A stretch of 64,000 nucleotides of DNA from Patescibacteria group bacterium (GTDB taxonomy: Bacteria; Patescibacteriota; UBA1384; 2-12-FULL-50-11): positions 415,746-479,745 of the forward strand of contig BOKZ01000001.1 in assembly GCA_016861245.1 (NCBI GenBank), given 5' to 3'. This document shows positions 1-64,000 of this stretch, piece after piece (the stretch's first letter is position 1; each line of letters starts with the position of its first letter). Both the position numbers and the translations under genes were made by a program. Below the pieces are notes generated by a model. The model had not been told where the DNA came from. It saw only the letters and a list, made by a program, of their open reading frames with translations, and made no database searches.

Positions 1-1166
1 TTACAGACTTTCTTAATAACTAACGAAACGTCAACCGGTCGAATCGTAAACTGCATACGGTTCTCTTCGACTCTCACTACTTCTAGTAGATCCTCAGCCA
101 ATCGAACTAACCGCTCGCTCGCTTCAGTTGCTCGTGCCAAGTAACCCGACTGTTTTTCGCTGAAGGTACTTGTGTCTTTACTAAGTAAACTTAAGTAACC
201 CTTGACGGCGGTGATGGGTGTACGAAGCTCGTGGGTGGCGATAGAGATAAATTCGTTCTTGCGCTGCTCTAGCTCTTTAAGATGAGAGATATCTCGAACC
301 AAAATGATGGTTTGAGTTATCTCCCCGTTATCATCTCGGATGAACGAGCCGGAAATATTAACCCACTTCGTTTGTCGCTGCTTAGTTAATATTTGTACGT
401 CGCTGGCAAACGTATTTTTGGTTGTCTGCGGGCCATACTCTGCAATTAACGAAGTTAGCCAGCGATTGTTGCCAGGAATCTGAAGGAAATCTGTTAGGGG
501 TTTGCCCAGGGTTTCTTTAACGGAATAGCCAGTAAGTCGGTAGAGCGGCCGATTCCATATTGTTATGTCTAATTGTTGTGTTAATACGATCAACCCCTCG
601 CTCAAATGATGGGTAAGCGCAGCAAGCCGCTGTTGTTCTTGAACTAACTGGTTTTGCAAGAGCTGCCGTCGTCGCCGAATTCCTAGTAGTAAATTGACGA
701 AATGCAAATACTTCCTTTTTTCAACACTAATTGGATTGGTAGTTAATAGAGTTAATAGGATCGGTGATTGCCCGTGCTGGAGCGGCAGTTGGTAAATAAT
801 TCGTAACGGCTCTTCTAAGAAATCAGTCGCGATCGCTGTTTTAAGGCGTCGTTCAGTCAGCGTATTGCTTGACTCTGATGACCCGGGTAGTACTTGAACG
901 ATTTTAGCTTCGCGAGCGCGGTTAATGTTAGAAAATAAAACCTGTTTCTTATCGGTTCTTTGCACGAGTAAAACCGGAACCGCTAAGCATCGTTGGGCGA
1001 TCGTCCCAAATCTTGTGAAGAATTGATCGGTGTCAGTTAGGCTGTCGGCTACTAGCTCGAGCAGTTCTACTCGGAAGAGATCCGCTTCGTGATGCTCTAT
1101 CCCGCTCAGGCGTTGCAACCACTGCTCCCAGAGTGCTGTTGATCTTGGCGTTTGCTCTTCTTTCAT
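1..1166 (-). CDS. Sensor histidine kinase, partial (C-terminal HATPase domain lies beyond the window start). PAS-like N-terminal region followed by a HisKA H-box.
   Basis: The minus-strand reading frame is open from ATG (complement of 1164-1166) to the window edge. The translation contains FISIATHELRTPITAVKGYLSLL, a canonical HisKA H-box. No stop occurs before position 1. Confidence 0.7.
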   Translation of the reverse strand, partial: MKEEQTPRSTALWEQWLQRLSGIEHHEADLFRVELLELVADSLTDTDQFFTRFGTIAQRCLAVPVLLVQRTDKKQVLFSNINRAREAKIVQVLPGSSESSNTLTERRLKTAIATDFLEEPLRIIYQLPLQHGQSPILLTLLTTNPISVEKRKYLHFVNLLLGIRRRRQLLQNQLVQEQQRLAALTHHLSEGLIVLTQQLDITIWNRPLYRLTGYSVKETLGKPLTDFLQIPGNNRWLTSLIAEYGPQTTKNTFASDVQILTKQRQTKWVNISGSFIRDDNGEITQTIILVRDISHLKELEQRKNEFISIATHELRTPITAVKGYLSLLSKDTSTFSEKQSGYLARATEASERLVRLAEDLLEVVRVEENRMQFTIRPVDVSLVIKKVC

Positions 1167-1293
1167 CTCAAGAAGTATAGTCGTTTACGGCTCTTTTACC
1201 TAGAACACGCGCTCTCATTACATAGCTTTCAAGCGGCTCGATTTGTAAGATATTACAAATAATAAAAATTGCAGAGAATTGGAAGGTAGAGTA

Positions 1294-1321
1294 TTGACAG
1301 AAGGGGCGGATGCGCTAGAAT
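1294..1321 (+). promoter_or_regulatory. Candidate sigma70-type promoter for greA (TTGACA-N16-TAGAAT).
   Basis: TTGACA at 1294-1299, a 16-nt spacer, TAGAAT at 1316-1321, about 70 nt upstream of the greA ATG. Confidence 0.4.
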
Positions 1322-1394
1322 TTCTGTATTAGTAATTAACAAGTTGGTCGGCATTTTATTTTTTTTATTGCCGCCACTGATGTAGGAGAGCACT

Positions 1395-1856
1395 ATGCCC
1401 AAGAAAGAGATTCTTATTACACAAGAGGGTTTAGACAAGTTGCAACAAGAGTTGCACGAGTTAACGACTATCCGACGACCAGAGATCGTTAATCGTATTA
1501 AAGTAGCAAAAGAGCTCGGCGATTTAAGTGAGAACGCCGAATATACATCAGCCAAAGAGGAGCAATCGTTTGTCGAAGGGCGGATTCAGGAGATCGAGCA
1601 AGTTCTAAAGCAGGCAAAAGTTGTTGCCGAAAACCACACTGGTACGATCGGTATCGGTACAACGGTTACCTTCAGTGTTGACGGCGATAAAGATAGTTTT
1701 GAGCTAGTCGGACCGACAGAGTCAGACCCGGAAAAGGGCAAAATTTCAGTTGACTCACCAGTTGGGCAAGCGTTACTTGGACACAAAGTCAAAGACAAGG
1801 TTAAAGTAGAGACCCCCGACGGTTCTGTTGTCTACGAAATTATTTCGGTTGCGTGA
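1395..1856 (+). CDS. greA: Transcription elongation factor GreA.
   Basis: 153 aa. Has an N-terminal coiled-coil (ITQEGLDKLQQELHEL...SENAEY) and a C-terminal FKBP-like domain (SPVGQALLGHKVKDKVKVETPDG...YEII). Confidence 0.9.
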   Translation: MPKKEILITQEGLDKLQQELHELTTIRRPEIVNRIKVAKELGDLSENAEYTSAKEEQSFVEGRIQEIEQVLKQAKVVAENHTGTIGIGTTVTFSVDGDKDSFELVGPTESDPEKGKISVDSPVGQALLGHKVKDKVKVETPDGSVVYEIISVA

Positions 1857-1901
1857 CAGGGCTCTGGAATACTCCAGGTAAGGTCTGTTACACTTTGACC
1901 G

Positions 1902-3104
1902 ATGATTGATATCGCGTTACTTCGCAGTAAACCAGAAGAGATAAAAGAGACGTTAAAGAAGCGTAACGATAACCCCGATGTTGTCGACTCCTTATTAAAA
2001 CTTGATCTACAGTGGCGCACAACCGTACAAAAACTCGAGGCGTTGCAGGCTGAGCGAAACGGTCTCACTAAAACTAAACAGTCGGCCCAAGAGCATCGTT
2101 CGAGACTAGTAGCTTTGAAAAAGATGATCGATCAGGCGGAAGGCGAGGTACGCGAGTGTCAGCTTGAGTTGCACTCTGCCGTCTCGGTACTACCGAATAT
2201 ACTTGCGCCAGACGTACCAGTTGGTAAGGATGCTACGAGTAATAAAGTATTAGCTACCAACGGCAAAATTACAGTTAAAGACGGTCGGCCGCACGAGGAA
2301 ATAATGAAAGACCTTGGTTGGCTCGATCTAGAATCGGCCGCCAAAGCGAGCGGCGCACGTTTCCGTTATTTGATCGGTGAAGCGGCAAAAGCGCATCGAC
2401 AACTATTCACCACTGCAATCGCGTTCGCCGAGTCGAAAGGTTTCACCTACGTCGTGCCACCTGTAATTAGTCGCGGCGAGACGCTGCTTTCGACCGGATT
2501 CTTCCCGCGTGGTGCGGAAGATACGTTTCGGGTTGGGGACGATCAATACCTAGTTGGGACATCGGAGCCGATGTTACTAATGCTCGCGGCGAATAAAACG
2601 TATAACCAGAGCGATTTACCGAAGCGCTTCGTTGGTTACTCAAGTTGTTTCCGTAAAGAGGCCGGTTCGTACGGTCGTGACGTTAAGGGAATGTTTCGCA
2701 TGCACCAATTTGACAAAGTAGAGCTAGTTTCGATCTGCCACCCGGACGACTCAGAAAAAGAGCACGAGCTTATCGTTTCTATGCAGGAAGAGTTTGTCTC
2801 GCGTTTCAATCTTCCATATCAAAAAGTATTGCTATCGAGCGGCGACCAAAGCCATATCGCAATGAAGCAAATCGATATCGAAACATGGTTTCCGTCGCAA
2901 GGTCAGTACCGCGAAACCCATTCGGCGAGTAACTGCGGTGATTTTCAGGCACGGTTGCTGAAAACAAAAGTTTCAGACGGTCGAACGATCGTACTCGCAC
3001 ACACGCTAAACGGTACCCTAGCGACAGAACGCCTACTTTTAGCAATTATCGAGAATAACCAAGAAGAAGACGGTACTGTCAACCTTCCGAGTGAACTCAA
3101 GTAA
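1902..3104 (+). CDS. serS: Seryl-tRNA synthetase (class II).
   Basis: 400 aa. Has an N-terminal coiled-coil arm and class II motifs (FRKEAGSYGRDVKGMFRMHQFDKVE; GTLATERLLLAIIEN). Confidence 0.9.
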   Translation: MIDIALLRSKPEEIKETLKKRNDNPDVVDSLLKLDLQWRTTVQKLEALQAERNGLTKTKQSAQEHRSRLVALKKMIDQAEGEVRECQLELHSAVSVLPNILAPDVPVGKDATSNKVLATNGKITVKDGRPHEEIMKDLGWLDLESAAKASGARFRYLIGEAAKAHRQLFTTAIAFAESKGFTYVVPPVISRGETLLSTGFFPRGAEDTFRVGDDQYLVGTSEPMLLMLAANKTYNQSDLPKRFVGYSSCFRKEAGSYGRDVKGMFRMHQFDKVELVSICHPDDSEKEHELIVSMQEEFVSRFNLPYQKVLLSSGDQSHIAMKQIDIETWFPSQGQYRETHSASNCGDFQARLLKTKVSDGRTIVLAHTLNGTLATERLLLAIIENNQEEDGTVNLPSELK

Positions 3105-3108
3105 TTTA

Positions 3109-5694
3109 ATGGGGTTTTTTCAAAAAATTTTTGGTGACCCAAACGAGAAAGAAGTCAGCAAATACCAGAAGATTGTTGACGAAGTTAACGCGTTCGAACC
3201 AGGCCTCGAGAAGAAAACGGATGCAGAGTTGCGCAAACAGTCGCTTGAGCTGCGCGACAAGATCAGAACGGCAGTGACTACTGTAATTGCCGAAACTGAG
3301 CCTATTCCTGACCGCGTTGAACAAAATACAACTCGTAAAAAATTAATAAACAAGATACTTGAACCAGAATTAGCATGTGCTTTTGCTTTAGTTAGAGAGG
3401 CGTCTAAACGAACACTCGGATTGCGACATTATGATGTTCAAATTATAGGTGGCGTCGTTCTCCATCAAGGGCAGATCGCCGAGATGCAAACGGGAGAAGG
3501 TAAGACGCTAGTCGCGACGTTGCCGCTTTATCTTAATGCATTAACAGGACTTGGTGTTCACTTGGTTACGGTCAACGATTACCTCGCCCGACGTGACGCG
3601 GGGTGGATGAGTCAAATTTACGACTTTCTTGGGTTAACAGTTGGTGTAATCGGACCGCAGTTTTCTTTTATCTACGATTCCTCTTTCGATAACGGCGAGA
3701 ATGATTGGAGACTTCAGCGGCTGCGCCCAGTCGAGCGTCGCGAAGCGTACGCTGCCGACATCACCTACGGCACAAACAACGAGTACGGATTCGACTACCT
3801 TCGCGATAACATGCTTCAAGACGCAAATCAGCTTGTACAAAGAGAATTAGCATATGCTATCGTGGATGAAGTAGATTCAATTTTAATTGATGAAGCTCGA
3901 ACGCCGTTGATAATCTCGGCACCATCTTCAGAATCAGCTGGCTATTATAAAGAATTTGCCAAACATGTTAAAACATTAAAACCACAGACAGACTTTATCG
4001 TAGATGAAAAAGCCAAAAGCGCAGCGCTAACCAATGAAGGAATACAGAAACTGGAAAAAGCAGCCGGTGTCAGCAACCTATACGATCCTTCAAACGCTCA
4101 ACTTGTTCATTACGCCGACACAAGCTTAAAAGCATATGCTTTATTTAAGAAGAATAAAGATTACGTGGTTAAAGACGGACAAATAGTTATCGTTGATGAA
4201 TTTACTGGGCGGTTACTGCACGGGCGTCGATACTCAAGTGGACTTCACCAGGCGATTGAAGCTAAAGAAGGGGTGATAGTTCAAGAGGAGTCGGTTACGC
4301 TCGCTACGATTACCTTTCAAAACTACTTCCGACTCTACTTTAAGCTTGCCGGTATGACCGGAACAGCAAGCACGGAAGCAGAAGAATTCTCGAAGATTTA
4401 CCACCTAGAAGTTGTTTCGATACCGACAAATCGGCCGTCGCAGCGACGCGATTTAGCTGATGTAGTATATAAAACTGAGAGAGCAAAATTTAAGGCCGTA
4501 GCGGAATTAGTTCGGGAGTTGCAGCAAAACGGTCAACCAGTGTTAATTGGGACAGTCTCGATCGCCAAATCTGAAACGATCAGTAAACTACTGAAAAGCG
4601 AAAAAATCGAGCACCGCGTTCTTAACGCTAAATTTCACCAAAAAGAAGGCGAGATCGTAGCCGAAGCCGGACTGCCTGGGTCGGTAACGGTTGCAACTAA
4701 TATGGCTGGTCGTGGCGTCGACATCGTACTGGGCGGTCCGCCGCCGTCGAGCGACGCGCCCAAACAAGAATTTACGATCTGGGAGAAACGACACCAAGAG
4801 ATATTGGAAAGAGGGGGATTATACGTAATTGGTACCGAACGACACGAGTCGCGACGTATCGACAACCAGCTGCGCGGTCGAGCCGGCCGTCAAGGCGACC
4901 CAGGTGTTAGTCAGTTCTTTGTCTCGATGGAAGACGATTTAATGCGAATTTTCGGCGGCGATCGAATGAAGGCGATTATGGAGCGTCTCAACATCCCAGA
5001 AGACCTAAGTATCAATAACAAACTTCTCTCAAGGGCAATCGAACAAGCCCAGTCAAAGGTGGAGACACACAACTTCGATATTCGTAAACAACTAGTTGAA
5101 TACGACGACGTTATGAACAAGCATCGCGAAGCGATCTATCGGCGTCGAGAGCGGATAGTCCGATCAACGTTTAGCGACGAAGCGGCCATCGAATTTCACG
5201 ATGAGCTAGTACAGCTTTTCACTGAAGAGCAGCAAAAGTCGTACGAAGCTCGTTCGAAAGATTGGGGGACGCAGCTGAGATTTGAAGTTGAGCGAGCAGT
5301 AGTACTGCGCGCTATCGACGTACTCTGGGTTGAACATCTTAAAAACCTCGAAGATTTACGTGAGAGTATCGGGTTACAAGCGTACGGTCAGCGTGAACCG
5401 CTCGTAGAATATAAACAACAAGCCTACCGAATCTTTTCTGAGCTCCAAGATACGATTAATCGACAAATTGTTGAAATGCTTCTACACGTCAATGTCGGTT
5501 CTGCGCCCCCAGAGCAGCAGACGAATCAGAGGGTGGCGTACAATAAGCAAGAAGAAGTTACCCAGCCCCAAAGCCAAACAAACAAAATCGGTCGAAACGA
5601 TCCGTGCCCGTGCGGAGCGATCGACCCAGTGACAGGTAAGGTCTACAAGTATAAAAAATGCGGCTTAATTAACGCGCCGCATCACCGTCAGTAG
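3109..5694 (+). CDS. secA: Preprotein translocase ATPase SecA. The likely start is MGFFQKIFG at 3109; the ORF-track start at 3091 overlaps serS.
   Basis: Has a DEAD-like motor (GEGKTLVATLPLYLNAL, DEVDSILIDEARTPLIIS) and a C-terminal zinc finger (CPCGA...KKCG). Confidence 0.93.
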   Translation: MGFFQKIFGDPNEKEVSKYQKIVDEVNAFEPGLEKKTDAELRKQSLELRDKIRTAVTTVIAETEPIPDRVEQNTTRKKLINKILEPELACAFALVREASKRTLGLRHYDVQIIGGVVLHQGQIAEMQTGEGKTLVATLPLYLNALTGLGVHLVTVNDYLARRDAGWMSQIYDFLGLTVGVIGPQFSFIYDSSFDNGENDWRLQRLRPVERREAYAADITYGTNNEYGFDYLRDNMLQDANQLVQRELAYAIVDEVDSILIDEARTPLIISAPSSESAGYYKEFAKHVKTLKPQTDFIVDEKAKSAALTNEGIQKLEKAAGVSNLYDPSNAQLVHYADTSLKAYALFKKNKDYVVKDGQIVIVDEFTGRLLHGRRYSSGLHQAIEAKEGVIVQEESVTLATITFQNYFRLYFKLAGMTGTASTEAEEFSKIYHLEVVSIPTNRPSQRRDLADVVYKTERAKFKAVAELVRELQQNGQPVLIGTVSIAKSETISKLLKSEKIEHRVLNAKFHQKEGEIVAEAGLPGSVTVATNMAGRGVDIVLGGPPPSSDAPKQEFTIWEKRHQEILERGGLYVIGTERHESRRIDNQLRGRAGRQGDPGVSQFFVSMEDDLMRIFGGDRMKAIMERLNIPEDLSINNKLLSRAIEQAQSKVETHNFDIRKQLVEYDDVMNKHREAIYRRRERIVRSTFSDEAAIEFHDELVQLFTEEQQKSYEARSKDWGTQLRFEVERAVVLRAIDVLWVEHLKNLEDLRESIGLQAYGQREPLVEYKQQAYRIFSELQDTINRQIVEMLLHVNVGSAPPEQQTNQRVAYNKQEEVTQPQSQTNKIGRNDPCPCGAIDPVTGKVYKYKKCGLINAPHHRQ

Positions 5695-5711
5695 TACGGT
5701 ATGCTAAAACC

Positions 5712-6515
5712 ATGACGATCGACTTTGAGTCAGAATTTTTAAAGGCAGATAATCTTCGCAATTTTGGTAGAGTCGATCAAGCGATCGAAGCGTACGCGAC
5801 GATCGCCAGAGCGGCCGAGCTAGGGGGAAATAATTTTGAACTCGGTAGAGCCTTACACGGCGCAGCGATAGCAGCCTTCCAAAGCGCTGATAGTAATAAT
5901 CAAGAGTCTAGTTACCTCCGGGACGGACTTAATTACCTCCACAAAGCCGCAGAAGTGTTCCGTTCGATCGACGAAACTGTGCGACTAGGCACAATTTACA
6001 GAGATGGCGCAAGTGCGTTTGCTAAAGCAGGCTTAAGCTCGCAGGCGCTAGACTATTTTCAGAAAAGCATCGTTGAGTTGCAGCAAAGCGACGAATTCGG
6101 CGAGCTCGGCGCAACGTATACAAAATTTGGCGACTATTATCTCGCACGCAACGATCTCGATCCCGCCAACCAGTATTATCAGAAAGCCCTCGACTGTTTT
6201 AAAAAAGATCCGACGAAGGGGTTCTACCTAGCTACAACGTTGTTATCTATCGCCTCACTCCATTTAAAGAAAAAAGAGTATCTTGAGGCATACGAAATAG
6301 CCGAGCAAAGTCTCGGATGGTTTTCGGCCGACCACGGCGGTGAGCGCTACGATTACCGACAGACCCAACTGTACGGATTACTTTCGGTGATCTGCACCCA
6401 TATCGCTAAAGAAAAAGAAGCCGTGAGGTTTGGAGTGCTCTTCGAACAAGGGTTGAAAAAGATCGATCCGCGCTCCGCTAAAAACATTCAAGTCGAGTTA
6501 GAGTCACTCTTGTAG
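5712..6515 (+). CDS. Hypothetical protein, TPR-like helical repeats.
   Basis: 267 aa with repeated A/L/Y-rich helices (AIEAYATIARAA, ALDYFQKSIVEL, NQYYQKALDCF). No catalytic motif was recognised. Confidence 0.3.
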   Translation: MTIDFESEFLKADNLRNFGRVDQAIEAYATIARAAELGGNNFELGRALHGAAIAAFQSADSNNQESSYLRDGLNYLHKAAEVFRSIDETVRLGTIYRDGASAFAKAGLSSQALDYFQKSIVELQQSDEFGELGATYTKFGDYYLARNDLDPANQYYQKALDCFKKDPTKGFYLATTLLSIASLHLKKKEYLEAYEIAEQSLGWFSADHGGERYDYRQTQLYGLLSVICTHIAKEKEAVRFGVLFEQGLKKIDPRSAKNIQVELESLL

Positions 6516-6549
6516 AAAGCAGTTTTGTGCTTCATCGTTGTAAATAGAG

Positions 6550-7794
6550 ATGTCTCGCTTAGGTTCTTTTTGGAGGAAAATCGGTCCAGGGCTGGTAACT
6601 GGTGCTAGTGACGACGATCCGTCGGGCATTGCGATTTATTCCCAAGTTGGTGCCCAGACAGGCTTTAGCTTGCTTTGGACGGCGCTTCTAACTTTCCCGC
6701 TAATGACAGTGGTTCAGGAAATGTGCGCTCGGATCGGCTTGGTTACCGGTCACGGTCTGGCTGGGAATTTAAAACGTAACTACTCAAAACCGCTTCTTGT
6801 TACGCTGATGTTACTAGTGGTTGCCGGTAATACGTTAAATATTGGTGCCGATCTCTCGGCAATGGCGGCTACTACCCACCTACTAGTCCCGATACCCGAA
6901 CCGATTTTAGCGATCTTCTACACGGTACTTATTCTCGTTGCTCTACTTTATAGCTCGTATCAAACGATCGCGAACGTTCTCAAGTGGGTGGCGTTAACGT
7001 TGCTTGTCTATTTGGCAGTGCCATTTTTCACAGAGACAGATTGGGCCGGCGCGATCCGCGGTACCTTAGTACCAAGTTTAGAGTTTAAGAAAGAAACTCT
7101 TGCTCTTATTGTCGCGATTTTCGGCACAACAATCTCGCCGTATCTATTTTTCTGGCAAACCTCGATGGAGGTAGAAGATAAGAAGACTAAAATTAAGCGG
7201 CTCTTTGCGCATTGGTTTATCCGTAAGCGTGAGTTAAACGATATGAAACAGGATGTCACACTTGGGATGCTACTTTCTAACATTGTGATGTGGTTTATCA
7301 TCGTGACAGCGGCGGTGGCGTTGAATTCAAACGGTATTACAACAATTAACACCACTAAAGAAGCGGCGGAAGCACTTCGTTCTTTTGCCGGAGATTTAGC
7401 ATATGTTATTTTCTCTCTTGGTGTAGTTAGCGTCGGATTTCTTGCTATCCCAGTCCTTGCCGGTGCTAGCTCGTACGCGCTTTCTGAAACGTTTGGCTGG
7501 AAGGAGGGTCTGAATAAAAAGTTCCACCAAGCGCCTCAATTTTATTTAATTATTATTATTTCGACACTAGTAGGATTATTAATCCCGTTACTTGGTGTTG
7601 ATCCGATTAAAGCGTTAGTTTATACCGGTATTTTCTTCGGTTGTACGGCGCCGATTCTCATCTTTGTTATTCTTCACGTCGCCAATAATAAGAAGATTAT
7701 GGGGAAATTCACTAATTCGCTGGCAACCAACATCGTTGGCTACGCGACGTTCTTCATTATGTCAGCTGCACTTATAGCGCTGATTCTGCTCTAG
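6550..7794 (+). CDS. NRAMP-family divalent metal (Mn/Fe) transporter.
   Basis: Polytopic membrane protein, 414 aa, with an N-terminal GPGLVTGASDDDPSGIAIYS signature matching the Nramp/MntH family (COG1914-like). Confidence 0.6.
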   Translation: MSRLGSFWRKIGPGLVTGASDDDPSGIAIYSQVGAQTGFSLLWTALLTFPLMTVVQEMCARIGLVTGHGLAGNLKRNYSKPLLVTLMLLVVAGNTLNIGADLSAMAATTHLLVPIPEPILAIFYTVLILVALLYSSYQTIANVLKWVALTLLVYLAVPFFTETDWAGAIRGTLVPSLEFKKETLALIVAIFGTTISPYLFFWQTSMEVEDKKTKIKRLFAHWFIRKRELNDMKQDVTLGMLLSNIVMWFIIVTAAVALNSNGITTINTTKEAAEALRSFAGDLAYVIFSLGVVSVGFLAIPVLAGASSYALSETFGWKEGLNKKFHQAPQFYLIIIISTLVGLLIPLLGVDPIKALVYTGIFFGCTAPILIFVILHVANNKKIMGKFTNSLATNIVGYATFFIMSAALIALILL

Positions 7795-7829
7795 GAGCAG
7801 GCGTAAAAGCTTGTTATGCTCAAACTCGG

Positions 7830-8600
7830 ATGACAACCGACATACAAAAAGCTGACCAGGAAATTCTTCGCATCGGGGCGCCGGCTAAATCCGAGCGGAA
7901 AATAAATACGTCTTCAAAGCCGTTGATCGAATTCAAAAAAGTAACGATGCAGTACCCCGGTCGGCTGGCGGTAAGAGAAGTTGATCTGGAAATCCGCGAG
8001 GGCGAGTTTGTTTGTTTGGTTGGTCAAAGCGGTGTCGGTAAAACAACACTAATTAAGCTTCTGACTATTCAGGAAACCCCGACTACCGGGGAGGTCTATG
8101 TTGCCGGCCGGAACTTGGCGGATTTGCGCAGTAAAGAAGTGCCGCTCTACCGAAGAAAAATCGGAGTAGTTTTTCAGGACTTTAAGTTACTGCCCCAGAA
8201 AACTGTGTGGGAGAATGTGGCGTTCGCCATGGAGGTTTGTGGTTTTTCGAACGCAGAGATCGCGAAGCGAACAGAAAAAGTGCTTGATTTAGTTAATTTG
8301 GGTCGGCGGGCAAAGAATTATCCGCACGAACTCTCTGGCGGCGAACGACAGCGCGTCGCGATCGCTCGGGCCCTGGTTCACTCCCCCAAAATTTTAATCG
8401 CCGACGAGCCAACCGGGAACCTAGATCCAGTTAATACTTGGGAAATTATCGAGTTGTTGTACCGAATTCATCAGAAAGGAACAACAATTATTCTTGCTAC
8501 GCACAACCGCCAAGTTGTCGACCGTATCCAGAAGCGAGTAGTACTGATGAAGTCTGGGAAAATCGTCAGCGATCAGCACGGAGGTAAATATGTCATATAA
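7830..8600 (+). CDS. ftsE: Cell-division ABC ATPase FtsE. The N-terminal extension is uncertain.
   Basis: Walker A (GQSGVGKTT), ABC signature (LSGGERQRVAIARAL), Walker B (ILIADEPTGNLD). It is immediately upstream of, and overlapping, ftsX. Confidence 0.8.
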   Translation: MTTDIQKADQEILRIGAPAKSERKINTSSKPLIEFKKVTMQYPGRLAVREVDLEIREGEFVCLVGQSGVGKTTLIKLLTIQETPTTGEVYVAGRNLADLRSKEVPLYRRKIGVVFQDFKLLPQKTVWENVAFAMEVCGFSNAEIAKRTEKVLDLVNLGRRAKNYPHELSGGERQRVAIARALVHSPKILIADEPTGNLDPVNTWEIIELLYRIHQKGTTIILATHNRQVVDRIQKRVVLMKSGKIVSDQHGGKYVI

Positions 8601-9516
8601 ACTCGAAACCGTGTTGCGGATTGTAAAGCTCGGCCTAAATAATTTTTGGAGAAACCGCTGGTTAACGCTCGGGGCGACACTTTTAATGACGTTAACGCTA
8701 ACGATGATTAGCGTCTTTTTGCTCTTCTCGTTTATCGTTCGTGATACCGCGGAGGCGATTCGTTCGAAGATCGACGTCACAATTTACTTTACCGATGACG
8801 CCGTAGCAGACGAGAAAATTATGGCGCTTGCCGATCGAATTAAATCGCAGCCAAACATTCAGGAAGTTATCTTTGTGAATAAGAAACAAGCGCTAGAAAT
8901 ATGGCAACGACTGCCAATTAACGAGGACGTTAAAAAGCCAGTGAGCGACTCATACAATCCGCTGCCCCGAAGTCTCCAAGTTGATACAACCGACCCAGAC
9001 GAAATACAGGGAGTAGTGAGTAGTATCGAAATCGCCGATACCGAGAAACTCATCTGTAACGAGTGCGTGTCGTACGTTAAAAACAAAGATGCAGTTAACA
9101 AGCTCGTTAGTATTACTCGGTTAGTTCAGCGAGTCGGACTATTTTTAAGTATTTTCTTTGGAATAATTGCCATATTCAACGTGCTTAATATTATTCGCAT
9201 CACCATCTCGGCCCGCTCAGATGAGATCGAAATTATGCGATACGTCGGTGCGTCAAATGCCTTTGTCCGCGGTCCGTTTGTAGTTGAAGGAGTGCTTTAC
9301 GGAGTGCTCGGTACGATAATAACTACTTTGTTTATTGTGTTAGTTTCACAAATTGCCAGCGGATATATTAGTATCACCGCTGACGTTTTGAACTTAAGTT
9401 TCGGCGCGTACGTACTTCATTACATCTGGCAAATTATCGGTTTTCAGCTGCTTATCGGTGTAATTCTAGGCGTAGTTGTTAGTGTTATCTCAATGCGGCG
9501 GTATCTACGAGCTTAA
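8590..9516 (+). CDS. ftsX: Cell-division permease FtsX.
   Basis: 308 aa. It has an N-terminal TM, a large extracellular loop, and three C-terminal TMs (FtsX/MacB permease topology), and it is translationally coupled to ftsE. Confidence 0.75.
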   Translation: MSYKLETVLRIVKLGLNNFWRNRWLTLGATLLMTLTLTMISVFLLFSFIVRDTAEAIRSKIDVTIYFTDDAVADEKIMALADRIKSQPNIQEVIFVNKKQALEIWQRLPINEDVKKPVSDSYNPLPRSLQVDTTDPDEIQGVVSSIEIADTEKLICNECVSYVKNKDAVNKLVSITRLVQRVGLFLSIFFGIIAIFNVLNIIRITISARSDEIEIMRYVGASNAFVRGPFVVEGVLYGVLGTIITTLFIVLVSQIASGYISITADVLNLSFGAYVLHYIWQIIGFQLLIGVILGVVVSVISMRRYLRA

Positions 9517-9553
9517 CATTGCAACCGACAAGCGGCGTGCTAGGATAGGTATA

Positions 9554-10726
9554 ATGAGCAAATCGTTAATTGTGCGACTTATTAGCTTTTTTCTTGTGCT
9601 AACACTTGGTATCGCAACGCTCGCGCCGATGAGCGCACAGGCTGAGACACTCGATGAATTGCTAAGGCGCCAAGCTGAGCTAAAAAGAAAAGAAGAGCAA
9701 AACCGAAAAGCCCTCGAGCAAAAAAAGCGAGAAGCGAGTAACTTGCGAGAGTTGATTGGAGATTTGGATGGAGACATTAGTTATACTTCAAGCCGAATTC
9801 AAAACACCGAAGAGCAGATCGCGGCAACAAATAGCGTTATTAATCTTTTGATTCAAGATATCCAGAAGCAACAGACCGAGCTTGATGCCTTGTCGGCTAA
9901 ACTCAAGGGCGCGTACGTAAATCTCTACCAGCTCTCACAAACTAGTACGATGGAGTTATTACTTCAGAGTCCTAATCTTGAAGAAGCGCTCTCGCAAGCG
10001 GAGTATATCCAAGCGATCCAAACTGATCTGCGAAAGAATATCGACACCGTTAATGCGTTAAAAACCGATCTCGAAAAAAAGAAGACAGATAATGAGAGCC
10101 AAAAGGCAAACCTTGAGACACTCAGACAAGAGCTTGATCGATCGAGGGGGACGTTAACGAGCCAGAAAAATCAGAAAAATTACTTACTTAACCAAACTCA
10201 GGGAGAACAAGCTCAGTATGAAGAACTACTGAAAAAGCTTTCAGCGCAGCAAGAACAGCTTGGGGCGGAAATCTACGAAGCACGTCGACGAGCATCGTCT
10301 GGCGAGAACGTTAGCGGCGGCAGCGGTGGATACCCATGGGCTAACGAACCAAACCCATACGCTGTTGATCCGTGGTTATTCTACAAGAGGCAGTGTACCT
10401 CTTTTGCTGCCTGGAAATTCCAATCAGTCTATGGTCGCGCCTTTATTAATACACGACCAGGAAATGGCAGCGCCTGGAACTGGCCAGCGTTAGCAACTGA
10501 TCCCGAGAATGGCTACAGAGTAAGCACGAGCCCGCGCGTGAATTCCATTGTTTCTTGGCCGCGCGGTACTAACATGCCATATGGGCACGTCGCCTGGGTA
10601 ATTGCAGTGAATGGAAACGGAACAATTGATGTTGAAGAGTATAACTGGACAACCGAGCGCGGTTATAGCAAGCGCACAAATGTTAACCCAAACAACTACG
10701 GCTCGGCTCGATATATTTATCCTTAA
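9554..10726 (+). CDS. PcsB-like peptidoglycan hydrolase: signal peptide, long coiled-coil, C-terminal CHAP domain.
   Basis: MSKSLIVRLISFFLVLTLG signal. About 220 aa of heptad-rich sequence. The CHAP Cys...His region is CTSFAAWKF...GHVAWVIAVNGNG. It sits directly after ftsEX, as pcsB does in Firmicutes. Confidence 0.6.
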   Translation: MSKSLIVRLISFFLVLTLGIATLAPMSAQAETLDELLRRQAELKRKEEQNRKALEQKKREASNLRELIGDLDGDISYTSSRIQNTEEQIAATNSVINLLIQDIQKQQTELDALSAKLKGAYVNLYQLSQTSTMELLLQSPNLEEALSQAEYIQAIQTDLRKNIDTVNALKTDLEKKKTDNESQKANLETLRQELDRSRGTLTSQKNQKNYLLNQTQGEQAQYEELLKKLSAQQEQLGAEIYEARRRASSGENVSGGSGGYPWANEPNPYAVDPWLFYKRQCTSFAAWKFQSVYGRAFINTRPGNGSAWNWPALATDPENGYRVSTSPRVNSIVSWPRGTNMPYGHVAWVIAVNGNGTIDVEEYNWTTERGYSKRTNVNPNNYGSARYIYP

Positions 10727-10732
10727 GGCTAA

Positions 10733-10924
10733 ATGTTGAACAGCTACATTTTGATTGGCTACGGTCTATTTTTAGCGATTATGCTCGTGGTGAATTTGCT
10801 GTACTTTTTTCAGGTTTTTAAGTACCGCTTGCCCGGCGACGCCTCGATACCGGTATTATCGACGCATATATTCTTGGTGCTACTAATACTAGTATTTAGC
10901 GGTATTTATATCGGGATTAAGTAA
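10733..10924 (+). CDS. Small hydrophobic membrane protein (hypothetical).
   Basis: 63 aa, two predicted TM helices. Confidence 0.3.
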   Translation: MLNSYILIGYGLFLAIMLVVNLLYFFQVFKYRLPGDASIPVLSTHIFLVLLILVFSGIYIGIK

Positions 10925-11520
10925 TGCCGCATCTAATCGAAGAACATATAAACAGTAACGACCCGGCGTTTCTGTATCTTAACCTTCATCCGGGTGAAGA
11001 AATTAAGTACGCAGTGCGCCATCACTGGGCCGGCTTCTTAACGACGCTACTGATTGTATTAGCGATGGGGCTCTTCCCACTTTTTTTGTTGTTTGCGATA
11101 GGGATCGGTTTTACTAACGGAGTATCCGACTTTGTTCCCATTATTACCGTGTTACTGTCGGGTTATTACATCTTTCTGCTAACGTTTCTTTTCGGTTCGT
11201 GGATTAATTTTTATTACGACATTATCTTTATCACCAACGAGCGACTAATTAATGTATCTCAAGAAGGCCTGTTGAGTCGTAAAACCTCTGAACTATCGTT
11301 AAAGCAAGTTCAAAACGTCTCAGCTGAGGTTACTGGGTTTCTACAAAGCTTCTTTAATTACGGCTTACTCATCGTTGAAACTGCGGGCGGCGGCACCACA
11401 GACGATCCGCACAAACCAGGCCTACAAGGTTACTTTACTATCACCGATGTGCCCGATCCGAATCGACTTGCCCGCGTGATCCTCGAGATGCACCGGGCGT
11501 TGGTTGGCGAAGAAGGATGA
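10924..11520 (+). CDS. Membrane-flanked bacterial PH-like (bPH_2/YdbS-like) domain protein.
   Basis: Two TM helices followed by a beta-rich domain with the ITNERLI motif typical of PF03703 proteins. Confidence 0.35.
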   Translation: MPHLIEEHINSNDPAFLYLNLHPGEEIKYAVRHHWAGFLTTLLIVLAMGLFPLFLLFAIGIGFTNGVSDFVPIITVLLSGYYIFLLTFLFGSWINFYYDIIFITNERLINVSQEGLLSRKTSELSLKQVQNVSAEVTGFLQSFFNYGLLIVETAGGGTTDDPHKPGLQGYFTITDVPDPNRLARVILEMHRALVGEEG

Positions 11521-13556
11521 AGCGGCAAGTTTGGCTCTTCATCCTTTTTCTTTTTCTCCCAACTGTCTCGTTGGCGGCCGATTTAGAAAAAGTTGAAAAC
11601 AAGTTAGTGATCAAAGCTGGCGAAAAACAGTATCGCTTACGGGCAAATGCGAAACCGTTTCAACTCGCTGCGATTAACGGGGCGGTTTTAGAGCAGTTCG
11701 TAATTGGTGGGGAGCTATTTGTTGTGGTAGATAGGATCGGAGAGAAATTACTACTTCGATCAAAAGACGGTCTTGGTTATTATCCTGTGCCAGGGTTAAC
11801 GAATGAGCCGATACTGGAGTATAACCGTCAGAAACCGTTGTTAGTTCGAACAAACAGCAAGGTACTGCTTTATGTTAGGAGCGAATTTACTGAAATAACA
11901 GAACCGATTGTCGGGTCAAAATTAGATCAGTTTTATCTATCTAGCGACCAATTTTATTATCTTGATCTACAGGCTGGTAAAGTAACGGTTTTCGGTTGGG
12001 CCGGGGATGTCTGGAACCGCCTAGACGAGTTAGATTGCTTAGAAGTTACTCGCGTAACTGCACTGTTGCCAACAGTTGTTTGTGACGGCAAGCTTTTCCA
12101 ACATTCTACTGGCAATACCTTCATTCAACTAAGCAGCGCTCAACTATCACTCTTGTCTAGCTCCGATACGCTTTCGGTATTTGTTGGGCAAACTGATATC
12201 AGTATCGTCGTAATTCTAACACCGAGCGAACTGATCGAGCTCACTCTCCCGATTTCCTCACCGATACTCTTCGCCAAGATACTGGGAAATAGAGTATTTT
12301 TAGAAATGGAGAACCGCCAATACGAATTAGACTACGGTCGGACTATCCCAGAGCTAACACCGGCTCCGGCTGAGGGCGGTGAATTAGTGGCGGTCGAAGG
12401 TACTAGCTGGCTTTATTTTCGAAGCGGAAGCGAGAATTGGCTAACAACAGAATTCGGCAGTTGGCTGCCCGCTACAATCTTGGCGGGTTACGACCGTGCT
12501 AATAAACTAAGTAGTGGTGTTGTGCTATGGAAATACGAAAGCGCTGATATCCAGTTCTCAGCAGATGGCCTAAGCTTTTCGCTGCGTAATGGCTCTTGGG
12601 CTCGATCGGCAAAATTCAAAGCGTTGCTGGAGCATAATCAAGAGGTGTTTCTGCTACTACTGAACAGCAGCTTGGCCCCCAATCTGTATCGAACAGCAAC
12701 GCTCAATAGCTGGAGTAGGGTAACCCTTCCGACGAAACCAACGCATCAACTCTCTGTTCGTGAGGCGCGTCTGGCGTTAGCGGGGACGCTCCTTGAGTTA
12801 TCTGGTGTTGTGACGGCCGATCAGGGGCTGGTTTCTGACGAAGCATTTTACCTACAAGATCAAACAGCTGGTATTCAAGTATTTTTAAGTAGAACCAAGG
12901 GTGTCATCCCAAATATTAAAGATAAAACAGCGCTCGTAACCGGCGAGCTAAGCTCGAGTCAAACGAAAAGAATAATTATCGACTCACCAGATGACGCGAT
13001 AATTGGAGGGGTAGCTGCTATTGATCCGGCGGACGTCTCAATGTCAGACGAACTCCAGCAACGACTCGGTGAAAAAGTAGCGCTCAATAGTACAGCCACC
13101 GACGTTGAGAGCGATTATTTTACACTTAGCTCTCAGTTGGCGCATGTTAAAGCGCATCTAACAGAGAGTAAAACTTACTTAAGTGAGGGAGATTCAATAC
13201 AGTTTTCGGCGGTCGTCGACTGGAATTCAGCCAGCGAGGCGGTGGAGACCTGGGTATTTCCTGAATCAGTCGTAGTTAGCAGGGTGCAAACAACTAAAAC
13301 TGAGTCGCCGAAACCACAACCCGCACCAGTTAAAAGAACTACTCAACCGGCCGTCTCAAAATCAACTCCAGCGCCAGCGGTAGTGGCAGCAGCGACTAAA
13401 AAAATCACTCCGATCGCCAACCAAACCAGTAATCCGGAGCCTGTTGGCTCGATACCGAGTCAACATCAGAATATTGTCACGGCGCTATTAAGCTCGCTCG
13501 GCTTGCTCGTGGCGTCAAATGGCCGCAGATTCCAGCGTCTCTTGAGTAGGTACTAG
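11517..13556 (+). CDS. Large secreted/anchored protein (hypothetical). Signal peptide, Pro/Thr/Ala-rich linker, C-terminal TM anchor.
   Basis: 679 aa. MKRQVWLFILFLFLPTVSLAA signal, a C-terminal PKPQPAPVKRTTQPAVSKSTPAPAVVAAATKK linker, and a hydrophobic tail. Confidence 0.4.
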   Translation: MKRQVWLFILFLFLPTVSLAADLEKVENKLVIKAGEKQYRLRANAKPFQLAAINGAVLEQFVIGGELFVVVDRIGEKLLLRSKDGLGYYPVPGLTNEPILEYNRQKPLLVRTNSKVLLYVRSEFTEITEPIVGSKLDQFYLSSDQFYYLDLQAGKVTVFGWAGDVWNRLDELDCLEVTRVTALLPTVVCDGKLFQHSTGNTFIQLSSAQLSLLSSSDTLSVFVGQTDISIVVILTPSELIELTLPISSPILFAKILGNRVFLEMENRQYELDYGRTIPELTPAPAEGGELVAVEGTSWLYFRSGSENWLTTEFGSWLPATILAGYDRANKLSSGVVLWKYESADIQFSADGLSFSLRNGSWARSAKFKALLEHNQEVFLLLLNSSLAPNLYRTATLNSWSRVTLPTKPTHQLSVREARLALAGTLLELSGVVTADQGLVSDEAFYLQDQTAGIQVFLSRTKGVIPNIKDKTALVTGELSSSQTKRIIIDSPDDAIIGGVAAIDPADVSMSDELQQRLGEKVALNSTATDVESDYFTLSSQLAHVKAHLTESKTYLSEGDSIQFSAVVDWNSASEAVETWVFPESVVVSRVQTTKTESPKPQPAPVKRTTQPAVSKSTPAPAVVAAATKKITPIANQTSNPEPVGSIPSQHQNIVTALLSSLGLLVASNGRRFQRLLSRY

Positions 13557-13567
13557 TTAAATAGCTC

Positions 13568-13909
13568 TTGGTATTCTCGAGATTCTCGAGTATCCTGTGG
13601 AAACAAAGGATGATAACTCGACTGCGAAGCTGGTACTCCGCCCAACCAATCCCAGAAAGAAAGGCGCTAATTGTTTGGCTAATTGCTGCTGTTGTTATGC
13701 TTGGTACTGGTTTGTTTGCCCGTACTCAACTAGCGGCTGGAATGTCGGTTTACTACTACTCGCTCGGTCTGTTTATAGTAGATAGCGTGGTATTTTTCAT
13801 GTTATATCGTCAAATGCCTGCAGTTAAAACGCTACTTTTAACGATCATCATCGTGCTTGAACTAGCGGTGATCGGGTATTACATCGTCGCTCGATCTGCC
13901 ATTATCTAA
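13568..13909 (+). CDS. Small integral membrane protein (hypothetical).
   Basis: 113 aa, three predicted TM helices. It lies directly upstream of the GT2 synthase. Confidence 0.3.
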   Translation: MVFSRFSSILWKQRMITRLRSWYSAQPIPERKALIVWLIAAVVMLGTGLFARTQLAAGMSVYYYSLGLFIVDSVVFFMLYRQMPAVKTLLLTIIIVLELAVIGYYIVARSAII

Positions 13910-13911
13910 AT

Positions 13912-15426
13912 ATGCTGGGGTATCAACGAAGCCGAGTTTGGGAGATTATTCCGGGATTACTAACCTGGACGACGTTAACTGGATTAATATTGCTTGCAGT
14001 TTTTAACCCACCTGTCCTAACGATGCTAGTCTTGCTTTACGCGATCTACTGGTTAATTAAAGTCTTTCTCATCACTGGATACTTACTAGCCGGTTTTGCT
14101 AGATATAACCGTGAGCGTAAAATTGATTGGCTAACTAAACTCAACAACGATTATCCCGAGGCACAGAATAGGTTTTACCACGTCGCCATCGTGCCAACCT
14201 ATAAAGAGGATATCTCAATTCTTCGGCACACCATCGATGCCATAAGAATGAGCAACTACCCAGCTGATCGGTTGATTGTTGTTGCAGCGTTTGAAGGGCG
14301 TGAAAAAGAGTTAGCGCCGGAGTACGCCAAGATCTTAACGCACGAGTACGAACACGCGTTTTTTCATTTTATGACTACTAGCCACCCAGCAGATATCGAA
14401 GGTGAAGTTCGTGGAAAAGGGCCGAATATCACCTGGGCGGCGCGTCGGGTTAAGGAATATCTTGATGAGAAAAAAATTAAGTATTCTGACGCTATTCTCA
14501 CAACACTCGACGCCGATAACCGGGTTGATCGCGACTATTTTGCCAACCTTACCTGGTCTTACTGTGCCGACCCAGACCCAATTCATAAAAGTTTTCAGCC
14601 GCTACCGATGTTTTTCAATAATATCTGGCAAGTGCCGTTACCGGTAAAACTGACGGCGCTCGGCTCATCCTTTTGGCAGCTCATTCAGGCTATGCGACCG
14701 CACTACTCGCGTAACTTCGCCGCCCACGCTCAGAGTTTCGAAGCCCTGGTACAAACAGATTTCTGGTCGGTTGCGACGGTGGTTGAAGACGGGCATCAGT
14801 ACTGGCGTTCGTACTTTAGATTTGACGGTAACCACCACGTGGTGCCGCTATTTGTGCCGGTTTATATGGACGCAGTTCAGGGTGAAGATATTATGGACAC
14901 GTTTCGCGAGCAGTATCTTCAACGTCGCCGCTGGTTCTGGGGGGTTTCTGACGTTCCGTATGTCTTTCGGCATTCGTTCGGTAATCCTCGAATTCCGTTT
15001 TTATATAAATGGTTGCAATTTTTACGGTTGTTCGAGTCTCATTACTCGCTTGCTACACAGTCGTTTATTCTGCTAATCGGTTGGCTACCGATAGTTGTGA
15101 ACCCGGATTTTCGAGATAGCGTGCTTGGCTATAATTTTCCTACTGTTTATAGAACATTTCTGATAGCAGCATGGACTGGTATGATCGCCAACATGCTCGT
15201 GGCATCTCTACTAGTGCCACCACGACCTGGTAAGCGCTCGGTCTACGTTCTTACAATTATTAAAGAGTGGTTGTTAGCGCCGGTGTTGCTGCCAGTTAGC
15301 GGCATATTTTTCTCGGCGATCCCGGCGATCGACTCGCAGACGCGTATGTTATTCAATAAGCCGTTTACTGTCTTTAACGTCACCAAAAAAACCGCGATTC
15401 CTAGCGGTGTGCTAGTAAAAGACTAG
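13912..15426 (+). CDS. Processive family-2 glycosyltransferase (cellulose/chitin/hyaluronan-synthase-like).
   Basis: Multi-TM protein with a DxD motif (TLDADNR) and a QxxRW processivity motif (QRRRWFWG). Confidence 0.55.
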   Translation: MLGYQRSRVWEIIPGLLTWTTLTGLILLAVFNPPVLTMLVLLYAIYWLIKVFLITGYLLAGFARYNRERKIDWLTKLNNDYPEAQNRFYHVAIVPTYKEDISILRHTIDAIRMSNYPADRLIVVAAFEGREKELAPEYAKILTHEYEHAFFHFMTTSHPADIEGEVRGKGPNITWAARRVKEYLDEKKIKYSDAILTTLDADNRVDRDYFANLTWSYCADPDPIHKSFQPLPMFFNNIWQVPLPVKLTALGSSFWQLIQAMRPHYSRNFAAHAQSFEALVQTDFWSVATVVEDGHQYWRSYFRFDGNHHVVPLFVPVYMDAVQGEDIMDTFREQYLQRRRWFWGVSDVPYVFRHSFGNPRIPFLYKWLQFLRLFESHYSLATQSFILLIGWLPIVVNPDFRDSVLGYNFPTVYRTFLIAAWTGMIANMLVASLLVPPRPGKRSVYVLTIIKEWLLAPVLLPVSGIFFSAIPAIDSQTRMLFNKPFTVFNVTKKTAIPSGVLVKD

Positions 15427-16067
15427 TTGTTTGGCTTAGAGCTAACGAAGTAGTTGTGAGTGACTGACCCGCTTATTCCGTTACCGATTACTATTCCCGA
15501 TAAATCGTATCCCCATCCCTGGACTCTATTTCGAATAAAGGTAATCGATGACGAATCGTTAACACCGTTGTTATTTATATTAACGCTTGGTGCCGTTTCC
15601 ATCTTTGCCAAAATATAATATCCGGCTTTTGGGCGCGGATCGCTGTTTGGCGGTATGGTGTTCCCTGCCACAAAGTAGATGTACTCGCCAGATGAGTTAC
15701 TATTGGTTAACTCGCTACACCCACCGACTGAGGCAGGTAGTTTATTGATGGGATCCTCGGGGATTGTAGGCAAAATCAACGGCGCAAGCGCTGCCCGATT
15801 TGAAGCGCAATTACTAACTAAACCAGCTTCGAATTGCCAGCGAGCGTTGTAAATATTACCGCGGGCGCTATTAAACGACGGGTAATTACGATTATCGAGA
15901 TAGTATTGCTCTAACGCGTTTTTGATACTGTCTAAGTCCGTTTTACGTTGACCGTCTCGAGAACGTTTAAGCGAGCTACTATAAACCATCGTCGTAATAG
16001 CCACCAATATCCCGATAATAGTGATCGTTGTTAGTACTTCAATAAGAGTAAATCCACGTTTAGACAT
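15423..16067 (-). CDS. Type IV pilin / pseudopilin with a prepilin-peptidase cleavage motif.
   Basis: MSKRGFTLIEVLTTITIIGILVAI, the class III signal peptide (G/FTLIE), and a conserved Glu at +5. Confidence 0.7.
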   Translation of the reverse strand: MSKRGFTLIEVLTTITIIGILVAITTMVYSSSLKRSRDGQRKTDLDSIKNALEQYYLDNRNYPSFNSARGNIYNARWQFEAGLVSNCASNRAALAPLILPTIPEDPINKLPASVGGCSELTNSNSSGEYIYFVAGNTIPPNSDPRPKAGYYILAKMETAPSVNINNNGVNDSSSITFIRNRVQGWGYDLSGIVIGNGISGSVTHNYFVSSKPNN

Positions 16068-16123
16068 ATATGTAGCGTTGCGTATTTTAATGCTAATATC
16101 AACACATTCCTTATTGGAGGTAT

Positions 16124-16549
16124 TTGTACTTGAGTAAGCGTGAGATAGAACGAAAAAAGCTCGATACCAAGATGCTGTGGGGGATCGGAATTACTTCTAC
16201 GGCAATTGCTGGTGTGTTATGGATACTAAATAGGCACAAGAACAAGCAATATTCAGAACGCGCGGCGGAGATTGATCTTCGAGACGACGCTCGAATCAAG
16301 ATCCTCGACGAGCGTCTGATTGAGATTGACCTAAAGATTCAGTTTGAGCAGGACGAGGATGTAAAGGCGATTCTCGGGGAGCTTAGGACACAGGCTATTC
16401 GTGAAAAACAGCGCATCATCGAATCCCGGAGCTTGTCGCTGCCAACCCGGCTCGCCATCGAGACTTGTGATGAGGCCGCAGCTAACTGCGATCACGAGCT
16501 AGACTTGCGGACTGATCAGCAGAATTCCGAGCAAACCGACAGTGGCTAA
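16124..16549 (+). CDS. Hypothetical membrane-anchored coiled-coil protein.
   Basis: 141 aa. One TM (GIGITSTAIAGVLWIL) followed by a charged helical region. Confidence 0.3.
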   Translation: MYLSKREIERKKLDTKMLWGIGITSTAIAGVLWILNRHKNKQYSERAAEIDLRDDARIKILDERLIEIDLKIQFEQDEDVKAILGELRTQAIREKQRIIESRSLSLPTRLAIETCDEAAANCDHELDLRTDQQNSEQTDSG

Positions 16550-16617
16550 CATGTTAGCCACTTTTTTCTACGTATCGACGTGAGTCGGTCCGTGATTGCA
16601 AGGCAACACGGGTGTGT

Positions 16618-16691
16618 ATTCTGTTTGCGGTCCCGACGGGAGTCGAACCCGTGATTTCCTGGATGAAAACCAGGCGTCCTAGGCCACTAGA
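16618..16691 (-). tRNA. tRNA-Glu (anticodon TTC).
   Basis: Minus-strand cloverleaf GGTCCCGTCGTCTAGTGGCCTAGGACGCCTGG-TTTTCAT-CCAGG...GGTTCGACTCCCGTCGGGACCG. Acceptor, D, anticodon and T stems all pair. Confidence 0.8.
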
Positions 16692-16790
16692 CGACGGGAC
16701 CAATAGCAATATTTTACGTTTAACAGGATCGAAAATCAATCTTCGTGTTCAAAAGTTGACAGCCATGCTGATTGTCGTGAATATAAAAGT

Positions 16791-17438
16791 ATGAATCGAA
16801 CAACGTTGTTACATATGGGAATTGGTTTTGTTTTGGCGCTGGCTGGCGCTGCGATGCTGTACGTTTCTAAAGGAGACGTTAAAACTTCTGCTCAAACGAA
16901 TACGCCGTACACAAGCACCTGGACTGCAAGTAGCGTACTAACAGTAGATGCCCGTGTTGGCACATCTCAAGTAGGCCAGGCTGCTTTAGGTGTATGGGGC
17001 TGGACAGTTGCTGGAACGGTAGGCTCAAAATCGTTTACGGAAACTTGGCAGGCGCCAAGTATAACTGGTGTTAGCTTTACCCCCCGCTCAGTTGGTTGCG
17101 ACTTAGTGGGACTTAATGCCCAACAGTTATTGGGTGGTTGCTTTGCCGATCAAAATGAGATCGGTGGCCCAGACACATCTAGTTATACTTTTGCCGTTCG
17201 ACCGCCGAGTGAGGTTGTTAGTAATAAATCCAGATATAACAGCGGATCAGGGTTACAAAGGGCTATCAGCTGCATAAACTCTCCGAGAAACGGCGATGAG
17301 ACGGAATGTCTGATTCAAAGTGGTTCGTACGCGTTTCAACATGTTCACGAACCGGGGTTCCCGAGCCGTGATCGTTGGCTCGGTGGTGGCGTATTAATGC
17401 CACTAGTATGGACCGTTACCGGAAGCATCAGAAACTAA
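16791..17438 (+). CDS. Secreted protein, member A of a three-copy paralog family (hypothetical).
   Basis: Signal/TM at the N-terminus. It shares the motifs YTSTWTA..LTVD, TETWQAP, two Cys, GSY, and G.LMPL.W.VTG.I with the ORFs at 18246 and 18881. Confidence 0.45.
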   Translation: MNRTTLLHMGIGFVLALAGAAMLYVSKGDVKTSAQTNTPYTSTWTASSVLTVDARVGTSQVGQAALGVWGWTVAGTVGSKSFTETWQAPSITGVSFTPRSVGCDLVGLNAQQLLGGCFADQNEIGGPDTSSYTFAVRPPSEVVSNKSRYNSGSGLQRAISCINSPRNGDETECLIQSGSYAFQHVHEPGFPSRDRWLGGGVLMPLVWTVTGSIRN

Positions 17439-17489
17439 CTTCTTCACAGCTCGACTATTTTTCAGTAGAATTAACTGGTTAATTAGCCA

Positions 17490-17561
17490 GGCGCCCGTAG
17501 CTCAGCGGTAGAGCACTTCCTTGACGTGGAAGGGGTCTTCAGTTCGATCCTGAACGGGCGC
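17490..17561 (+). tRNA. tRNA-Val (anticodon GAC).
   Basis: GCGCCCG-TA-GCTCAGCGGTAGAGC-A-CTTCC-TTGACGT-GGAAG-GGGTC-TTCAGTTCGATCCTGAA-CGGGCGC-A. Confidence 0.8.
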
Positions 17562-17613
17562 ACATGACAAATATAAAAAATATTAAAGAGAGGGAGGGCG
17601 ACGTTAGTCGACT

Positions 17614-17631
17614 ATCCTGAACGGGCGCACA
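17614..17631 (+). repeat. 18-nt direct duplicate of the tRNA-Val 3' end (ATCCTGAACGGGCGCACA), 67 bp downstream of the original copy (17547-17564).
   Basis: Exact 18/18 match. Both copies are immediately followed by ATG. The second copy abuts the ppiB start codon. Confidence 0.7.
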
Positions 17632-18210
17632 ATGAAAATCACACATATTATTATCGGTGTTATAGCGGTAGCGGGTGTATTTTTACTAATTCCGCAATCA
17701 GAAAATAAACAAGGAGGCGTTAAAAAAATGACAGGCGATCCAACAACTTTTGAACAAGTTTCTGCAACAAAAGCGACGATCAAAACCGAAAAAGGCGAGA
17801 TCCAGCTCGAGCTTTACCCTCAAGATGCGCCAAAAACGGTGACAAACTTTGCAACGCTAGCTAAAAACGGTTTCTACGACGGTTTAACATTTCACCGTGT
17901 TGAGCCAGGCTTTGTTATCCAGGGTGGCGATCCGGACGGCAACGGTACCGGCGGAGTCTCAATTTACGGATCAGAGTTCGAAGATGAACTAAACGAGGAC
18001 ACGCCGTCGTATAAAAATGGGTACAAAGAAGGTGTGCTGGCTATGGCTAATCGCGGGCCAAATACCAATAGCAGTCAGTTTTTCATTATGCTCGCCGACA
18101 ACGACTCGTTACCAAAAAATTACACAATTTTCGGGAAGGTGACTACCGGAATGGATGTAGTAAAGAACATTGCTGTCGGTGACGTTTTGCTTTCAATTAC
18201 TGCAGAATAA
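17632..18210 (+). CDS. ppiB: Cyclophilin-type peptidyl-prolyl cis-trans isomerase, membrane-anchored/secreted.
   Basis: FHRVEPGFVIQGGDPDGNGTGG and SMANRGPNTNSSQFFI motifs. N-terminal TM helix. Confidence 0.85.
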   Translation: MKITHIIIGVIAVAGVFLLIPQSENKQGGVKKMTGDPTTFEQVSATKATIKTEKGEIQLELYPQDAPKTVTNFATLAKNGFYDGLTFHRVEPGFVIQGGDPDGNGTGGVSIYGSEFEDELNEDTPSYKNGYKEGVLAMANRGPNTNSSQFFIMLADNDSLPKNYTIFGKVTTGMDVVKNIAVGDVLLSITAE

Positions 18211-18245
18211 CTTGACGCTCACCGCTAGTTTGTCATGATAGAAAC

Positions 18246-18881
18246 ATGACAAAGATGATTTTTTCGTTGATAGGTATGTCTCTGCTGGCAGTTGGTGCTA
18301 TTAGTGGGGGATCGAGTGCACGAGCTCAAGGTTCGGAAACCTATACCACGACCTGGACGGCTACTAAACTTATAACTGTTGATTCAGCAGGTGGCTGGAG
18401 AGATGTCGGGATTCTGCGAAACGTGCCAATTGGCGTAGCTGAGTGGCAAGTTGACGCTCGGGCTGGTGCTGGTGGCGCCCAACTATTTAGCGAAACCTGG
18501 AAGGTGCCAGCGGATAATGAAATATTATTTGATCCGGGAACTCAGAATACGACCGGGACAGGATTTAACCCCGCTGAATGGATTTTTGCCAACCATATAG
18601 CGGTATTTGGAGATACGCCTGATGGCGGTAGGGTTCGCTATAAATTTCAGTCACCAAGTATCTTAAACCCTGGCTACAAGTACACTAAAGATCAGGCGAG
18701 GGTTGGCGGAAACGGTGTTCAGTGTGTAACTACGACGGACTCGAATTGTCTTATGTCTCGCGGTTCGTATGGGTGGGAAGTCTACCACTCTGTTAGTAAC
18801 CTTGGTTCAACTCGCGGTCGTATCAGCGCTTCTGGGGTGATGATGCCGCTAAAATTGGTGGTTACCGGAACAATTTACTAA
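18246..18881 (+). CDS. Secreted protein, paralog B of the family (hypothetical).
   Basis: 211 aa, about 75% identical to the next ORF (TWTATKLITVDSAGGW..NVGILRNVPIGVAEWQVDARA...). Confidence 0.5.
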   Translation: MTKMIFSLIGMSLLAVGAISGGSSARAQGSETYTTTWTATKLITVDSAGGWRDVGILRNVPIGVAEWQVDARAGAGGAQLFSETWKVPADNEILFDPGTQNTTGTGFNPAEWIFANHIAVFGDTPDGGRVRYKFQSPSILNPGYKYTKDQARVGGNGVQCVTTTDSNCLMSRGSYGWEVYHSVSNLGSTRGRISASGVMMPLKLVVTGTIY

Positions 18882-19546
18882 TGGCGGTTACCCAAAGAGT
18901 TAGGGTAGTAGTGGGAGTAGCTCTTGCAGTAGCTGGTTTTCTATTTCTCTTTTTCAGTACGAGAAATGCAGCACAACTAACAACACAAGCACAAACCGGA
19001 CAAAATTATACCAGCACATGGGAGGCAACTAAACTCATAACTGTTGACTCGGCAGGTGGCTGGAATAACGTCGGTATTTTGCGAAACGTGCCAATTGGCG
19101 TAGCTGAGTGGCAAGTTGACGCCCGGGCTGCTATTGGCGGCGCACAGTTATTTACAGAGACTTGGAGGACACCAACTTCTTCTGAGATCGTATATAACCC
19201 AGCCGATCAGACACTGACCGGCAGCGGTTTTAATAGTGCCGACTGGATCTTTGCAAATCATATTGGGATATTCGGGGACACGCCTGATGGCGGTAGAGTT
19301 CGATATAAATTTCAGTCACCAAGTGTCTTAAACCCTGGCTACAAGTACACCAAAGATAATGCAAAAGTCGGAGGAAATGCTATCCAGTGTAGGAGTAATT
19401 CAGACTCGAATTGCCTGATGCCAAGAGGATCATACGGGTGGGAAGTATATCACGCGTTAGGAAACCTTGGATCTGATCGAGGCCGAATTAGCGCCTCTGG
19501 TTTGATGATGCCAGCCAAGTGGATTATCACAGGCACAATTTACTAG
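18881..19546 (+). CDS. Secreted protein, paralog C (tandem duplicate of B).
   Basis: 221 aa. The ATG overlaps the stop of paralog B. Long stretches are identical to B at the nucleotide level. Confidence 0.5.
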   Translation: MAVTQRVRVVVGVALAVAGFLFLFFSTRNAAQLTTQAQTGQNYTSTWEATKLITVDSAGGWNNVGILRNVPIGVAEWQVDARAAIGGAQLFTETWRTPTSSEIVYNPADQTLTGSGFNSADWIFANHIGIFGDTPDGGRVRYKFQSPSVLNPGYKYTKDNAKVGGNAIQCRSNSDSNCLMPRGSYGWEVYHALGNLGSDRGRISASGLMMPAKWIITGTIY

Positions 19547-19552
19547 AGACAG

Positions 19553-19858
19553 ATGAAGGTGCGTAAGATTATTTTAATTATTGTCGACAATTTTTTGGCA
19601 ATTGGTTTGTTCATTTTCGCGGTTGGTGTTTTGTCGTATTACAACAGTTCAAGACAAAACGCTGTTAGCTCGTTGCCAGTAAAGACTTCACTAACTGAAC
19701 GTGATATCGCCATTACTGAGGCAGTTAAAAACGGTAAGAAAGAATACACTTTTACGACCCGTTTTATACCTGGTGTTGGTGTAATAACAGACCCCGAAGC
19801 GTATAAGAAGGAATGGGAGCAGCAGCTCCAGGAAGACAGTAACAAAAAAGCGCCGTAG
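19553..19858 (+). CDS. Small membrane-anchored protein (hypothetical).
   Basis: 101 aa, one N-terminal TM helix, followed by a strong terminator. Confidence 0.3.
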   Translation: MKVRKIILIIVDNFLAIGLFIFAVGVLSYYNSSRQNAVSSLPVKTSLTERDIAITEAVKNGKKEYTFTTRFIPGVGVITDPEAYKKEWEQQLQEDSNKKAP

Positions 19859-19872
19859 TGGCGCTTTTTTGT
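19844..19872. terminator. Bidirectional rho-independent terminator (AAAAAAGCGCC-GTAGT-GGCGCTTTTTT).
   Basis: Perfect 5-bp GC stem, 5-nt loop, flanked by an A-run and a T-run. It lies between convergent genes. Confidence 0.7.
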
Positions 19873-19881
19873 TGCGAGTAA

Positions 19882-20580
19882 TTAAGCCCGCCTTACTTCG
19901 ATCTTTTTTACTTTCGGTTTTGTTGGCTCTATTTTTGGAGCGATGATTTTCAGCGTACCGTTCTCCATCTTCGCCTCGACTTTATCTTCTTTGATCGGGT
20001 GGGTAAAGCGGATAGAGCGTCTGAATTGGCTGTGTTGCCATTCGCGTCGAACAACATCTCTACCCTCTTTTTTCTCTTCTTCTTTGGCGCCGGAGACTGT
20101 TAGGGTGTTCTCGGTCATCTCGATCGTAACTTCCTTTTCCGTGTAGCCCGGAACCTGGAACTCGATCTCGTACTCTTTTTCGCTCTCGTGAATGTTCATC
20201 GCGCCCGTCGTTGCTTGTAGAGCGCTAGACCAATCTCCACGACCGAACGTTCGTTCGATCATGCTATTCATCTCTTCCTGCATATGATCGATCGCTTGAA
20301 ACGGATTCCATGGCGTTAGTTGCATCTGCTTTTCACCCCCTTTCTCGATTTGGCTTACAAGTTGTTGATTATTTTTCGGTGAGACGCCGTCGATCAGCTG
20401 GTCGATCGGACAGTCGAAAAATTCAATCAGCGAGATCAGCACCGGCATACTCGGTAGATACTCGCCGCGCTCGAGTGAGATAATCGACTGTCGCGATACC
20501 TGAAGTGCTCGAGCCAATTCTTCTTGGCTCAAGTCGTTCGCCTGCCGCAGCTCTCGAAGTAGTAACCGAAATTTTGTCAT
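19882..20580 (-). CDS. Fusion protein: N-terminal XRE-family HTH DNA-binding domain plus C-terminal Hsp20/alpha-crystallin domain. The likely start is MTKFRLLL at 20580, not the ORF-track 20622.
   Basis: The HTH is LRELRQANDLSQEELARALQVSRQSIISLERGEYLPSMPVLISLIEFF. The ACD-like beta-sandwich has the pattern W.P......MQEEM...... / EYEIEFQVPGYTKEEVTIEM.ENTLTVSGAKEEEKKE...REWQHSQFRRSIRF...V..DKVEAKMENGTLKII.PK. Confidence 0.6.
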   Translation of the reverse strand: MTKFRLLLRELRQANDLSQEELARALQVSRQSIISLERGEYLPSMPVLISLIEFFDCPIDQLIDGVSPKNNQQLVSQIEKGGEKQMQLTPWNPFQAIDHMQEEMNSMIERTFGRGDWSSALQATTGAMNIHESEKEYEIEFQVPGYTEKEVTIEMTENTLTVSGAKEEEKKEGRDVVRREWQHSQFRRSIRFTHPIKEDKVEAKMENGTLKIIAPKIEPTKPKVKKIEVRRA

Positions 20581-20595
20581 CGTTTCTACGAATAA

Positions 20596-20613
20596 TGTAA
20601 AGTAAACTTTACA
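20596..20613. promoter_or_regulatory. Perfect palindrome TGTAAAG-TAAA-CTTTACA, 16 nt upstream of the XRE-Hsp20 start. Candidate autoregulatory operator.
   Basis: 7-bp perfect inverted arms with a 4-nt spacer, positioned in the leader of the HTH gene. Confidence 0.45.
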
Positions 20614-20690
20614 CAGCGTCAAGATAAGAACTCCCCAAGCTTGTCTAATTGTTGTTGATTAGCTAGCATTAAGAAAATGCGAGGGGGAAA

Positions 20691-21548
20691 CTGAATAATA
20701 AACTAATATTACCGATCACTGCCGTAGCGGTAGCAGTTGCGATAATCGTTTTTGTATTCTCCTCAATGAGGATCTTCCGAGCAGAAGTGGCAAATGAGCC
20801 CGGTGGTGAGGGGCAAACAACACAAGGTACCGGTACAGGTAGCGGATCAACGAGCAACAGCAATACAACCACAACCGAGCCGTGTGTGGTTGCAGTTGAA
20901 GGAGAGGAATCACCAGATCCAAACTGCGGCACCACTACCAATAACAATACTGGCAACACCGGTAACACGAGTAATAACACAACCAGCAATAGCACGAGCA
21001 ACTCAACTACCAACTCAAATACGAACAGTAACACTACTAACTCAACCACAGGTAATACTAGCGGCTCTACAACCGGCTCTGGTACGACAAATAATACACA
21101 GCCCGGCTCAACCGGAACAGGGAGCGGTAGTACTAACACTGGAACAGCTCCAAGCACGAACAGTACTAATCTTCAGCTCGGTGACACCACCGATACAGCT
21201 GGCGCGTCTAAACAAGAAACCACACTTGGCAGTGGAATTTTCAGCGCCACAAACGGCACGTTGTGGCCAATTCTACTCTTCCCGCTGTTGTTGCTCGATG
21301 TTTTAATTCTAATTCTAGTTGCTGATACGCGAAAACGCGTTAAGAAACTACAGGAATCTTCGACGACACTTCACGATATGAACGATCCAGCGCAGCCGAT
21401 TGCTCCTCAAGTTCCAGCGGCACCAGTCGCAGCTACGCAACCGTTAGAAGAAACGGTTGTACAAGATCCGCCAGCAACGTTAGTGGATGAGAATATGGTG
21501 TTAGGTAGTAATCAGCCGCCATCAACCCCACCGCCAAGCGTTCAGTAA
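20691..21548 (+). CDS. Ser/Thr/Asn/Gly-rich low-complexity surface protein with a C-terminal TM anchor. The start is uncertain and probably non-ATG, upstream of the ORF-track ATG at 20766.
   Basis: In-frame upstream sequence encodes a hydrophobic signal-like segment (KLILPITAVAVAVAIIVFVFSS) after a GAGGGGG RBS. The body is NTGNTSNNTTSNSTSN... repeats. The C-terminus is LWPILLFPLLLLDVLILILVA followed by KRVKK. Confidence 0.45.
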   Translation: MNNKLILPITAVAVAVAIIVFVFSSMRIFRAEVANEPGGEGQTTQGTGTGSGSTSNSNTTTTEPCVVAVEGEESPDPNCGTTTNNNTGNTGNTSNNTTSNSTSNSTTNSNTNSNTTNSTTGNTSGSTTGSGTTNNTQPGSTGTGSGSTNTGTAPSTNSTNLQLGDTTDTAGASKQETTLGSGIFSATNGTLWPILLFPLLLLDVLILILVADTRKRVKKLQESSTTLHDMNDPAQPIAPQVPAAPVAATQPLEETVVQDPPATLVDENMVLGSNQPPSTPPPSVQ

Positions 21549-21549
21549 T

Positions 21550-22764
21550 TTACTCGAACCGAAGCGCTTCAACTGGGTTCTTGCGAGCGGCGCGAATTGC
21601 TGGGAATAACCCAAAGACGATACCGGCAATCCCACCCATACTCAGAGCGATTCCAATAGTCTGTAGCGTAATTAAAGGTTCGAGCGGCGAGTATTTTGCT
21701 GCCAGTAGAGAGGTACCGTAGGCCATCAAAAGACCAATAACTGAGCCAATCACCGTTAGGAGCACCGCCTCAATCAAAAACTGGAGCAAAATTGCGCCTT
21801 CAGTGGCGCCGACAGCTTTACGGATACCGATCTCGCGAGTTCGCTCAGCAACGGTTACAAGCATGATATTTGAGATCCCGATTCCACCCACTAGCAGCGA
21901 GATTGAAGCGATACCAACCACCATATAGGCCAAGACGTCAGTAATCTGGTTAATCGTTTCGAGCAAATCAGTCGGTTTTAATACCGTAAAATCAGTGGAG
22001 CCGTGTTTGGCCGTAAGTAGATTCTTTACTTCCTCACGAGCCTCATCGACCTTGTTGATATCTTTTGCGTAAACAACTACTCGATTAACTTGTTCTGATT
22101 GATTGATCTCATTGGCAACGGTAACAGGTATTAGAAACATATCTCCGCTACTGGATGTTAGGTTTAGCTCTTGTTCGATCTCAAATATTCCGGTCAGCTT
22201 AAAATTATTAGCGCCAATTGATAATTCGTCGCCAATCGTCGCCCCAAGTTTTTCCGCGGCATTTTTTGAAATAACAATAACTTTTTCTTTTTTATCGACG
22301 TTTTCTTGGGAAATGCCTTCGCCCTCTTTTATAACAACGCTAAATAAATCGGCCGCTCCCGGTGTGATGCCAACAGGTAAACCGCTAATTTTTGTTGTGC
22401 CCTTAGAAACTAGGCCACCGATAAAAGTAGCGTAATCAACTGGCTGATCGATTAATTTTGCGTTCTGACTAAGATAAATAATGTCATCGACAAACAGCGT
22501 TGAAGGGGCAAAGTTTGCCGTTATATTAGGAGTGCCGTTCTCTGCTTCTTCACCGGGTAATATCATAATCGTTTTCGGTCCAAAATCTTCTACTGAACTC
22601 GTTATCTGTTTTTGGACGCCCTGAGCAGCAGCCAATAGGGTGACAACAGCGTATATCCCAATAATTACGCCAAGAATTGTAAGGAAACTTCGCAACCTAT
22701 TTGCCCAAATAGATTTAAGCGCAGAACGTAGACTATCAATTAGCATTTTTTCTATCCTCAACAA
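21550..22764 (-). CDS. ABC transporter permease, MacB/FtsX-like.
   Basis: 404 aa. N-terminal TM, large periplasmic domain, C-terminal FtsX-type 3-TM bundle. It overlaps the upstream ATPase gene. Confidence 0.7.
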   Translation of the reverse strand: MLRIEKMLIDSLRSALKSIWANRLRSFLTILGVIIGIYAVVTLLAAAQGVQKQITSSVEDFGPKTIMILPGEEAENGTPNITANFAPSTLFVDDIIYLSQNAKLIDQPVDYATFIGGLVSKGTTKISGLPVGITPGAADLFSVVIKEGEGISQENVDKKEKVIVISKNAAEKLGATIGDELSIGANNFKLTGIFEIEQELNLTSSSGDMFLIPVTVANEINQSEQVNRVVVYAKDINKVDEAREEVKNLLTAKHGSTDFTVLKPTDLLETINQITDVLAYMVVGIASISLLVGGIGISNIMLVTVAERTREIGIRKAVGATEGAILLQFLIEAVLLTVIGSVIGLLMAYGTSLLAAKYSPLEPLITLQTIGIALSMGGIAGIVFGLFPAIRAARKNPVEALRFE

Positions 22765-23407
22765 TTTTACCGTCTTTCATCGCAATAACCCTCGTTGCGT
22801 AATGGAGTAATTCGTTGTTGTGAGTAACCATTACTACTGTGGTTCCAATGCGATGAATCTCTTTAAATAAGTCCATAATCTCCAAACCTGTTTTCGTATC
22901 TAAGTTACCAGTTGGTTCGTCGGCTAGTATTATTTTTGGTTCGTTAACCAGCGCTCTAGCGATTGCTACGCGTTGCTGCTGACCACCACTTAACTGATTT
23001 GGCCGGCTTTTAAGTCTGTCTGATAATCCGACGCTAGCGAGTACTTCTCGTACTTTTTGATCGCGACTATCGCCCTTACGGTATTTAAGCGGCAACAATA
23101 CGTTATCGTACGCAGATGTTCTGGGTAGTAAGTTAAAAGACTGGAAAACAAAACCAAACACTTCGTTACGAAAGCGAGCACGCTGTTTATTTGAGAGGTC
23201 GTCAACGCGCTTTCCGTCGATCGTGTACTCGCCACCGTCAGGCGTATCGAGCAACCCTAAAATATTAAGCAGGGTTGATTTACCGCAGCCGCTCGGACCG
23301 ATAATGGCGATAAACTCGCCGCTGCCAATTTCAAGCGAAAGGTTATCAAGCGCGTGAATCGTCTCGCCCATTTTGTAATTCCTGGAGATGTTTTTCAGGC
23401 TCAGCAT
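22736..23407 (-). CDS. ABC transporter ATP-binding protein (MacB/LolD-type).
   Basis: Walker A GPSGCGKST, signature LSGGQQQRVAIARAL, Walker B ILADEPTGNLD. Confidence 0.8.
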   Translation of the reverse strand: MLSLKNISRNYKMGETIHALDNLSLEIGSGEFIAIIGPSGCGKSTLLNILGLLDTPDGGEYTIDGKRVDDLSNKQRARFRNEVFGFVFQSFNLLPRTSAYDNVLLPLKYRKGDSRDQKVREVLASVGLSDRLKSRPNQLSGGQQQRVAIARALVNEPKIILADEPTGNLDTKTGLEIMDLFKEIHRIGTTVVMVTHNNELLHYATRVIAMKDGKIVEDRKNAN

Positions 23408-23431
23408 TAACTAATAGTACCCTAAAACGGA

Positions 23432-23460
23432 TTGACTTTCGAGCTGTTATATGGTATAGA
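23432..23460 (+). promoter_or_regulatory. Candidate promoter for tmRNA (TTGACT-N17-TATAGA).
   Basis: -35 at 23432-23437 and -10 at 23455-23460. The tmRNA 5' G is at 23469. Confidence 0.45.
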
Positions 23461-23468
23461 TCATCTAC

Positions 23469-23850
23469 AGGGCCTGTCACGGCTTCGACGGGAACATTTA
23501 CAACTAAAGCACGCAAGCGGAGAGGACACGCCTTATCGTCCACAATTAACGTGCAAACGTTTTTGCAAAAGCTAAAGCTTCGATCGCGCAAGCTTTCGCG
23601 CCTAGCTTTGCTCCAGCAGTAGCGTAACGCTCACTGCCGTTTCAATAATCGATGCTACTACATTATTGAGGCGCTATATTTGTAGCTAGACGACGTCGCT
23701 GTGTCCGACGTTGTTCGAATCTCTACACTGCTCTATCGAAGTATTTCGTTTACTTCAAGCCTCGATAGCTAAGAAATTAAGTAAACTACGCTTGTAGACA
23801 CTTTAGTTGTTCGTTTTCGGACGCGGGTTCAACTCCCGCCAGGTCCACCA
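23469..23850 (+). ncRNA. ssrA: Transfer-messenger RNA (ssrA/tmRNA).
   Basis: The 5' end GGGCCTGTCACGGCTTCGACGGG matches the conserved tmRNA start (cf. GGGGCUG...UUCGACGGG). The 3' end is a tRNA-like T-arm and acceptor, GGACGCGGGTTCAACTCCCGCCAGGTCCACCA. The 5' and 3' ends pair as an acceptor stem. An internal Ala-rich tag ORF GCA AAC GTT...GTA GCG TAA (23553-23627) encodes ANVFAKAKASIAQAFAPSFAPAVA. Confidence 0.8.
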
Positions 23851-23851
23851 A

Positions 23852-23882
23852 GAAAAATCCACTGTATAGTGGATTTTTCTTT
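23852..23882 (+). terminator. Rho-independent terminator after tmRNA (AAAAATCCACT-GTAT-AGTGGATTTTT).
   Basis: 11-bp stem followed by a T-run. Confidence 0.6.
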
Positions 23883-23900
23883 ATAGCTGTAAATTTTTAG

Positions 23901-26900
23901 CTACTTATATACAGTCACGTTGGCCGATGTCCCCACATTTCCGGCTGCGTCGTAAGCTTTGACAATTAAGGTGTGTTGGCCTTTGGGGAACTTACGATGA
24001 TTCCAGTTCATCGTAAACGGTGAGGAGGTGGAGGTAGCTACTCTAGTACCGTTAACGTAGAGCTCGGTCTTGGTGACACCAACGTTGTCGGTAGCGTTAA
24101 CTTGAACCTTAACGGTTGAACCCTTGAGTGAGCTACCACTAGTTGGTGAGGTAATACTAACTGCCGGGGCGATCGTGTCTACTGGGTTTGGATCCGGTTC
24201 GGGTTCTGGCTCAGGGCTAGGATCTGGATCTGGCGCTGGAGAAACAGTAGTTCCAACTTGTCCCCAGCGGTCGATGGTTCCGTCCGGCCAGGTAACAACC
24301 AATTCAGTACCTTCTTCTACTAAGCTTGGTACCGCCATTCCCGGGATATAAGGATAGACAAACATTCGCATCTTCGGTTCAACCGATGTAACCGAATAGG
24401 TAAGTTGCTGGTGGATGCATGAGATCTCCTGGCAGAGTACAGCTGGGTCGTTGTTGGCAGACATTTGGTACGTATTCTCGTGGTCAGCGCTGTGGAAGAA
24501 CTTATTTAACTGAAACCCGCTCTTATTGGTACCGCTGCTCGACATATATAACAGTACACTCGGTCGGTTAGCGGCGCTGCCAACAGTCCAGCCGTTCGGT
24601 AGGGTCTTGTCGTAAAGATTCACCGTAACAGCGTCGGACGGGATAGTATCGAAGTTCGGATTAATTGTGCTGGTAGTAAATAACAACCGAGCGATTCGAA
24701 CGCCGGGCTCCATCCAACCGATGTTAAACGTATGATTGCCTGCTGCTAACGTTTCGGGGTTGTTTAGGATCTTTTGGTAATGGAAGTGTGCCTGGTCTGC
24801 GCTGGCTAACGCAAAGCTGGTATTATTGCCGCCGCCGTTAACACCTTTCGGTGCGGCGCCGTCAAACTTGAACGCGCGCGGACCGTAGTTAGCCGGATCG
24901 TAGTAATTTTTCTCAGCCATCAACCAAACGTTGTAATTGCCAGCTGTCGGCACACTAAACGCTACACTCATCTCGTTACTGCCGGCGCTGGTAACGTATT
25001 GCCCGTTGTAAAGCGGTCGTAAGTAAGCGGAATTCTGATTAACAGTCTCCAATTTGAACCCGGTCGGTAATAAGAATTTACTGTTATAAACGCGGGAGGT
25101 GTCGTCTTTTTTAATATCGTCATGTACGACTAGATACGGATTTGGCTGTCGGACAAAGTCGACGGTTCTAAAGGCTTTTTGAACTGGGTTGTACGAGCGT
25201 GAGTAAACGCCGTCGATAAGATCTGGGAACGTAACCCCAGCCCAATTACTTACATTAAATTTCGCAACCATATAGTCGTAGGCCTTTTTAGCGTCGCCAG
25301 TAACTGTAAAGAAATCTCGGTTTGACGTACTACTAGTGCTAAACCACGCGCTTGGTGTTGTGGAGAAATTAGCGATTCGCCCACAAGCCGGTGGCCAAGC
25401 TTGGCCTTTGCCGTCGATTTCAATATTGTTGTGGTCGCGTTGTAGTTTGCGACCGAACCCGCCTTCGTTAAACAAGATTGAGCCGTACGCTTGAAGATTA
25501 AAGCTGTTGCGATCGGCGTGGATATGGCCGATCTGGCAATTCCTCGATTCGCTATGAAACTCTAAATTAACAGCGTTAACGTTACCCCAGGCGGTCTTGG
25601 CAAACGCAAGACCGTTCTTAACTAGGTTAAACTGATTCGGAAGCCCGAGCGTTGTTGGATCGATACCGCTCGGCGGCGTTTCCGGCGCCCAGAGAACTTT
25701 ATCTAACTCGAGGAAAAAGTTATACGGGGTGAAGAAGCTCTTATTATCAGTAAGTTCTTGGTACACCCAGCGCATCGTTTGGTTAGTCGGAAAACGATTC
25801 ATCGCTGCTAAATAAGTCGCAACCGATCCCATACTGCCGTACGGGGTATCATCAAAGCTCGGCATCTCGCCGTTGGCCCATGGACGCATACTATACGCCC
25901 ACCATTTAATAATGTTCGGCCAGCCTTCGTGCGTCCAAACGTTCTGTCCGCGCAGATCCATCACGTCGTAAGCCTGAGCTAGGAATACTTGGTCGAGCGT
26001 CTCGTAGTGAACACCGCTGTAGTGAACGCTACCGCTGTCTGCCGGCGTTAAACCCTTCATCCGATCAAGGTAAGCGAGGATTGTTTTTGTAGAGTTAAGG
26101 GCGGTAACCTCAGCTATCGTGTCGTAACCCAGCTCACCTTCAAACGAGGCTGTGAGTATCCGGGCTGGTCCGTTATACGGACCGACGGCACCGACTAATA
26201 CCTCCGGGCTAAAGCCGTTCGCCCAGCCGTGACCGCCGGTCTCGGCTAGCAGTAAGTCGTGCATCAGGCCAACGATGCTTCTTGCCCATGTTCGGTACTG
26301 TTGCCGCTCTGTTTCACTTAAGTGAGAGTAGATCCAATCGTACGTGAGAGCGGCGCTCGGTGAGAGTCGCCACATGTCTGGTTTACTGGTGTTGCCCCAG
26401 TTTGGTGTAGGATCCCACTTTGTGTTCAAGTACGCCAAAAAGGTGTCTTTAGCTAGGGCAATCGAGTTCGCGTCGCCGTCGATAAGCGCCACAAACGCAG
26501 CGTTTGTTAAGCTCTTTTGGAGTTTCTCAATTCTCGAGCTCGTTAGTCGGGGATCAACCGTACCGCCATTTTGACCGAACTGTGCGTACGTCGGATTCGA
26601 TTTTAGCGCCGTAATCGTATCTTTTATTTCTTGATCCGTAGTAATGAGCGCGGCGTTAGTTTTCATCTCCTGATAATACGGAGCGATCGCAGGTTTTTGG
26701 ACGCGAGTTTTTAGTGTTGCCACCTTATCAGCTGTAAACATTACTCGTGGGTGCTCGCCGGCCGGAGAGGGAAAGGTGATAACAGTGGTCTCGGTAAATC
26801 CTTGGAACGACCGCTGATATAAGTAGTAGAAACCAGAGCTTATTAGTAATACGGCAATAACCCAATAAACAATCTTGGTAATTTGTTTTCGAGCGCTCGG

Positions 26901-26930
26901 TGGAACCGGCTTAGTCCCCTCGTTAAGCAT
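23901..26930 (-). CDS. Large membrane-anchored extracellular polysaccharide lyase-like enzyme (heparinase II/III or alginate-lyase-like fold) with a C-terminal Ig-like domain.
   Basis: 1009 aa. N-terminal TM (IVYWVIAVLLISSGFYYLY). Central region with His/Tyr-rich motifs (HSESRNCQIGHIHADRNSFNLQAYG) reminiscent of Hepar_II_III. A Pro/Asp/Glu linker (PAPDPDPSPEPEPEPDPNP). A C-terminal Big-like domain (VKVQVNATDNVGVTKTELYVNGTRV). Confidence 0.4.
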   Translation of the reverse strand: MLNEGTKPVPPSARKQITKIVYWVIAVLLISSGFYYLYQRSFQGFTETTVITFPSPAGEHPRVMFTADKVATLKTRVQKPAIAPYYQEMKTNAALITTDQEIKDTITALKSNPTYAQFGQNGGTVDPRLTSSRIEKLQKSLTNAAFVALIDGDANSIALAKDTFLAYLNTKWDPTPNWGNTSKPDMWRLSPSAALTYDWIYSHLSETERQQYRTWARSIVGLMHDLLLAETGGHGWANGFSPEVLVGAVGPYNGPARILTASFEGELGYDTIAEVTALNSTKTILAYLDRMKGLTPADSGSVHYSGVHYETLDQVFLAQAYDVMDLRGQNVWTHEGWPNIIKWWAYSMRPWANGEMPSFDDTPYGSMGSVATYLAAMNRFPTNQTMRWVYQELTDNKSFFTPYNFFLELDKVLWAPETPPSGIDPTTLGLPNQFNLVKNGLAFAKTAWGNVNAVNLEFHSESRNCQIGHIHADRNSFNLQAYGSILFNEGGFGRKLQRDHNNIEIDGKGQAWPPACGRIANFSTTPSAWFSTSSTSNRDFFTVTGDAKKAYDYMVAKFNVSNWAGVTFPDLIDGVYSRSYNPVQKAFRTVDFVRQPNPYLVVHDDIKKDDTSRVYNSKFLLPTGFKLETVNQNSAYLRPLYNGQYVTSAGSNEMSVAFSVPTAGNYNVWLMAEKNYYDPANYGPRAFKFDGAAPKGVNGGGNNTSFALASADQAHFHYQKILNNPETLAAGNHTFNIGWMEPGVRIARLLFTTSTINPNFDTIPSDAVTVNLYDKTLPNGWTVGSAANRPSVLLYMSSSGTNKSGFQLNKFFHSADHENTYQMSANNDPAVLCQEISCIHQQLTYSVTSVEPKMRMFVYPYIPGMAVPSLVEEGTELVVTWPDGTIDRWGQVGTTVSPAPDPDPSPEPEPEPDPNPVDTIAPAVSITSPTSGSSLKGSTVKVQVNATDNVGVTKTELYVNGTRVATSTSSPFTMNWNHRKFPKGQHTLIVKAYDAAGNVGTSANVTVYK

Positions 26931-27051
26931 TTACACAAGAATAGCAACTGTGAATGCGTTGTCAAAAATTACTCACTGAGTCTTGATCTCCTCTTCACGA
27001 AGCGATATAATTGTCGGTGCCCTTAACCCAAGTGGTTAAGAAGGAGTACCT

Positions 27052-27444
27052 ATGCTTGAGAATCCGATTACCATTGCCGTGCCCTCGCCGCGAGGCGATT
27101 GCCAGTTGATCGACGACGTTGTCGTCCAACTCGGCCAGCCCTGGAGAGGTCACATTCGTCAGTTTCAAGAGACCGAAGACGGTTTCGAGGGCGTCTTGTC
27201 GCTTGGCTGCGGGGATATCCCGGTCAGACTGAGCAGAAACACCCAACAAGGGGATATCGTCATCAAAGCTGAGCCCACTGGTAAGGTTGGCCAGCGATTC
27301 TCGGGGACTGGAGGCCTGTTTAGGGTGAACCCCTATAACGAATACGACAGCTCGACGCATCGAGGCGTCGTCAAGCTGGTGACGGGCTCGATCAACCACT
27401 ACCTGGAACAGCTGGCGCGACAGCGCAGCTACCAACCGAAGTAG
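27052..27444 (+). CDS. Hypothetical protein in a GC-rich (~65%) patch.
   Basis: 130 aa, with an AAGGAG RBS 7 nt upstream and a clean terminator downstream. Its composition is very different from the flanking DNA. Confidence 0.45.
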   Translation: MLENPITIAVPSPRGDCQLIDDVVVQLGQPWRGHIRQFQETEDGFEGVLSLGCGDIPVRLSRNTQQGDIVIKAEPTGKVGQRFSGTGGLFRVNPYNEYDSSTHRGVVKLVTGSINHYLEQLARQRSYQPK

Positions 27445-27467
27445 CTAACCACTGCCTAACACGTTTT

Positions 27468-27489
27468 CCGGCCGCGAGGCCGGCTTTTT
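27468..27489 (+). terminator. Rho-independent terminator CCGGCC-GCGA-GGCCGG-CTTTTTA.
   Basis: 6-bp GC stem plus a T-run. It is oriented for the plus-strand ORF 27052-27444. Confidence 0.6.
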
Positions 27490-28849
27490 ATATTCCTCTA
27501 ATTTTACGGTAAAAATTTTCTTGACGGTGTCTTAATTGCCGTGCCGAGTAGACGCTATCTACCAATCCAAGCCCGATAAGGAAAAACTTCTTTTTAAGTG
27601 AGAGGTGATGCAGACGATTAACAAATAACGACGCCAAAACTAATCCGTTAGCGATGATCGCTAAGATGATTGCTAAATTTGCAAGCGGTATTTTTGCGTC
27701 GTTGGCTGTGGTCTGCGTAGCGACTAACGATCCGGCGGTTTTCTTCGGTAGCGGCTTTGGAATCTCTTCAACCGGAATTTCTAGAGCTGGGTCGGCTACT
27801 GGCTCAGGCGTGCTCTGCACCTGGTTGGCAGAATTATTGGCTGGTTTTGTTTGAGCCGTAGAAGACGGCTTATTGGTGGTTGATTGCGTTGAGCTGTTTG
27901 TAGTCGTGGTTGAACTTTGACCTTTATAACCAGCAATAAAACTAGTAGTAGCGCTCTCGCTTGATGTTATTCGCCAGTCAGTCTCCTTATTAATGTTAAA
28001 CCAGGTAAAACCTTTAACTCGTGGGAACGAGCTTTCGAGCGTTGCGAACATATCGCTAATCCACTGCGCTTTACTTCCCCCAATTTCGGTTGAGGCAATC
28101 TCCATTATCAAGACGTCTTTATTTGCTACCCCAACTAGCTCGTTGTATGAACTTTCAAATACTTCTCGAAACGTCTGCCAGACGCTCCAGCTTTGTGATG
28201 TTCCCCAGTTGTACCCATCCAACCCTAAGTAATCAACGTACTCTGATCCCGGAAAAATGTTAGCGTACGAGCCGTATAAAGCGCTTGCGTTCCAAGGTCG
28301 GACATTTGCCGACCAGATCCATCTAACGTTAGTAACGCCTGCGTCTCTAAATTTTGTAACAACGTGTCGCCAAAAAAGCTTGTGGTTGTCGGCGGTATTT
28401 CCTTGTTTGCCGATCCCCCAAGGCGTCCAGTCGGTATTCATCTCCGGAGCAAGGCTAATACGAATAGTGTGATTTAGGCTTTTTACTGCCAGAGCGGTTT
28501 GAGTGATGTATGAGTCGTAGCTGCCGCCTATAACATCATTATAAGCAACGCCAACTCCGTTGAGTTGCGGTTCCCAGGTTAGTTCTGGGATAAACCCCGC
28601 GGCGTGCATAGCGTTGGCAACGCTCGGATCAAACGCTGTTGCCCAATCCTGATACCACTTTGTGGAGGTAAATTGAACGCCAAGCGATTGTTGTAGCGAA
28701 GTTACAAGACCAGTGTTGTAGGCTGCTCCCGGATGAAAAATACTTACCTCAACCCGAGTTTTGGCTTGCGCAGAAAAAAGCGGAACCAGCACAGTTCCGA
28801 GAATGGATATTATTAAGGCAATAACGACATATACCCCTCCTCGACGCAT
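27488..28849 (-). CDS. GH26-like glycoside hydrolase (mannanase-type fold) with a Ser/Thr-rich linker and a C-terminal membrane anchor.
   Basis: Signal peptide. The acid/base motif is RISLAPEMNTDWTPWG (the GH26 HEMN-like block). The nucleophile region is VLIMEIASTEIGG. There are WIWSANVRPW and YVDYLGLDGYNWG blocks, an S/T-rich tract, and a hydrophobic tail. Confidence 0.45.
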   Translation of the reverse strand: MRRGGVYVVIALIISILGTVLVPLFSAQAKTRVEVSIFHPGAAYNTGLVTSLQQSLGVQFTSTKWYQDWATAFDPSVANAMHAAGFIPELTWEPQLNGVGVAYNDVIGGSYDSYITQTALAVKSLNHTIRISLAPEMNTDWTPWGIGKQGNTADNHKLFWRHVVTKFRDAGVTNVRWIWSANVRPWNASALYGSYANIFPGSEYVDYLGLDGYNWGTSQSWSVWQTFREVFESSYNELVGVANKDVLIMEIASTEIGGSKAQWISDMFATLESSFPRVKGFTWFNINKETDWRITSSESATTSFIAGYKGQSSTTTTNSSTQSTTNKPSSTAQTKPANNSANQVQSTPEPVADPALEIPVEEIPKPLPKKTAGSLVATQTTANDAKIPLANLAIILAIIANGLVLASLFVNRLHHLSLKKKFFLIGLGLVDSVYSARQLRHRQENFYRKIRGI

Positions 28850-28887
28850 GGCTTGATAGTAGCAATATCAAGCCACATGACAAGCTG

Positions 28888-29907
28888 TTACGCGTATCTA
28901 GGTAGTTTTTGCCAAGAAAGCTGTTTTTTGTGCCAAATAATTGCACGAAACAGCGAGAAAATGAACGATGCAACGTTAATTAAATGGAAAACTCCAAACA
29001 GCGGTGCGTATGGAATTGCCCAAAATCTTCGTTCGACCGCAAGTACCGTTATAGAGAGTAGCAACATAATCCCAAGCGCCGTTCCATATAGTTTTAAAAA
29101 GAATAACGGTTTGAATATTGCCAACATAACGGTGGCAAACCAGTAGAAAAAATCACCGGTTAGCAATAGTATTTCGAGATTGACTTTCTTATTTGGAAGA
29201 AATAATCGATGCGAAAAGAAGTTCTGCCAGTATCCAGTGTTCCAACGCATAATTTGTTTCCAGTAGTCGCCAAACGTAATTGGATCTTGAGTTATCACGT
29301 ACGACTTTCGGCTGTAAACCACCTTTCCGAGTTTCTGATGATGAATCTGGAGCGTCAAATCAAAATCTTCGGTCAACGTTCCGCCGTCAAAACTGAGTTG
29401 ATTAAGTACGTCGGCGCGGTATGTCGAAGTGCAGCCAGGTGCGATAGTAATAGTACCCATCGCATTTTGAGCGTTCTTAAAAAAGCGGTGTGAGAAACCG
29501 TACTCAAACGCACGGTAGGCGCTAATAAGTCTCCGGCGCTGGCTTGTGACCGTACCGACGATGCAAGCAGGTTCGGAATTAATTAATTTCTTTGTTTCGC
29601 GGAAGTATTCCTTATTTAGAGTAGTATCGGCGTCGAAAAACATCACGTATTGATACCGTTTGGTTAACTTAAATCTCGTTAGCAGTTTTTTAATAGCCTT
29701 GGCTTTACCGACGTTCTTTCGAAGCGATAAGACGTTTTTTCCAAGAATTTTCCGAGCAATTCTTGAAGTATTGTCAGTTGAGCCGTCGCTAACGACATAC
29801 ACGTGCTTTTTATTGATTGCCGAAAATAGTGATCGTAACGATTTTTCGATCACGACTTCTTCGTTGTACGCAGGAACAACTACGCAAAAGGTAGCTTTTC
29901 GAGCCAT
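28888..29907 (-). CDS. Family-2 glycosyltransferase with a C-terminal TM region.
   Basis: FCVVVPAYNEE...VSDGSTDNT (GT-A N-terminal motif), a DAD motif, and four C-terminal TM helices. Confidence 0.65.
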   Translation of the reverse strand: MARKATFCVVVPAYNEEVVIEKSLRSLFSAINKKHVYVVSDGSTDNTSRIARKILGKNVLSLRKNVGKAKAIKKLLTRFKLTKRYQYVMFFDADTTLNKEYFRETKKLINSEPACIVGTVTSQRRRLISAYRAFEYGFSHRFFKNAQNAMGTITIAPGCTSTYRADVLNQLSFDGGTLTEDFDLTLQIHHQKLGKVVYSRKSYVITQDPITFGDYWKQIMRWNTGYWQNFFSHRLFLPNKKVNLEILLLTGDFFYWFATVMLAIFKPLFFLKLYGTALGIMLLLSITVLAVERRFWAIPYAPLFGVFHLINVASFIFSLFRAIIWHKKQLSWQKLPRYA

Positions 29908-30178
29908 GGCAACGAGCTAGTCGCGATTAGCGACTAACTTTAGCAAATTTGAGAACAGCTTTCGCCAACACAAACACGCCAACAGCTAATAAAGCAGCTG
30001 CGTGGATGATTGTACTTGGACCGGCTTTTGGAAGTGTATACATGCTTCTCCTAATAAAAATGGGGGATCCGCCCCTTACTATTCAAAAAAGAATATACTA
30101 CTTTTCAGTAAAATAATCAATACTCGATAATAAATTTATATTAGCTAGGCGACAATTGCCGTATAAATTGTTAAAATT

Positions 30179-30784
30179 GTGTTCATGAATCAATTAGACC
30201 AACTACTAGATGAGGCTCGCGTTCGGCTTCACGAGTCGCCATTTGATATCGCTCACGACTTGGCGCATCACTTGGAGGTGTTGCGAAACGCGCTGCAACT
30301 CGCACATGACCTGGAAGATCCAAGCATCGATTTTGATGCTTTGCGTGTGGCGGTAATGTGGCACGACGTGCCGCACGAAGACGGAACTGAGAAAGCTTCC
30401 GAGGCTACGGCTAACCACCTAAAGGTGAAGATGCAACAAATGGGCTTCCATAAAGATTTTATTGATACTGTGTACGACGCCGTCTCGCTCCACTCATTCG
30501 ACCAAGAGCCGACAACAATTGAAGGAAAAATCTTGTACGACGCCGATAAGCTGGAGCTGCTAAATGCCGCACGCATTATTCGGTACGGCAAGGCAGTTGA
30601 ATCCGGGCAGATCAGCGCCGAAAAAGCTAAAAAAGATATCGAATGGTTGGCTCAAGCCTACAAGACGCTACGTAGTAAACTCCATTTTGAGGCGAGCAAA
30701 GCCAGATACGATAAGCTAATGACTAAGCTTCGTGAGAGTAGCGCTGCTAAAGCTGTCTTTCAAAAATACGGTCAAACTATCTAA
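30179..30784 (+). CDS. HD-domain phosphohydrolase (hypothetical).
   Basis: H..HD motifs (HDLAHHLEV; MWHDVPHED; DADKLE). Confidence 0.5.
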   Translation: MFMNQLDQLLDEARVRLHESPFDIAHDLAHHLEVLRNALQLAHDLEDPSIDFDALRVAVMWHDVPHEDGTEKASEATANHLKVKMQQMGFHKDFIDTVYDAVSLHSFDQEPTTIEGKILYDADKLELLNAARIIRYGKAVESGQISAEKAKKDIEWLAQAYKTLRSKLHFEASKARYDKLMTKLRESSAAKAVFQKYGQTI

Positions 30785-30828
30785 TTTTGCTTCAAATTAA
30801 GGTAAAATCACGACAGCTGCCCCTGTAG

Positions 30829-30905
30829 CTCAGCGGATTAGAGCAAGACGGTTCTAACGTCAAGGTCGTAGGTTCGATTCCTACCGGGGGCACCAAATGC
30901 GGCAT
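30829..30905 (+). tRNA. tRNA-Arg (anticodon TCT), CCA encoded.
   Basis: GCCCCTG-TA-GCTCAGCGGATTAGAGC...GTTCTAA (anticodon loop)...GTAGGTTCGATTCCTAC-CGGGGGC-A-CCA. Confidence 0.75.
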
Positions 30906-31076
30906 TATTATTTTGTAATGCCATGATAGCCGAGAAAAACGGGCTTTTTGGGGTGTCGCGAATCGCAACACAAAATTATAATTTCGCTAAATTTTGCGTT
31001 GCCAGGTTTGAAAGTGTTCGAATACTGTCAGGGTCAAAATACCCCACTCAATCCTTGACTTTTCAGGTTCGATAAA

Positions 31077-31107
31077 CAGCAAATTGCCGATTTACGGCAA
31101 TTTGCTG
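31077..31107. repeat. Perfect 13-bp inverted repeat (CAGCAAATTGCCG-ATTTA-CGGCAATTTGCTG) inside a 400-bp non-coding region.
   Basis: 13/13 complementary arms with a 5-nt loop. There is no U-run after it, so it is not a classic terminator. Confidence 0.6.
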
Positions 31108-31307
31108 TAATTTACTCGTTATTCCTCAGGTTCAGATGCTCGAACAATGTTGGGGCTCGGGTAGTAAACCCTTACGTTTTTCCCAAGGTCGAACAGCATG
31201 AGCTAATCACTAGCTCACACCCTCCACAAATAGCTTGTCCGAGTTGCGTTTGCACGGCCCAATTCCCAATTATTGATAAATGCTCACACTCTCCCTAGTA
31301 TTAAGTA

Positions 31308-31706
31308 ATGCGAGACGTATTCCATAGATTATCAACATTCGTATCAAATGCCGTCGGTTCACCGTATTCGTTCGTCCTGGCAATAATAGTGATCCTTGCT
31401 TGGGCAATCAGTGGACCAATTTTCAAGTTTTCCGACACTTGGCAGCTGGTCATCAATACCGGCACAACGATTATTACGTTTCTTATGGTGTTTTTGATCC
31501 AGAACACCCAAAATCGCGACTCAAAAGCCGTTCACCTTAAGCTTGACGAACTGCTCCGAGCCACAAGAAGCGCCCGCAATCAGATTATCAACGTTGAAGA
31601 TATGTCTGATGAGGAGCTGGAATCACTTCATACTGAATTTAGCGAGTTCCATCAAAAAACTGCATCAGCGTTAGAGCGACGAAAAATCAAACAAAAGCAA
31701 ACTTAG
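31308..31706 (+). CDS. Low-affinity iron permease family protein (PF04120-like small membrane protein).
   Basis: Two TMs with the conserved DTWQLVINTGTTIITFLMVFLIQNTQNRD block, followed by a charged coiled-coil tail. Confidence 0.55.
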   Translation: MRDVFHRLSTFVSNAVGSPYSFVLAIIVILAWAISGPIFKFSDTWQLVINTGTTIITFLMVFLIQNTQNRDSKAVHLKLDELLRATRSARNQIINVEDMSDEELESLHTEFSEFHQKTASALERRKIKQKQT

Positions 31707-32671
31707 TCCAAAATCGGCACATCGACTTCCTGTAATCTTCGCCATGTTTCCGCAATAACAAAGAGAATATAAATAAGCAGTAGCACTAAACCTTCTTTGC
31801 GTGACAAGTGAGTCTTACTTTTGGCAAATAGCCAGAATAGCAGTAAGCCGATTAGGAAAAAGATAAAAACAATCCAAATCTTTTCCCTAATTATTGGGAC
31901 GCGGCCAGTTAAGATGACAAAGAAGCCAAACAGCAGTGTATTAACAGCCGCCGAACCGACGTAGTTACCAAAAGCAATTGCTTTTTCATTTCGGAGGACT
32001 GACCTGACACCGATAATAAGTTCCGGTACGTTAGTCCCGATTCCCAAAACGAGTAAACTTATCATGAACGTCGAAATGCCGAACAAATCAGAGAGGGTGA
32101 CGGTCTGACCAACCAAAAGGTCGCTAGCGAAATACATCAGGACCGCTCCGATAAGAATTTTTAGCCCATCGCCCCACCCGGCGTGATCGCCGTTAAGCAG
32201 CCGGTCGGCGATACTAGCGAGCGCGCCTTTGCGCCGACGTAGTACGTAAAACAGCACGCCGTATAGCAAAATCATAAAGACAGCCTCGACCCGGTTATAA
32301 GCACCGTCGATGCCGAATAAGACGGTCGCGAAAATTACCAGCAGGATCAGCGGTAGGTTCCGGCCAGCCAGATCTTTGTTGAGTTCAACTCCCTTGCCGA
32401 TCACGACTAAGAGCGGAATAACAAGCAAAAACAGTACCACCGATGCGCCGATCAGATTACCAATGAAGATATCGGGCTTACCTTCCCTAATAGCATTCAG
32501 GCCAACGCTGAACTCTGGAATAGAAGTTAAGAGTCCGAGAATAAAAAAGGAAACCGAGAAAGAGGACAGCTTAAAGCGATGAGAGAAAGCGCTGACGCCG
32601 TGAACAATTAACCCGGCGGCAATCCAGACCCCGAGGGCAGCGGTTATGAACAGTAAAGCCGCTTCCAGCAT
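31703..32671 (-). CDS. Ca2+/cation antiporter (CaCA / YrbG-like).
   Basis: About 10 TM helices with two alpha-repeat signatures, GNLIGASVVLFLLVIPLL and GNYVGSAAVNTLLFGF. Confidence 0.65.
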   Translation of the reverse strand: MLEAALLFITAALGVWIAAGLIVHGVSAFSHRFKLSSFSVSFFILGLLTSIPEFSVGLNAIREGKPDIFIGNLIGASVVLFLLVIPLLVVIGKGVELNKDLAGRNLPLILLVIFATVLFGIDGAYNRVEAVFMILLYGVLFYVLRRRKGALASIADRLLNGDHAGWGDGLKILIGAVLMYFASDLLVGQTVTLSDLFGISTFMISLLVLGIGTNVPELIIGVRSVLRNEKAIAFGNYVGSAAVNTLLFGFFVILTGRVPIIREKIWIVFIFFLIGLLLFWLFAKSKTHLSRKEGLVLLLIYILFVIAETWRRLQEVDVPILD

Positions 32672-32777
32672 TATTTATAACTTACCAGGTTTGAACGGGA
32701 AAATCTTTCAAGCCACCTCTCCGTAATAGAATGGAGATCATGATCATATTCCTCTATCTACATCCTCACCGGTAAAC

Positions 32778-33464
32778 TTATCCACAGCGAACTCTTGGCG
32801 CATTTGATCCAGCCAACTCAAAAGGTGTTCGAAGTGAAGTGTGTCGAGGGCGCGAGTGAAAAGAATGACACTGGTAGGAAGTGAGCGAATGTGAACATCC
32901 CTCCCAGGGCGCAAATAAAGAAAATCCCCCTTGCGGGGGTTTGAAGTTGGGAACGGCTTCGTCGAGTCGCCATTTCTTTTCAGGGCTGAGCTTAAAGAAA
33001 AGTATCCAGTTGATCGTGCTGCGATCGGGCAGCGGGATGGTGAGTTGAATCACCTTCTCTGCTTTCTGTGACTTCATGTATTCGAGGACGCGAGTGCTCA
33101 GATCCTCTTTGCCTCGGTAGTAGCGCTCCAAGAAGGCACGAAATTCACTGGATCCGCTCGTAGTCGAAACTCCATTCTGACTGATCGTCGAGAACGAGAA
33201 CTGCCTGCGAGCAGCAGGGTAACCTTCTCCAGAAGACATCTTGAAAACCTTCAGACCGAGTGCGAAATCCTCGATCATCGGGCTCGAGCCATCGAATAAG
33301 ACCGGCTCGATTCCTTCCTTGCCGTTACTCGCCATGTGATCAACCAGAAGCTCAGTTGCCTCGGCGATCGGTTTACTGTCGAACTGCGCTTGAAGCCCGG
33401 GCTCCTGGAAAGAACCTGGATTCAAACAGATACCCATGATGATAAGTACGAGTTTCATGTCCAC
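32778..33464 (-). pseudogene. Secreted hypothetical protein, probably disrupted at its 3' end (the C-terminal 50 aa look like a non-coding translation). It lies in a GC-rich patch.
   Basis: A plausible signal peptide (MKLVLIIMGICL) and body. The ORF then reads through a terminator-like hairpin (CCCCC-GCAA-GGGGG plus a U-run, minus strand, about 32925-32950) into low-quality sequence. GC is about 55%. Confidence 0.35.
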
Positions 33465-33579
33465 TCCTTCGGACCTGTATCCGATGTGAAGAAATTATAC
33501 GCTTCTTTGGCAACGTATCAATATCTTGAGCCGGTAACTATCCCTTGACAACAAGTAGATAATCAGTTACTCTGTAAGC

Positions 33580-34404
33580 ATGAAGTACACAATCAAGAAC
33601 TTTCGTAACGATTTCCCAAATGATGACGTTTGCCTGGAGTATATTTTCAAGCAAAAATACCCTGACTTAGTGAGTAAATTTTATCGTGTAAAAGGCAGAA
33701 AGTGTTTTGCCAATACTGTCGGTGACCAAATTCACCCACTCAAGAAAACTATCTTTGAAAAGTCCAGTACGCCCCTGACTGATTGGCTGTATGCAATCTA
33801 TCTGTTTTCGGCTTCTAAGAACGGGGTTTCCGCTAAGGAGCTAGAACGTCAGCTAGGGGTTACTTATAAGTGTGCCTGGCGTATCTGCAATCAAATCCGC
33901 AAGCTAATGACCGAAGATAATGAAAAGTTAAGCGGCGAAGTCGAAGTAGACGAAACCTATGTGGGCGGTAAGTCTGTGAATAGTCGAAATAAGAAACGTA
34001 CTATCGGCGATAAAGCGGTGGTTTTCGGTGCAGTTGAGCGAGAGGGCCGAGTAAAAGCCAAACACGTAATCAGTTCAGGTGCGAGAGTACTTCTGCCGGA
34101 GATTGCCCGAACCGTTGAGAAAGCTACGAAGATTTACTCGGACGAGTGGGGTTCATACAAGAGACTAGCCGTGCTCGGCTATTCGCACGGATCGGTTAAT
34201 CACCGAGAAAACGAGTACTCCAAAGACGGTATTCACACCAATACGATTGAGGGCTTCTGGAGCCAATTAAAACGATCAATTAACGGAACTTACCACGTGG
34301 TTAGTCCGAAGTATCTCCAGCTTTACGTTGATGAGTTTGCTTTTCGCTATAATCACCGACAACTTGCTCGTCCGCTTTTTGCGGAGCTGGTTGCTCGGGT
34401 TTAG
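33580..34404 (+). mobile_element. IS1595-family (ISXO2-like DDE) transposase, likely a decaying copy.
   Basis: The conserved block TPLTDWLYAIYLFSASKNGVSAKELERQLGVTYKCAW...LSGEVEVDETYVGG...HTNTIEGFWSQLKR matches the IS1595 DDE_Tnp pattern. The N-terminal zinc-ribbon cysteines are mostly missing. No clear terminal inverted repeats were found. Confidence 0.7.
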
Positions 34405-34557
34405 TCGCCTTGCTCAGTAGCTGATAAAATTTTTCTTTTTCGGGGAGTTCTTTGTTCATTCGTTTTGTCTTTTAACTCTCGAGGAATAAATCCCTCTAGT
34501 CGAAAAGTAAAATAACGGAGGGCTTCTTTCGTAGATCCTTCGGTTGATAGAGCAATT

Positions 34558-35469
34558 CTATTTTCCATTTTTCTTATTATTACGCTTATTATTTGACTTG
34601 GCTACTTTGGTTTTCACAGATTTTGGGTAGTAAGTCTTGATTATATGTGTAGTTTTTTCCTCATTGATATTATCTCTCACCCATTGCTTGAAAGGCTTAA
34701 GATAAGCGAGCTTAGTAGTGTCCTCAGATACGGATAGATTTAGTTCTTTTGCCTCCCTTTTGTCTATAACGTGACCGTGTGGTGTACGTGTATTAACTAG
34801 CTCGTAGGCGATATTAAACAACTCTAATCGACGCTTAGGATCATTTTCCTTGTTTAGTGCTTGGTTCATTAGTTTGTAGGCTACTAACATCGTGTCGGTC
34901 ACTAATTTATTAAACTGTTTAGCTACAATCGGATCGAATTCTCGGCTCATTTGCTGGTAGGGACTGGGTATTTCCATAGGAGAAAGGTTTCCCCAGTTTT
35001 CGTAAAAATCCTGAATAGCCTGTTCATACGATACTGCCGAAATACGTACGTCTTTATAGGGAACTTGGGGATCAATCGGAGTGAGATTTGCCACTTCGTC
35101 TAGGATAATTTCATTTGCCGCTATGCAGAGAATCGTTCCACCACTCGATGCTTCGTAAGGAACGTAAGCCTCTATATTTTCAAAAACGCACTGTAGGTAT
35201 TTTGCGATTTTGGTTGCCGCATAAGCTTGGCCTCCTGGTGTATGGATAACAAGCTTTAACTCTTTGGGAAGATTGGTCTTGAACTTAATCTCTTCGATTT
35301 CTTTTTCAATCGCGTAGAGGTCTTCAATTGTTATTGAGGTGTAATCAAACGACACTGGCGATTTCCTGACCACCTTTTCCGACGCAATAAAACTCATTAA
35401 TACAGCTCCAGAATCATCAGCAATACTTTGCAGTGTGGTAGATAGAGTTTGCTCCTGGATTTCTTCCAT
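34558..35469 (-). CDS. ClpP-class serine protease of the S49/serine-dehydrogenase-proteinase type.
   Basis: LKLVIHTPGGQAYAATKIAKYLQ and YEASSGGTILCIAANEII match the crotonase-fold S49/SDH protease active-site region. Confidence 0.5.
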   Translation of the reverse strand: MEEIQEQTLSTTLQSIADDSGAVLMSFIASEKVVRKSPVSFDYTSITIEDLYAIEKEIEEIKFKTNLPKELKLVIHTPGGQAYAATKIAKYLQCVFENIEAYVPYEASSGGTILCIAANEIILDEVANLTPIDPQVPYKDVRISAVSYEQAIQDFYENWGNLSPMEIPSPYQQMSREFDPIVAKQFNKLVTDTMLVAYKLMNQALNKENDPKRRLELFNIAYELVNTRTPHGHVIDKREAKELNLSVSEDTTKLAYLKPFKQWVRDNINEEKTTHIIKTYYPKSVKTKVAKSNNKRNNKKNGK

Positions 35470-35536
35470 TGACCTGATACTAACCAGAAGAATATCTGTT
35501 TAGCAAGTATTGCTTATGTTGGAGCCAGATTCCTTT

Positions 35537-35860
35537 TTATTTTTGACGCTGGGCTGGTTTCTCGTATGCCTCAAGAATTTGTATGATTTTTCCCTTGGTT
35601 TCATCTGAAACAATGTAGCCAGATTCGTCATAGACAATGGGTATACCGAACTGCTGGCCAATAACCTTCCAGATCTTGTCGTGTTCGTAATAATTCTCAA
35701 GTGATTCAAAAAAAGCTTTCATTCCTTCTTTGGTGCCAAGGTGCCCAGTCAGTGCGTCGCGATAGGCTTTAGCAAGAGCCATGTTATGATTCACTGCCTG
35801 TTGAGTTTTAATCAGTAGGTAGATAAGAACGACAATAATAACTAACCATAACCATGTCAT
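35537..35860 (-). CDS. Small membrane-anchored hypothetical protein.
   Basis: 107 aa. N-terminal TM (MTWLWLVIIVVLIYLLI). Confidence 0.3.
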   Translation of the reverse strand: MTWLWLVIIVVLIYLLIKTQQAVNHNMALAKAYRDALTGHLGTKEGMKAFFESLENYYEHDKIWKVIGQQFGIPIVYDESGYIVSDETKGKIIQILEAYEKPAQRQK

Positions 35861-35983
35861 TTGACCCTACTATACACCCTATTTGGTTATACTTGTCAAG
35901 AGGGTATAGTTACCCTTGAGCCCTGTTGACAGGTACTACGTTTCCAGTAATTCTAGAAATAACTAACAAAACTATGGAGGGGA

Positions 35984-37051
35984 ATGGAACGCAATATGAA
36001 AATTAGAAAGTGGATAATTTATAGTGGGGTATTTTTCCTCGCGTTATCGACCGTAATCACTATCGTTAGTACGAGTAGTAGATTCAACGCCCAAGTTGCG
36101 AAAGAACTTTGTTTTGCTGAGACTGACGTTAACGGCGACGGCGTTATTGATGAAGGCGACTGTGAGGGCGGCGGAACTGGCGGTGGTACAACGTATACTG
36201 AATGTCCAACCCCCACTCCCGCTGGTACAGGTAGCGAAATAACGGGATTATTGGTTGGTCGCGCAAAAGCTATTACCAACGAGACTGCAATATTGCCCGA
36301 AGAGTGTGTATGCGAAATGGGGCCAGAACCAATGCCTGTGCCACAATCGGTTGAAGACTCTAAAACGGCAGCAAACAATCAAATAAATCCGTTACCGGGC
36401 GAAGTTGATCAAGTAAAATCGAAAACAAAGCTAGATGTAGAATTTGGTTCAGTTAAAGATATGTACACCGGATATTGGACTAAAGTCTACGATACCAAAG
36501 CTCAGGCTGAGCGTGAAATCAGGGCTGGCTATAATTCTATTTTCAACTCTTACTTCAAGCCAAACTACTATGAAAATATTGGCAATAAGGTCAATTCTCG
36601 GGCAGAAGCGGCGTTTGGCAGCGCGAAAGGATACTTTGGCTATCGATACTCTACCGATCCCGAGAAGTGGGGTCCTACCGCGACGTATAACACCTCACTA
36701 TTAAGGAGCGGTGACGCATCGGTCTCTATGTCAACGACATTGGGTGGTTACTCATATGAAGGTCAGCCTCTGGGAACTGGTTATGTAAAAACTAGCGTAA
36801 GAGGTAAGTGGGATATATCTGGAGACAGGCTATATGCTGTAGCAGGCTACGACTGCTTAGTTGGTGATGCCAGCGGAAATGTTGATTTTAGAGGTGAGTT
36901 TACCGGATTAAGGACGTATTACGATGTCCCCTATAACTTTAAAGACCCGACCAACCCTAAGCGAGCGTTGCGTGGTAAAGTATCGTTCTACATTGAGATT
37001 CTCGACAAGAAAGGCAATTGGTCAGGTACGCTCGGTTGGAGAATTAAGTAG
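35984..37051 (+). CDS. Secreted hypothetical protein with a Cys-containing N-terminal region.
   Basis: 355 aa. Signal/TM, a Gly/Thr linker, and a Tyr/Gly-rich beta-type body. Confidence 0.35.
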   Translation: MERNMKIRKWIIYSGVFFLALSTVITIVSTSSRFNAQVAKELCFAETDVNGDGVIDEGDCEGGGTGGGTTYTECPTPTPAGTGSEITGLLVGRAKAITNETAILPEECVCEMGPEPMPVPQSVEDSKTAANNQINPLPGEVDQVKSKTKLDVEFGSVKDMYTGYWTKVYDTKAQAEREIRAGYNSIFNSYFKPNYYENIGNKVNSRAEAAFGSAKGYFGYRYSTDPEKWGPTATYNTSLLRSGDASVSMSTTLGGYSYEGQPLGTGYVKTSVRGKWDISGDRLYAVAGYDCLVGDASGNVDFRGEFTGLRTYYDVPYNFKDPTNPKRALRGKVSFYIEILDKKGNWSGTLGWRIK

Positions 37052-37114
37052 CTAATTCACATTGATTTCTAGCCGTATTTGTGCTTAACTATGCTCATCC
37101 TGACTTGATACAGG

Positions 37115-37477
37115 GTGACGGTTATGCACAAATCACTATTGGTTTTCCTCGTCCTCGTGATTGGAATCGTGTCGGCCTCGGCACAAACCAACGCACGAAC
37201 CTGGGAGTTGAAGAGCAGCTACGAGCTCCAGTACTCTCAGCCGCGACTTCGCTTCCTTGATTTCGACCCGTTCCAGAGGGACCGGGGCTTGAATCTCTAC
37301 TTCTCTGGCTACCGGCGGGATCCTTTCTACCGAATCAGCGCGTTTGACAGACCGAGTCTGTACAAGGAGCGATTCGGAATTGGTTTCCAGTCAGAGCGGA
37401 TGGAACTCAGCTTCTCCACTGGGAAAGTGGAAGACAGGGGCAATGTCACGAGTGCCGGCTTCAGCATTCGCTGGTAA
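37115..37477 (+). CDS. Small secreted hypothetical protein (GC-rich ORF).
   Basis: 120 aa. Signal peptide MHKSLLVFLVLVIGIVSASA. Followed by a hairpin plus T-run terminator at about 37480-37520. Confidence 0.35.
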   Translation: MTVMHKSLLVFLVLVIGIVSASAQTNARTWELKSSYELQYSQPRLRFLDFDPFQRDRGLNLYFSGYRRDPFYRISAFDRPSLYKERFGIGFQSERMELSFSTGKVEDRGNVTSAGFSIRW

Positions 37478-37527
37478 CCGGCGACCTACGAACGCGCAAA
37501 TTGGTTTAAACCGATGAGCGCGTTTTT

Positions 37528-38007
37528 TTAAACGATCGTTCCGACGGCGATCGCTAGCAAAACCACAATTGTTCCGATCGTTGTAATTTTCAACGCACTC
37601 AGAAATAAAGATTTCTTAACGTAATAACCTTTAAATACACCTAAGCCAATTAAAGCAAAAACCGTTGAAGCCACAGAATAGTAAAACGCCTGGCGGGTAT
37701 CCGGAGTAAAGATATACGGCAGCAGCGGAATTAGTCCGACCATCATGTACGAGAAAAACATCACCAAAGAATCGCTAAGTTGATTATCCTTCTTTTGTCC
37801 GTCGGATAGTTCGTTGGTGGAGTCTTCTGAGATATAAACACCGGCGCCCATCGAGAGCGCTTCAACAAGGATTAAAATAATCCCACTAACGATAATTTCT
37901 CGGCTAGCTAAGCCGGCGAAACTAACACCGGATAGTAACCCAACGGTCGAGACTAAACCGTCTTCGGCGCCAAAGATAAAATTTCGTAAAAAGCCCCTCC
38001 GTTGCAT
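37528..38007 (-). CDS. VIT1/CCC1-family Fe/Mn transporter-like membrane protein.
   Basis: GAEDGLVSTVGLLSGV signature of PF01988 plus 4-5 TM helices. Confidence 0.55.
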   Translation of the reverse strand: MQRRGFLRNFIFGAEDGLVSTVGLLSGVSFAGLASREIIVSGIILILVEALSMGAGVYISEDSTNELSDGQKKDNQLSDSLVMFFSYMMVGLIPLLPYIFTPDTRQAFYYSVASTVFALIGLGVFKGYYVKKSLFLSALKITTIGTIVVLLAIAVGTIV

Positions 38008-38035
38008 ATATGTATCTTACTGCAACGAGCAGTCT

Positions 38036-39142
38036 TTAGTAGACGTAACCGCGGATAACGCCGCTGTACACCGAGATCGTTCGCTGGCTAACGACGAACG
38101 GTCGGACGTAGTTCATTTCGGTAATGGTAATAGTGTCGCCGCTGACTCGTTCAACATACGCGACGTGGCCTACCGAAGCCTCGGAAGTTACCACGATAGC
38201 GCCGGCACGAGGAATACTACCGGTTGGGATACCGTAGCTTCGAGCATACGCTAAGTACTGGCCGCCGTTACCCATCTTTTGTGGTAAATCTGGACGCTTA
38301 TATTTAACCCAGTTGGTACACTGGCCGGCAAACGCACCGTACGTTGGTAGATTTCGATAGGTACCAAGAATGGTGTAGCCACCGATAGCTTGGGCTAGTC
38401 GAACGGCTGGGCCGCTTCGGCTGCTTTGGGCAGCACGTCTTGTTGCTTGTCTTTTTAGCTCTTCTTGACGAAGGCGCTCTTTTTCTTCCTCTTTAACCTT
38501 ATTTAAGCCGTCCAACCACGCGAGTGAAGTGTTAGTATCTTCTGATGGAATGAGCAACTCTGTTCCTGGTTTAATTTTCTCGATCTGATCGATCGGAATG
38601 TTGTTAGCATCAACAATTGTACCGACGCTAATGTTGTAGCGACCAGCGATCCCAAGTAACGTATCGCCCTTCTCAACGGTATAGCTGATAGCAACGAGTT
38701 CTTGGACTTCACCGGTTAACAGCGTCTGGCCGGCGAATAATTGCGGTTTGCCTAAGAACGAGTCGTTTTGATCCTGGATTTGCGCTGCAACTTTTGGTGT
38801 ATCGATTTCGTACGCCTGACCCTCACCGACGGTAATTGTTAGAAAAACACCAATAATAAACGCAAAGGCAAGCTGCGTCGCGTAGCGTTTCGTAAATGTT
38901 GCAAAGCGACGAACTGGCTTGAGTCGCGATGTTTTTTTCACCTGATTGATGAGCGGCAAACTTATAACAGCGAGCCGTGCCCTGGCAGATGAAAGATTAG
39001 ATAGTAACTTTTGAACGATAAAATATAATTTTTGTCTAACGGTCTTGATGGTAGTTCTAATGAACCTCCTTACAAAATAGACGAGTATCAGTGTACCCCA
39101 GATAAAATTAATGTCAAGCCTACTCGGTGCCCTGCCGAACAT
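38036..39142 (-). CDS. Cell-wall hydrolase: TM anchor, LysM domain, coiled-coil, C-terminal CHAP domain.
   Basis: LysM is YTVEKGDTLLGIAGRYNISVGTIVDANNI. CHAP is CTNWVKYKRPDL...GHVAYVERVSGDTITITEMNY. Confidence 0.6.
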   Translation of the reverse strand: MFGRAPSRLDINFIWGTLILVYFVRRFIRTTIKTVRQKLYFIVQKLLSNLSSARARLAVISLPLINQVKKTSRLKPVRRFATFTKRYATQLAFAFIIGVFLTITVGEGQAYEIDTPKVAAQIQDQNDSFLGKPQLFAGQTLLTGEVQELVAISYTVEKGDTLLGIAGRYNISVGTIVDANNIPIDQIEKIKPGTELLIPSEDTNTSLAWLDGLNKVKEEEKERLRQEELKRQATRRAAQSSRSGPAVRLAQAIGGYTILGTYRNLPTYGAFAGQCTNWVKYKRPDLPQKMGNGGQYLAYARSYGIPTGSIPRAGAIVVTSEASVGHVAYVERVSGDTITITEMNYVRPFVVSQRTISVYSGVIRGYVY

Positions 39143-39176
39143 CTCGGCATCGTCAACTACTCTTTAGGTAATACGA

Positions 39177-39665
39177 CTACTCAAGAATCTTGATCGAGCG
39201 AACAAGCGACGTATTTTTCCAGCGAGCGCCAAACCCGAGCACATCACCAGCCTTAGCTTGGCCGATTGCCAGGATCGTCAGAGCGTATAAGACGTGATCA
39301 TCAAGTATCGGATTGTTCTTCGGCGGAAAGTTCGTTAGCCAAAGTAACGCCATAAATAATACGCCGCCCCAAACCGCGAGGCGCATGCCAACTCCTAACA
39401 GAAACGCGATTCCAAGCAGAAGGAGCCCGGCCAGGAAGAGCCACTCGATTGCAGCGCTCGTAGCTAGATTCTGGAATACTTCGGCGAACGCCCCGCTTGT
39501 GCCTTTTGATAGGTAGCCCGCTGTCGCTGAGGCGCCGTTTAGAACCGACATCTCCGGCTTAGTTGCAAATCCTAACCCAAAAACCTTGTCTACAAACGCC
39601 CAAAGAAACAAGAAACCGAACGCGATCCGAACAACCGCTAAATACTTTTGTGTTTTTTCGCTCAT
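39177..39665 (-). CDS. DoxX-family membrane protein.
   Basis: 162 aa. Four TMs. The N-terminal YLAVVRIAFGFLFLWAFVDK matches DoxX/DoxD-like proteins. Confidence 0.5.
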   Translation of the reverse strand: MSEKTQKYLAVVRIAFGFLFLWAFVDKVFGLGFATKPEMSVLNGASATAGYLSKGTSGAFAEVFQNLATSAAIEWLFLAGLLLLGIAFLLGVGMRLAVWGGVLFMALLWLTNFPPKNNPILDDHVLYALTILAIGQAKAGDVLGFGARWKNTSLVRSIKILE

Positions 39666-40888
39666 TAGTACTCCTTTGCGTCAATACTAGAACACTCCGG
39701 ACAGGTTTCATAGATCTTGCGTCCTTCCTGAAACGCCCGCAGAGCGATCGATGCCGGTAAAATACTTTGAAAGAATTTAAAATCGACAAATCGACGAAAA
39801 ATCCAACCAAGTTTTCCAGTTAACGTACCGTCTTCAGCTTCTAGTATTGCCCAACCCGGACCGACTGGAATTGAGTAGTACGGCAGCTTGGCGCGATATG
39901 TCGTGAGCTCTCGGTTAAAAATGAGGTTTAAAATTTGTCTGGCTGCAAATTCGCCGTCGTGAATAGCTGTTTGTGCCATACCGCTATACTCGGTTGCAGC
40001 GGCATCGCCAACGACAAACACCGAGTCGTTGTCACGGCTTTGAAGTGTTTGGCGCACTTCAATCTTGCCGTAGTGGTTTAGCGTAAAGCCGCTCTTCTCG
40101 GCTAATTCGTTAGACGTTGTTCCCGCCGTCCAGATCACAGTTTTAGTGCGAATTTTCATCTGTTCCAGATATACACTCTCAATATCTTTCTTTTGAATCG
40201 GTGCGTTAACGAAGATGTTTACACCAAGCGCTCGCAGTCGCTTCTCAGCGATAACTGAACTGCTTAGATGTAGCGTCGGTAGTAAGCGGTTTGAAGCCTC
40301 AAATAAGGTAACTGTTACAAGCGACGGGGGTACGCCGTGCTGTCGCGCAAGTTTTTTTGTGTAGACGGCTAACTCGCCCGAAAGTTCTACGCCAGTTGCT
40401 CCGCCGCCAGCTACGACGATATCGATCGGTTTTTTTTGTTTGCTTGCTGCGGTTTCGCTAAAAAGCTGATGGATATGTCGTTTTAATCGCAGCGCGTCGT
40501 CGATCGTTCGAAGTGTAAAAGAGTGTTCTTTAAGCCCCGGAATAGAAAAGTAAGTCGTTTTACAGCCGACAGCAAAAATTAGATAGTCGAACGGATACTC
40601 CGAGCCGTTACTCCCAATTGCAATTTGCTTGGTGAGCTGAATCTTTTCGATAGTGTCTTTAACAACAACGGTTTTACTTGGGTTTACTATCTCGGAGAGC
40701 GGGATGCAAACCTCGAGCGGCGAGCGACCGGTAACAACGCGATATAGCGCTGCATGATACTCAAAATGGCTGGTGTTGCTAACTAGAGTTACTTCGATAT
40801 TCGAGTTGTTGTGTCTCTCAAATTCGCGCGCTGCTGCAATGCCGCCAAATCCGCCGCCGACGATCAATACTTTTTTAGGGCGCCCCAT
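39665..40888 (-). CDS. ndh: Type II NADH dehydrogenase (NDH-2) / FAD-dependent pyridine nucleotide-disulfide oxidoreductase.
   Basis: Two Rossmann GxGxxG motifs (KKVLIVGGGFGGIAAA; IDIVVAGGGATGVELSGELA). Likely start MGRPKK. Confidence 0.7.
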   Translation of the reverse strand: MGRPKKVLIVGGGFGGIAAAREFERHNNSNIEVTLVSNTSHFEYHAALYRVVTGRSPLEVCIPLSEIVNPSKTVVVKDTIEKIQLTKQIAIGSNGSEYPFDYLIFAVGCKTTYFSIPGLKEHSFTLRTIDDALRLKRHIHQLFSETAASKQKKPIDIVVAGGGATGVELSGELAVYTKKLARQHGVPPSLVTVTLFEASNRLLPTLHLSSSVIAEKRLRALGVNIFVNAPIQKKDIESVYLEQMKIRTKTVIWTAGTTSNELAEKSGFTLNHYGKIEVRQTLQSRDNDSVFVVGDAAATEYSGMAQTAIHDGEFAARQILNLIFNRELTTYRAKLPYYSIPVGPGWAILEAEDGTLTGKLGWIFRRFVDFKFFQSILPASIALRAFQEGRKIYETCPECSSIDAKEY

Positions 40889-40954
40889 ACAGCTATCGTA
40901 CCAAGTTTCTGTTAAATAACTTGCCACCTGTGATAATACGATTATTCTAATGCC

Positions 40955-41521
40955 ATGAGCGGGCTACGAATTGTGGCGGGAGTTTCCGCAAGCGGCAAGG
41001 GGACAATTATCGAGTTGCTGTTAAATCGGCATCCGAACGTTGAGCGCGCTATCACCTGCACGACCCGACCCCCACGCGGTAATTCTCAAGATCAGGCGCG
41101 GTATCAGTTTTTAACTGACGAACAGTTCGACCGCATGATTGATGACGGGTTACTCTTTGAGTATGAAGTTGTTTGGGGATCTCGCTACGGCTTGCCGCTA
41201 TCAGAGCTAGAGCGAGCAAAACATAGTAACGAGCCAGTTTTATTGGAGCTTGATATCCGCGGGGTGAGGAAGGTGCTCGAGTACGACTCTGAGGCACGAG
41301 CAGTATTTTTATTTTGCAACGCTGCCGAACAGAAAAAACGATTAATCGAACGAAACGTTTCGATAGAGACACTGGAATCGAGAATGGCAGGCGCTGCTAA
41401 CGAGATAACGATCGCTAAGGAGCTACAGTCGTATTTTGGCGACCGAATTGTTCTTATCGATAACAGTAACCAAACGATCGAGCAGACTTATCGAGCGGTG
41501 GAAAGAGTAGTTAGCCCTTAG
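40955..41521 (+). CDS. gmk: Guanylate kinase-like protein with a degenerate P-loop.
   Basis: GVSASGKGT P-loop. The TTRPPRG...YQF..DEQF...G.LFEYEVVWGSRYG pattern is typical of Gmk. Confidence 0.55.
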   Translation: MSGLRIVAGVSASGKGTIIELLLNRHPNVERAITCTTRPPRGNSQDQARYQFLTDEQFDRMIDDGLLFEYEVVWGSRYGLPLSELERAKHSNEPVLLELDIRGVRKVLEYDSEARAVFLFCNAAEQKKRLIERNVSIETLESRMAGAANEITIAKELQSYFGDRIVLIDNSNQTIEQTYRAVERVVSP

Positions 41522-41674
41522 ACTTTTCATTAAAGAGCTGCTATACTTTCAGTAACTTTATCCGCGTATGCGAGTATAAAGCAAAAATTATTTTGCTTTC
41601 GGATCGTGGCCACAACTAATAACAGTGGCACTACTGTTCGGGAGTACCAACAGTAGAAAGGCTGTTATTAGTAA

Positions 41675-42868
41675 ATGTATAAAAATGTTAAAAGTCGTCG
41701 TGGCGGTTTTAGCCGAGGTAGAAGCTTCGGTGGCCGATCCAGGCGTCCAAACCCATCGGCTGTTCACTCGTCGATGTATATCAATAAGGCAGTTGAGCTG
41801 CCTGAACAAGTAAGCGAACCGATCAAGCATCGTTTCACCGACCTTTCGTTAGATAATCGACTCGTCGATTTAGTAACCGCACGCGGTTACGTTACCCCGA
41901 CGCCAATTCAGGACAAGGCGATCCCGTTAGTTATGGGACACCGCGACGTTATCGGTATCGCCGATACCGGCACCGGTAAGACGGCTGCGTTTCTTCTGCC
42001 GCTGTTGCATAAGTTTCTAAAAGATCGATCACAAAAAGCTCTTATCATCGTCCCGACTCGCGAGTTAGCGGTACAAATTGAAGATGAGCTTCGAGTCTTC
42101 TCGCGAGGGCTACACGTTTTCTCGGCGCTTTGTATCGGTGGCGGTGGCTTTGGTTCACAGATCAACGCGCTCCGACGCAACCCCCAATTTATTATCGGGA
42201 CACCGGGACGCCTCAAAGACCACTTAAACCGCCGGACTCTGCGGTTGAATGATGTTGCAAACCTCGTTTTAGACGAAGCTGATCGTATGGTTGAGATGGG
42301 CTTTATCGACGATGTTCGTGAGCTAATCTCTCAATTACCGAAACAACGTCAATCGTTATTTTTCTCGGCGACGATTACTCCAGAAGTTCGTAATCTTATT
42401 GCAAATTTCACCGTTAACCCAGAATCGGTTTCGGTTAAGGGCCGTGAAACGTCCCAAAACGTCGATCAGGATGTGATCCGTTACACAGACGCGTTTCAAA
42501 AATTAACACTACTTCACGACATCCTCACTCAAGAAGATGCGAAAAAAGTGCTGATTTTCGGTCGTACTAAACACGGAGTTGAAAAACTTTGCAACACACT
42601 AATTGAGCGAGGCTTTAGTGCTGTCTCGATTCATGGCAACAAAACTCAGACTCAGCGACAACGTTCTTTGAACGAGTTTAAAACCAGTAAAACTCAGGTT
42701 ATGGTTGCTACCGACGTTGCGGCTCGTGGGTTAGACATTCCAGATGTTACACACGTTATCAACTACGACGCGCCGGAGAATTACGCCGATTACGTCCACC
42801 GCATTGGGCGGACTGGTCGCGCAAACAAAAAAGGCAAAGCGCTAACGTTTGTTGGCATGGGTGCGTAA
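41675..42868 (+). CDS. DEAD-box ATP-dependent RNA helicase with an RGG/Arg-rich N-terminal tail.
   Basis: Motifs I (ADTGTGKTAAF), II (DEAD in LVLDEADRMVEMGF), III (SAT), VI (HRIGRTGRA). Confidence 0.85.
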   Translation: MYKNVKSRRGGFSRGRSFGGRSRRPNPSAVHSSMYINKAVELPEQVSEPIKHRFTDLSLDNRLVDLVTARGYVTPTPIQDKAIPLVMGHRDVIGIADTGTGKTAAFLLPLLHKFLKDRSQKALIIVPTRELAVQIEDELRVFSRGLHVFSALCIGGGGFGSQINALRRNPQFIIGTPGRLKDHLNRRTLRLNDVANLVLDEADRMVEMGFIDDVRELISQLPKQRQSLFFSATITPEVRNLIANFTVNPESVSVKGRETSQNVDQDVIRYTDAFQKLTLLHDILTQEDAKKVLIFGRTKHGVEKLCNTLIERGFSAVSIHGNKTQTQRQRSLNEFKTSKTQVMVATDVAARGLDIPDVTHVINYDAPENYADYVHRIGRTGRANKKGKALTFVGMGA

Positions 42869-42871
42869 CAA

Positions 42872-44689
42872 ATGGGTATCCGTAACGTCGCTATTATTGC
42901 TCACGTTGATCACGGAAAAACCACCTTAGTTGATGGCTTATTAAAGCAATCAAAAACGTTTCGTGAAAACGAAGCGGCAATGAGCCAACACCTGATAATG
43001 GATTCAAACGATCAGGAGCGCGAGCGCGGTATTACGATTTTGGCCAAAAATACAGCTGTTACTTACAAAGGTGTAAAAATTAACATTATTGATACACCGG
43101 GGCACGCTGACTTCGGCGGCGAAGTTGAACGAACGTTAACTATGACCGATGGCGCTCTGCTGATTATCGATGCCAAAGAAGGTCCGATGCCGCAAACAAA
43201 ATTTGTACTAAAAAAGGCGCTCGAATTAGGTCTTCGGCCGATTGTTGTGATTAATAAGATCGATAAACCAGACTCTCAGGTCGAAAAAGTGCTACGAGAT
43301 ACTTCGGATCTTTTCTTGGACTTAGCTACCGACGAGTCTCAACTAGATTTTCCTGTTTACTACGCGATCGGGCGTGATGGTAAATCGTGGAATAGCTTAC
43401 CAACTCGCGAACAAATTAGCGCCGAAACCGATCTGACGCCGATTTTTGATGCGATTCTCGAGCATATCCCAGCACCGCAGTCGCAAAAAGACGAGCCGTT
43501 TCAAATGTTAGTCACAGCGCTCGATTGGGATAGTTTCCAAGGTAAATACGCGATTGGAAAGATTACTCGTGGTGTTGCGAAGCCGGGACTAGCTGTCTCA
43601 ATTGGTACACCAGACGGATTTCGTGAAACCGCAAAGATCGATCGAGTATATAGCACTCATGGCTTAACTCGATCACAGGTTGAGTCGGCAGACGCTGGCG
43701 ATATCGTGGCGATTACAGGCATAAAAAATTGCCGGATCGGCGACACGATTGCTGATGCTAATACCCCCGAAGCGCTTCCGACACTCCAAATTGCCGAGCC
43801 AACACTTAAGATGGCGATTTCTGCTAATACCTCACCGTTTGTCGGCAAAGAAGGCACTCAACTCACCAGTCAAAAAATTTACGAACGAATTATTAAAGAG
43901 CTAGAGGTTAATGTGTCGCTGAAGATGACTCCCGGAGAAAACAACGAATACATCCTTTGGGGACGTGGTGAGCTTCACCTTTCTGTTTTTATCGAAAATC
44001 TTCGCCGTGAAGGATTCGAGCTTCAAGTAGGCAAGCCACAGGTTATTACTAAAGTTGTTGATTGTCAGACTCAAGAACCGATCGAAGAGCTAACAATCGA
44101 TGTCAAAAACGAATTTGCCAGTGCTGTTACTGGCGAGATTGGTAAGCGAAAAGGTATTTTATTACTACAAACTGAAAACGAAGACGGCACAACCCGACTA
44201 TTATTTGAAATTCCAACACGAGGATTACTTGGTTTCCGAAATCATTTGTTAACTATCTCGCGTGGTACAGCGGTTATGGGCTCAAACTTCTTGCGTTTTG
44301 CACCCGTCGGCAGCGCCATTCCAAAGTTACGTAATGGTGTGTTGGTAGCGTCTGAAGGCGGTAAAGCAGTTTCGTACGGATTGAATAACGCCCAGCAACG
44401 CGGTATTACTTTTATTCCGCCGCAAACAGCTGTTTATGAAGGGATGATTATCGGTTTGCACTCACGTGAAAACGATTTAGAGATCAATGTCACGAAAGAA
44501 AAGAAACAAACAAACGTGCGTTCGAGCGGCGCCGACGACGCAATTGTTCTTACGCCTCCAACTGTGCTCAGTCTTGAACAGTCGATTGACTTTCTAGAAG
44601 ACGACGAGCTCTTAGAGGCAACACCAAAATCGTTGCGACTACGCAAGCGAATTTTAAACTCGTCTCAACGCGCTAAATCTAAAAAGTAA
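42872..44689 (+). CDS. typA: Translational GTPase TypA/BipA.
   Basis: [24 protein letters not shown]-motifs, and a BipA-type C-terminal domain. 605 aa. Confidence 0.9.
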
Positions 44690-44737
44690 TTCCGTTTTCC
44701 GTGCTACTTGTTGCGTGTGCTACTATTGAGAAACCGA

Positions 44738-46540
44738 ATGTGCGGAATAATCGGCTCGATTGGTCATAAGAAAGTTGTTAACGACGTCTTGATCCACGGA
44801 TTAAAACGTTTGGAATATCGCGGATATGATTCCGCCGGCTTAGCAGTATTGACAACAGATGGTCTAAAAGTTGTTAAAAGAAAAGGTAAAGTTACTGAGC
44901 TCGAAGGCGACCAAACGACACAGAAAATTGACGGCAATATTGGTATTGCCCACACACGCTGGGCTACCCACGGCGAACCAAACGAAATTAACTCCCACCC
45001 TCATACAGATTGTGCCGGGAAGATTGCTGTAGTTCATAACGGGATTATTGAGAATTTTTATGCTCTAAAGATGATGCTAGTGAACGAAGGCCATAAGTTT
45101 AAATCGGAAACTGATACAGAAGTATTAGCCCATCTAGTTGAAAAATTTTATAAGGACGACTTAGAAGAAGCAGTTACGAGGTCACTTAAGCTGGTTGAGG
45201 GCGCGTTTGGAATTGCAGTGATTCGCGAAGGCGAAGATAGGATTGTAGTTGCTCGTCGAGGTTCGCCAATAATCTTAGGGGTCGGTCACAAAAAAATGTA
45301 CGTTGCCTCAGACGCACCAGCAGTTTTAGCACACACAAAAAAAGTTATTTATTTAAATGACAACGAAATCGCGTCGCTTTATGAAGATAGCTACACAATC
45401 AAGGACCTAAAGGGCAAAAAAGTAGTTAATGATATCCATGAGATAAAGTGGTCGCTTGAAGAGATTGAGAAGGGCGGATTTGAACATTTTATGCTCAAAG
45501 AAATGCACGAACAGCCAGACGCTATTGCTAACGCACTTCGCGGTCGAATATCTGGAGAAAAAGTAAAGTTAACTGTCAGATTTAAATCCAAGAACATTAA
45601 AAGAATTGTTATTGTCGCCTGCGGAACTAGTTGGCACGCTGGCTTAATCGGTCGATATATACTCGAGAAAATGACTGGAATACCGGTGTCTGTGGAATAC
45701 GCATCGGAATTTCGATACCGCGATCCAATTGTTGATAGCCGTACGCTTGTGATCGCTATCTCCCAATCCGGCGAGACGGCTGATACATTGGCTGCCGTGC
45801 TAGAAGCAAAAAGAAAGGGCGCAAAAACACTTGGGATTATCAACACGGTTGGTTCTACTATCAGTCGCGAAGTCGATTCGGGGGTATTCCTACATGCGGG
45901 ACCAGAGATTGGGGTGGCAAGTACAAAAGCGTTTAGTTGCCAAGTGACCACACTGGTTCTGTTAGCGATCCACATCTGCCAAGATTTAGATAAGAGCGTT
46001 TCTCCCGATATAGCACAGTCTCTCGTTAAGCTACCCGGGTTGATTCGAGAGGTGATCGCTGATCGCAAGAAAATTCAATCGATATCCAAGAAGTATCAAA
46101 AATATACGGACTTTCTGTACTTAGGCAGGGGGATAAACTTCCCAGTAGCGCTTGAAGGCGCGCTCAAACTCAAGGAAATATCGTACATTCACGCGGAAGG
46201 TTATCCAGCAGGTGAGATGAAGCACGGCCCGATTGCAATGATCGATCCAAATTTACCATCGGTTTTTATTACCCCAGACGACGATTCCTACGAAAAAACT
46301 CTTTCGAATATGCAGGAGATCAAAGCGAGGCAAGGTAAAATCATCGCAATTACAAGTATTGAAGATGAAAAACTTACCAAGCTAGCTGACGATGTAATTT
46401 TAGTACCAAACGTCCCAGCCGAAATCTCGCCAATTATCAACAACATTCCGCTACAATTTTTGGCTTATTACATCGCGACCGCCAAAGGAATTAATGTGGA
46501 TCAGCCGCGTAATTTAGCAAAATCCGTAACGGTGGAGTAG
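44738..46540 (+). CDS. glmS: Glutamine--fructose-6-phosphate aminotransferase (GlmS). The true start is MCGIIG.
   Basis: An N-terminal nucleophile Cys directly after the Met, then two SIS domains. 600 aa. Confidence 0.9.
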   Translation: MCGIIGSIGHKKVVNDVLIHGLKRLEYRGYDSAGLAVLTTDGLKVVKRKGKVTELEGDQTTQKIDGNIGIAHTRWATHGEPNEINSHPHTDCAGKIAVVHNGIIENFYALKMMLVNEGHKFKSETDTEVLAHLVEKFYKDDLEEAVTRSLKLVEGAFGIAVIREGEDRIVVARRGSPIILGVGHKKMYVASDAPAVLAHTKKVIYLNDNEIASLYEDSYTIKDLKGKKVVNDIHEIKWSLEEIEKGGFEHFMLKEMHEQPDAIANALRGRISGEKVKLTVRFKSKNIKRIVIVACGTSWHAGLIGRYILEKMTGIPVSVEYASEFRYRDPIVDSRTLVIAISQSGETADTLAAVLEAKRKGAKTLGIINTVGSTISREVDSGVFLHAGPEIGVASTKAFSCQVTTLVLLAIHICQDLDKSVSPDIAQSLVKLPGLIREVIADRKKIQSISKKYQKYTDFLYLGRGINFPVALEGALKLKEISYIHAEGYPAGEMKHGPIAMIDPNLPSVFITPDDDSYEKTLSNMQEIKARQGKIIAITSIEDEKLTKLADDVILVPNVPAEISPIINNIPLQFLAYYIATAKGINVDQPRNLAKSVTVE

Positions 46541-46583
46541 GTTTTTCCTTTAGGGCGACGTAGTGAGAGCTGTTAGAACTTTT

Positions 46584-48815
46584 TTAGATTCTGCTTCTCT
46601 TTAGTAGCAACGAGTTTAAAACAACAGAAATTGAACTTGCGGCCATGGCAGCCGATGCAAAAATAGGGCTAAGAAGTATCCCCCAAATTGGGAACAATAC
46701 TCCAGCAGCGACAGGAACGAGTAATGTGTTATAGCCAAATGCCCAGACTAAATTCATTTTAATCGTTCCCATAGTTTTTCGGCTGAGCCGGATCGCCGAT
46801 GCGACACTACGTAAATCTTTGTTTATTAAAGTAATGTCTGCGGCTTCAATGGCAACATCGGTACCGCTTCCCATCGCTATTCCGTTATCCGCGGCAGCTA
46901 ATGCTGGGGCGTCATTTATTCCATCGCCAACCATCGCCACATGGAAACCATCTCTTTGTAATTTTCGGACTTCGCTTTCTTTGTTCTGTGGCAAAACATC
47001 AGACAAGACATTTCCAGGATTAATCCCAACTTCTTTAGCAATTGCTTCGGCGACTCGGCGATTATCTCCAGTAATCATAAAAACCCTTAGACCTAATTGC
47101 ATGAGCTGGTTAACTGCTTCTTTGGACGTTGGTCGGAGTGTGTCGGCAACAGCAACGATCCCGGCAGCTTGGCCATTTATTGCTACTAGCATCGCAGTTT
47201 TACCTTCACTTTCTTTTTGCTGAAGGATCTTTTCTTGTTCGGGCGAAACAATAATCTTCTGATCTAAAAGCATCGCCCTATTACCAACTACAACCGTATT
47301 ATCTTCAACGACCGCGCTAACACCTTTGCCGGAAACAGAATCAAACTTTATCGGTTTTGACAGGCTAATATTTTTAGATTTAGCCCCTTCGACGATCGCA
47401 GTTGCTAATGGATGCTCCGACAAACTTTCAACAGAGGCTGCTGCTACTAAAACTGCTTGTTCACTTTTTTTCCATGCAATAACGTCTGTGAGTACCGGCT
47501 GCCCGTTCGTTAAAGTACCGGTTTTATCAAAAATAATGGCATTAACTTTATGAGCAGTTTCAAGTGATTCAGCATTTTTTACTAAAATTCCTTTTTCCGC
47601 ACCGCGCCCAGTTCCAACCATAATCGCAGTTGGCGTGGCTAATCCCATAGCACAAGGACACGCAATAATTAAGACCGTCACCATATTTAATAAGGCATAA
47701 GTTAAGTTTGGATTTGGACCAAATGCGTACCACACAACGAATGTTGCGATCGCAACCATAATAACTATTGGAACGAAATACGACGAAACTATGTCGGCCA
47801 TTCGCTGAATCGGTGCTTTAGAGCCTTGAGCATCTTCAACTAATTTGATTATTTGAGCGAGCATCGTTTCGGATCCAACTTTTTCTGCTTGTAATGTAAA
47901 ACTTCCTGATTTGTTCAAAGTAGCTCCGATGACTTGGTCGCCAACTTTTTTAGTTGATGGGATTGATTCACCGGTTACCATAGATTCGTCGACGGCTGAA
48001 GTGCCATCAATAATTTTTCCATCAACCGGGATCTTTTCACCAGGTCGAACGACAATATGGTCGCCTTTAACCACTTGATCGATCGGTAAATCTATTGTTT
48101 CGCCATTTCGAATTACTCGGGCAGTTTTCGCTTGCAAACTTATTAGGTTCTTAATAGCTTGACTAGTACGTTTCTTGGCGACGGCTTCAAGATATCGACC
48201 GAGTAATATTAAGGTAATTACAACAACCGAAACATCAAAATACGGCATTATTTCGGCCTCAATACTCATAAATAAATCAGGCATAAAAGTAATGATTGCC
48301 GAATATAGGTATGCCACCAATGTACCGATGGAGATCAAAGTATCCATATTCGCATTTCGATGTCTTAAGGCTTTGAGAGTGCTTTTATAGAATTGCCAAG
48401 CTGCCCAAAATTGAATTGGCGTTGCGATAATTAATTGAACGTAAAAGTTCTTTAATAGCTCTGGTGCAGTTTCAATTAACCCTGGGAAACTTCCCCATAA
48501 AATTAATAATCCAGCGATTGTGCCAGCGATTATTTTTGGACGCAATGATTTAATTTCTTGCTCGCGCATCATTTCTTGATGATTATGATGAGCTTCCCCT
48601 TCTTTAACAGCTTTATAGCCAGTTCGATCGATCGCTGCGTCTAAATCTTTTCGCTGACATAAAGTTTGATCGTAGGTAATCGTCGCTTTGCCAGTTGCTA
48701 AATTAACATTTGCTTCTTTCATCCCCTTAACTTTTGAAAGAGAACGTTCAATTGTGCGAACACAACTGGCGCAGTGCATCCCCTCAATAACAATAGTTTC
48801 TTTTTTGTGGTTCAT
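46584..48815 (-). CDS. copA: Copper-translocating P1B-type ATPase.
   Basis: N-terminal HMA domain (GMHCASC), a CPC motif in TM6, DKTGTLT phosphorylation site, GDGINDAP. Confidence 0.9.
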
Positions 48816-48918
48816 TTAGTGATGATGATCTTCCGGTTCGTCTTGACTAGATTCACCTAAAAAGAACCAGTAAACAAAAATAATTAATCCAACGCCAATA
48901 ACAATGACAAATAATTTA

Positions 48919-49137
48919 TCAATTGGCATTTGGCGTTGCTTTATAACCGCTTATTTCGTCGATCGCTTCAATAATTTCGTTGGTAGACATTTTCAATTCA
49001 TCAAACTCAATCTCAACCTCCTTTTTTATTAAGTCCGTTCTAACGTTTTTAATAGCGGAGTGATCTTCTTCGAGCCCCTCTAATAACATCAGGCAACTTG
49101 AACAATGAATTTCTGGTACTGAAAAAATTTGTTTCAT
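48919..49137 (-). CDS. copZ: Small heavy-metal-associated (HMA) domain protein / CopZ-like chaperone with a variant metal site.
   Basis: 72 aa. A HCSSC motif in the position of MxCxxC. ferredoxin-like HMA length. Confidence 0.5.
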   Translation of the reverse strand: MKQIFSVPEIHCSSCLMLLEGLEEDHSAIKNVRTDLIKKEVEIEFDELKMSTNEIIEAIDEISGYKATPNAN

Positions 49138-49147
49138 GACTACTCCT

Positions 49148-50293
49148 TTAATCGAATAAAATATTGCCTGTATACATACCCATCGAGCAAGTAAATTTTA
49201 GGAAGCCAGGCTTCTGTGGGGGGATGTTGATTGTTTTTGTGCCTGTTTCTTCTAATACTTCTTGAATTTTCAAGCTAGGAATTACGAACGCACGACTGCA
49301 ACTGTATGTATTGTTTGTTACTAGTATTAATTGCGTTGGAGAATTGGCCTTAGCTTTAAGTATTCTTGGTTCGTAGCCGTAGTCAGTGGCGTTGATAGTT
49401 ACAATTTGACTTATCCCATCTTCGGAACTAACTACTGGAGGTTGGTTAGCCGCTGTATCGTTGGTGTTCTGTGAAGTAATACTTTTAAGTTCCAACCTCT
49501 GCTTATAAGCCGCGTAAGAGATAGGCGAGCCAATTAAATTTAATCCACTTTCTAGCGAGTATAGTGCAAAAATCAAAATAATTACCGCAACAACTTTAAC
49601 GAAGTTGGCGTTTAAACTCTCACTGATACGTGTTGTGAAGTAGGCTAGGATAAAAAATAACGGCGAAGCCCCGACTGTAAACGCAAACATAATTACAGCA
49701 CCATAGAGTGGGCTACCGGTTCCAATTGCCAGAGCCATCATTGCCTGTGTGATGCCACAAGGAATTAACACCGTTAAGGCACCCAAGAAAGCTGGTGTTG
49801 CAAAGTCTTCTTTTCTATTTTTACTCAGCCGACGAATAAACGTTCGAACAAATCTTGGCGGCTGGATTTGGAAGTAACGAAAAATCGGGTGAACGTTTAA
49901 CATCCTCAATGCTGTTCCCAACATGAAAATAGTAATCGCTATCATGAGAACACCACGAGCAATTGGACTTAACTGGATCATAGTTCCTAAGTATCCGAGC
50001 CCAAACCCCAGAATTGTATAAGCGATTATCTTAGATATTAAAAATAAAATAATCGAAAGAGTTATGTTGTTACGGGATGCTGCGCTCCTGGAGTTCGGAT
50101 GAATATTATTGTATCGGTTGAGTAGGTCTTTCTTGGTTGCGGGAGAAATTTGTCCTGGATTTTTTAGATCTGAACTTATTTCATCTTCAGCCTGGTTACC
50201 GATCACATTTGCTAGTAGCCCGCCCTGGACTGCTAAACAACTCAAGCCGCCAGTCGTGAGTCCAGTTAGAAACACAAGCCAAATGTTTGGCAT
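49148..50293 (-). CDS. Membrane permease (DsbD_2/TauE-like 6-7 TM domain) fused to a C-terminal cupredoxin-like copper-binding domain.
   Basis: Gly-rich TM N-terminus (LTGLTTGGLSCLAVQGGLL). C-terminal block ITINATDYGYEPRILKAKANSPTQLILVTNNTYSCSRAFVIPSLKI...FKFTCSMGMYTGNILF, typical of the cupredoxin_1-type domain. It lies within the cop operon. Confidence 0.45.
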   Translation of the reverse strand: MPNIWLVFLTGLTTGGLSCLAVQGGLLANVIGNQAEDEISSDLKNPGQISPATKKDLLNRYNNIHPNSRSAASRNNITLSIILFLISKIIAYTILGFGLGYLGTMIQLSPIARGVLMIAITIFMLGTALRMLNVHPIFRYFQIQPPRFVRTFIRRLSKNRKEDFATPAFLGALTVLIPCGITQAMMALAIGTGSPLYGAVIMFAFTVGASPLFFILAYFTTRISESLNANFVKVVAVIILIFALYSLESGLNLIGSPISYAAYKQRLELKSITSQNTNDTAANQPPVVSSEDGISQIVTINATDYGYEPRILKAKANSPTQLILVTNNTYSCSRAFVIPSLKIQEVLEETGTKTINIPPQKPGFLKFTCSMGMYTGNILFD

Positions 50294-50622
50294 TATTTCG
50301 TAACTCCTTCGGACAGCTCCTCAACTAAGTTCTGAGTGAACTCATTGTTTTGAAGGGAGTAATACACGGTTTGAGCCTGTTTGTTTGATGTAACAATATC
50401 CGCTTCTTTTAGCTTCTTAAGTTGTCGAGATGCGGCTGAGATTGATAAATCCACTAACGTCGCAATATCTGAGACCGAAAGCTCAGGGTGGTGACGGAAA
50501 AGATAGCAGATTTTCATTGCCGTAGGGTCGCCGACTGTGCCGTGACGACGCGCACATGCTCTCACTGATTCGCTGTTTGCAATTTCTTCCTTAATCTTCT
50601 CAAAATCTTTATTTGCGTCCAT
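50293..50622 (-). CDS. ArsR/SmtB-family metalloregulator. The likely start is MDANKDF at 50622; the ORF track used TTG at 50634.
   Basis: Winged HTH (ICYLFRHHPELSVSDIATLVDLSISAASRQLKKLKEADIV). It is the first gene of the cop operon. Confidence 0.65.
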   Translation of the reverse strand: MDANKDFEKIKEEIANSESVRACARRHGTVGDPTAMKICYLFRHHPELSVSDIATLVDLSISAASRQLKKLKEADIVTSNKQAQTVYYSLQNNEFTQNLVEELSEGVTK

Positions 50623-50652
50623 ATGCAAATACAATCAAATTCGTATTTGCAT
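50623..50652. promoter_or_regulatory. Perfect 10-bp inverted repeat ATGCAAATAC-N10-GTATTTGCAT abutting the arsR-family start. Candidate operator of the cop operon.
   Basis: 10/10 complementary arms with a 10-nt spacer, located in the promoter region between tRNA-His and the regulator gene. Confidence 0.5.
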
Positions 50653-50671
50653 GTCAAGGAAAGTACAATTG

Positions 50672-50744
50672 GGCGCTAGACAGGGATCGAACCTGCGGCC
50701 AACCGGACCACAACCGGTTGCTCTACCACTGAGCTACTAGCGCC
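50672..50744 (-). tRNA. tRNA-His (anticodon GTG) with an encoded G-1.
   Basis: G-GCGCTAG-TA-GCTCAGTGGTAGAGC-A-ACCGG-TTGTGGT-CCGGT...GCAGGTTCGATCCCTGT-CTAGCGC-C-C. Confidence 0.8.
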
Positions 50745-50805
50745 ATACCCAACAATTTTACCCTAAACGGCCGAGAATTTGAACCGCCTGTGGTACAGTT
50801 ATTCT

Positions 50806-51777
50806 ATGAAGAAGGTCCTATCAATCGGCGAGGCAACGCTAGATTCTTTTATTTTTTTAGATGAAGCCAATGTCCACTGCACACTTGATAAAAGTAAGTG
50901 TGAGTTTTGTATCAACTACGCTAGTAAAACTATGGCAACAGATTGCAAATTCACGGTTGGTGGAAACGCCGCCAACGCGGCAGTCGGCTTTCGCCGATTG
51001 GGTATCGAAAGTCAGCTTTACAGTATGCGAGGCGACGATTGGATCGGCAAACAAATTCAAGAAGTATTAAACAAAGAAGGTGTTGATTCAAAATACATCG
51101 ACGTTGAGCCCGGGCAGACTAGTTTCGCGACCGCGCTTATTTTTCAAGGTGAGCGAAACTTGGTTATCTATCACGTCCCACGCGAGTACCATCTGCCGAA
51201 ATTTGAGCCAGTTGATTGGGTCTATCTAACCAGTATGGGGAGAGCCTTTACGCATGCCTACGACACAGCGGTAAAGTTCGTTAAAGAACACGATATTAAA
51301 ATGACTTTTAACCCGGGTACGTATCAACTTAAGGCTGGTGTTAAGGCGTTAAAGCCGATTCTCGAAGTGACCGAGGTGTTGATTCTTAACACCGAAGAAG
51401 CGCGGCAGCTAACAGAATTAAGTGCGAAAGCAGATTTTCGTGAGTTATCTGAATCTCTTTACGATCTTGGACCAAAGATCGTAGTTATAACTGATGGCCC
51501 AAACGGCGCGTATAGCTTTGACGGCAAACAGCTGTTGTTTTGTAATATTTTTCCAGGTGAAGTTATCGAGCGAACGGGCGCCGGGGATTCGTTTGGCACC
51601 GGATTATCGGCGGCGCTGCTGCAGGGTAAAGACTTGGCTGAGGCAATGCGCTGGGGGATGGCGGAATCGTCAAATGTTGTTAAAAAGATCGGTCCACAAG
51701 AGGGGCTGGTGACGCACGAGCAGCTGCTTGAATATCTTGACTTGAATCATAAAATCCAGCCAACAATTATTAAATAA
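50806..51777 (+). CDS. PfkB-family carbohydrate kinase (ribokinase-like).
   Basis: Gly-Gly motif (GGNAANAAVG) and the catalytic TGAGDSFG anion hole. Confidence 0.7.
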   Translation: MKKVLSIGEATLDSFIFLDEANVHCTLDKSKCEFCINYASKTMATDCKFTVGGNAANAAVGFRRLGIESQLYSMRGDDWIGKQIQEVLNKEGVDSKYIDVEPGQTSFATALIFQGERNLVIYHVPREYHLPKFEPVDWVYLTSMGRAFTHAYDTAVKFVKEHDIKMTFNPGTYQLKAGVKALKPILEVTEVLILNTEEARQLTELSAKADFRELSESLYDLGPKIVVITDGPNGAYSFDGKQLLFCNIFPGEVIERTGAGDSFGTGLSAALLQGKDLAEAMRWGMAESSNVVKKIGPQEGLVTHEQLLEYLDLNHKIQPTIIK

Positions 51778-51859
51778 TCTTCATTTTTATCGTTGAAAGT
51801 AGTATAGTGGACGCCCGTTTGTGGTGATAAACCAGGGCGGTGATCATTAGGAGACAAGG

Positions 51860-52201
51860 ATGACTCAAGTTCTCTCGATCCCTATTAGGGAAATTTCTCT
51901 TCAAGTACGTAGGCATTTCGGTGCCGACAACCAGCAGTTCGAAGGAACGGTCCGTGAGGGCGCGGTTGTGCTCTTCTACGACCACGACGGCGGTTACCCC
52001 GAGGGGTATTTGCTCGATCGCGATTGCGATTTCGATCCAATCAACGTCGAGTGCGGTGATGGGATGGAGGCTAGCTTCTGCAAACTGGGGGTGAGCACCC
52101 CACTCGGCCAAGCGTTGCTCAACCAGAGGGTAGGTGATAAGTTCACCGCAAAGCTGGATAGGGGGTTGCAGCGCAACATCGAAATACTCGCAGTTGGCTA
52201 G
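51860..52201 (+). CDS. GreA/GreB C-terminal-domain-only protein (Rnk-like).
   Basis: 113 aa ending in STPLGQALLNQRVGDKFTAKLDRGLQRNIEILAV, which resembles the GreA FKBP-like domain. A GGAGACAAGG RBS precedes it. GC-rich. Confidence 0.5.
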   Translation: MTQVLSIPIREISLQVRRHFGADNQQFEGTVREGAVVLFYDHDGGYPEGYLLDRDCDFDPINVECGDGMEASFCKLGVSTPLGQALLNQRVGDKFTAKLDRGLQRNIEILAVG

Positions 52202-52216
52202 CAAACAAACGGTTCC

Positions 52217-52250
52217 GGGTGACACAACGGTGTGTCGCCCATTTTTTTGT
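52217..52250 (+). terminator. Rho-independent terminator (GGGTGACACAACGGTGTGTCGCCC plus a T7 run).
   Basis: GC-rich stem-loop followed by TTTTTTT, after the Rnk-like gene. Confidence 0.6.
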
Positions 52251-52296
52251 CTATTTTATGGAAAAAAACAGGTTTGTACTGTAAAATTATCACATT

Positions 52297-52370
52297 GCGC
52301 CTGTAGCTCAGCGGATTAGAGTACTTGTCTTCGGAACAAGGGGTCGCAGGTTCGAATCCTGCCAGGCGCG
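52297..52370 (+). tRNA. tRNA-Arg (anticodon TCG).
   Basis: GCGCCTG-TA-GCTCAGCGGATTAGAGT-A-CTTGT-CTTCGGA-ACAAG-GGGTC-GCAGGTTCGAATCCTGC-CAGGCGC-G. Confidence 0.75.
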
Positions 52371-52426
52371 CAGTAGAAAAAAACAATTAACTAAATTATG
52401 ATCGACTCAGATCCAGGAGGATTTAC

Positions 52427-53053
52427 ATGCCCCTTATTATAGGAGTCGAACGCGATCGGATAATGCGACGTCTTGTGGAAAGTGGAGTGATTCTATCGGG
52501 TCACTTCGAGCTTCATTCCGGTCGTCATAGCGACCGATACCTCGATAAGCGATTATTTATGCAAGAGCTAGTAGAGGAATACGACCAATTTTGTGCGTTA
52601 ATTGCAGATCGAATCGTTACTGAGGGTTACAGCGCGATTGTAGCCCCAGAAGCGGCTGGGATGATGGTGGCGGAACGGGTTCTCGGACATATTCGATCAC
52701 GCAATTACAAAGTTGGTTACGCACCGGCGTATAAAACTGACAACGGTTTCGTGATCGACTCTAACTACAAGCGAGAGATCGCCGGACGGTGCGTCGCCGT
52801 TATCGAGGACGTAATTACGACTGGCGACACAGCGGTAAAAGCTGCTCAACTTGCCCGTTCGATGGGTGCTAGCGTCAACTCTGTTTACTGTTTGTTCGAG
52901 CGTGGAGCTCACCGTCGCATCGGTGGAATACCAATCCATCCCGTGGTTAGCATAGAGTTGCAAGATTGGACTCCGCCGTGTCGGCTATGCGAGCAGGGAA
53001 TCCCGCTTTCACCGAAGCCAATGGGCGGCTCGCAACTTGCCCTTAGCGACTAA
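52427..53053 (+). CDS. Phosphoribosyltransferase, orotate-PRTase-like.
   Basis: PRPP-binding motif VAVIEDVITTGDTAV. The N-terminal ILSGHFELHSGRHSDRYLD resembles PyrE. Confidence 0.6.
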   Translation: MPLIIGVERDRIMRRLVESGVILSGHFELHSGRHSDRYLDKRLFMQELVEEYDQFCALIADRIVTEGYSAIVAPEAAGMMVAERVLGHIRSRNYKVGYAPAYKTDNGFVIDSNYKREIAGRCVAVIEDVITTGDTAVKAAQLARSMGASVNSVYCLFERGAHRRIGGIPIHPVVSIELQDWTPPCRLCEQGIPLSPKPMGGSQLALSD

Positions 53054-53054
53054 C

Positions 53055-53082
53055 CCGCCGTTGGCGGGTACTTTTTTACTTG
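53055..53082 (+). terminator. Rho-independent terminator (CCCGCC-GTTG-GCGGG plus a T-run).
   Basis: Stem-loop then TACTTTTTTA. Confidence 0.55.
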
Positions 53083-53143
53083 CTTCTAGTATCTGGCTGT
53101 GTTTCTATTGGGTTCGAACCGATTCGTCGGTTGTGGAGGGAAA

Positions 53144-54172
53144 ATGTCTGTTATCGAGTTTGATCGCGAGCGAGCGATAGTTATCTTTCGCGATCTTGCC
53201 GCTCGGTGGCAGAATCGCGAAGCGCCCTTTAATACCGAAAAGTTTATCTCACCAGAACGGAAGTACCACCCCAAAGGAGTGACAGTGGGCTCAATCGAGC
53301 ACGCTCAGTTCCTGTTCTTTAGCGGCTGGCTGAATAGAAACGGCAAAACTGCTACCGAGCTGTTTCGTGACGCTCGAAACATCGCAGAGCAGTCACCGTG
53401 GATTATCGATCCGCGCGACTCGCGAAGCTTAGAGCGTGAGCGGTTTGACCTCCTAGAGAGGGTAATACCGTTCGCTAGCCACGAGAAGTACACTGCACGA
53501 GTTGACTGGTGGTACCGAGATTGTATGGGGCTGTTACGAGACACCTATGAGAGTGATCCGAGGAACATCTTTGTAACGGCAGAACTTTCTGGCGACTGGC
53601 GGGCTGATCGAGATTTGCTGTTGAAGCGGTTAATGTCCTTCTTTGGTACCGGACCGAAGATTGCTCAGCTAATTTTGCTTTTCTTCCAGGAAGTTGAGTG
53701 GTTGGACAATCACCAACATCGTTGGGAAGCAGTTCGTCGAGTACCGTCGATTGCGGCCGACATGTGGGTGATGAGACTCATGCGTCAACTAAATATTGTA
53801 GTAAGCTGGGAATCAGACATCTCAACAAAGATTAGTTCTGAAATCTCAGATTTTATCTGCGAGATTTGTTTTGACGAGAGTATCCCACACACTCACCTCA
53901 TTCAAGCACTCTGGCATACCGGTGCCGTGATTTGCGGTCGGATGCGACCAAAAGACCAAACGGTCGCTCGACCGTTCTGTCATAACATTTGTCCAGTTGG
54001 AAAGAGCTGTGTAGGGATCGTTCCGGCCAATTACGTAAGTAACGGCAGGCTCTCACTCTACGCTACGAAAAATGGCAAGCAACGTACCACACAGCGGCTG
54101 GCAAGTCTTCGCTACGACGAGATGAGACCGCATCCGTTAACGTTCGACGACCTCTGGCATGACCCAGAATAA
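53144..54172 (+). CDS. Divergent HhH-GPD superfamily (endonuclease III-like) DNA glycosylase-like protein with a C-terminal 4-Cys cluster.
   Basis: The HhH is LMSFFGTGPKIAQLILLFF. It is followed by VPSIAADMWVMRL, which is like EndoIII PTIAVDTHIFRV (catalytic Asp). Then come C-x14-C-x3-C-x5-C at the C-terminus. GC-rich. Confidence 0.4.
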   Translation: MSVIEFDRERAIVIFRDLAARWQNREAPFNTEKFISPERKYHPKGVTVGSIEHAQFLFFSGWLNRNGKTATELFRDARNIAEQSPWIIDPRDSRSLERERFDLLERVIPFASHEKYTARVDWWYRDCMGLLRDTYESDPRNIFVTAELSGDWRADRDLLLKRLMSFFGTGPKIAQLILLFFQEVEWLDNHQHRWEAVRRVPSIAADMWVMRLMRQLNIVVSWESDISTKISSEISDFICEICFDESIPHTHLIQALWHTGAVICGRMRPKDQTVARPFCHNICPVGKSCVGIVPANYVSNGRLSLYATKNGKQRTTQRLASLRYDEMRPHPLTFDDLWHDPE

Positions 54173-54198
54173 GCCGGCTACAAGCCGGCTATTTTTTT
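54173..54198 (+). terminator. Rho-independent terminator AGCCGGCT-ACAA-GCCGGCT-ATTTTTTT.
   Basis: Perfect 7-8 bp stem plus a T7 run. Confidence 0.7.
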
Positions 54199-54272
54199 AT
54201 TTGACACGCAATTTTTTTGACTGTACGACGAGTATAGGGGATCGTCAGTTCTTTAACCTACAGGAGGGTAAT

Positions 54273-55508
54273 GTGTCAGATTCTACAGCTATCGTTCGCG
54301 GAGAACCGGGGTTTGTCGACCCCTTCAACGTCTGTGTTTTCCGCCAAGTCCGCGATGGCGAGGAATCACACTACCAGGGGATCACGGAGCTTGCAGAGAG
54401 TATCGCCGGGAACCACTTGCTGACTCCCCTCACAATTTGTGTTTGGGACGAAGCTACAACCGAGCAGTACGCGCAACTGATCAAGCAGATCTTCAACGGC
54501 GACGGGGGCTTCGTTTTTGAAGCGAAACAGCCGTACGACGACGGAAAGAATCGAGTCTTAGTTGCCGGCCACCGTCGGCGACAAGCGCTCCATCGATTGC
54601 GGTTTGAGGGTAGCGATGTCTATCGACAAAACTTTCCCGAGCAATCAAGCGAGGAGTGTTTTCTTGATCAGTTCAGAGGAGATCGGAATCATCCGTTGCC
54701 CGGCTTTGTGCCGGCGATGATCTACACTGACATTCCAGCCGAGCGAGGCGTAAGCCTCCAGCTCGAGGAGAACATAAACCGTCGCAATATCTCGTCGCCC
54801 ACTCAAGCGAAAGCGATCAAAGGTCTTTACGATCTAAAAGCGCTGCAGCAAGGGGATGCGAGCCTCAGCATGGCTGAGTTTGCACGGCAGAGCCAGATAA
54901 GTCTCAACGTCGTTCGCGACGCGCTTCGCTTTTGCGAACTGCCGAAATCCATCCGCTACGCGGTAGAAAACGGCGCGTTCAAATGGAGTTGCGCGCTTGA
55001 GCTGACGGTGATTCACCGGATGTTGCGCGAGCGGCCCAAGCCAGACGGAACCCTGCGTGATGCGAAGGAAATCGAGTACACACTGCTCTCGCTCTCAGCG
55101 AGTGAAGCTGCCTCGAAGAATCTTCAGGCGTTTCGCAAGTACCTGCAGACTTGGGTTACTGAAGTGCTTGGACAGCTGGTAATGTTCGAAGAACTAGCGC
55201 TAACTCCTCAACAGATCGCCACCCAACTCTTGGGCGACGAGATGGTTCGAGGGAGCGCTGAGCACACGATCTTTTTGCAGCGCGTCACGTACGCGCTCAG
55301 AAACGGCTGGATCAAGGATGGTAAACTGGTGCCGCTTCATCGTCACGAAGCGAGAAAAGCGATCGCAGCGATACTCGCCGAACAGCGAGCGTTACTGCCG
55401 ATGTTGCAGCTCGTGCTCGACCAAGCAACCGCCGAGGAATTGGAAAACCTCGGCACTGACAGTCAGAAAGCGCTGGACGCGATTTCGGCTCTGGCCGTCA
55501 ATTCCTAA
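54273..55508 (+). CDS. ParB/Spo0J/Noc-like protein with a GHRR (not GERR) arginine-patch variant. It is an orphan: no parA is in the window. Likely GTG start.
   Basis: ParB N-terminal domain ELAESIAGNHLLTPLTICVW...NRVLVAGHRRRQALHRL. ParB-type HTH SQISLNVVRDALRFCELPKSIRYAVENGAFKWSCALEL. The ORF-track N-terminus (54159-54272) overlaps the previous gene and its terminator, so it is discarded. Confidence 0.55.
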   Translation: MSDSTAIVRGEPGFVDPFNVCVFRQVRDGEESHYQGITELAESIAGNHLLTPLTICVWDEATTEQYAQLIKQIFNGDGGFVFEAKQPYDDGKNRVLVAGHRRRQALHRLRFEGSDVYRQNFPEQSSEECFLDQFRGDRNHPLPGFVPAMIYTDIPAERGVSLQLEENINRRNISSPTQAKAIKGLYDLKALQQGDASLSMAEFARQSQISLNVVRDALRFCELPKSIRYAVENGAFKWSCALELTVIHRMLRERPKPDGTLRDAKEIEYTLLSLSASEAASKNLQAFRKYLQTWVTEVLGQLVMFEELALTPQQIATQLLGDEMVRGSAEHTIFLQRVTYALRNGWIKDGKLVPLHRHEARKAIAAILAEQRALLPMLQLVLDQATAEELENLGTDSQKALDAISALAVNS

Positions 55509-55548
55509 CCCGTTTCTCCGTTCGGAGAGCGGGTATTTTTTTACTTCT
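55509..55548 (+). terminator. Rho-independent terminator (CCCGTTTCTCCGTTCGGAGAGCGGG plus a T-run).
   Basis: Imperfect GC-rich stem followed by TATTTTTTT. Confidence 0.5.
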
Positions 55549-55564
55549 CTGGTATTATGCAACT

Positions 55565-55849
55565 ATGGATCAGCAGGAAAAAGACAAGATCTTAGATCGT
55601 CTCGTTGCTTCAATCGAAAAAGCTTATCATCGCCCAGGTCGCTTGATGTGGCGAGGGTTTTTAATCGGACTAGCATCGGGTATCGGTGGGACGCTCGGAA
55701 TCGCACTCGTTATAATATTGCTAACATTACTGGTCGGGAAGTTAGGCGGAATACCGGTTATCGGTGAAGCTCTGAGGGATTTGCTCGATATTATTAATCG
55801 AGGGGCGGACACACAATCGTTTATCCAGTACGTACGACTACTCGTTTAA
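55565..55849 (+). CDS. Small membrane protein (hypothetical).
   Basis: 94 aa, two TM helices (FLIGLASGIGGTLGIALVIILLTLLVG). Confidence 0.35.
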   Translation: MDQQEKDKILDRLVASIEKAYHRPGRLMWRGFLIGLASGIGGTLGIALVIILLTLLVGKLGGIPVIGEALRDLLDIINRGADTQSFIQYVRLLV

Positions 55850-56466
55850 TGGCAGATTGGATTATTGATTTTATTTCTACTGGAGGATATCCGGCGATCG
55901 CGGCGTTGATGCTGCTTGAGACAATCTTTCCGCCGATTCCGTCGGAATTAGTGGTACCGTTTGCTGGATTTGCTGCCGCCCAAGGACGTCTCGACATCTG
56001 GCTAGTTGTAATCTCTGCCTTTGTTGGCTCCGTGTCAGGAGCGTTAGTGTTGTATTGGGTTGGAAAACTGATTAAAGACGAGAAACTAGAGCAATTCGTT
56101 CAAAAGCACGGACGTTGGCTGACGTTAGATGTTGACGACTTACGGAAGTCTCGTCGTTGGTTTGATCGCTATAGTCGAACAGCGGTCCTATTTGGACGAC
56201 TCATCCCAGCGGTTCGATCTCTTATTTCGATACCAGCTGGGATCACTAAAATGAGTATTGTGTCTTTCTTTATATTCTCAGCCATCGGTACCGCTGTCTG
56301 GTCCTCGGTTTTAGCTTGGGCGGGGTACTTACTCGGCCAAGATTACGAGCGAATTCGCCATATTATAGACCCAGTAACTTCGATTGTTGTTTTACTAGTT
56401 GTTGTGATCTACCTATATCGACTTATTTTTCCTAGGCGTAAATCTGGATCAGCTGTAACAGATTAG
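55849..56466 (+). CDS. DedA/SNARE-associated family membrane protein.
   Basis: AALMLLETIFPPIPSELVVPFAGFAAAQG is the DedA signature. Confidence 0.65.
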   Translation: MADWIIDFISTGGYPAIAALMLLETIFPPIPSELVVPFAGFAAAQGRLDIWLVVISAFVGSVSGALVLYWVGKLIKDEKLEQFVQKHGRWLTLDVDDLRKSRRWFDRYSRTAVLFGRLIPAVRSLISIPAGITKMSIVSFFIFSAIGTAVWSSVLAWAGYLLGQDYERIRHIIDPVTSIVVLLVVVIYLYRLIFPRRKSGSAVTD

Positions 56467-56491
56467 GTATAATTTTATTTGCTAGATATTT

Positions 56492-56563
56492 GGGGCATTA
56501 GTTCAGTGGCAGAACAACGGACTCTTAATCCGTGTGTCAGTGGTTCGAATCCACTATGCCCCA
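56492..56563 (+). tRNA. tRNA-Lys (anticodon CTT).
   Basis: GGGGCAT-TA-GTTCAGTGGCAGAAC-A-ACGGA-CTCTTAA-TCCGT-GTGTC-AGTGGTTCGAATCCACT-ATGCCCC-A. Confidence 0.75.
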
Positions 56564-56633
56564 CAGAGTAAATTCGAACCAGTTCGACTGCGACTCGCCG
56601 AACGGCGAGGAGAAGTACTGAGCGAAGCTCAGT

Positions 56634-56650
56634 AATCCACTATGCCCACC
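56634..56650 (+). repeat. Direct duplicate of the tRNA-Lys 3' end (AATCCACTATGCCC plus CAC/ACC), about 70 bp downstream of the tRNA.
   Basis: 14/14 identical core plus similar flanks. This is the same arrangement as at tRNA-Val. Confidence 0.6.
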
Positions 56651-56752
56651 ATTAAATACTGTTAATAACCGTTGATATACTACTAATGGCGGAGTATAAT
56701 TTGCTCCACTCCTGGTTCAACCAGGCGTAGATTACATACAGGAGGTTAACAT

Positions 56753-57688
56753 GTGGTGGAAAAGCTCCCCAGAATCGTAGTTGAGAAGCAAGGGTCGCAT
56801 TCCGAAAACCCGCCGAAGGGTATCGAAGTGCCGATCCGTGACGCATTAGCGCGTCACGGCTTCACGGAAGGTTGCTGGTGCATGAAAGTTCGCATGGTGC
56901 ATGCTCGAGGCGAAAGCCATAGCTACCGCGGTGCGCACTTCAAGGGCCTTCGGAATTACGCTCGTGCTCGTAACGTCATCGACGTTGTGTCACAGCCGGG
57001 CGCCGCACATACGGCTTTCCTAGCAGACCTGATTGTGCCGGACTGTTACGACGCAACTCACGTTCTCAACACGGTTCGACAGATCAACACCCTTGATCCG
57101 AACAAAGACGAGGACCTGGAGATGCTCAAGAAAGCATCGCAGTTCGACGTCGGCGCTTCTGCTAAGAGGCGCAGCAACGAACCCATCGCGTCAGTCCGTC
57201 GAAGCAACGAAGCGCGCCAACAAAGGATCGCTAAGTTCCTCGGTAAGCCAAAAAACATCGACGCAGTCGGAGTAGTGATCCAGCGAGAATCTCTCAACGG
57301 TTCTGTTCCGATCAGCGTCCTGGATAAGGCGATCCGGGAAACGCTGCCGTTTCAAATCTCAAGAGATGAGCTGGCGAGTACGCGAGCGATCTTCGTGTTG
57401 AATGAGGATCTTTTGCAGCCGGGTGATGGCGTGTACCACCTTTCCGAACGCGGCCAACTCTGGATCGAGAGCTTACGTCAGCGTGAGCGCGACAACGAAG
57501 CGTTAGCGCAGCAAATGCAGCAGCAGCTTCTTCGGCGGCAGCTTCAGAAATGCGAACGCAGCCTTCGACAGTTCGACGAACGGGTTGAGGCCGAGCGATT
57601 AGCGAGGCTCGAGACTATCCAACAACTCAAGTCACAGCTCGGGATCTTCGAGCAAGGAAGTGAAGAACATGTATTGGTGTTGAGCTAA
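56753..57688 (+). CDS. Hypothetical protein, GC-rich, with a C-terminal Gln/Arg-rich coiled-coil. GTG start with a GGAGG RBS.
   Basis: 311 aa. GGAGG 7 nt upstream of GTG. C-terminal ALAQQMQQQLLRRQLQKCERSLRQFDERVEAERLARLE. Confidence 0.4.
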   Translation: MVEKLPRIVVEKQGSHSENPPKGIEVPIRDALARHGFTEGCWCMKVRMVHARGESHSYRGAHFKGLRNYARARNVIDVVSQPGAAHTAFLADLIVPDCYDATHVLNTVRQINTLDPNKDEDLEMLKKASQFDVGASAKRRSNEPIASVRRSNEARQQRIAKFLGKPKNIDAVGVVIQRESLNGSVPISVLDKAIRETLPFQISRDELASTRAIFVLNEDLLQPGDGVYHLSERGQLWIESLRQRERDNEALAQQMQQQLLRRQLQKCERSLRQFDERVEAERLARLETIQQLKSQLGIFEQGSEEHVLVLS

Positions 57689-57694
57689 CACAAA

Positions 57695-57722
57695 GCCCCA
57701 GCTAGTCTGGGGCGTTTATTTT
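57695..57722. terminator. Bidirectional terminator GCCCCA-GCTAGTC-TGGGGC-GTTTATTTT between convergent genes.
   Basis: 6-bp GC stem, flanked by an A-rich run on one side and a T-rich run on the other. Confidence 0.6.
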
Positions 57723-58382
57723 AATATATTTACCTGGCTCGATATCGCCAAGCTCAAAGCGACCCAATCGAGTGCGCGTTAGCTGCAATACCTCTATTCC
57801 GACAGCAGCACAAATACGGCGGATGATATGATTTCGGCCATCGTGAATAGTAATAAGAAAATCAATTTTGTTTTGACGAATTTTACGCAGCTCTAAGTTA
57901 TCGATCGTTACTGCACCGTCTTTCAGTTTTATCGGCTGCTGTAGTCTTTCCCAGGCTAGTTCGGGGTTTTTTGTCGATCCGACAACGTGATACTCTTTTT
58001 TATGCTCAAATTTCGGATGAGTAAGTTGATAACACAAATTACCGTCGTTTGTGAGCACTACCAGCCCCATCGTTTCGGCGTCTAGCCGACCGCACGGGAA
58101 GACGCGAGGGATGCTCGGCACGAGACCCGTAACGGTCGGTCGATTCTGAGGATCGTCGGCAGTTGTTATCACCCCTTTCGGTTTATTTAATAGATATACC
58201 ACCGGTTGATCACTGAGTGTAAGTAGCTTGTTGTTGAGTGTGACGTTGTCGTTTTCATTAACTTCGGTTGCGAGATTAGTGCAAATCGCTCCGTTTATTT
58301 TTACCTGCCCGCTAATAATAAGCTCATCTGCTTTCCGGCGAGAAAACTCGGTGGTGCTGGCGATAAATTTATTAATTCTCAT
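57702..58382 (-). CDS. rluB: Pseudouridine synthase of the RsuA/RluB family (S4 domain plus catalytic domain). The likely start is MRINKFIA.
   Basis: S4 RNA-binding N-terminus (MRINKFIASTTEFSRRKADELI). Catalytic Asp motif GRLDAETMGLVVLTNDG. Confidence 0.75.
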   Translation of the reverse strand: MRINKFIASTTEFSRRKADELIISGQVKINGAICTNLATEVNENDNVTLNNKLLTLSDQPVVYLLNKPKGVITTADDPQNRPTVTGLVPSIPRVFPCGRLDAETMGLVVLTNDGNLCYQLTHPKFEHKKEYHVVGSTKNPELAWERLQQPIKLKDGAVTIDNLELRKIRQNKIDFLITIHDGRNHIIRRICAAVGIEVLQLTRTRLGRFELGDIEPGKYIKINAPD

Positions 58383-58467
58383 AACGCTCGAATCATTGTT
58401 ATTGTTCTCCAAATACACTACAACTGAAACATATGATTTCACAAATAGCTAAGGTTGAGGAGGAAAA

Positions 58468-59100
58468 ATGAGCGGAGAAGGAAAGTTCTTTGGAATTGTG
58501 GCTGTTGCAGCCGTTGTAATAATTGGCTTAATCGTTATTTTTTCGCGAGGCGGCGAGAAAGTAGTTGACGTCTCCGGCGGTGACGCCTACAAAGTTGGTC
58601 CAGATGACGCCAAAGTAAAGATTATCGCCTTCGAAGATTTTCAGTGTCCTGCTTGCAAAGCGGCTGAGCCGGCGATTCGTCAGATGATAAAGGATTATCC
58701 GACAACCGTTCAGTTTGTGTTTCGTCACTTCCCGCTCCCGATTCACCCCAACGCCGAGGAAGCAGCGCTCGCCGCTGAAGCAGCGGGTGTTCAAGGTAAG
58801 TTTTGGGAGATGAAAGAGTTGATCTACGATACTCAGGAAAACTGGTCAACGATGTCTAACCCCGACAACTACTTCGGTGATTTAGCAAAACAACTCGGAC
58901 TAGATCTCGACAGATTTAAAGACAGTTATCGTTCTGATAGCTTAAAGCAGAAGATCAAAGCTGACTTAGAAGCTGCTGGAGCGGCGCAAGTTAACCAGAC
59001 TCCGACATTTTTTGTTAACGGGAAGAAGGTAACCGGTGCGCAGTCGTTGGATGACTGGAAAAAGCTAATCGACGAAGCGTCGAGTACGCCTACAGAGTAA
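58468..59100 (+). CDS. DsbA-like thiol:disulfide oxidoreductase, membrane-anchored.
   Basis: N-terminal TM. CPAC active site in FEDFQCPACKAAEP. Thioredoxin fold length. Confidence 0.7.
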   Translation: MSGEGKFFGIVAVAAVVIIGLIVIFSRGGEKVVDVSGGDAYKVGPDDAKVKIIAFEDFQCPACKAAEPAIRQMIKDYPTTVQFVFRHFPLPIHPNAEEAALAAEAAGVQGKFWEMKELIYDTQENWSTMSNPDNYFGDLAKQLGLDLDRFKDSYRSDSLKQKIKADLEAAGAAQVNQTPTFFVNGKKVTGAQSLDDWKKLIDEASSTPTE

Positions 59101-59106
59101 ATCGGT

Positions 59107-59880
59107 ATGCAGCTTGAGTCGAAGCAGCTTTTGCTGGCTAAAAATAACGAGCTCGAGCAGCTGCGATCGAACTGGAAAAGTCCTCCCGGGATAGCGCTAA
59201 TCTGGGTTGGTGACGATCAGCAAACTGCTGCGTTTGTTCGGGTTAAACAACGAAAAGCTAAAGAGCTTTCTTGTGTGTTTATGCTTCATCACTTCCCAAC
59301 CATAACTGATCGTCAGCTAAGTGCTGTAATTAATAGTTTGAACGCACGTAAAGATATACACGGTATTGTGTTACAGCTACCGCTACCAAAGAATGTCGAC
59401 ACCGATCGGGCAATTATGGAAATCGCTCCCCAAAAAGACATCGATGGCTTGCGCAGCGATAGTCGACTAACGGCGCCGACTGCTCAGGGAATTGTAGAAC
59501 TATTAGAGCATAACAATGTAGATCTATGGCACTTGAAGACTGCTATCTTAGGTGATGGTCGTTTGGTTGGGCATCCGCTCGCAGAAATTTTCAAGAAAAA
59601 TGGTTGGAGTTTTACTCAATTTTCAACTGATGCCAAGCGACACAGCGCTGAAATCCGGTCGCATGACGTGCTAATTTCAGCAACGGGGCAGAATGGGTTA
59701 GTGAGTGCGGGAATGGTTCGTAAAGAGATGATAGTAGTTGATGGCTCGGGAGTTGACGTCGATATCGAGGCAATTGAACCACTTGTTGCCTTAATTACGC
59801 CGAAAAAGGGCGCAATCGGCCCTTTAACGGTTTGTAATTTGTTTGAGAATTTATTTACTTCTTCGTCGCACGAGGCTTGA
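59107..59880 (+). CDS. folD: FolD-like methylene-THF dehydrogenase/cyclohydrolase (divergent).
   Basis: IHGIVLQLPLPKNVD, KDIDGL, and a substrate-binding Lys region. The NAD-binding motif is degenerate (GDGRLVGHPL). Confidence 0.5.
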   Translation: MQLESKQLLLAKNNELEQLRSNWKSPPGIALIWVGDDQQTAAFVRVKQRKAKELSCVFMLHHFPTITDRQLSAVINSLNARKDIHGIVLQLPLPKNVDTDRAIMEIAPQKDIDGLRSDSRLTAPTAQGIVELLEHNNVDLWHLKTAILGDGRLVGHPLAEIFKKNGWSFTQFSTDAKRHSAEIRSHDVLISATGQNGLVSAGMVRKEMIVVDGSGVDVDIEAIEPLVALITPKKGAIGPLTVCNLFENLFTSSSHEA

Positions 59881-60319
59881 TGACGTTTTCGACTAAGCAG
59901 GAGGAGTAAGTAACAGTTGCTGTCGAAATCCCAGTTGTCATACATGTATCAACGGCAGCTTTTTCAGGAGCGGTAATTGTACCAAGATCAAAGTTAATTT
60001 TAGTAGGATATCTTAAGCCCGGAAAACCTTGCTGCCCTATCCAACTACCAATCGTATCGGTATCGAGAATTATTGTCGTCGGGATACTTATTGATTTGGC
60101 CTTACTGTATAGGTCTGTCTCTTTCCACCCGATACCGACGATACCACTTAGATCGCCCTCAGTACTAACGCCGGTACTGGTATTAGGTTGTACTGCTGTT
60201 GGTAACATATACGCCTCTAAATTTAAAAGTTGTGCCAGCGAACCCCTAAAGCCAAAACCTACTAGCACGCCGATCAACAATCCAACTAAACCGATTACAA
60301 CCACTCTTGGTGTGTTCAT
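59855..60319 (-). CDS. Secreted/membrane-anchored hypothetical protein.
   Basis: 154 aa. N-terminal TM (VVVIGLVGLLIGVLVGFGF). Confidence 0.3.
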   Translation of the reverse strand: MNTPRVVVIGLVGLLIGVLVGFGFRGSLAQLLNLEAYMLPTAVQPNTSTGVSTEGDLSGIVGIGWKETDLYSKAKSISIPTTIILDTDTIGSWIGQQGFPGLRYPTKINFDLGTITAPEKAAVDTCMTTGISTATVTYSSCLVENVIKPRATKK

Positions 60320-60347
60320 ATCCCTCCTTATGTATTACTACCTCTAT

Positions 60348-62090
60348 CTAACTGAGTAACGAGAAATCTGTCAAATACGATACAAGCTTCTTAATCTCAA
60401 CAGTTTTTTGTTCTTGAGTTGCGCGGATTCTTAAGGTAACTTTCTTTTCGGCAAGCTCTTTTTCGCCAATTACCGCAATTACCGGAACTTTTTCGAGCTC
60501 GGCTGTCCGGATTTTTTTACCCAGTGTTTCTTCAGAAGTATCTAACTCTGCTCGGAATTGCTTCGTTATTCCGTCAAATACCTCTTTGCTAAATGCGGCT
60601 GCTTTCTCGGAGACACTCAAGATTTTTATCTGAGTTGGTGCAACCCAAAACGGAAAGTCGCCAGCGTAATGTTCGATAAGGACGGAGATAAAACGTTCCA
60701 ACGAACCCATGACAGCAACATGAATCATAACTGCGCGTTCTTTCTCGCCTTGTTCGTTAATGCAGTACAGATCAAATCGCTCCGGCATATTGAAATCGAG
60801 TTGTATTGTCGCGACTTGCCATTGGCGACCGATCGAGTCTTTCGCCATAAAATCGACCTTCGGACCGTAGAACGCTGCTTCGCCCTCTTGTTCTAATACC
60901 GCTACTTTTCGTGATTTGGCTATCGAGCGCAGCGTCTGCTCGGCTTGCTGCCACTGCTCCGGTTTACCAAGGTACTTCTCCGGCTCTTTCGGGTCGCTTA
61001 AGCTCAATCTAACCTCTAACTTAAAGCCGAATTTTTTGTAAAACGCGTCGACGATATCCCAAGTATCTTTAACCTCTTTTTCGATTTGGCTTGGGCGGCA
61101 GAAGATGTGCGCGTCGTCTTGAGTAAAGCCACGAACCCTAGAAAGTCCCGCTAACTCGCCCGACTGTTCGTCGCGATAAACCATCGTCGTATTCGAGTAA
61201 CGCTGCGGCATATCGCGGTAGCTGTGTTGTTCTGAAGCAAAGATTTGAGTGTGATGCGGGCAGTTCATCGGCTTCATCGCAAATTCGTGACCCTCACGAG
61301 TTTTAACTAAGAACAGCTCGTCTTTAAATTTCTCCCAATGTCCGGAAGTAATGTATAAATCTTTTTTAGTAATGTGAGGAATCTCAACTTTTTGATACCC
61401 CTTTTTTTTACGTAACTCCCAAACAGCGTCGTCGAGAACGTTACGCAAGACGGTACCTTTTGGTTTCCAAAGCGGCAACCCGCTGCCGACTAACTCGGAA
61501 AAGGTGAATAGTCCGAGTTTCGGACCGAGTATTTTATGGTCGCGGCGCTTGGCCTCGGATAGCTGGTCAAGATATTCTTTTAGCTGTTTTTCACTTTCGA
61601 AAGCAGTGCCGTAAATACGAGTTAGCATCGGTTGGTGTTCGTCGCCGCGCCAGTATGCACCGGCAGTAGAAAGGAGTTTAAGCGCTTTAATCTCGTTAGT
61701 AGATTTTACGTGCGGCCCCTTACAGAGGTCCCAAAAACTATCTATGCCGTAGAAACTCAACTCTGTGTCCTCGAGATTCTCGGCGAGCTCGAGTTTGTAA
61801 GGCTGTTGGTCTTTTCGATACTGCTTTTCGGCTTCAGATTTCTTTAGTGTTTTACGAACTACAGGAAAATTTTTGTTAATAATTTTCCACATGCTTTTTT
61901 CCAACACTGAGAGATCCTTTTCAGTAAGAGTTTTAGAAAGCTGGAAGTCGTAGTAAAACCCGTTTTCGATCGGCGGACCGATCGCCAGCTTTGCGTCTGG
62001 ATCCCACTCTAATACAGCCATCGCCAAAACGTGAGCGGCGGTGTGGCGGATTTTGTACAGATTTGATTCCTCGTACGGGATGTTATTCAT
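60348..62090 (-). CDS. thrS: Threonyl-tRNA synthetase (lacks the N-terminal TGS domain).
   Basis: Zn-binding and class II motifs (RHTAAHVLAMAV; SRVRGFTQDDAHIFC; FYGPKVDF). Confidence 0.9.
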   Translation of the reverse strand: MNNIPYEESNLYKIRHTAAHVLAMAVLEWDPDAKLAIGPPIENGFYYDFQLSKTLTEKDLSVLEKSMWKIINKNFPVVRKTLKKSEAEKQYRKDQQPYKLELAENLEDTELSFYGIDSFWDLCKGPHVKSTNEIKALKLLSTAGAYWRGDEHQPMLTRIYGTAFESEKQLKEYLDQLSEAKRRDHKILGPKLGLFTFSELVGSGLPLWKPKGTVLRNVLDDAVWELRKKKGYQKVEIPHITKKDLYITSGHWEKFKDELFLVKTREGHEFAMKPMNCPHHTQIFASEQHSYRDMPQRYSNTTMVYRDEQSGELAGLSRVRGFTQDDAHIFCRPSQIEKEVKDTWDIVDAFYKKFGFKLEVRLSLSDPKEPEKYLGKPEQWQQAEQTLRSIAKSRKVAVLEQEGEAAFYGPKVDFMAKDSIGRQWQVATIQLDFNMPERFDLYCINEQGEKERAVMIHVAVMGSLERFISVLIEHYAGDFPFWVAPTQIKILSVSEKAAAFSKEVFDGITKQFRAELDTSEETLGKKIRTAELEKVPVIAVIGEKELAEKKVTLRIRATQEQKTVEIKKLVSYLTDFSLLS

Positions 62091-62163
62091 CTCAACTATT
62101 GTAAGCTATATACCAACCTGAAAAAAGGTTTGCGATATAGGGTAGATTTGTTACTGTTAATTA

Positions 62164-64000
62164 AATGAGGAGGGTGGCAACGGCTATTGCTAAGTCCTGG
62201 GCTGGAATTACCCGTGCGCTGGCGTACTATCCGCTCGGTTTTTACCTAGGTTTGTTACTAATTGTCGCAGCCGCGTTTTTATACTGGGCGCAAACGGACC
62301 TAGGTTGGAAATTCGATTGGGTACAATTACAGCGGTGGATATCAAATCACGCCATGGCGATACTAGCCCTGTTTACGGGCCTGCTCGGTTTAGTGCTAAT
62401 CGGAAGCGCGATCGCGTATAAGCAGGTAATTGACCTATCGAAACAGGAGTACGTACTATGGCTCCATCAACGAGCGACGAAAGTACTTTTTCCGGTGTTT
62501 TCTCCGCTGCACGATTGGATCCGTTTGCGCAGCCGAATATATCATTGGTGGCACGCCCAATCGTTCTCAAACGTTACGCACTATTTCTTGCTTGTTATCG
62601 CAATCGGTGGATTAGCAAAAACCACCTTCAACTACATTAGTTCAGCTCAAGCATCACACGGCTGTTCGGATGCGGTAACTATTACTGTTAATACAACCTG
62701 GTCAACGAACCAATGCCACGGTGACGTCGTGATTCGAAACGGAGCAACTCTAACAATTAACGGCGGCGTAACTGCCGATCTGAGTAGCTTAAGCGTCGGT
62801 AGCGACTCCCCGGCAGAGAACGGTTTTATCACGGCGAAAGGTGACACTTTAAATAATCTTGGGGTAGTTCTGAATATTGATGGAAATGTCTATATTCGCT
62901 CAGGAAGTTCAATTAGTGGAGACGGCCAAGGTTTTACCGGAGGCGCCACTGGTGGAGGGAACGGTAATGGGCCCGGTGGTGGTACGGGTTCGGCGACCGC
63001 TCACGGTGGTGGCGGTGGGCACGGCGCAGTCGGCGGAGCTCATACTGGAGGAAGTGATGGGCCGGGCGGTACAGCCTATGGCACATTTGATGGGCCTATT
63101 GCGTTGGGCTCGGGTGGTGGTGGCGCCAACGGCGCCGGAACTAACGGAGCCAGTGCTATTAAGATTAATGCAACTAATTCAACTGTGACAATCAGCGGTA
63201 CGATCAGTTTCAACGGGGATACAACTACCTGTGGAGCAGGTGCTACAGCTCCTGGTGGTGGATCAGGTGGAAGTGTCTGGATCGTAGCAAATACATTGGC
63301 TGGTAGCGGAACGGTTAGGGCTAATGGTGGAAGATGTACGACTTATACCGATACTCCTGGCGGAGCGGGGGGCAGAATATTTATTTCGGCGACGAACGAC
63401 TCGTCGTCATTAACAAAACAAGCATACGGCGGATCCGGTTTGAGCGGGACAACTCATCGCGGCGGTGCTGGTACGATTGTTCACAACAACGCGCTTGCGG
63501 TTGTCAACGATTCGGTTAACTCAACGGGTATCTCCCCATCAACACCGTTTACAGGAAGCAGTTATAGTTTTATCTCGACAACGGTTTCCTATGCTTCAAC
63601 TATTGAACTGGGAGCTGCGACTAGTTTTTCCGGTGGAGCTTTAACAATCAACAACGGCACGAATACATTTAATATTCCGCAGAATATCAGCTCCGAACCG
63701 ACATTTTCTTCGATAAACATAGCATCCGGAGGCACACTGAGACATCCGGCAAATAGTAGTACCCATTCTTACTCATTAATACTAGCTTCGACCGGGGCAG
63801 TCACTGTTACAGGTAACGTGACACTTGATGGACTGGGCTATACAGGTGGAGGAGTTAATACGGCCGGAAACGGTCCCGGCGGTGGGCTTGGTTCCGGCAC
63901 GGGATGTGGTGGCAGTGGTGCCCATGTCGGTAATGGTCAGGGTGGTGTGGGTGTGTGTGGTAGTGGTGGAGCAAACGGTGGCACGGCATATGGCACAGTG
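62164..64000 (+). CDS. Giant membrane-anchored, Gly-rich repeat surface protein, partial (continues past the window end). Not in the ORF track because there is no stop in the window.
   Basis: The frame is open from ATG 62164 to 64000 (more than 612 codons). It has three N-terminal TM helices and then repeated units of about 290 aa containing NGPGGG...GSG...GGAH...GGSDGPGGTAYGT / GGANGGTAYGTV blocks. This looks like a beta-helix / adhesin-like architecture. Confidence 0.55.

Follow-up and report, generated by a model that had tools for sequence, protein, structure and literature searches.

A ParB-Paired Family of HhH-GPD DNA-Glycosylase-like Proteins with a Predicted Iron–Sulfur Cluster Loop in Candidate-Phyla-Radiation Bacteria

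Organisation of the Locus

The window, a stretch of 64,000 nucleotides from contig BOKZ01000001.1 of a Patescibacteria group bacterium, carries a gene for a DNA-glycosylase-like protein and, directly downstream on the same strand, a gene for a ParB-family protein. The features of the locus are the following:

53144..54172, + strand: open reading frame of 342 aa for a DNA-glycosylase-like protein with an HhH-GPD fold and an Fe-S loop, family uncharacterised (the target)
53639..53677, + strand: HhH hairpin F166-L178 (FFGTGPKIAQLIL), from the profile alignment to EndoIII
53657-53659, + strand: codon of Lys172 inside the HhH, aligned to the EndoIII Lys
53678..53740, + strand: insertion of about 16 residues that adds a helix between HhH and Asp segment, seen as a 16-residue gap in the EndoIII alignment; position approximate
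53759..53761, + strand: codon of Asp206, predicted catalytic Asp in the motif (P/A)-(V/A)-D-x-(H/W)-x-x-R, from the alignment to the Asp of EndoIII VDTH
53912..53914, + strand: codon of Trp257 in the motif Q-A-L-W-x-x-G, candidate base-stacking residue, 95% conserved
53933..54010, + strand: four-Cys block C264-x14-C279-x3-C283(P284)-x5-C289, predicted [4Fe-4S] cluster loop, from the EndoIII/MutY alignment
54172..54200, + strand: terminator-like hairpin AGCCGGCT-ACA-AGCCGGCT (54172-54190) followed by a T run, overlapping the target stop codon
54273..55508, + strand: ParB-family protein of 411 aa (the partner); ParB/CTPase-type domain at the N-terminus, ParB-type HTH, and helices in the C-terminal region
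55517..55540, + strand: terminator-like hairpin 3′ of the ParB-like gene

The target gene starts with the ATG at 53144, directly preceded by GGAGGG, and the same Met opens the homologues. The partner starts with the GTG at 54273, which has a GGAGGG ribosome-binding site and agrees with the N-termini of its homologues. With this start the two genes are 100 bp apart, and not 75 bp as originally predicted; the separate terminator placed between them by that prediction is present in the form of the hairpin at 54172-54190 and its T run.

Motifs and Predicted Structure of the Target Protein

The elements first recognised in the sequence, namely an HhH motif, a GPD-like segment and four C-terminal cysteines spaced C-x14-C-x3-C-x5-C, are all present in the ORF. 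Residues 166-180 make up the HhH segment FFGTGPKIAQLILLF, containing Lys172, and residues 200-212 the GPD-like segment VPSIAADMWVMRL, containing Asp206. The stretch FGTGPK...AADMW thus comprises the HhH hairpin followed by a loop and the invariant Asp that characterise the superfamily. The distance from the end of the HhH segment to the Asp is 27 residues (26 in the original count). Lys172 lies 34 residues before Asp206, compared with 18 residues in EndoIII, because of the 16-residue insertion; in the predicted structure, a helix formed by residues 191-198 falls within it. About 165 aa precede the HhH, fewer than the 190 or so reported before, and this N-terminal part is not free of motifs as had been believed, since 70-92% of 100 relatives share P37, H53, R65 and D138-P139.

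The predicted model of the target (pLDDT 70, a moderate value, and below 50 across the Cys block) features a two-lobe, all-helical fold with a central helix-hairpin-helix. The closest known enzymes are EndoIII/MutY/MIG (PDB 2ABK, 8A5F/G, 1RRQ and 1KEA), AGOG, the archaeal 8-oxoguanine DNA glycosylase/lyase of Pfam PF09171 (1XQO/1XQP and 7OLB), and QNG1, the DUF2419 queuosine-5′-monophosphate glycosylase (7UGK and 7U07). Structural similarity over the longest stretch was best with QNG1, on top, and AGOG, all Foldseek matches being weak (best E 0.08, TM 0.34-0.55).

Relatives and Conservation of the Family

An exhaustive profile search revealed about 409 clusters of full-length relatives of the target. 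A word-indexed homologue search with the 100-sequence profile added just one further protein, and patterns made for close relatives only gave one match among 185,579 GTDB species. The search of metagenome contigs with a degenerate DNA pattern returned 12 loci, 4 of which were true. No relatives were found in the phage, plasmid and IMG/VR collections, and a mobile-element or defence origin was rejected on these grounds.

The residues on which the original prediction depended are well conserved. Asp206 is kept in 100 of 100 diverse relatives, and Lys172, Gly168 and Trp257 are conserved in 92%, 95% and 95% of them. The corresponding values for the cysteines range from 84% to 99% (C264, 94%; C279, 84%, with another 14% being alignment gaps; C283 and C289, 99% each). 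Their spacing was described correctly for the target, but it is not unique to this protein: the last part reads C-x3-C-x5-C in 74 of 155 relatives and has the canonical form C-x2-C-x5-C in 49. The Asp, Trp and Cys residues are also retained in all copies from the genomic contexts discussed below, including tandem paralogues, save for a Ser at the C279 column in locus L030. The Lys is found in every such copy except that of the archaeal locus L008, where Glu occupies the column, possibly through misalignment.

Nothing in the Pfam, NCBIfam, PADLOC and PHROG models matched the target at threshold, and neither did the nth and mutY models; a weak match to the MutY C-terminal region (E 0.08) was noted. 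Scans of the 100 relatives against curated models yielded only scattered weak matches of the HhH-GPD type: one relative matched PF00730 at E 0.008, three matched PF09171 (AGOG) weakly with a best E of 6e-4, and a few weakly matched TIGR03252, mutY and DR2438. The target itself matched neither PF00730 nor PF09171, and the Q_salvage/DUF2419 model of Pfam had no match among the 100 members. Judged by these sequence comparisons, the family is an unannotated member of the HhH-GPD superfamily that lies outside every curated model, and for this reason the earlier description as a new glycosylase clade is fair.

Relation to Known HhH-GPD Enzymes

The iron-sulfur cluster loop of EndoIII and MutY is a DNA-binding element. 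The profile of the family matches sequences of EndoIII, NTHL1, AGOG and MutY with E values of 0.007-0.03, the Lys, the Asp and the four Cys being in register. Its segment pGiGhKiasL aligns to PGVGVKTASL of Deinococcus radiodurans EndoIII, and the Cys block aligns to the cluster-loop Cys of EndoIII/MutY with insertions of 8 residues and 1 residue. The expected likeness to HhH-GPD proteins is therefore found in the Lys and the Asp, and neither outcome named beforehand as refuting the call (a fold unlike HhH-GPD, or Cys residues that vary among homologues) was obtained. The conserved residues point to binding of an Fe-S cluster, to catalysis and to DNA as the putative substrate.

The label "EndoIII-like" holds for the aligned Lys, Asp and Cys residues, but it is too narrow, as the best structural matches are QNG1 and AGOG. 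The HhH-to-Asp spacing, regarded previously as atypical, likewise departs from EndoIII while being normal for the AGOG/QNG1 branch. The catalytic residues are K140/D172 in AGOG (PMC3397491) and K199/D231, with a spacing of 32, in QNG1 (PMC9881137); the Lys-to-Asp spacing is thus 32 in this branch and 34 in the target. Trp257 falls at or beside Trp222 of AGOG, as judged from the ranges of the profile-to-AGOG alignment and not residue by residue. The long spacing, shared with AGOG and QNG1, together with a Cys block aligned to the EndoIII/MutY loop, indicates that, at the level of sequence, an AGOG-like core and a predicted EndoIII-type cluster loop are united in one protein.

The ParB-Type Partner

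The partner contains the boxes Q-x-R, LVAGHRRRQA and LEENINRR. It is similar to TIGR00180 (parB_part) with E 9.6e-7, which is below the cut-off of that model, and its profile matches Spo0J (1VZ0) with E 2e-4, the match spanning boxes I to III as well as the HTH. It is the segment EFAR...VRDALRFCELPKSIRYAVENG that pairs with the HTH of Spo0J, and ParB of Myxococcus xanthus likewise aligns over both boxes and HTH. Weak or faint matches to HTH_ParB were obtained for the partners in L003 and L029. Conservation across 11 partners extends to Q.R, AG.RR..A and EN. In the window partner and in many others, GERR reads GHRR, with His in place of Glu; hence, NTP hydrolysis may differ or be absent in these proteins. 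The predicted model of the partner (pLDDT 49) is too poor for fold comparison. PADLOC and PHROG contained no match for it.

No ParA gene adjoins the ParB-like gene in any locus examined. A canonical parS site (up to 3 mismatches) was not found in the local DNA near the window locus, and no palindrome common to 12 loci was found. A palindrome within the target gene, TGTTTCG-N7-CGAAACA (53361-53381), was considered as a site and taken as chance, because none of the fetched loci has it, not even L007, which is 99% identical.

Pairing across Genomes

The original prediction suggested that the ParB-like gene might be unrelated and proposed its co-occurrence as a check. The hairpin between the genes is real, but the pairing contradicts this suggestion: of 14 independent contexts, 12 have a ParB-like gene next to the glycosylase-like one, with neither the order nor the orientation of the two being fixed. 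The carriers sampled are candidate-phyla-radiation (CPR) bacteria and one archaeon. The genes are adjacent in the context shared by the window, L001 and L007, and are paired in L004, L022, L027 and L028 and in L009-11/L023. The ParB-like gene lies upstream in L003, and the two genes are convergent in L029 and also paired in L013; in the archaeal context (L008), the start of one gene overlaps the stop of the other. One gene separates the two in L012, and the pairing in L015 is partial. Adjacency is also evident in a Berkelbacteria genome from the locus tags A3A71_03205 and A3A71_03210. The pairing is held across HhH proteins that are only about 19% identical. Two distant members, L030 and L031, have no ParB gene nearby. 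The glycosylase-like gene is duplicated in tandem in L015 and L022.

An all-against-all comparison of the neighbours revealed no third conserved gene, the other neighbours being unrelated between contexts. A phosphoribosyltransferase (PRTase)-like gene directly upstream of the target in the window and in L002 occurs in the closest relatives only. This gene, a DedA/VTT gene and the MOSC gene of L012 were considered as a third partner and set aside as lineage-specific.

Proposed Function and Alternatives

We propose that the target is a [4Fe-4S] HhH-GPD DNA N-glycosylase acting with the adjacent ParB-family protein in a two-gene module, and we put the probability of this reading at roughly 55%. 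Its core would be AGOG/QNG1-like, with Lys and Asp far apart, additional helices at the N-terminus and a conserved Trp in what is presumed to be the base pocket, and its C-terminus would carry an iron-sulfur cluster loop of the EndoIII/MutY type. The partner would bind DNA through its HTH, and its nucleotide-binding N-terminal domain would serve for loading or clamping on DNA or for activating the enzyme on duplex DNA, presumably in a nucleotide-dependent manner. The glycosylase would then flip the base and excise it, with Asp206 acting on C1′ and Lys172 forming a Schiff base, so that the enzyme is probably bifunctional, combining glycosylase and AP-lyase activities through Lys172. The conserved adjacency suggests that the pair probably works as one two-gene DNA base-excision module whose members would be coupled physically or functionally. 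A further step, less likely than not and offered tentatively, is that the glycosylase depends on the partner for targeting or activation: a nucleotide-gated ParB clamp would load on DNA and deliver or license excision and strand nicking. By analogy with the AGOG/QNG1-like pocket, one might guess at a purine-type lesion or a modified purine as the target base. Several findings count against the proposed reading. The Foldseek matches are weak, and QNG1, which tops them, has a free nucleotide and not DNA as its substrate. The target matches no curated HhH-GPD model at threshold, and its structure model is of moderate confidence and poor over the Cys block. In the window, the two genes are 100 bp apart and a terminator-like hairpin follows each of them. 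L030 and L031 have no ParB gene nearby, the His of GHRR may alter or abolish NTP hydrolysis in the partner, and no parS-like site was found in the local DNA.

The hairpins and the gap also agree with a stand-alone base-excision glycosylase, a divergent analogue of Nth/AGOG in reduced genomes, beside a ParB protein that does other work, for example in chromosome organisation. A partner is not required by most HhH-GPD glycosylases, the two distant members have no ParB neighbour, and the locus has housekeeping genes around it, with synteny kept between relatives at 87% and 45% identity. Nevertheless, we regard such independence as unlikely. The adjacency persists in 12 of the 14 contexts while the surroundings change, and it is found in both gene orders, in convergent orientation, at about 19% identity and in an archaeal context; such a pattern usually betrays a functional link.

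Somewhat less probable still is a conflict or epigenetic pair, engaged either in modification-dependent defence, in which foreign DNA with an unusual base would be excised or nicked, or in a DpdA/DpdB-like base-exchange (transglycosylase-like) machine for DNA modification. ParB-like helpers of DNA-modifying enzymes are known (PMC10164549, PMC13229309), but the partner here is a classical ParB with GxRR and an HTH, and not of the DGQQR DndB/DpdB type (PMC10164549). The family is rare and patchy, judging by the single match obtained among GTDB species with the close-relative patterns, and the tandem duplications in L015 and L022 suggest diversification; however, its relatives are missing from the phage, plasmid and IMG/VR collections, and neither protein matches PADLOC or PHROG. 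The base handled by QNG1, the best structural match, is a 7-deazaguanine, and a PRTase-like gene lies upstream in the window. This gene is confined to the closest relatives, the neighbours are housekeeping genes, and conserved genes for a methyltransferase, a nuclease, a toxin or base biosynthesis are lacking beside the pair.

A QNG1-like nucleotide or nucleoside N-glycosylase for base salvage, possibly feeding the upstream PRTase and not acting on DNA, is improbable. CPR bacteria depend on salvage, and the PRTase-like gene is found directly upstream in the window and in L002. Against this stand the DNA-binding ParB protein as the conserved partner, the lack of any Q_salvage/DUF2419 Pfam match in 100 members, and the conserved Fe-S loop, which binds DNA in EndoIII/MutY and does not occur in QNG1. 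The Lys-to-Asp spacing is QNG1-like, but the HhH hairpin is canonical, without the QNG1 insertion before the Lys (PMC9881137). Nor is the PRTase conserved with the pair. Least probable of all is a catalytically inactive Fe-S HhH DNA-binding accessory of ParB-based chromosome organisation, replacing ParA for example: catalysis has been lost in some HhH-GPD relatives and no ParA gene adjoins the ParB-like gene in any locus, but if the role were structural alone, one would not expect both the catalytic Asp to be kept in 100 of 100 relatives and the HhH Lys in 92%.

Comparison with Known Systems

Few repair enzymes have been studied as thoroughly as the HhH-GPD glycosylases, which are seen as acting alone on DNA. 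No paper linking ParB with an HhH-GPD glycosylase was found in the literature searched. The present family appears to be a whole HhH-GPD subfamily that has gone unnoticed, missed by all curated models, in which an AGOG/QNG1-type core is predicted to be joined to an EndoIII-type iron-sulfur loop. Repair and chromosome biology have barely been explored in CPR bacteria and their archaeal counterparts. If the proposed coupling is true, the pair would offer a testable way into DNA maintenance in these organisms, and a natural two-protein system for the way in which a clamp-like partner aids the flipping of bases from duplex DNA.

In comparison with EndoIII, MutY and MIG, the HhH Lys, the VDTH-like Asp and the four cluster-loop Cys all align, and the target keeps the Lys as bifunctional EndoIII does. 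It differs in the 16-residue insertion between the HhH and the Asp and in being about 130 residues longer. The loop of EndoIII is C-x6-C-x2-C-x5-C and that of the target C-x14-C-x3-C-x5-C, with the four conserved Cys aligned and the model poor in this region; in the family, the first spacer is at least 14 residues against 6 in the EndoIII type, and the second is often 3 against 2.

The likeness to AGOG lies in a Lys and an Asp about 32-34 residues apart, in an elongated second helix and linker (PMC3397491) and in a conserved Trp about 50 residues past the Asp. An Fe-S cluster loop is absent from AGOG, which is said to be confined to archaea (PMC3397491). The present family, in contrast, possesses four conserved C-terminal Cys, the canonical G-x-G-x-K hairpin sequence and about 90 extra residues, and does not reach the Pfam threshold for AGOG. 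It also has a ParB partner, whereas AGOG is without a known one.

QNG1 is similar in size to the target. Its substrate is a free nucleotide, and insertions, including a β-hairpin inside the HhH before the Lys, block its DNA cleft (PMC9881137). The hairpin of the target is an uninterrupted G-T-G-P-K with no predicted strand, so that this insertion is absent. Unlike QNG1, which has no Fe-S cluster, the target has a predicted cluster loop and is paired with a DNA-binding protein.

Precedents for the partner come from other enzymes. DpdB is an obligatory ParB-like helper of the DNA transglycosylase DpdA, which is inactive on dsDNA without it (PMC10164549), and phage thymine dioxygenases (5mYOX) require ParB activators on dsDNA (PMC13229309). 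As in the present pair, a ParB-superfamily gene stands beside an enzyme that must flip a base from duplex DNA. If the partner is indeed obligatory, the target would be the first ParB-dependent DNA glycosylase, and the pair, found in CPR bacteria and at least one archaeon, would join DpdA/DpdB and the phage thymine dioxygenases as a third class of systems in which ParB accompanies a base-flipping enzyme. Its function, be it site-directed excision, removal of a modified base or clamp-guided repair, would have no described counterpart. If the coupling is real, the recently recognised role of ParB-fold helpers would extend from enzymes that modify DNA bases to base excision. The systems also differ in several respects. 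The enzyme here is HhH-GPD glycosylase-like, while those of the precedents have the TGT fold or are 2OG dioxygenases. The partner keeps the classical ParB HTH, in contrast to the 5mYOX ParBs, which have no DNA-binding domain, and its GxRR and HTH set it apart from DpdB, which is of the DGQQR DndB/SspE type (PMC10164549). The carriers here are CPR bacteria and an archaeon and not phages or a restriction-modification island, and the dependence on ParB, described for DpdA and the 5mYOX enzymes, is presumed for this pair.

The glycosylase-like gene and its flanking signals

The open frame at 53099–54172 (+), seen both in the ORF list and in the raw sequence, holds the glycosylase-like gene, the product of which is 342 residues long. 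Translation likely starts at ATG 53144, located 6 bases after a GGAGGG sequence, and the N-terminus MSVIEFD is common to this protein and all its close homologues. The original prediction of an HhH-GPD-like ORF with unusual Cys spacing is borne out, with all the motifs it listed being present.

Features of the glycosylase-like gene, its product and the adjacent gene ends
53144–54172 (+): glycosylase-like gene
Residues 166–180: HhH segment FFGTGPKIAQLILLF
Residues 200–212: GPD-like segment VPSIAADMWVMRL
Residues 264, 279, 283 and 289: cysteines, spaced C-x14-C-x3-C-x5-C
54172–54190: terminator-like hairpin and T run, overlapping the stop codon of the glycosylase-like gene
53053–53069: similar hairpin, after the gene upstream
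54273–55508 (+): ParB-like gene, 411 aa
55517–55533: similar hairpin, after the ParB-like gene

GTG 54273 is the most probable start of the ParB-like gene, because this codon follows a GGAGGG ribosome-binding site and yields the N-terminus MSDSTAIV, the same as in the homologue from L001 (a locus with an 87%-identical relative). The gap between the two genes is therefore 100 bp rather than the 75 bp proposed at first.

Residues 298–342 (54036–54169) form a C-terminal tail ending in T-F-D-D-L-W, which is predicted to be disordered or of low confidence. The tail is kept in close homologues and is not conserved in P0007, the most distant sequence of that alignment; it could act as a peptide that docks a partner. 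A palindrome, TGTTTCG-N7-CGAAACA, with arms recalling parS half-sites, lies inside the gene at 53361–53381 and occurs once in the window. It is probably a chance occurrence, since none of the loci fetched has it, not even L007, which is 99% identical.

Family size and conservation

No match to the protein was found among Pfam, PADLOC and PHROG models, and the sole NCBIfam match was a weak one to the MutY C-terminal model. A word-indexed search of 5.8 billion proteins returned only seven relatives (36–87% identity), none with a name, and a GTDB genome scan, with patterns sensitive to close relatives only, matched one genome, MAG 'bacterium isolate DTUPAT3' (99% identity). When 1.84 billion cluster representatives were searched exhaustively with a profile, 409 proteins matched at E ≤ 1e-3; 134 of them reach ≤ 1e-10 and 61 reach ≤ 1e-30, and almost all are about 300–400 residues long with a full-length match. 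One member, OGD60890, comes from a Candidatus Berkelbacteria genome, where it is listed as 'hypothetical protein A3A71_03210'. Given these counts and the lack of model matches, the protein belongs to a real, rare and unannotated family.

Across 100 diverse aligned members, Asp206 is conserved in 100%, Lys172 in 92%, Gly168 and Trp257 in 95% each, and Pro284 in 90%. Of the four cysteines, Cys264 is kept in 94%, Cys283 and Cys289 in 99% each and Cys279 in 84%, the remainder of the latter being alignment gaps within a variable loop. Among 155 family sequences, 74 have x3/x5 as the last two Cys spacers and 49 have the canonical x2/x5. The consensus around the Asp is P-V-D-x-H-x-x-R, and A-V-D-T-H-I-F-R of EndoIII is nearer to it than to the window protein. 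Cys242 (85%), Pro37, His53, Arg65 and Asp138-Pro139 are also conserved; hence, the N-terminal half, described at the outset as having no recognisable motif, is not featureless.

Pairing with the ParB-like gene

Genomic contexts were gathered by exact look-up of family proteins, by the GTDB genome scan and with a degenerate DNA pattern on metagenome contigs, and all their six-frame ORFs were scored with profiles of both families. A ParB-like gene of the same family adjoins the glycosylase-like gene in 12 of 14 independent contexts with sufficient flank, which overturns the initial doubt about a link between the two.

Position of the ParB-like gene relative to the glycosylase-like gene in the window and other loci (L numbers)
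Window, L001, L007: downstream
L003: upstream
L004: downstream
L008: start overlaps the stop of the glycosylase-like gene; archaeal exosome-operon context
L009–L011, L023: downstream
L012: separated by a MOSC gene
L013, L029: convergent
L015: partial, at contig end; beside two glycosylase paralogues in tandem
L022: after two tandem glycosylase paralogues
L027: downstream
L028: upstream

In the Berkelbacteria genome, the pair has adjacent locus tags (03205 and 03210). The remaining neighbours vary: ribosomal protein S2 and EF-Ts, DnaG, enolase with exosome genes (Rrp41/Rrp42/Rrp4 in L008), BipA with PfkB, or a Na/H exchanger. When neighbouring ORFs were compared all against all, no third conserved gene emerged; only the glycosylase-like and ParB-like genes recur. 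The Asp, Trp and Cys residues are present in every glycosylase-like copy, apart from Ser at the C279 column in L030, and the Lys in all copies except that of L008, which has Glu at that column, perhaps through misalignment. The tandem paralogues (L015, 805–3119; L022, 838–2908) stand beside a single ParB-like gene, and both copies in each locus have retained the four Cys along with the Lys, Asp and Trp, a pattern suggesting that substrates diversified inside a single module.

The two exceptions, L030 and L031, hold distant family members with no ParB neighbour. In each (L030, 813–2810; L031, 2610–4910), the family member adjoins a coiled-coil SMC_N/AAA_23 ATPase, which may be an alternative partner or a coincidental neighbour; the two ATPases have only the ATPase motifs in common. 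That of L031 lies beside rnc, a classical smc position, and its adjacency may be plain synteny.

The window ParB-like protein gave below-threshold matches to parB_part, Noc and phage ParB PHROGs. A profile built from it and five homologues matched ParB of M. xanthus and Spo0J of T. thermophilus (1VZ0, E 2e-4), and the aligned parts comprise three blocks of the N-domain (ELAESI..LLTPL; LVAGHRRRA on LVAGERRYRA; LEENINR on LVENLQR) and the HTH (VRDALRFCELP on VANALRLLQLP). Eleven partners from different loci conserve Q-x-R, L-x-A-G-x-R-R-x-x-A, Q-x-x-E-N, EFAR and the HTH motif, with the GERR Glu replaced by His in about half, including the window protein. The C-terminal 150 residues were modelled as long helices, in a poor model (pLDDT 49). 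The L008 partner (6990–8885, 631 aa) matches Pfam ParB_N, and the alignment of the partners suggests that it carries a second GHRR-type ParB N-domain.

Other features of the window

The segment from tRNA-Arg to tRNA-Lys (52297–56564) carries the PRTase, glycosylase-like, ParB-like, DUF5665 and DedA/VTT genes, with a G+C content of 0.50–0.52, slightly above the rest of the window. The phosphoribosyltransferase-like gene (52427–53053 (+), 208 aa), directly upstream of the glycosylase-like gene, is nearest to orotate PRTase models, far below cut-offs, and gives a weak PADLOC ShosT match (E 4.9e-4). A gene of like size (210 aa) directly precedes the homologue in the close relative L002; the neighbour comparison found none beside more distant pairs. 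In L028 and L029, a VTT-domain gene is found no more than two genes away from the pair, and it did not cluster as a conserved component in that comparison.

The region 44708–50634, ending at tRNA-His, has a G+C content of 0.39–0.43 against about 0.46 and encodes GlmS-like, heavy-metal P-type ATPase, DsbD_2-cupredoxin fusion and ArsR-type regulator proteins. L001 has other genes between BipA and PfkB, and the region looks like a variable region or insertion. A 311-aa ORF (56753–57688 (+)) just after tRNA-Lys has a strong promoter-like site (56672–56700, 11/12 matches), no significant match in Pfam, NCBIfam, PADLOC or PHROGs, and no counterpart at the same position in L001. ARAGORN predicted a tmRNA at 23470–23850 (+) with the unusual tag peptide DATTLLRRYICS.

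Fold, proposed function and comparison with known systems

The AlphaFold2 model, built on an eight-sequence alignment, has a mean pLDDT of 70 and a pTM of 0.71, with pLDDT below 50 at residues 261–303 and in the C-terminal tail. The 100-sequence profile matched EndoIII, NTHL1, AGOG and MutY among PDB sequences (E 0.007–0.03). In the resulting alignments, G-x-G-x-K falls on PGVGVKTA, the invariant Asp on that of VDTH and the four Cys on those of the cluster loop, with a 16-residue gap between HhH and Asp and insertions of 8 and 1 residues in the loop. The Lys-to-Asp distance is 34 in the window protein and 18 in EndoIII (E. coli K120/D138), in agreement with this gap. It is 32 in AGOG (Lys140/Asp172), which has a second HhH helix of roughly double the length and, after it, an extended linker (PMC3397491), and 32 in QNG1 (K199/D231; PMC9881137), and these two are the structures aligning over the longest stretch. 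On spacing and structural alignment, the predicted core is AGOG/QNG1-like, combined with a C-terminal Cys block of the EndoIII/MutY type; AGOG and QNG1 both lack a cluster. The fold and predicted cluster loop of the initial interpretation stand, and the label 'EndoIII-like' proved too narrow. QNG1 also differs in a beta-hairpin inserted before the Lys, part of a block on the DNA cleft (PMC9881137), whereas the hairpin of the window protein is uninterrupted (G-T-G-P-K). Judged from alignment ranges rather than residue by residue, Trp257 would lie at or beside AGOG Trp222, the residue stacked on the flipped base.

The invariant Asp, conserved HhH Lys, canonical DNA-binding hairpin, predicted Fe-S cluster loop and DNA-binding partner point to a DNA N-glycosylase, and the Lys suggests AP-lyase activity by analogy with EndoIII, OGG and AGOG. 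On purely comparative evidence, the family is an uncharacterised HhH-GPD subfamily with a conserved ParB partner.

The genes around the pair are housekeeping genes, synteny is kept in relatives with 87% and 45% identity, no relatives were found in phage, plasmid or IMG/VR collections, and there was no PADLOC match. Together, these observations speak against a mobile defence element and favour a function that is chromosomal and vertically inherited in the lineages concerned. Less probably, the pair has a conflict or epigenetic role.

As the pairing is conserved, a joint function is proposed, in which the protein would act as a ParB-coupled Fe-S glycosylase/lyase; we infer the coupling, and with it any nucleotide dependence and the substrate. 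A literature search found no paper linking ParB with an HhH-GPD glycosylase, and a recent survey of the ParB-CTPase fold makes no mention of a glycosylase partner. Besides the conserved pairing, the proposal draws on two precedents established by experiment: DpdA requires the ParB-like ATPase DpdB to replace guanine with preQ0 in DNA (PMC10164549), and one subclass of the thymine dioxygenases of phages depends on a ParB-like activator, specifically when acting on dsDNA (PMC13229309).

Follow-up and report, generated by a model that had tools for sequence, protein, structure and literature searches.

The window analyzed here is a 64,000-nt stretch of the genome of a Patescibacteria group bacterium (GCA_016861245.1, contig BOKZ01000001.1, positions 415,746-479,745 of the forward strand). 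Two neighboring genes within it are the subject of this analysis. One encodes a 411-amino-acid ParB-like protein, and the gene immediately upstream, referred to below as the partner gene, encodes a 342-amino-acid protein for which an HhH-GPD glycosylase fold is predicted. The two genes and the signals that flank them are the following, in window coordinates:

53144..54172, + strand, partner gene, 342 aa, start ATG 53144 and not GTG 53099; a sequence orphan with a predicted HhH-GPD glycosylase fold
54172..54200, + strand, terminator-like hairpin and T-run separating the partner gene from the ParB-like gene (terminator scan)
54201..54206, + strand, TTGACA box, possible -35 element of a promoter of the ParB-like gene's own (conservation)
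54262..54275, + strand, ribosome binding site AGGAGGG and GTG start codon (sequence; GGAGG and start column kept in the related loci L005, with TTG, and L001, with GTG)
54273..55508, + strand, ParB-like gene, 411 aa, GTG start, TAA stop (open reading frame, start backed by orthologs)
55517..55543, + strand, terminator-like hairpin and T-run 3' of the ParB-like gene (terminator scan)

The ParB-like gene is contained in a longer open reading frame (54159-55508), and the original prediction, made from the sequence of the window, had moved its start to GTG 54273 with AGGAGGG as the ribosome binding site, a reassignment that comparison with orthologs bears out. The ATG at 54159 overlaps the end of the upstream gene (stop codon 54170-54172) by 14 nt, and reading from it crosses the terminator-like hairpin (54172-54190) and then the T-run. 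The AGGAGGG at 54262-54268 is separated from GTG 54273 by a 4-nt gap. Orthologs with 85% and 53% protein identity have a GTG or TTG start in the identical alignment column, preceded by a conserved GGAGG, and the DNA 5' of the ortholog start is non-coding and includes a terminator as well as a conserved TTGACA box. The peptides quoted in the original prediction were all found in the translation of this frame; with residues counted from GTG 54273, ELAESIAGNHLLTPLTI corresponds to residues 39-55, VLVAGHRRRQALHRL to residues 95-109, and ISLNVVRDALRFCELPKSIRYAVENGA to residues 209-235.

Between the two genes, ATTTGACA is unchanged across the window, L005 and L001 amid otherwise diverged intergenic DNA. 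The TTGACA box may belong to a promoter of the ParB-like gene, and a consensus promoter scan at the box called no complete sigma-70-like site. In L005, inspection of the alignment by eye reveals, where the window has its intergenic hairpin, a similar GC-rich inverted repeat with a T-run after it, and L001 is less clear in this respect. With a terminator-like hairpin and what is probably a promoter lying between them, the ParB-like and partner genes are neighbors in the window and not demonstrably one operon. Both are under strong purifying selection, with a dN/dS of 0.026 for the ParB-like gene against the 94%-identical L006 and of 0.047 for the partner gene. The ParB-like gene or the gene pair is also GC-richer than its flanks in 13 of 13 loci, whatever the GC content of the genome, which makes horizontal transfer an unlikely cause of the high GC of this region.

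Profile and fold comparisons indicate that the ParB homology of the 411-aa protein is real but remote. The single window sequence resembles ParB only just above chance: TIGR00180 matches it with E 9.6e-7 and 28.7 bits (cut-off 58.45) over residues 150-233 only, and phrog_6218 matches with E 1.2e-5. With the Noc model TIGR04285 the score is 18 bits (cut-off 315), leaving the protein below the curated thresholds of both chromosomal ParB and Noc in the kind of profile comparison that the original prediction had proposed as a check. Pfam ParB_N and HTH_ParB are unmatched at E<=1, the only Pfam match being DUF7119 at E 0.08, and PADLOC returned nothing for either the ParB-like protein or the partner. 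A profile of 7 close homologs matches Thermus Spo0J at E 5.5e-4, boxes I-III and the helix-turn-helix (HTH) being collinear. With a profile of 71 family members, the E values for Spo0J, ParB and Noc fall to between 1e-18 and 1e-15, and the QPR/box I region, boxes II and III and the HTH are again collinear. Pfam ParB_N is reached by 35 of these 71 members and HTH_ParB by 48. In a Foldseek search with the AF2 model, the top matches are all ParB, Noc, Spo0J, KorB or PadC, and the match to sulfiredoxin is short and confined to the shared core fold. The model itself is of moderate quality (mean pLDDT 60), with a C-terminal domain that is helical but unreliable at pLDDT <50.

A ParB N-terminal fold is thus accompanied by box I, a GxRR box II and an ENxxR box III in the expected order, and the domains and motifs of the protein can be assigned as follows:

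54345..54353, + strand, Q25-V-R27, counterpart of the ParB "QPR" motif (aligns to QPR of Spo0J, ParB and Noc)
54387..54437, + strand, box I (C-motif region), ELAESIAGNHLLTPLTI (profile alignments; S43 retained)
54555..54599, + strand, box II, VLVAGHRRRQALHRL (His100 replaces the hydrolysis Glu; both Arg kept)
54600..54707, + strand, insertion specific to the lineage, separating boxes II and III, in which the Cys/His knuckle of the family survives in degenerate form
54768..54782, + strand, box III, E166-N167-I-N-R170 (ENxxR; aligns to ENLQR of Spo0J and ParB)
54861..54977, + strand, ParB-type helix-turn-helix, residues 197-235 (aligns to the HTH of Spo0J, ParB and Noc)
55050..55505, + strand, family-specific helical C-terminal domain of ~150 aa (conserved in the close clade)

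Q25 and R27, near-invariant across the 71-member alignment, are the counterparts of Q52 and R54 in the QPR motif of Myxococcus xanthus ParB (residue roles in PMC13229309 and PMC8367383), and His48 occupies the position of a cytosine-contacting Gly of the same protein (G73). Box III is fixed in the close clade, and over the 71 members N167 is invariant and E166 near-invariant. In the insertion between boxes II and III, most family members carry GC-x2-C-x8-16-C[FY]xxH; the window clade has GSDVY...ECF, with one Cys left. The C-terminal domain may serve in dimerization or in partner binding.

The original prediction had drawn attention to the replacement of the box II Glu by His in an otherwise ParB-like protein, and this substitution is genuine. 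The His100 codon is CAC (54570-54572), and GHRR is present in all 6 full-length close sequences, namely that of the window and five homologs. Across the 71-member alignment, box II reads GERR in 47 members, GHRR in 21, GRRR in 2 and GETR in 1, and it reads GECR in the related loci L016 and L017. The His is conserved within clades and recurs at least 2 times in the family, and a partner-type neighbor gene also occurs beside proteins with GERR and GECR boxes. With such a mixture of states in one family, the E-to-H change is less diagnostic than was assumed when it was put forward as an argument against partition.

What the substitution may do to the nucleotide pocket can be gauged from well-studied ParB proteins. 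His100 is the equivalent of E102 of Caulobacter crescentus ParB, whose E102A variant binds CTP and closes the clamp with no CTP hydrolysis (PMC8367383), and the hydrolysis residues of M. xanthus ParB are Q52 and E93 (PMC13229309). The pocket residues Q25, R27, R101/R102 and E166/N167 are conserved in both the close-clade and the 71-member alignments, and since it is they that keep triphosphate and Mg in place, nucleotide binding by the ParB-like protein is expected. Hydrolysis of CTP or another NTP is predicted to be slow or absent because the box II Glu and one base-contacting Gly have both been replaced by His. The pocket, whose integrity the original prediction had proposed to check, is therefore preserved in its phosphate contacts and altered at the catalytic Glu and at one base contact. 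The family thus carries a natural substitution at exactly the Glu that is mutated in the hydrolysis-dead, clamp-locked C. crescentus E102A and M. xanthus E93A proteins, with the Gln, Arg and Asn contacts likewise retained; those are laboratory Ala mutants, however, and His100 could still aid catalysis. The site might also be vestigial, which may be true of the 5mYOX-associated ParBs as well (PMC13229309). The base specificity of this putative pocket is uncertain, and nucleotide specificity is not readable from sequence (PMC12704722).

The partner protein has no counterpart in the sequence family databases that were searched. Across 8 partner homologs Pfam found no family apart from sub-threshold HhH motifs, and the NCBIfam nth, mutY and ogg models leave the partner unassigned, with MutY matching only at E 0.089 and only in the Cys region. 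Its predicted structure has the two-lobe HhH-GPD fold, and 2 features of the sequence can be placed on it:

53645..53761, + strand, helix-hairpin-helix motif G168-T-G-P-K172-IAQ through Asp206, candidate Lys/Asp catalytic pair (homolog alignment)
53933..54010, + strand, four-Cys cluster C264-x14-C279-x3-C283-x5-C289, candidate [4Fe-4S] loop (alignment)

K172 and D206 do not vary among 10 partner homologs, and the sub-threshold HhH matches of the homologs fall at the place of this motif. An hhalign comparison sets K172 on K120 and D206 on D138 of EndoIII, a weak alignment made against an approximate EndoIII sequence. The four Cys are fixed in the 8-member partner alignment and mostly kept in remoter homologs, in a region of the model with pLDDT <50. 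The loop that binds [4Fe-4S] in EndoIII and MutY is spaced C-x6-C-x2-C-x5-C, unlike the C-x14-C-x3-C-x5-C of the partner. The HhH-motif Lys and the downstream catalytic Asp are the sole invariant residues of the HhH-GPD superfamily, and the Lys-to-Asp spacing is 34 in the partner compared with 32 in StQng1 (PMC9881137). The HhH-GPD fold, the invariant Lys/Asp pair and the four-Cys cluster together make the partner a probable base-excision enzyme. It differs from EndoIII, MutY, Mig, AGOG, OGG and Qng1/DUF2419 in matching no Pfam or NCBIfam family and in its obligatory linkage to a ParB-like gene, and it appears to be a previously unrecognized, sequence-orphan branch of the HhH-GPD glycosylases that is visible only through structure prediction.

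The linkage of the two genes extends well beyond the window. In 8 of 8 lineages that have the partner gene, a small sample in which 4 lineages were found with the partner as query, the partner gene adjoins a ParB-like gene, and the 3 metagenome loci retrieved with the partner alone as query all have a ParB-like gene adjacent to it. The pair is seen in both gene orders and in different neighborhoods, and it persists at partner identities down to ~31% and ParB-like identities of roughly 20-25%. About half of the sampled ParB-like genes are without a partner, so the dependence runs from the partner to the ParB-like gene and not the other way round. A role in nucleobase salvage with the phosphoribosyltransferase encoded upstream was set aside, as that adjacency is not conserved: in L001 a distance of 4 kb separates the phosphoribosyltransferase gene from the pair, and the remaining pair loci lack it.

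The wider family of ~400-aa ParB-like proteins comprises 459 cluster representatives, and its traceable members are all from uncultured Patescibacteria (CPR). A search for related loci with alignment A1 returned only two GTDB genomes. Neither protein found a match by tblastn in phage and plasmid collections, and in IMG/VR the partner had no match and the ParB-like family a single weak one, of generic ParB N-terminal type; a phage or plasmid origin was rejected, these collections being essentially without counterparts. Partner-less relatives often lie among repair genes, for example in the order dinB-X-lexA-xth, beside an S24 peptidase gene, or beside an ogt-like gene. In one partner-bearing locus (L011), uvrC is directly downstream of the pair. 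Orphan ParB-CTPase-fold proteins are widespread, and a function has been assigned to hardly any of them (PMC12704722).

Several explanations of the ParB-like protein have to be weighed. That it is a true chromosome-partition ParB, highly diverged and with its parA and parS elsewhere in the genome, is very unlikely. It shares a collinear QxR motif, recognizable boxes I-III and a ParB HTH with chromosomal ParB/Spo0J, which provide its closest relatives of solved structure and rank among its best Foldseek matches. Its housekeeping neighborhood and the strong purifying selection would also suit such a protein, and the genome is seen only as a 64-kb window. Yet the ParA-binding motif, defined as an N-terminal LG[KR]GL in ParB (PMC12704722), occurs in none of the 71 family members, the window protein included, when searched as the regular expression [LFI]G[KR]G[LFI]. 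The 64-kb window holds no open reading frame with KGGxGK[ST], its P-loop frames being only ABC ATPases, a DEAD helicase and BipA, and no ParA-type Walker A was found in ~275 kb of non-redundant related loci; in the 13 distinct loci examined, parA is absent within 6-10 kb. Canonical parS with <=3 mismatches has 4 matches in the window against 1.9 expected, a count reached in 15 of 100 shuffles and so not above chance, and a window-wide census found no recurring 14-16-bp palindrome, although a site of non-canonical sequence may exist. A pair of AAAGCAWWTGCTTT copies was discarded as a candidate binding site, since it had been picked post hoc and both copies are intragenic. Chromosomal ParB/Spo0J also differs in retaining the hydrolysis Glu, in scoring above the TIGR00180 cut-off that the window protein falls far short of, in lacking the two insertions of ~30-35 aa found here in the N-terminal domain, and in its canonical C-terminal domain, which is swapped here for a different helical domain of ~150 aa. 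The original prediction, which had noted the absence of parA and argued against a classical partition role, is supported on both counts within the loci examined. Its suggestion that the protein might instead be an enzymatic member of the ParB/Srx superfamily, whether nuclease, sulfiredoxin-like protein or DndB/DpdB-type ATPase of a DNA-modification system, is likewise very unlikely. Pfam, NCBIfam and PADLOC gave no DndB, DpdB or Srx match at E<=1, and the neighborhoods examined contain no dnd, dpd or 7-deazaguanine genes. The protein keeps both Arg of GxRR, box III and the full ParB HTH, as in clamp-forming CTPases, and in fold as well as sequence it is matched best by ParB, Noc and KorB, which places it closest to the DNA-clamping CTPase ParBs. 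The general idea of a role in DNA modification or repair gains from the HhH-GPD-fold gene upstream, which is invariably linked to a ParB-like gene, but the DndB/DpdB-like form of that idea does not.

A more serious alternative, although one we regard as rather doubtful, is that the protein works alone as a ParB-type DNA clamp in gene regulation or nucleoid organization, in the manner of KorB, VirB, BisD and Noc, with the adjacent glycosylase gene reflecting regulation or a shared ancestry of the locus. The NTD-plus-HTH architecture is common to these proteins, which use it outside partition, and in Noc, VirB and BisD it likewise comes without a ParA motif (PMC12704722). Each of the two genes has its own terminator, the conserved TTGACA box precedes the ParB-like gene, and about half of the sampled family members are without a partner gene. 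Two partner-less relatives lie in the order ftsA-ftsZ-X-nrdR, suggesting a link to division or the nucleoid, and pairs of the GRRR clade have T4SS genes and a serine recombinase beside them, which would fit a conjugative element and gives an ICE-like context reminiscent of BisD (PMC12704722). A stand-alone clamp accounts less well for a partner that never occurs without an adjacent ParB-like gene and for a pair that outlasts inversion of gene order and relocation, since the adjacency of a regulator and its target would not readily explain these. A local inverted-repeat scan near the ParB-like and partner genes found no operator-like palindrome. The protein belongs to none of the Noc, KorB, VirB and BisD families, and in contrast to Noc and KorB no membrane targeting or KorA-type partner is evident, the conserved neighbor being a glycosylase-like enzyme.

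The reading we favor, with moderate confidence, is that of an orphan ParB-type nucleotide-gated DNA-binding protein, as opposed to a ParA-driven partition adaptor, that works with the adjacent glycosylase-like enzyme. Its ancestor was probably a chromosomal-type ParB, as for Noc, and the protein would represent an orphan, Noc- or KorB-style derivative in which an N-terminal domain of the ParB-CTPase fold is followed by a ParB HTH and then by a helical C-terminal domain peculiar to the family. Its binding to DNA is most likely gated by nucleotide, and slow or absent hydrolysis would produce a long-lived nucleotide-bound state. The protein would bind or clamp DNA and then recruit, position or license the partner enzyme, with DNA repair or the surveillance of modified bases as the outcome. 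Within this scheme, the analysis shows the ParB homology, the fold, the states of the motifs, the missing parA and ParA-binding motif, the conserved pairing of the genes and the purifying selection, and nucleotide binding, slow hydrolysis, the physical coupling to the partner and the substrate are the elements that we infer. There is precedent for such an arrangement in the phage 5mYOX-ParB, a ParB-fold protein that is encoded beside a DNA base-modifying enzyme, is needed by it and activates it (PMC13229309), and the logic we propose for the ParB-like protein and the HhH-GPD-fold enzyme is the same as in this system and in DpdA-DpdB. The enzyme class of the partner differs from those of both systems, DpdB has no sequence relation to the ParB-like protein according to PADLOC, and the 5mYOX-associated ParBs are phage-encoded and without a DNA-binding domain, whereas the ParB-like protein is chromosomal in CPR bacteria and keeps its HTH.

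A more specific version of the favored reading can be offered tentatively, as a possibility. It would be a hitherto undescribed two-protein DNA-surveillance module of Patescibacteria, in which a ParB-derived, nucleotide-gated clamp would load onto chromosomal DNA and there deliver or activate a dedicated Fe-S glycosylase of HhH-GPD fold, the clamp being naturally hydrolysis-impaired in some clades (GHRR, GRRR, GECR). If true, this would amount to clamp-guided base excision, or to base exchange by analogy with DpdA-DpdB, and it would give the ParB CTPase fold a third job besides segregation and transcription control. Should the two proteins not cooperate, the finding would be one more orphan ParB paralog of modest interest. 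The natural variation of the catalytic residue of box II (E, H and R, with GECR in L016 and L017) could show what purpose CTP hydrolysis serves in this fold, and the strictly linked enzyme partner provides a concrete, testable functional hypothesis for an orphan ParB-fold family. Patescibacteria have small genomes and reduced repair repertoires, and the pair described here is a candidate DNA-repair or surveillance device in these bacteria.

The ParB-like gene lies downstream of the gene for a 342-amino acid protein with an HhH-GPD glycosylase fold, here called the partner, and the boundary between the two comprises the following features.

53144-54172 (+), partner gene (stop codon 54170-54172)
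54159-55508 (+), mechanical ORF of the ParB-like gene
54172-54190, terminator-like hairpin, followed by a T-run
54262-54268 (+), ribosome-binding site AGGAGGG, 4 nt ahead of an in-frame GTG at 54273
54273-55508 (+), ParB-like gene with the corrected start

The 38 leading codons of the mechanical ORF share their first 14 nt with the end of the upstream gene and contain the hairpin and T-run. Five of 6 database homologues were full length, and 4 of these 5 start in or near the GTG column; P0001 carries the same over-long ORF call. When the intergenic DNA was aligned with that of 2 related loci, L005 and L001 (85% and 53% protein identity to the window's ParB-like protein), GGAGG, the GTG/TTG start column, and an upstream ATTTGACA box were kept and the remainder had diverged. 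The homologue starts and these conserved features confirm the GTG proposed in the original prediction, and the protein is therefore 411 amino acids long. With a dN/dS of 0.026 against the 94%-identical locus L006, this is a functional gene, and the partner gene is likewise under strong purifying selection.

As a single sequence the protein is at the detection limit for ParB homology. Pfam ParB_N and HTH_ParB gave no match, and the matches to TIGR00180 (E = 9.6e-7, 28.7 bits, cut-off 58.45) and Noc (18 bits, cut-off 315) fell below threshold; a ParB-like PHROG matched at E = 1.2e-5, and phmmer against PDB sequences reached Spo0J at E = 0.09. A profile of 7 close homologues (the window clade) matched Thermus Spo0J at E = 5.5e-4 in three collinear segments, covering box I, box II, and box III with the helix-turn-helix. 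A profile search run exhaustively over 1.84 billion representatives recovered 459 proteins at E<=1e-3, of which 195 reached E<=1e-10; most are about 400 amino acids long. Among 71 aligned members, 35 matched ParB_N and 48 HTH_ParB, and their profile matched Spo0J, B. subtilis ParB, M. xanthus ParB, and Noc at E = 1e-18 to 1e-15. Judged by these profile matches, the protein therefore truly, though remotely, belongs to the clamp-type ParB-CTPase branch, in keeping with the ParB-family assignment first made by eye from boxes I and II. The DndB, DpdB, or sulfiredoxin-type identity suggested at that time was not upheld, as PADLOC, Pfam, and NCBIfam returned no such matches.

Pocket residues were mapped through profile alignments, using the residue list for M. 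xanthus ParB (PMC13229309) with numbering checked against chain offsets.

Nucleotide-pocket residues of M. xanthus ParB and their counterparts in the ParB-like protein
Q52 (hydrolysis): Q25
R54 (phosphate): R27
S68 (cytosine): S43
G73 (cytosine): H48; Asp in the Berkelbacteria orthologue
E93 (hydrolysis): H100
R95 (phosphate): R102
E126/N127 (box III): E166/N167

Of the 8 positions, 6 are kept; the replaced ones are the catalytic Glu and a Gly that contacts the base. The same Glu position is altered in C. crescentus ParB E102A, which binds CTP and closes the DNA clamp without hydrolyzing CTP, behaving as a locked clamp (PMC8367383). By analogy, the ParB-like protein would be expected to bind nucleotide and to hydrolyze it slowly or not at all. 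Which base is preferred is not predictable from sequence (PMC12704722). The Glu-to-His change noted originally is indeed present, but it is not unique to this gene: among the 71 aligned members, box II reads GERR in 47, GHRR in 21, GRRR in 2, and GETR in 1, with GECR in 2 additional loci. GHRR is spread over at least 2 separate clades, making the change a recurrent family trait and no singular oddity.

Relative to canonical ParB the family has 2 insertions, one of which, between boxes II and III, is in most members a Cys/His knuckle (GC-x2-C-x8-16-C[FY]xxH) that is probably a zinc site in the wider family. The first 2 knuckle Cys have disappeared from the window clade (54600-54707).

Hallmarks of partition were looked for in the protein family and the surrounding DNA. 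The ParA-binding motif [LFI]G[KR]G[LFI] (PMC12704722) occurs in 0 of the 71 members. Neither a ParA-type Walker A nor another ParB is encoded in the 64-kb window, where the P-loop ORFs are limited to ABC ATPases, a DEAD helicase, and BipA; the roughly 275 kb of related loci, counted without redundancy, likewise contained no ParA-type Walker box. Canonical parS sites show no enrichment in the window, and no recurring palindrome was found there. As far as the window, the related loci, and the 71 members go, these results support the orphan, non-partition reading put forward originally. A near-parS palindrome, GGTTTCATCTGAAACA (35597-35612, 3 mismatches to consensus), between divergent ORFs is statistically indistinguishable from chance. 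Two perfect 14-bp palindromes with common half-sites (AAAGCA-WW-TGCTTT; 4129-4142 and 31971-31984) both lie within ORFs; shuffles gave 0.07 expected, but the pattern was picked post hoc.

The partner gene adjoins a family ParB-like gene in every lineage where the partner was found, and metagenome loci retrieved with the partner alone as query contained the ParB-like gene in 3 of 3 cases.

Loci carrying the ParB-like gene, with or without the partner gene
Window, L005, L006: pair
L001-L004, L007 (Berkelbacteria): pair, shifted relative to PfkB and GreA-like genes
L014, L020: pair, GRRR box
L011, L015, L016, L017: pair in reversed order (ParB-like gene first), GERR or GECR boxes
L008: no partner, clpB neighbourhood
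L012 (6702-10772): no partner, dinB-X-lexA-xth
L018 (500-2549): no partner seen, S24 peptidase gene downstream, contig ends 499 nt upstream
L019 (6001-7263), L023 (3373-4620): no partner, ftsA-ftsZ-X-nrdR order, 2 unrelated contigs
L021 (9573-11272): no partner, beside an ogt-like gene and HU
L022: no partner, neighbours unassigned

Flanking genes vary among the pair loci (adenylosuccinate synthetase, an ABC transporter, a thioredoxin-like protein, UvrC). The partner is always found with the ParB-like gene, but the ParB-like gene only sometimes with the partner: 6 lack it in the sampled DNA, and the upstream contig end lies 499 nt from a seventh (L018). This one-way association is the pattern expected of an accessory effector relying on a platform protein. 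In L016 (7941-9987) one ParB-like gene is followed by 2 tandem partner paralogues. The GRRR-clade pairs are those of L014 (6586-17278) and L020 (4172-7320). In L014 the pair lies next to a serine recombinase and T4SS genes, which suggests that some CPR genomes carry this clade's pair on an integrative conjugative element. L019 and L023 belong to a second, partnerless GHRR clade, and their conserved gene order points tentatively to a connection with cell division like that of Noc. DNA-repair/SOS genes recur beside family members: dinB-X-lexA-xth, the S24 peptidase gene, the ogt-like gene, and uvrC (L011 7061-7975).

In the window, the 2 genes are set apart by the terminator-like hairpin and by a TTGACA box that is conserved; they are therefore neighbours whose adjacency does not imply co-transcription. 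Terminator-like hairpins follow the GreA-like, phosphoribosyltransferase, partner, and ParB-like genes in turn (52200-55900), suggesting that these are mostly transcribed singly; the hairpin scan gave 12 sites versus 3.6 expected from shuffles. The pyrE-like phosphoribosyltransferase (52427-53053) lies directly upstream of the pair, a place not kept in other loci. It reaches none of the curated cut-offs, and its PADLOC match to ShosT is weak (E = 4.9e-4). The stretch 51826-52213 (ORF 51860-52201; 113 amino acids, with similarity to GreA and Rnk confined to their C-terminal part) is unalignable to the otherwise 94%-identical L006 and is therefore a local replacement. Shortly after tRNA-Lys (56492-56564), a 311-amino acid ORF (56753-57688, about 55% GC) has no family match in Pfam, NCBIfam, PHROGs, or PADLOC; its segment may be an insertion, being present in L006 and missing from the otherwise syntenic L005. 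An ARAGORN tmRNA call (23470-23850) has the tag peptide DATTLLRRYICS, which does not end in the hydrophobic LAA-type residues normally seen; the tag may therefore have been read in the wrong frame, or the tmRNA may be an unusual one.

In the partner, which went unremarked in the original prediction, the HhH motif G-T-G-P-K172-I-A-Q and Asp206 are invariant in 10 homologues. hhalign placed K172 on K120 and D206 on D138 of E. coli EndoIII, in a weak match; this Lys and Asp are reported to be the sole residues that do not vary across HhH glycosylases (PMC9881137). Four conserved Cys (C264-x14-C279-x3-C283-x5-C289) may hold an Fe-S cluster, with non-canonical spacing in a poorly modelled region.

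Only 2 GTDB species genomes hold close homologues, an unclassified MAG (99% identity) and a Candidatus Berkelbacteria; a wider relative occurs in Candidatus Woykebacteria. Phage and plasmid collections gave no matches and IMG/VR essentially none, so in the sampled origins the family appears chromosomal and CPR-restricted. The GC of the gene or pair exceeds that of its flanks in 13 of 13 loci (window, L001, L005, L008, L011, L012, L014-L020), by 0.6 to 13 points irrespective of genome GC, which looks like a protein-composition effect and not recent transfer.

The best-supported reading, to which we give about an even chance, is an orphan Noc-/KorB-like DNA-binding protein of ParB-CTPase fold cooperating with a base-excision enzyme of HhH-GPD fold. 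The protein would bind nucleotide, hydrolyze it slowly, and recruit or activate the glycosylase, with DNA as substrate. A stand-alone regulator or nucleoid protein would fit the partnerless members, sits less easily with a partner gene that always adjoins the family, and is a doubtful competitor. A true ParB served by a distant parA would share the profile matches to Spo0J; with the ParA-binding motif missing throughout the family, we consider it improbable. Slightly less probable again is an enzymatic ParB/Srx protein, which finds no counterpart among the PADLOC, Pfam, and NCBIfam matches.

For the cooperating pair there is precedent. In DpdA-DpdB, a ParB-fold protein serves a DNA-base-modifying enzyme. 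The phage 5mYOX activators likewise have a ParB fold and assist a base-modifying enzyme (PMC13229309), as proposed here for the ParB-like protein and its partner. The searchable literature yielded no account of the family, of the GHRR box, or of a ParB protein paired with a glycosylase. Of more interest than the box II substitution is that the ParB-like and glycosylase-like genes form a conserved module.
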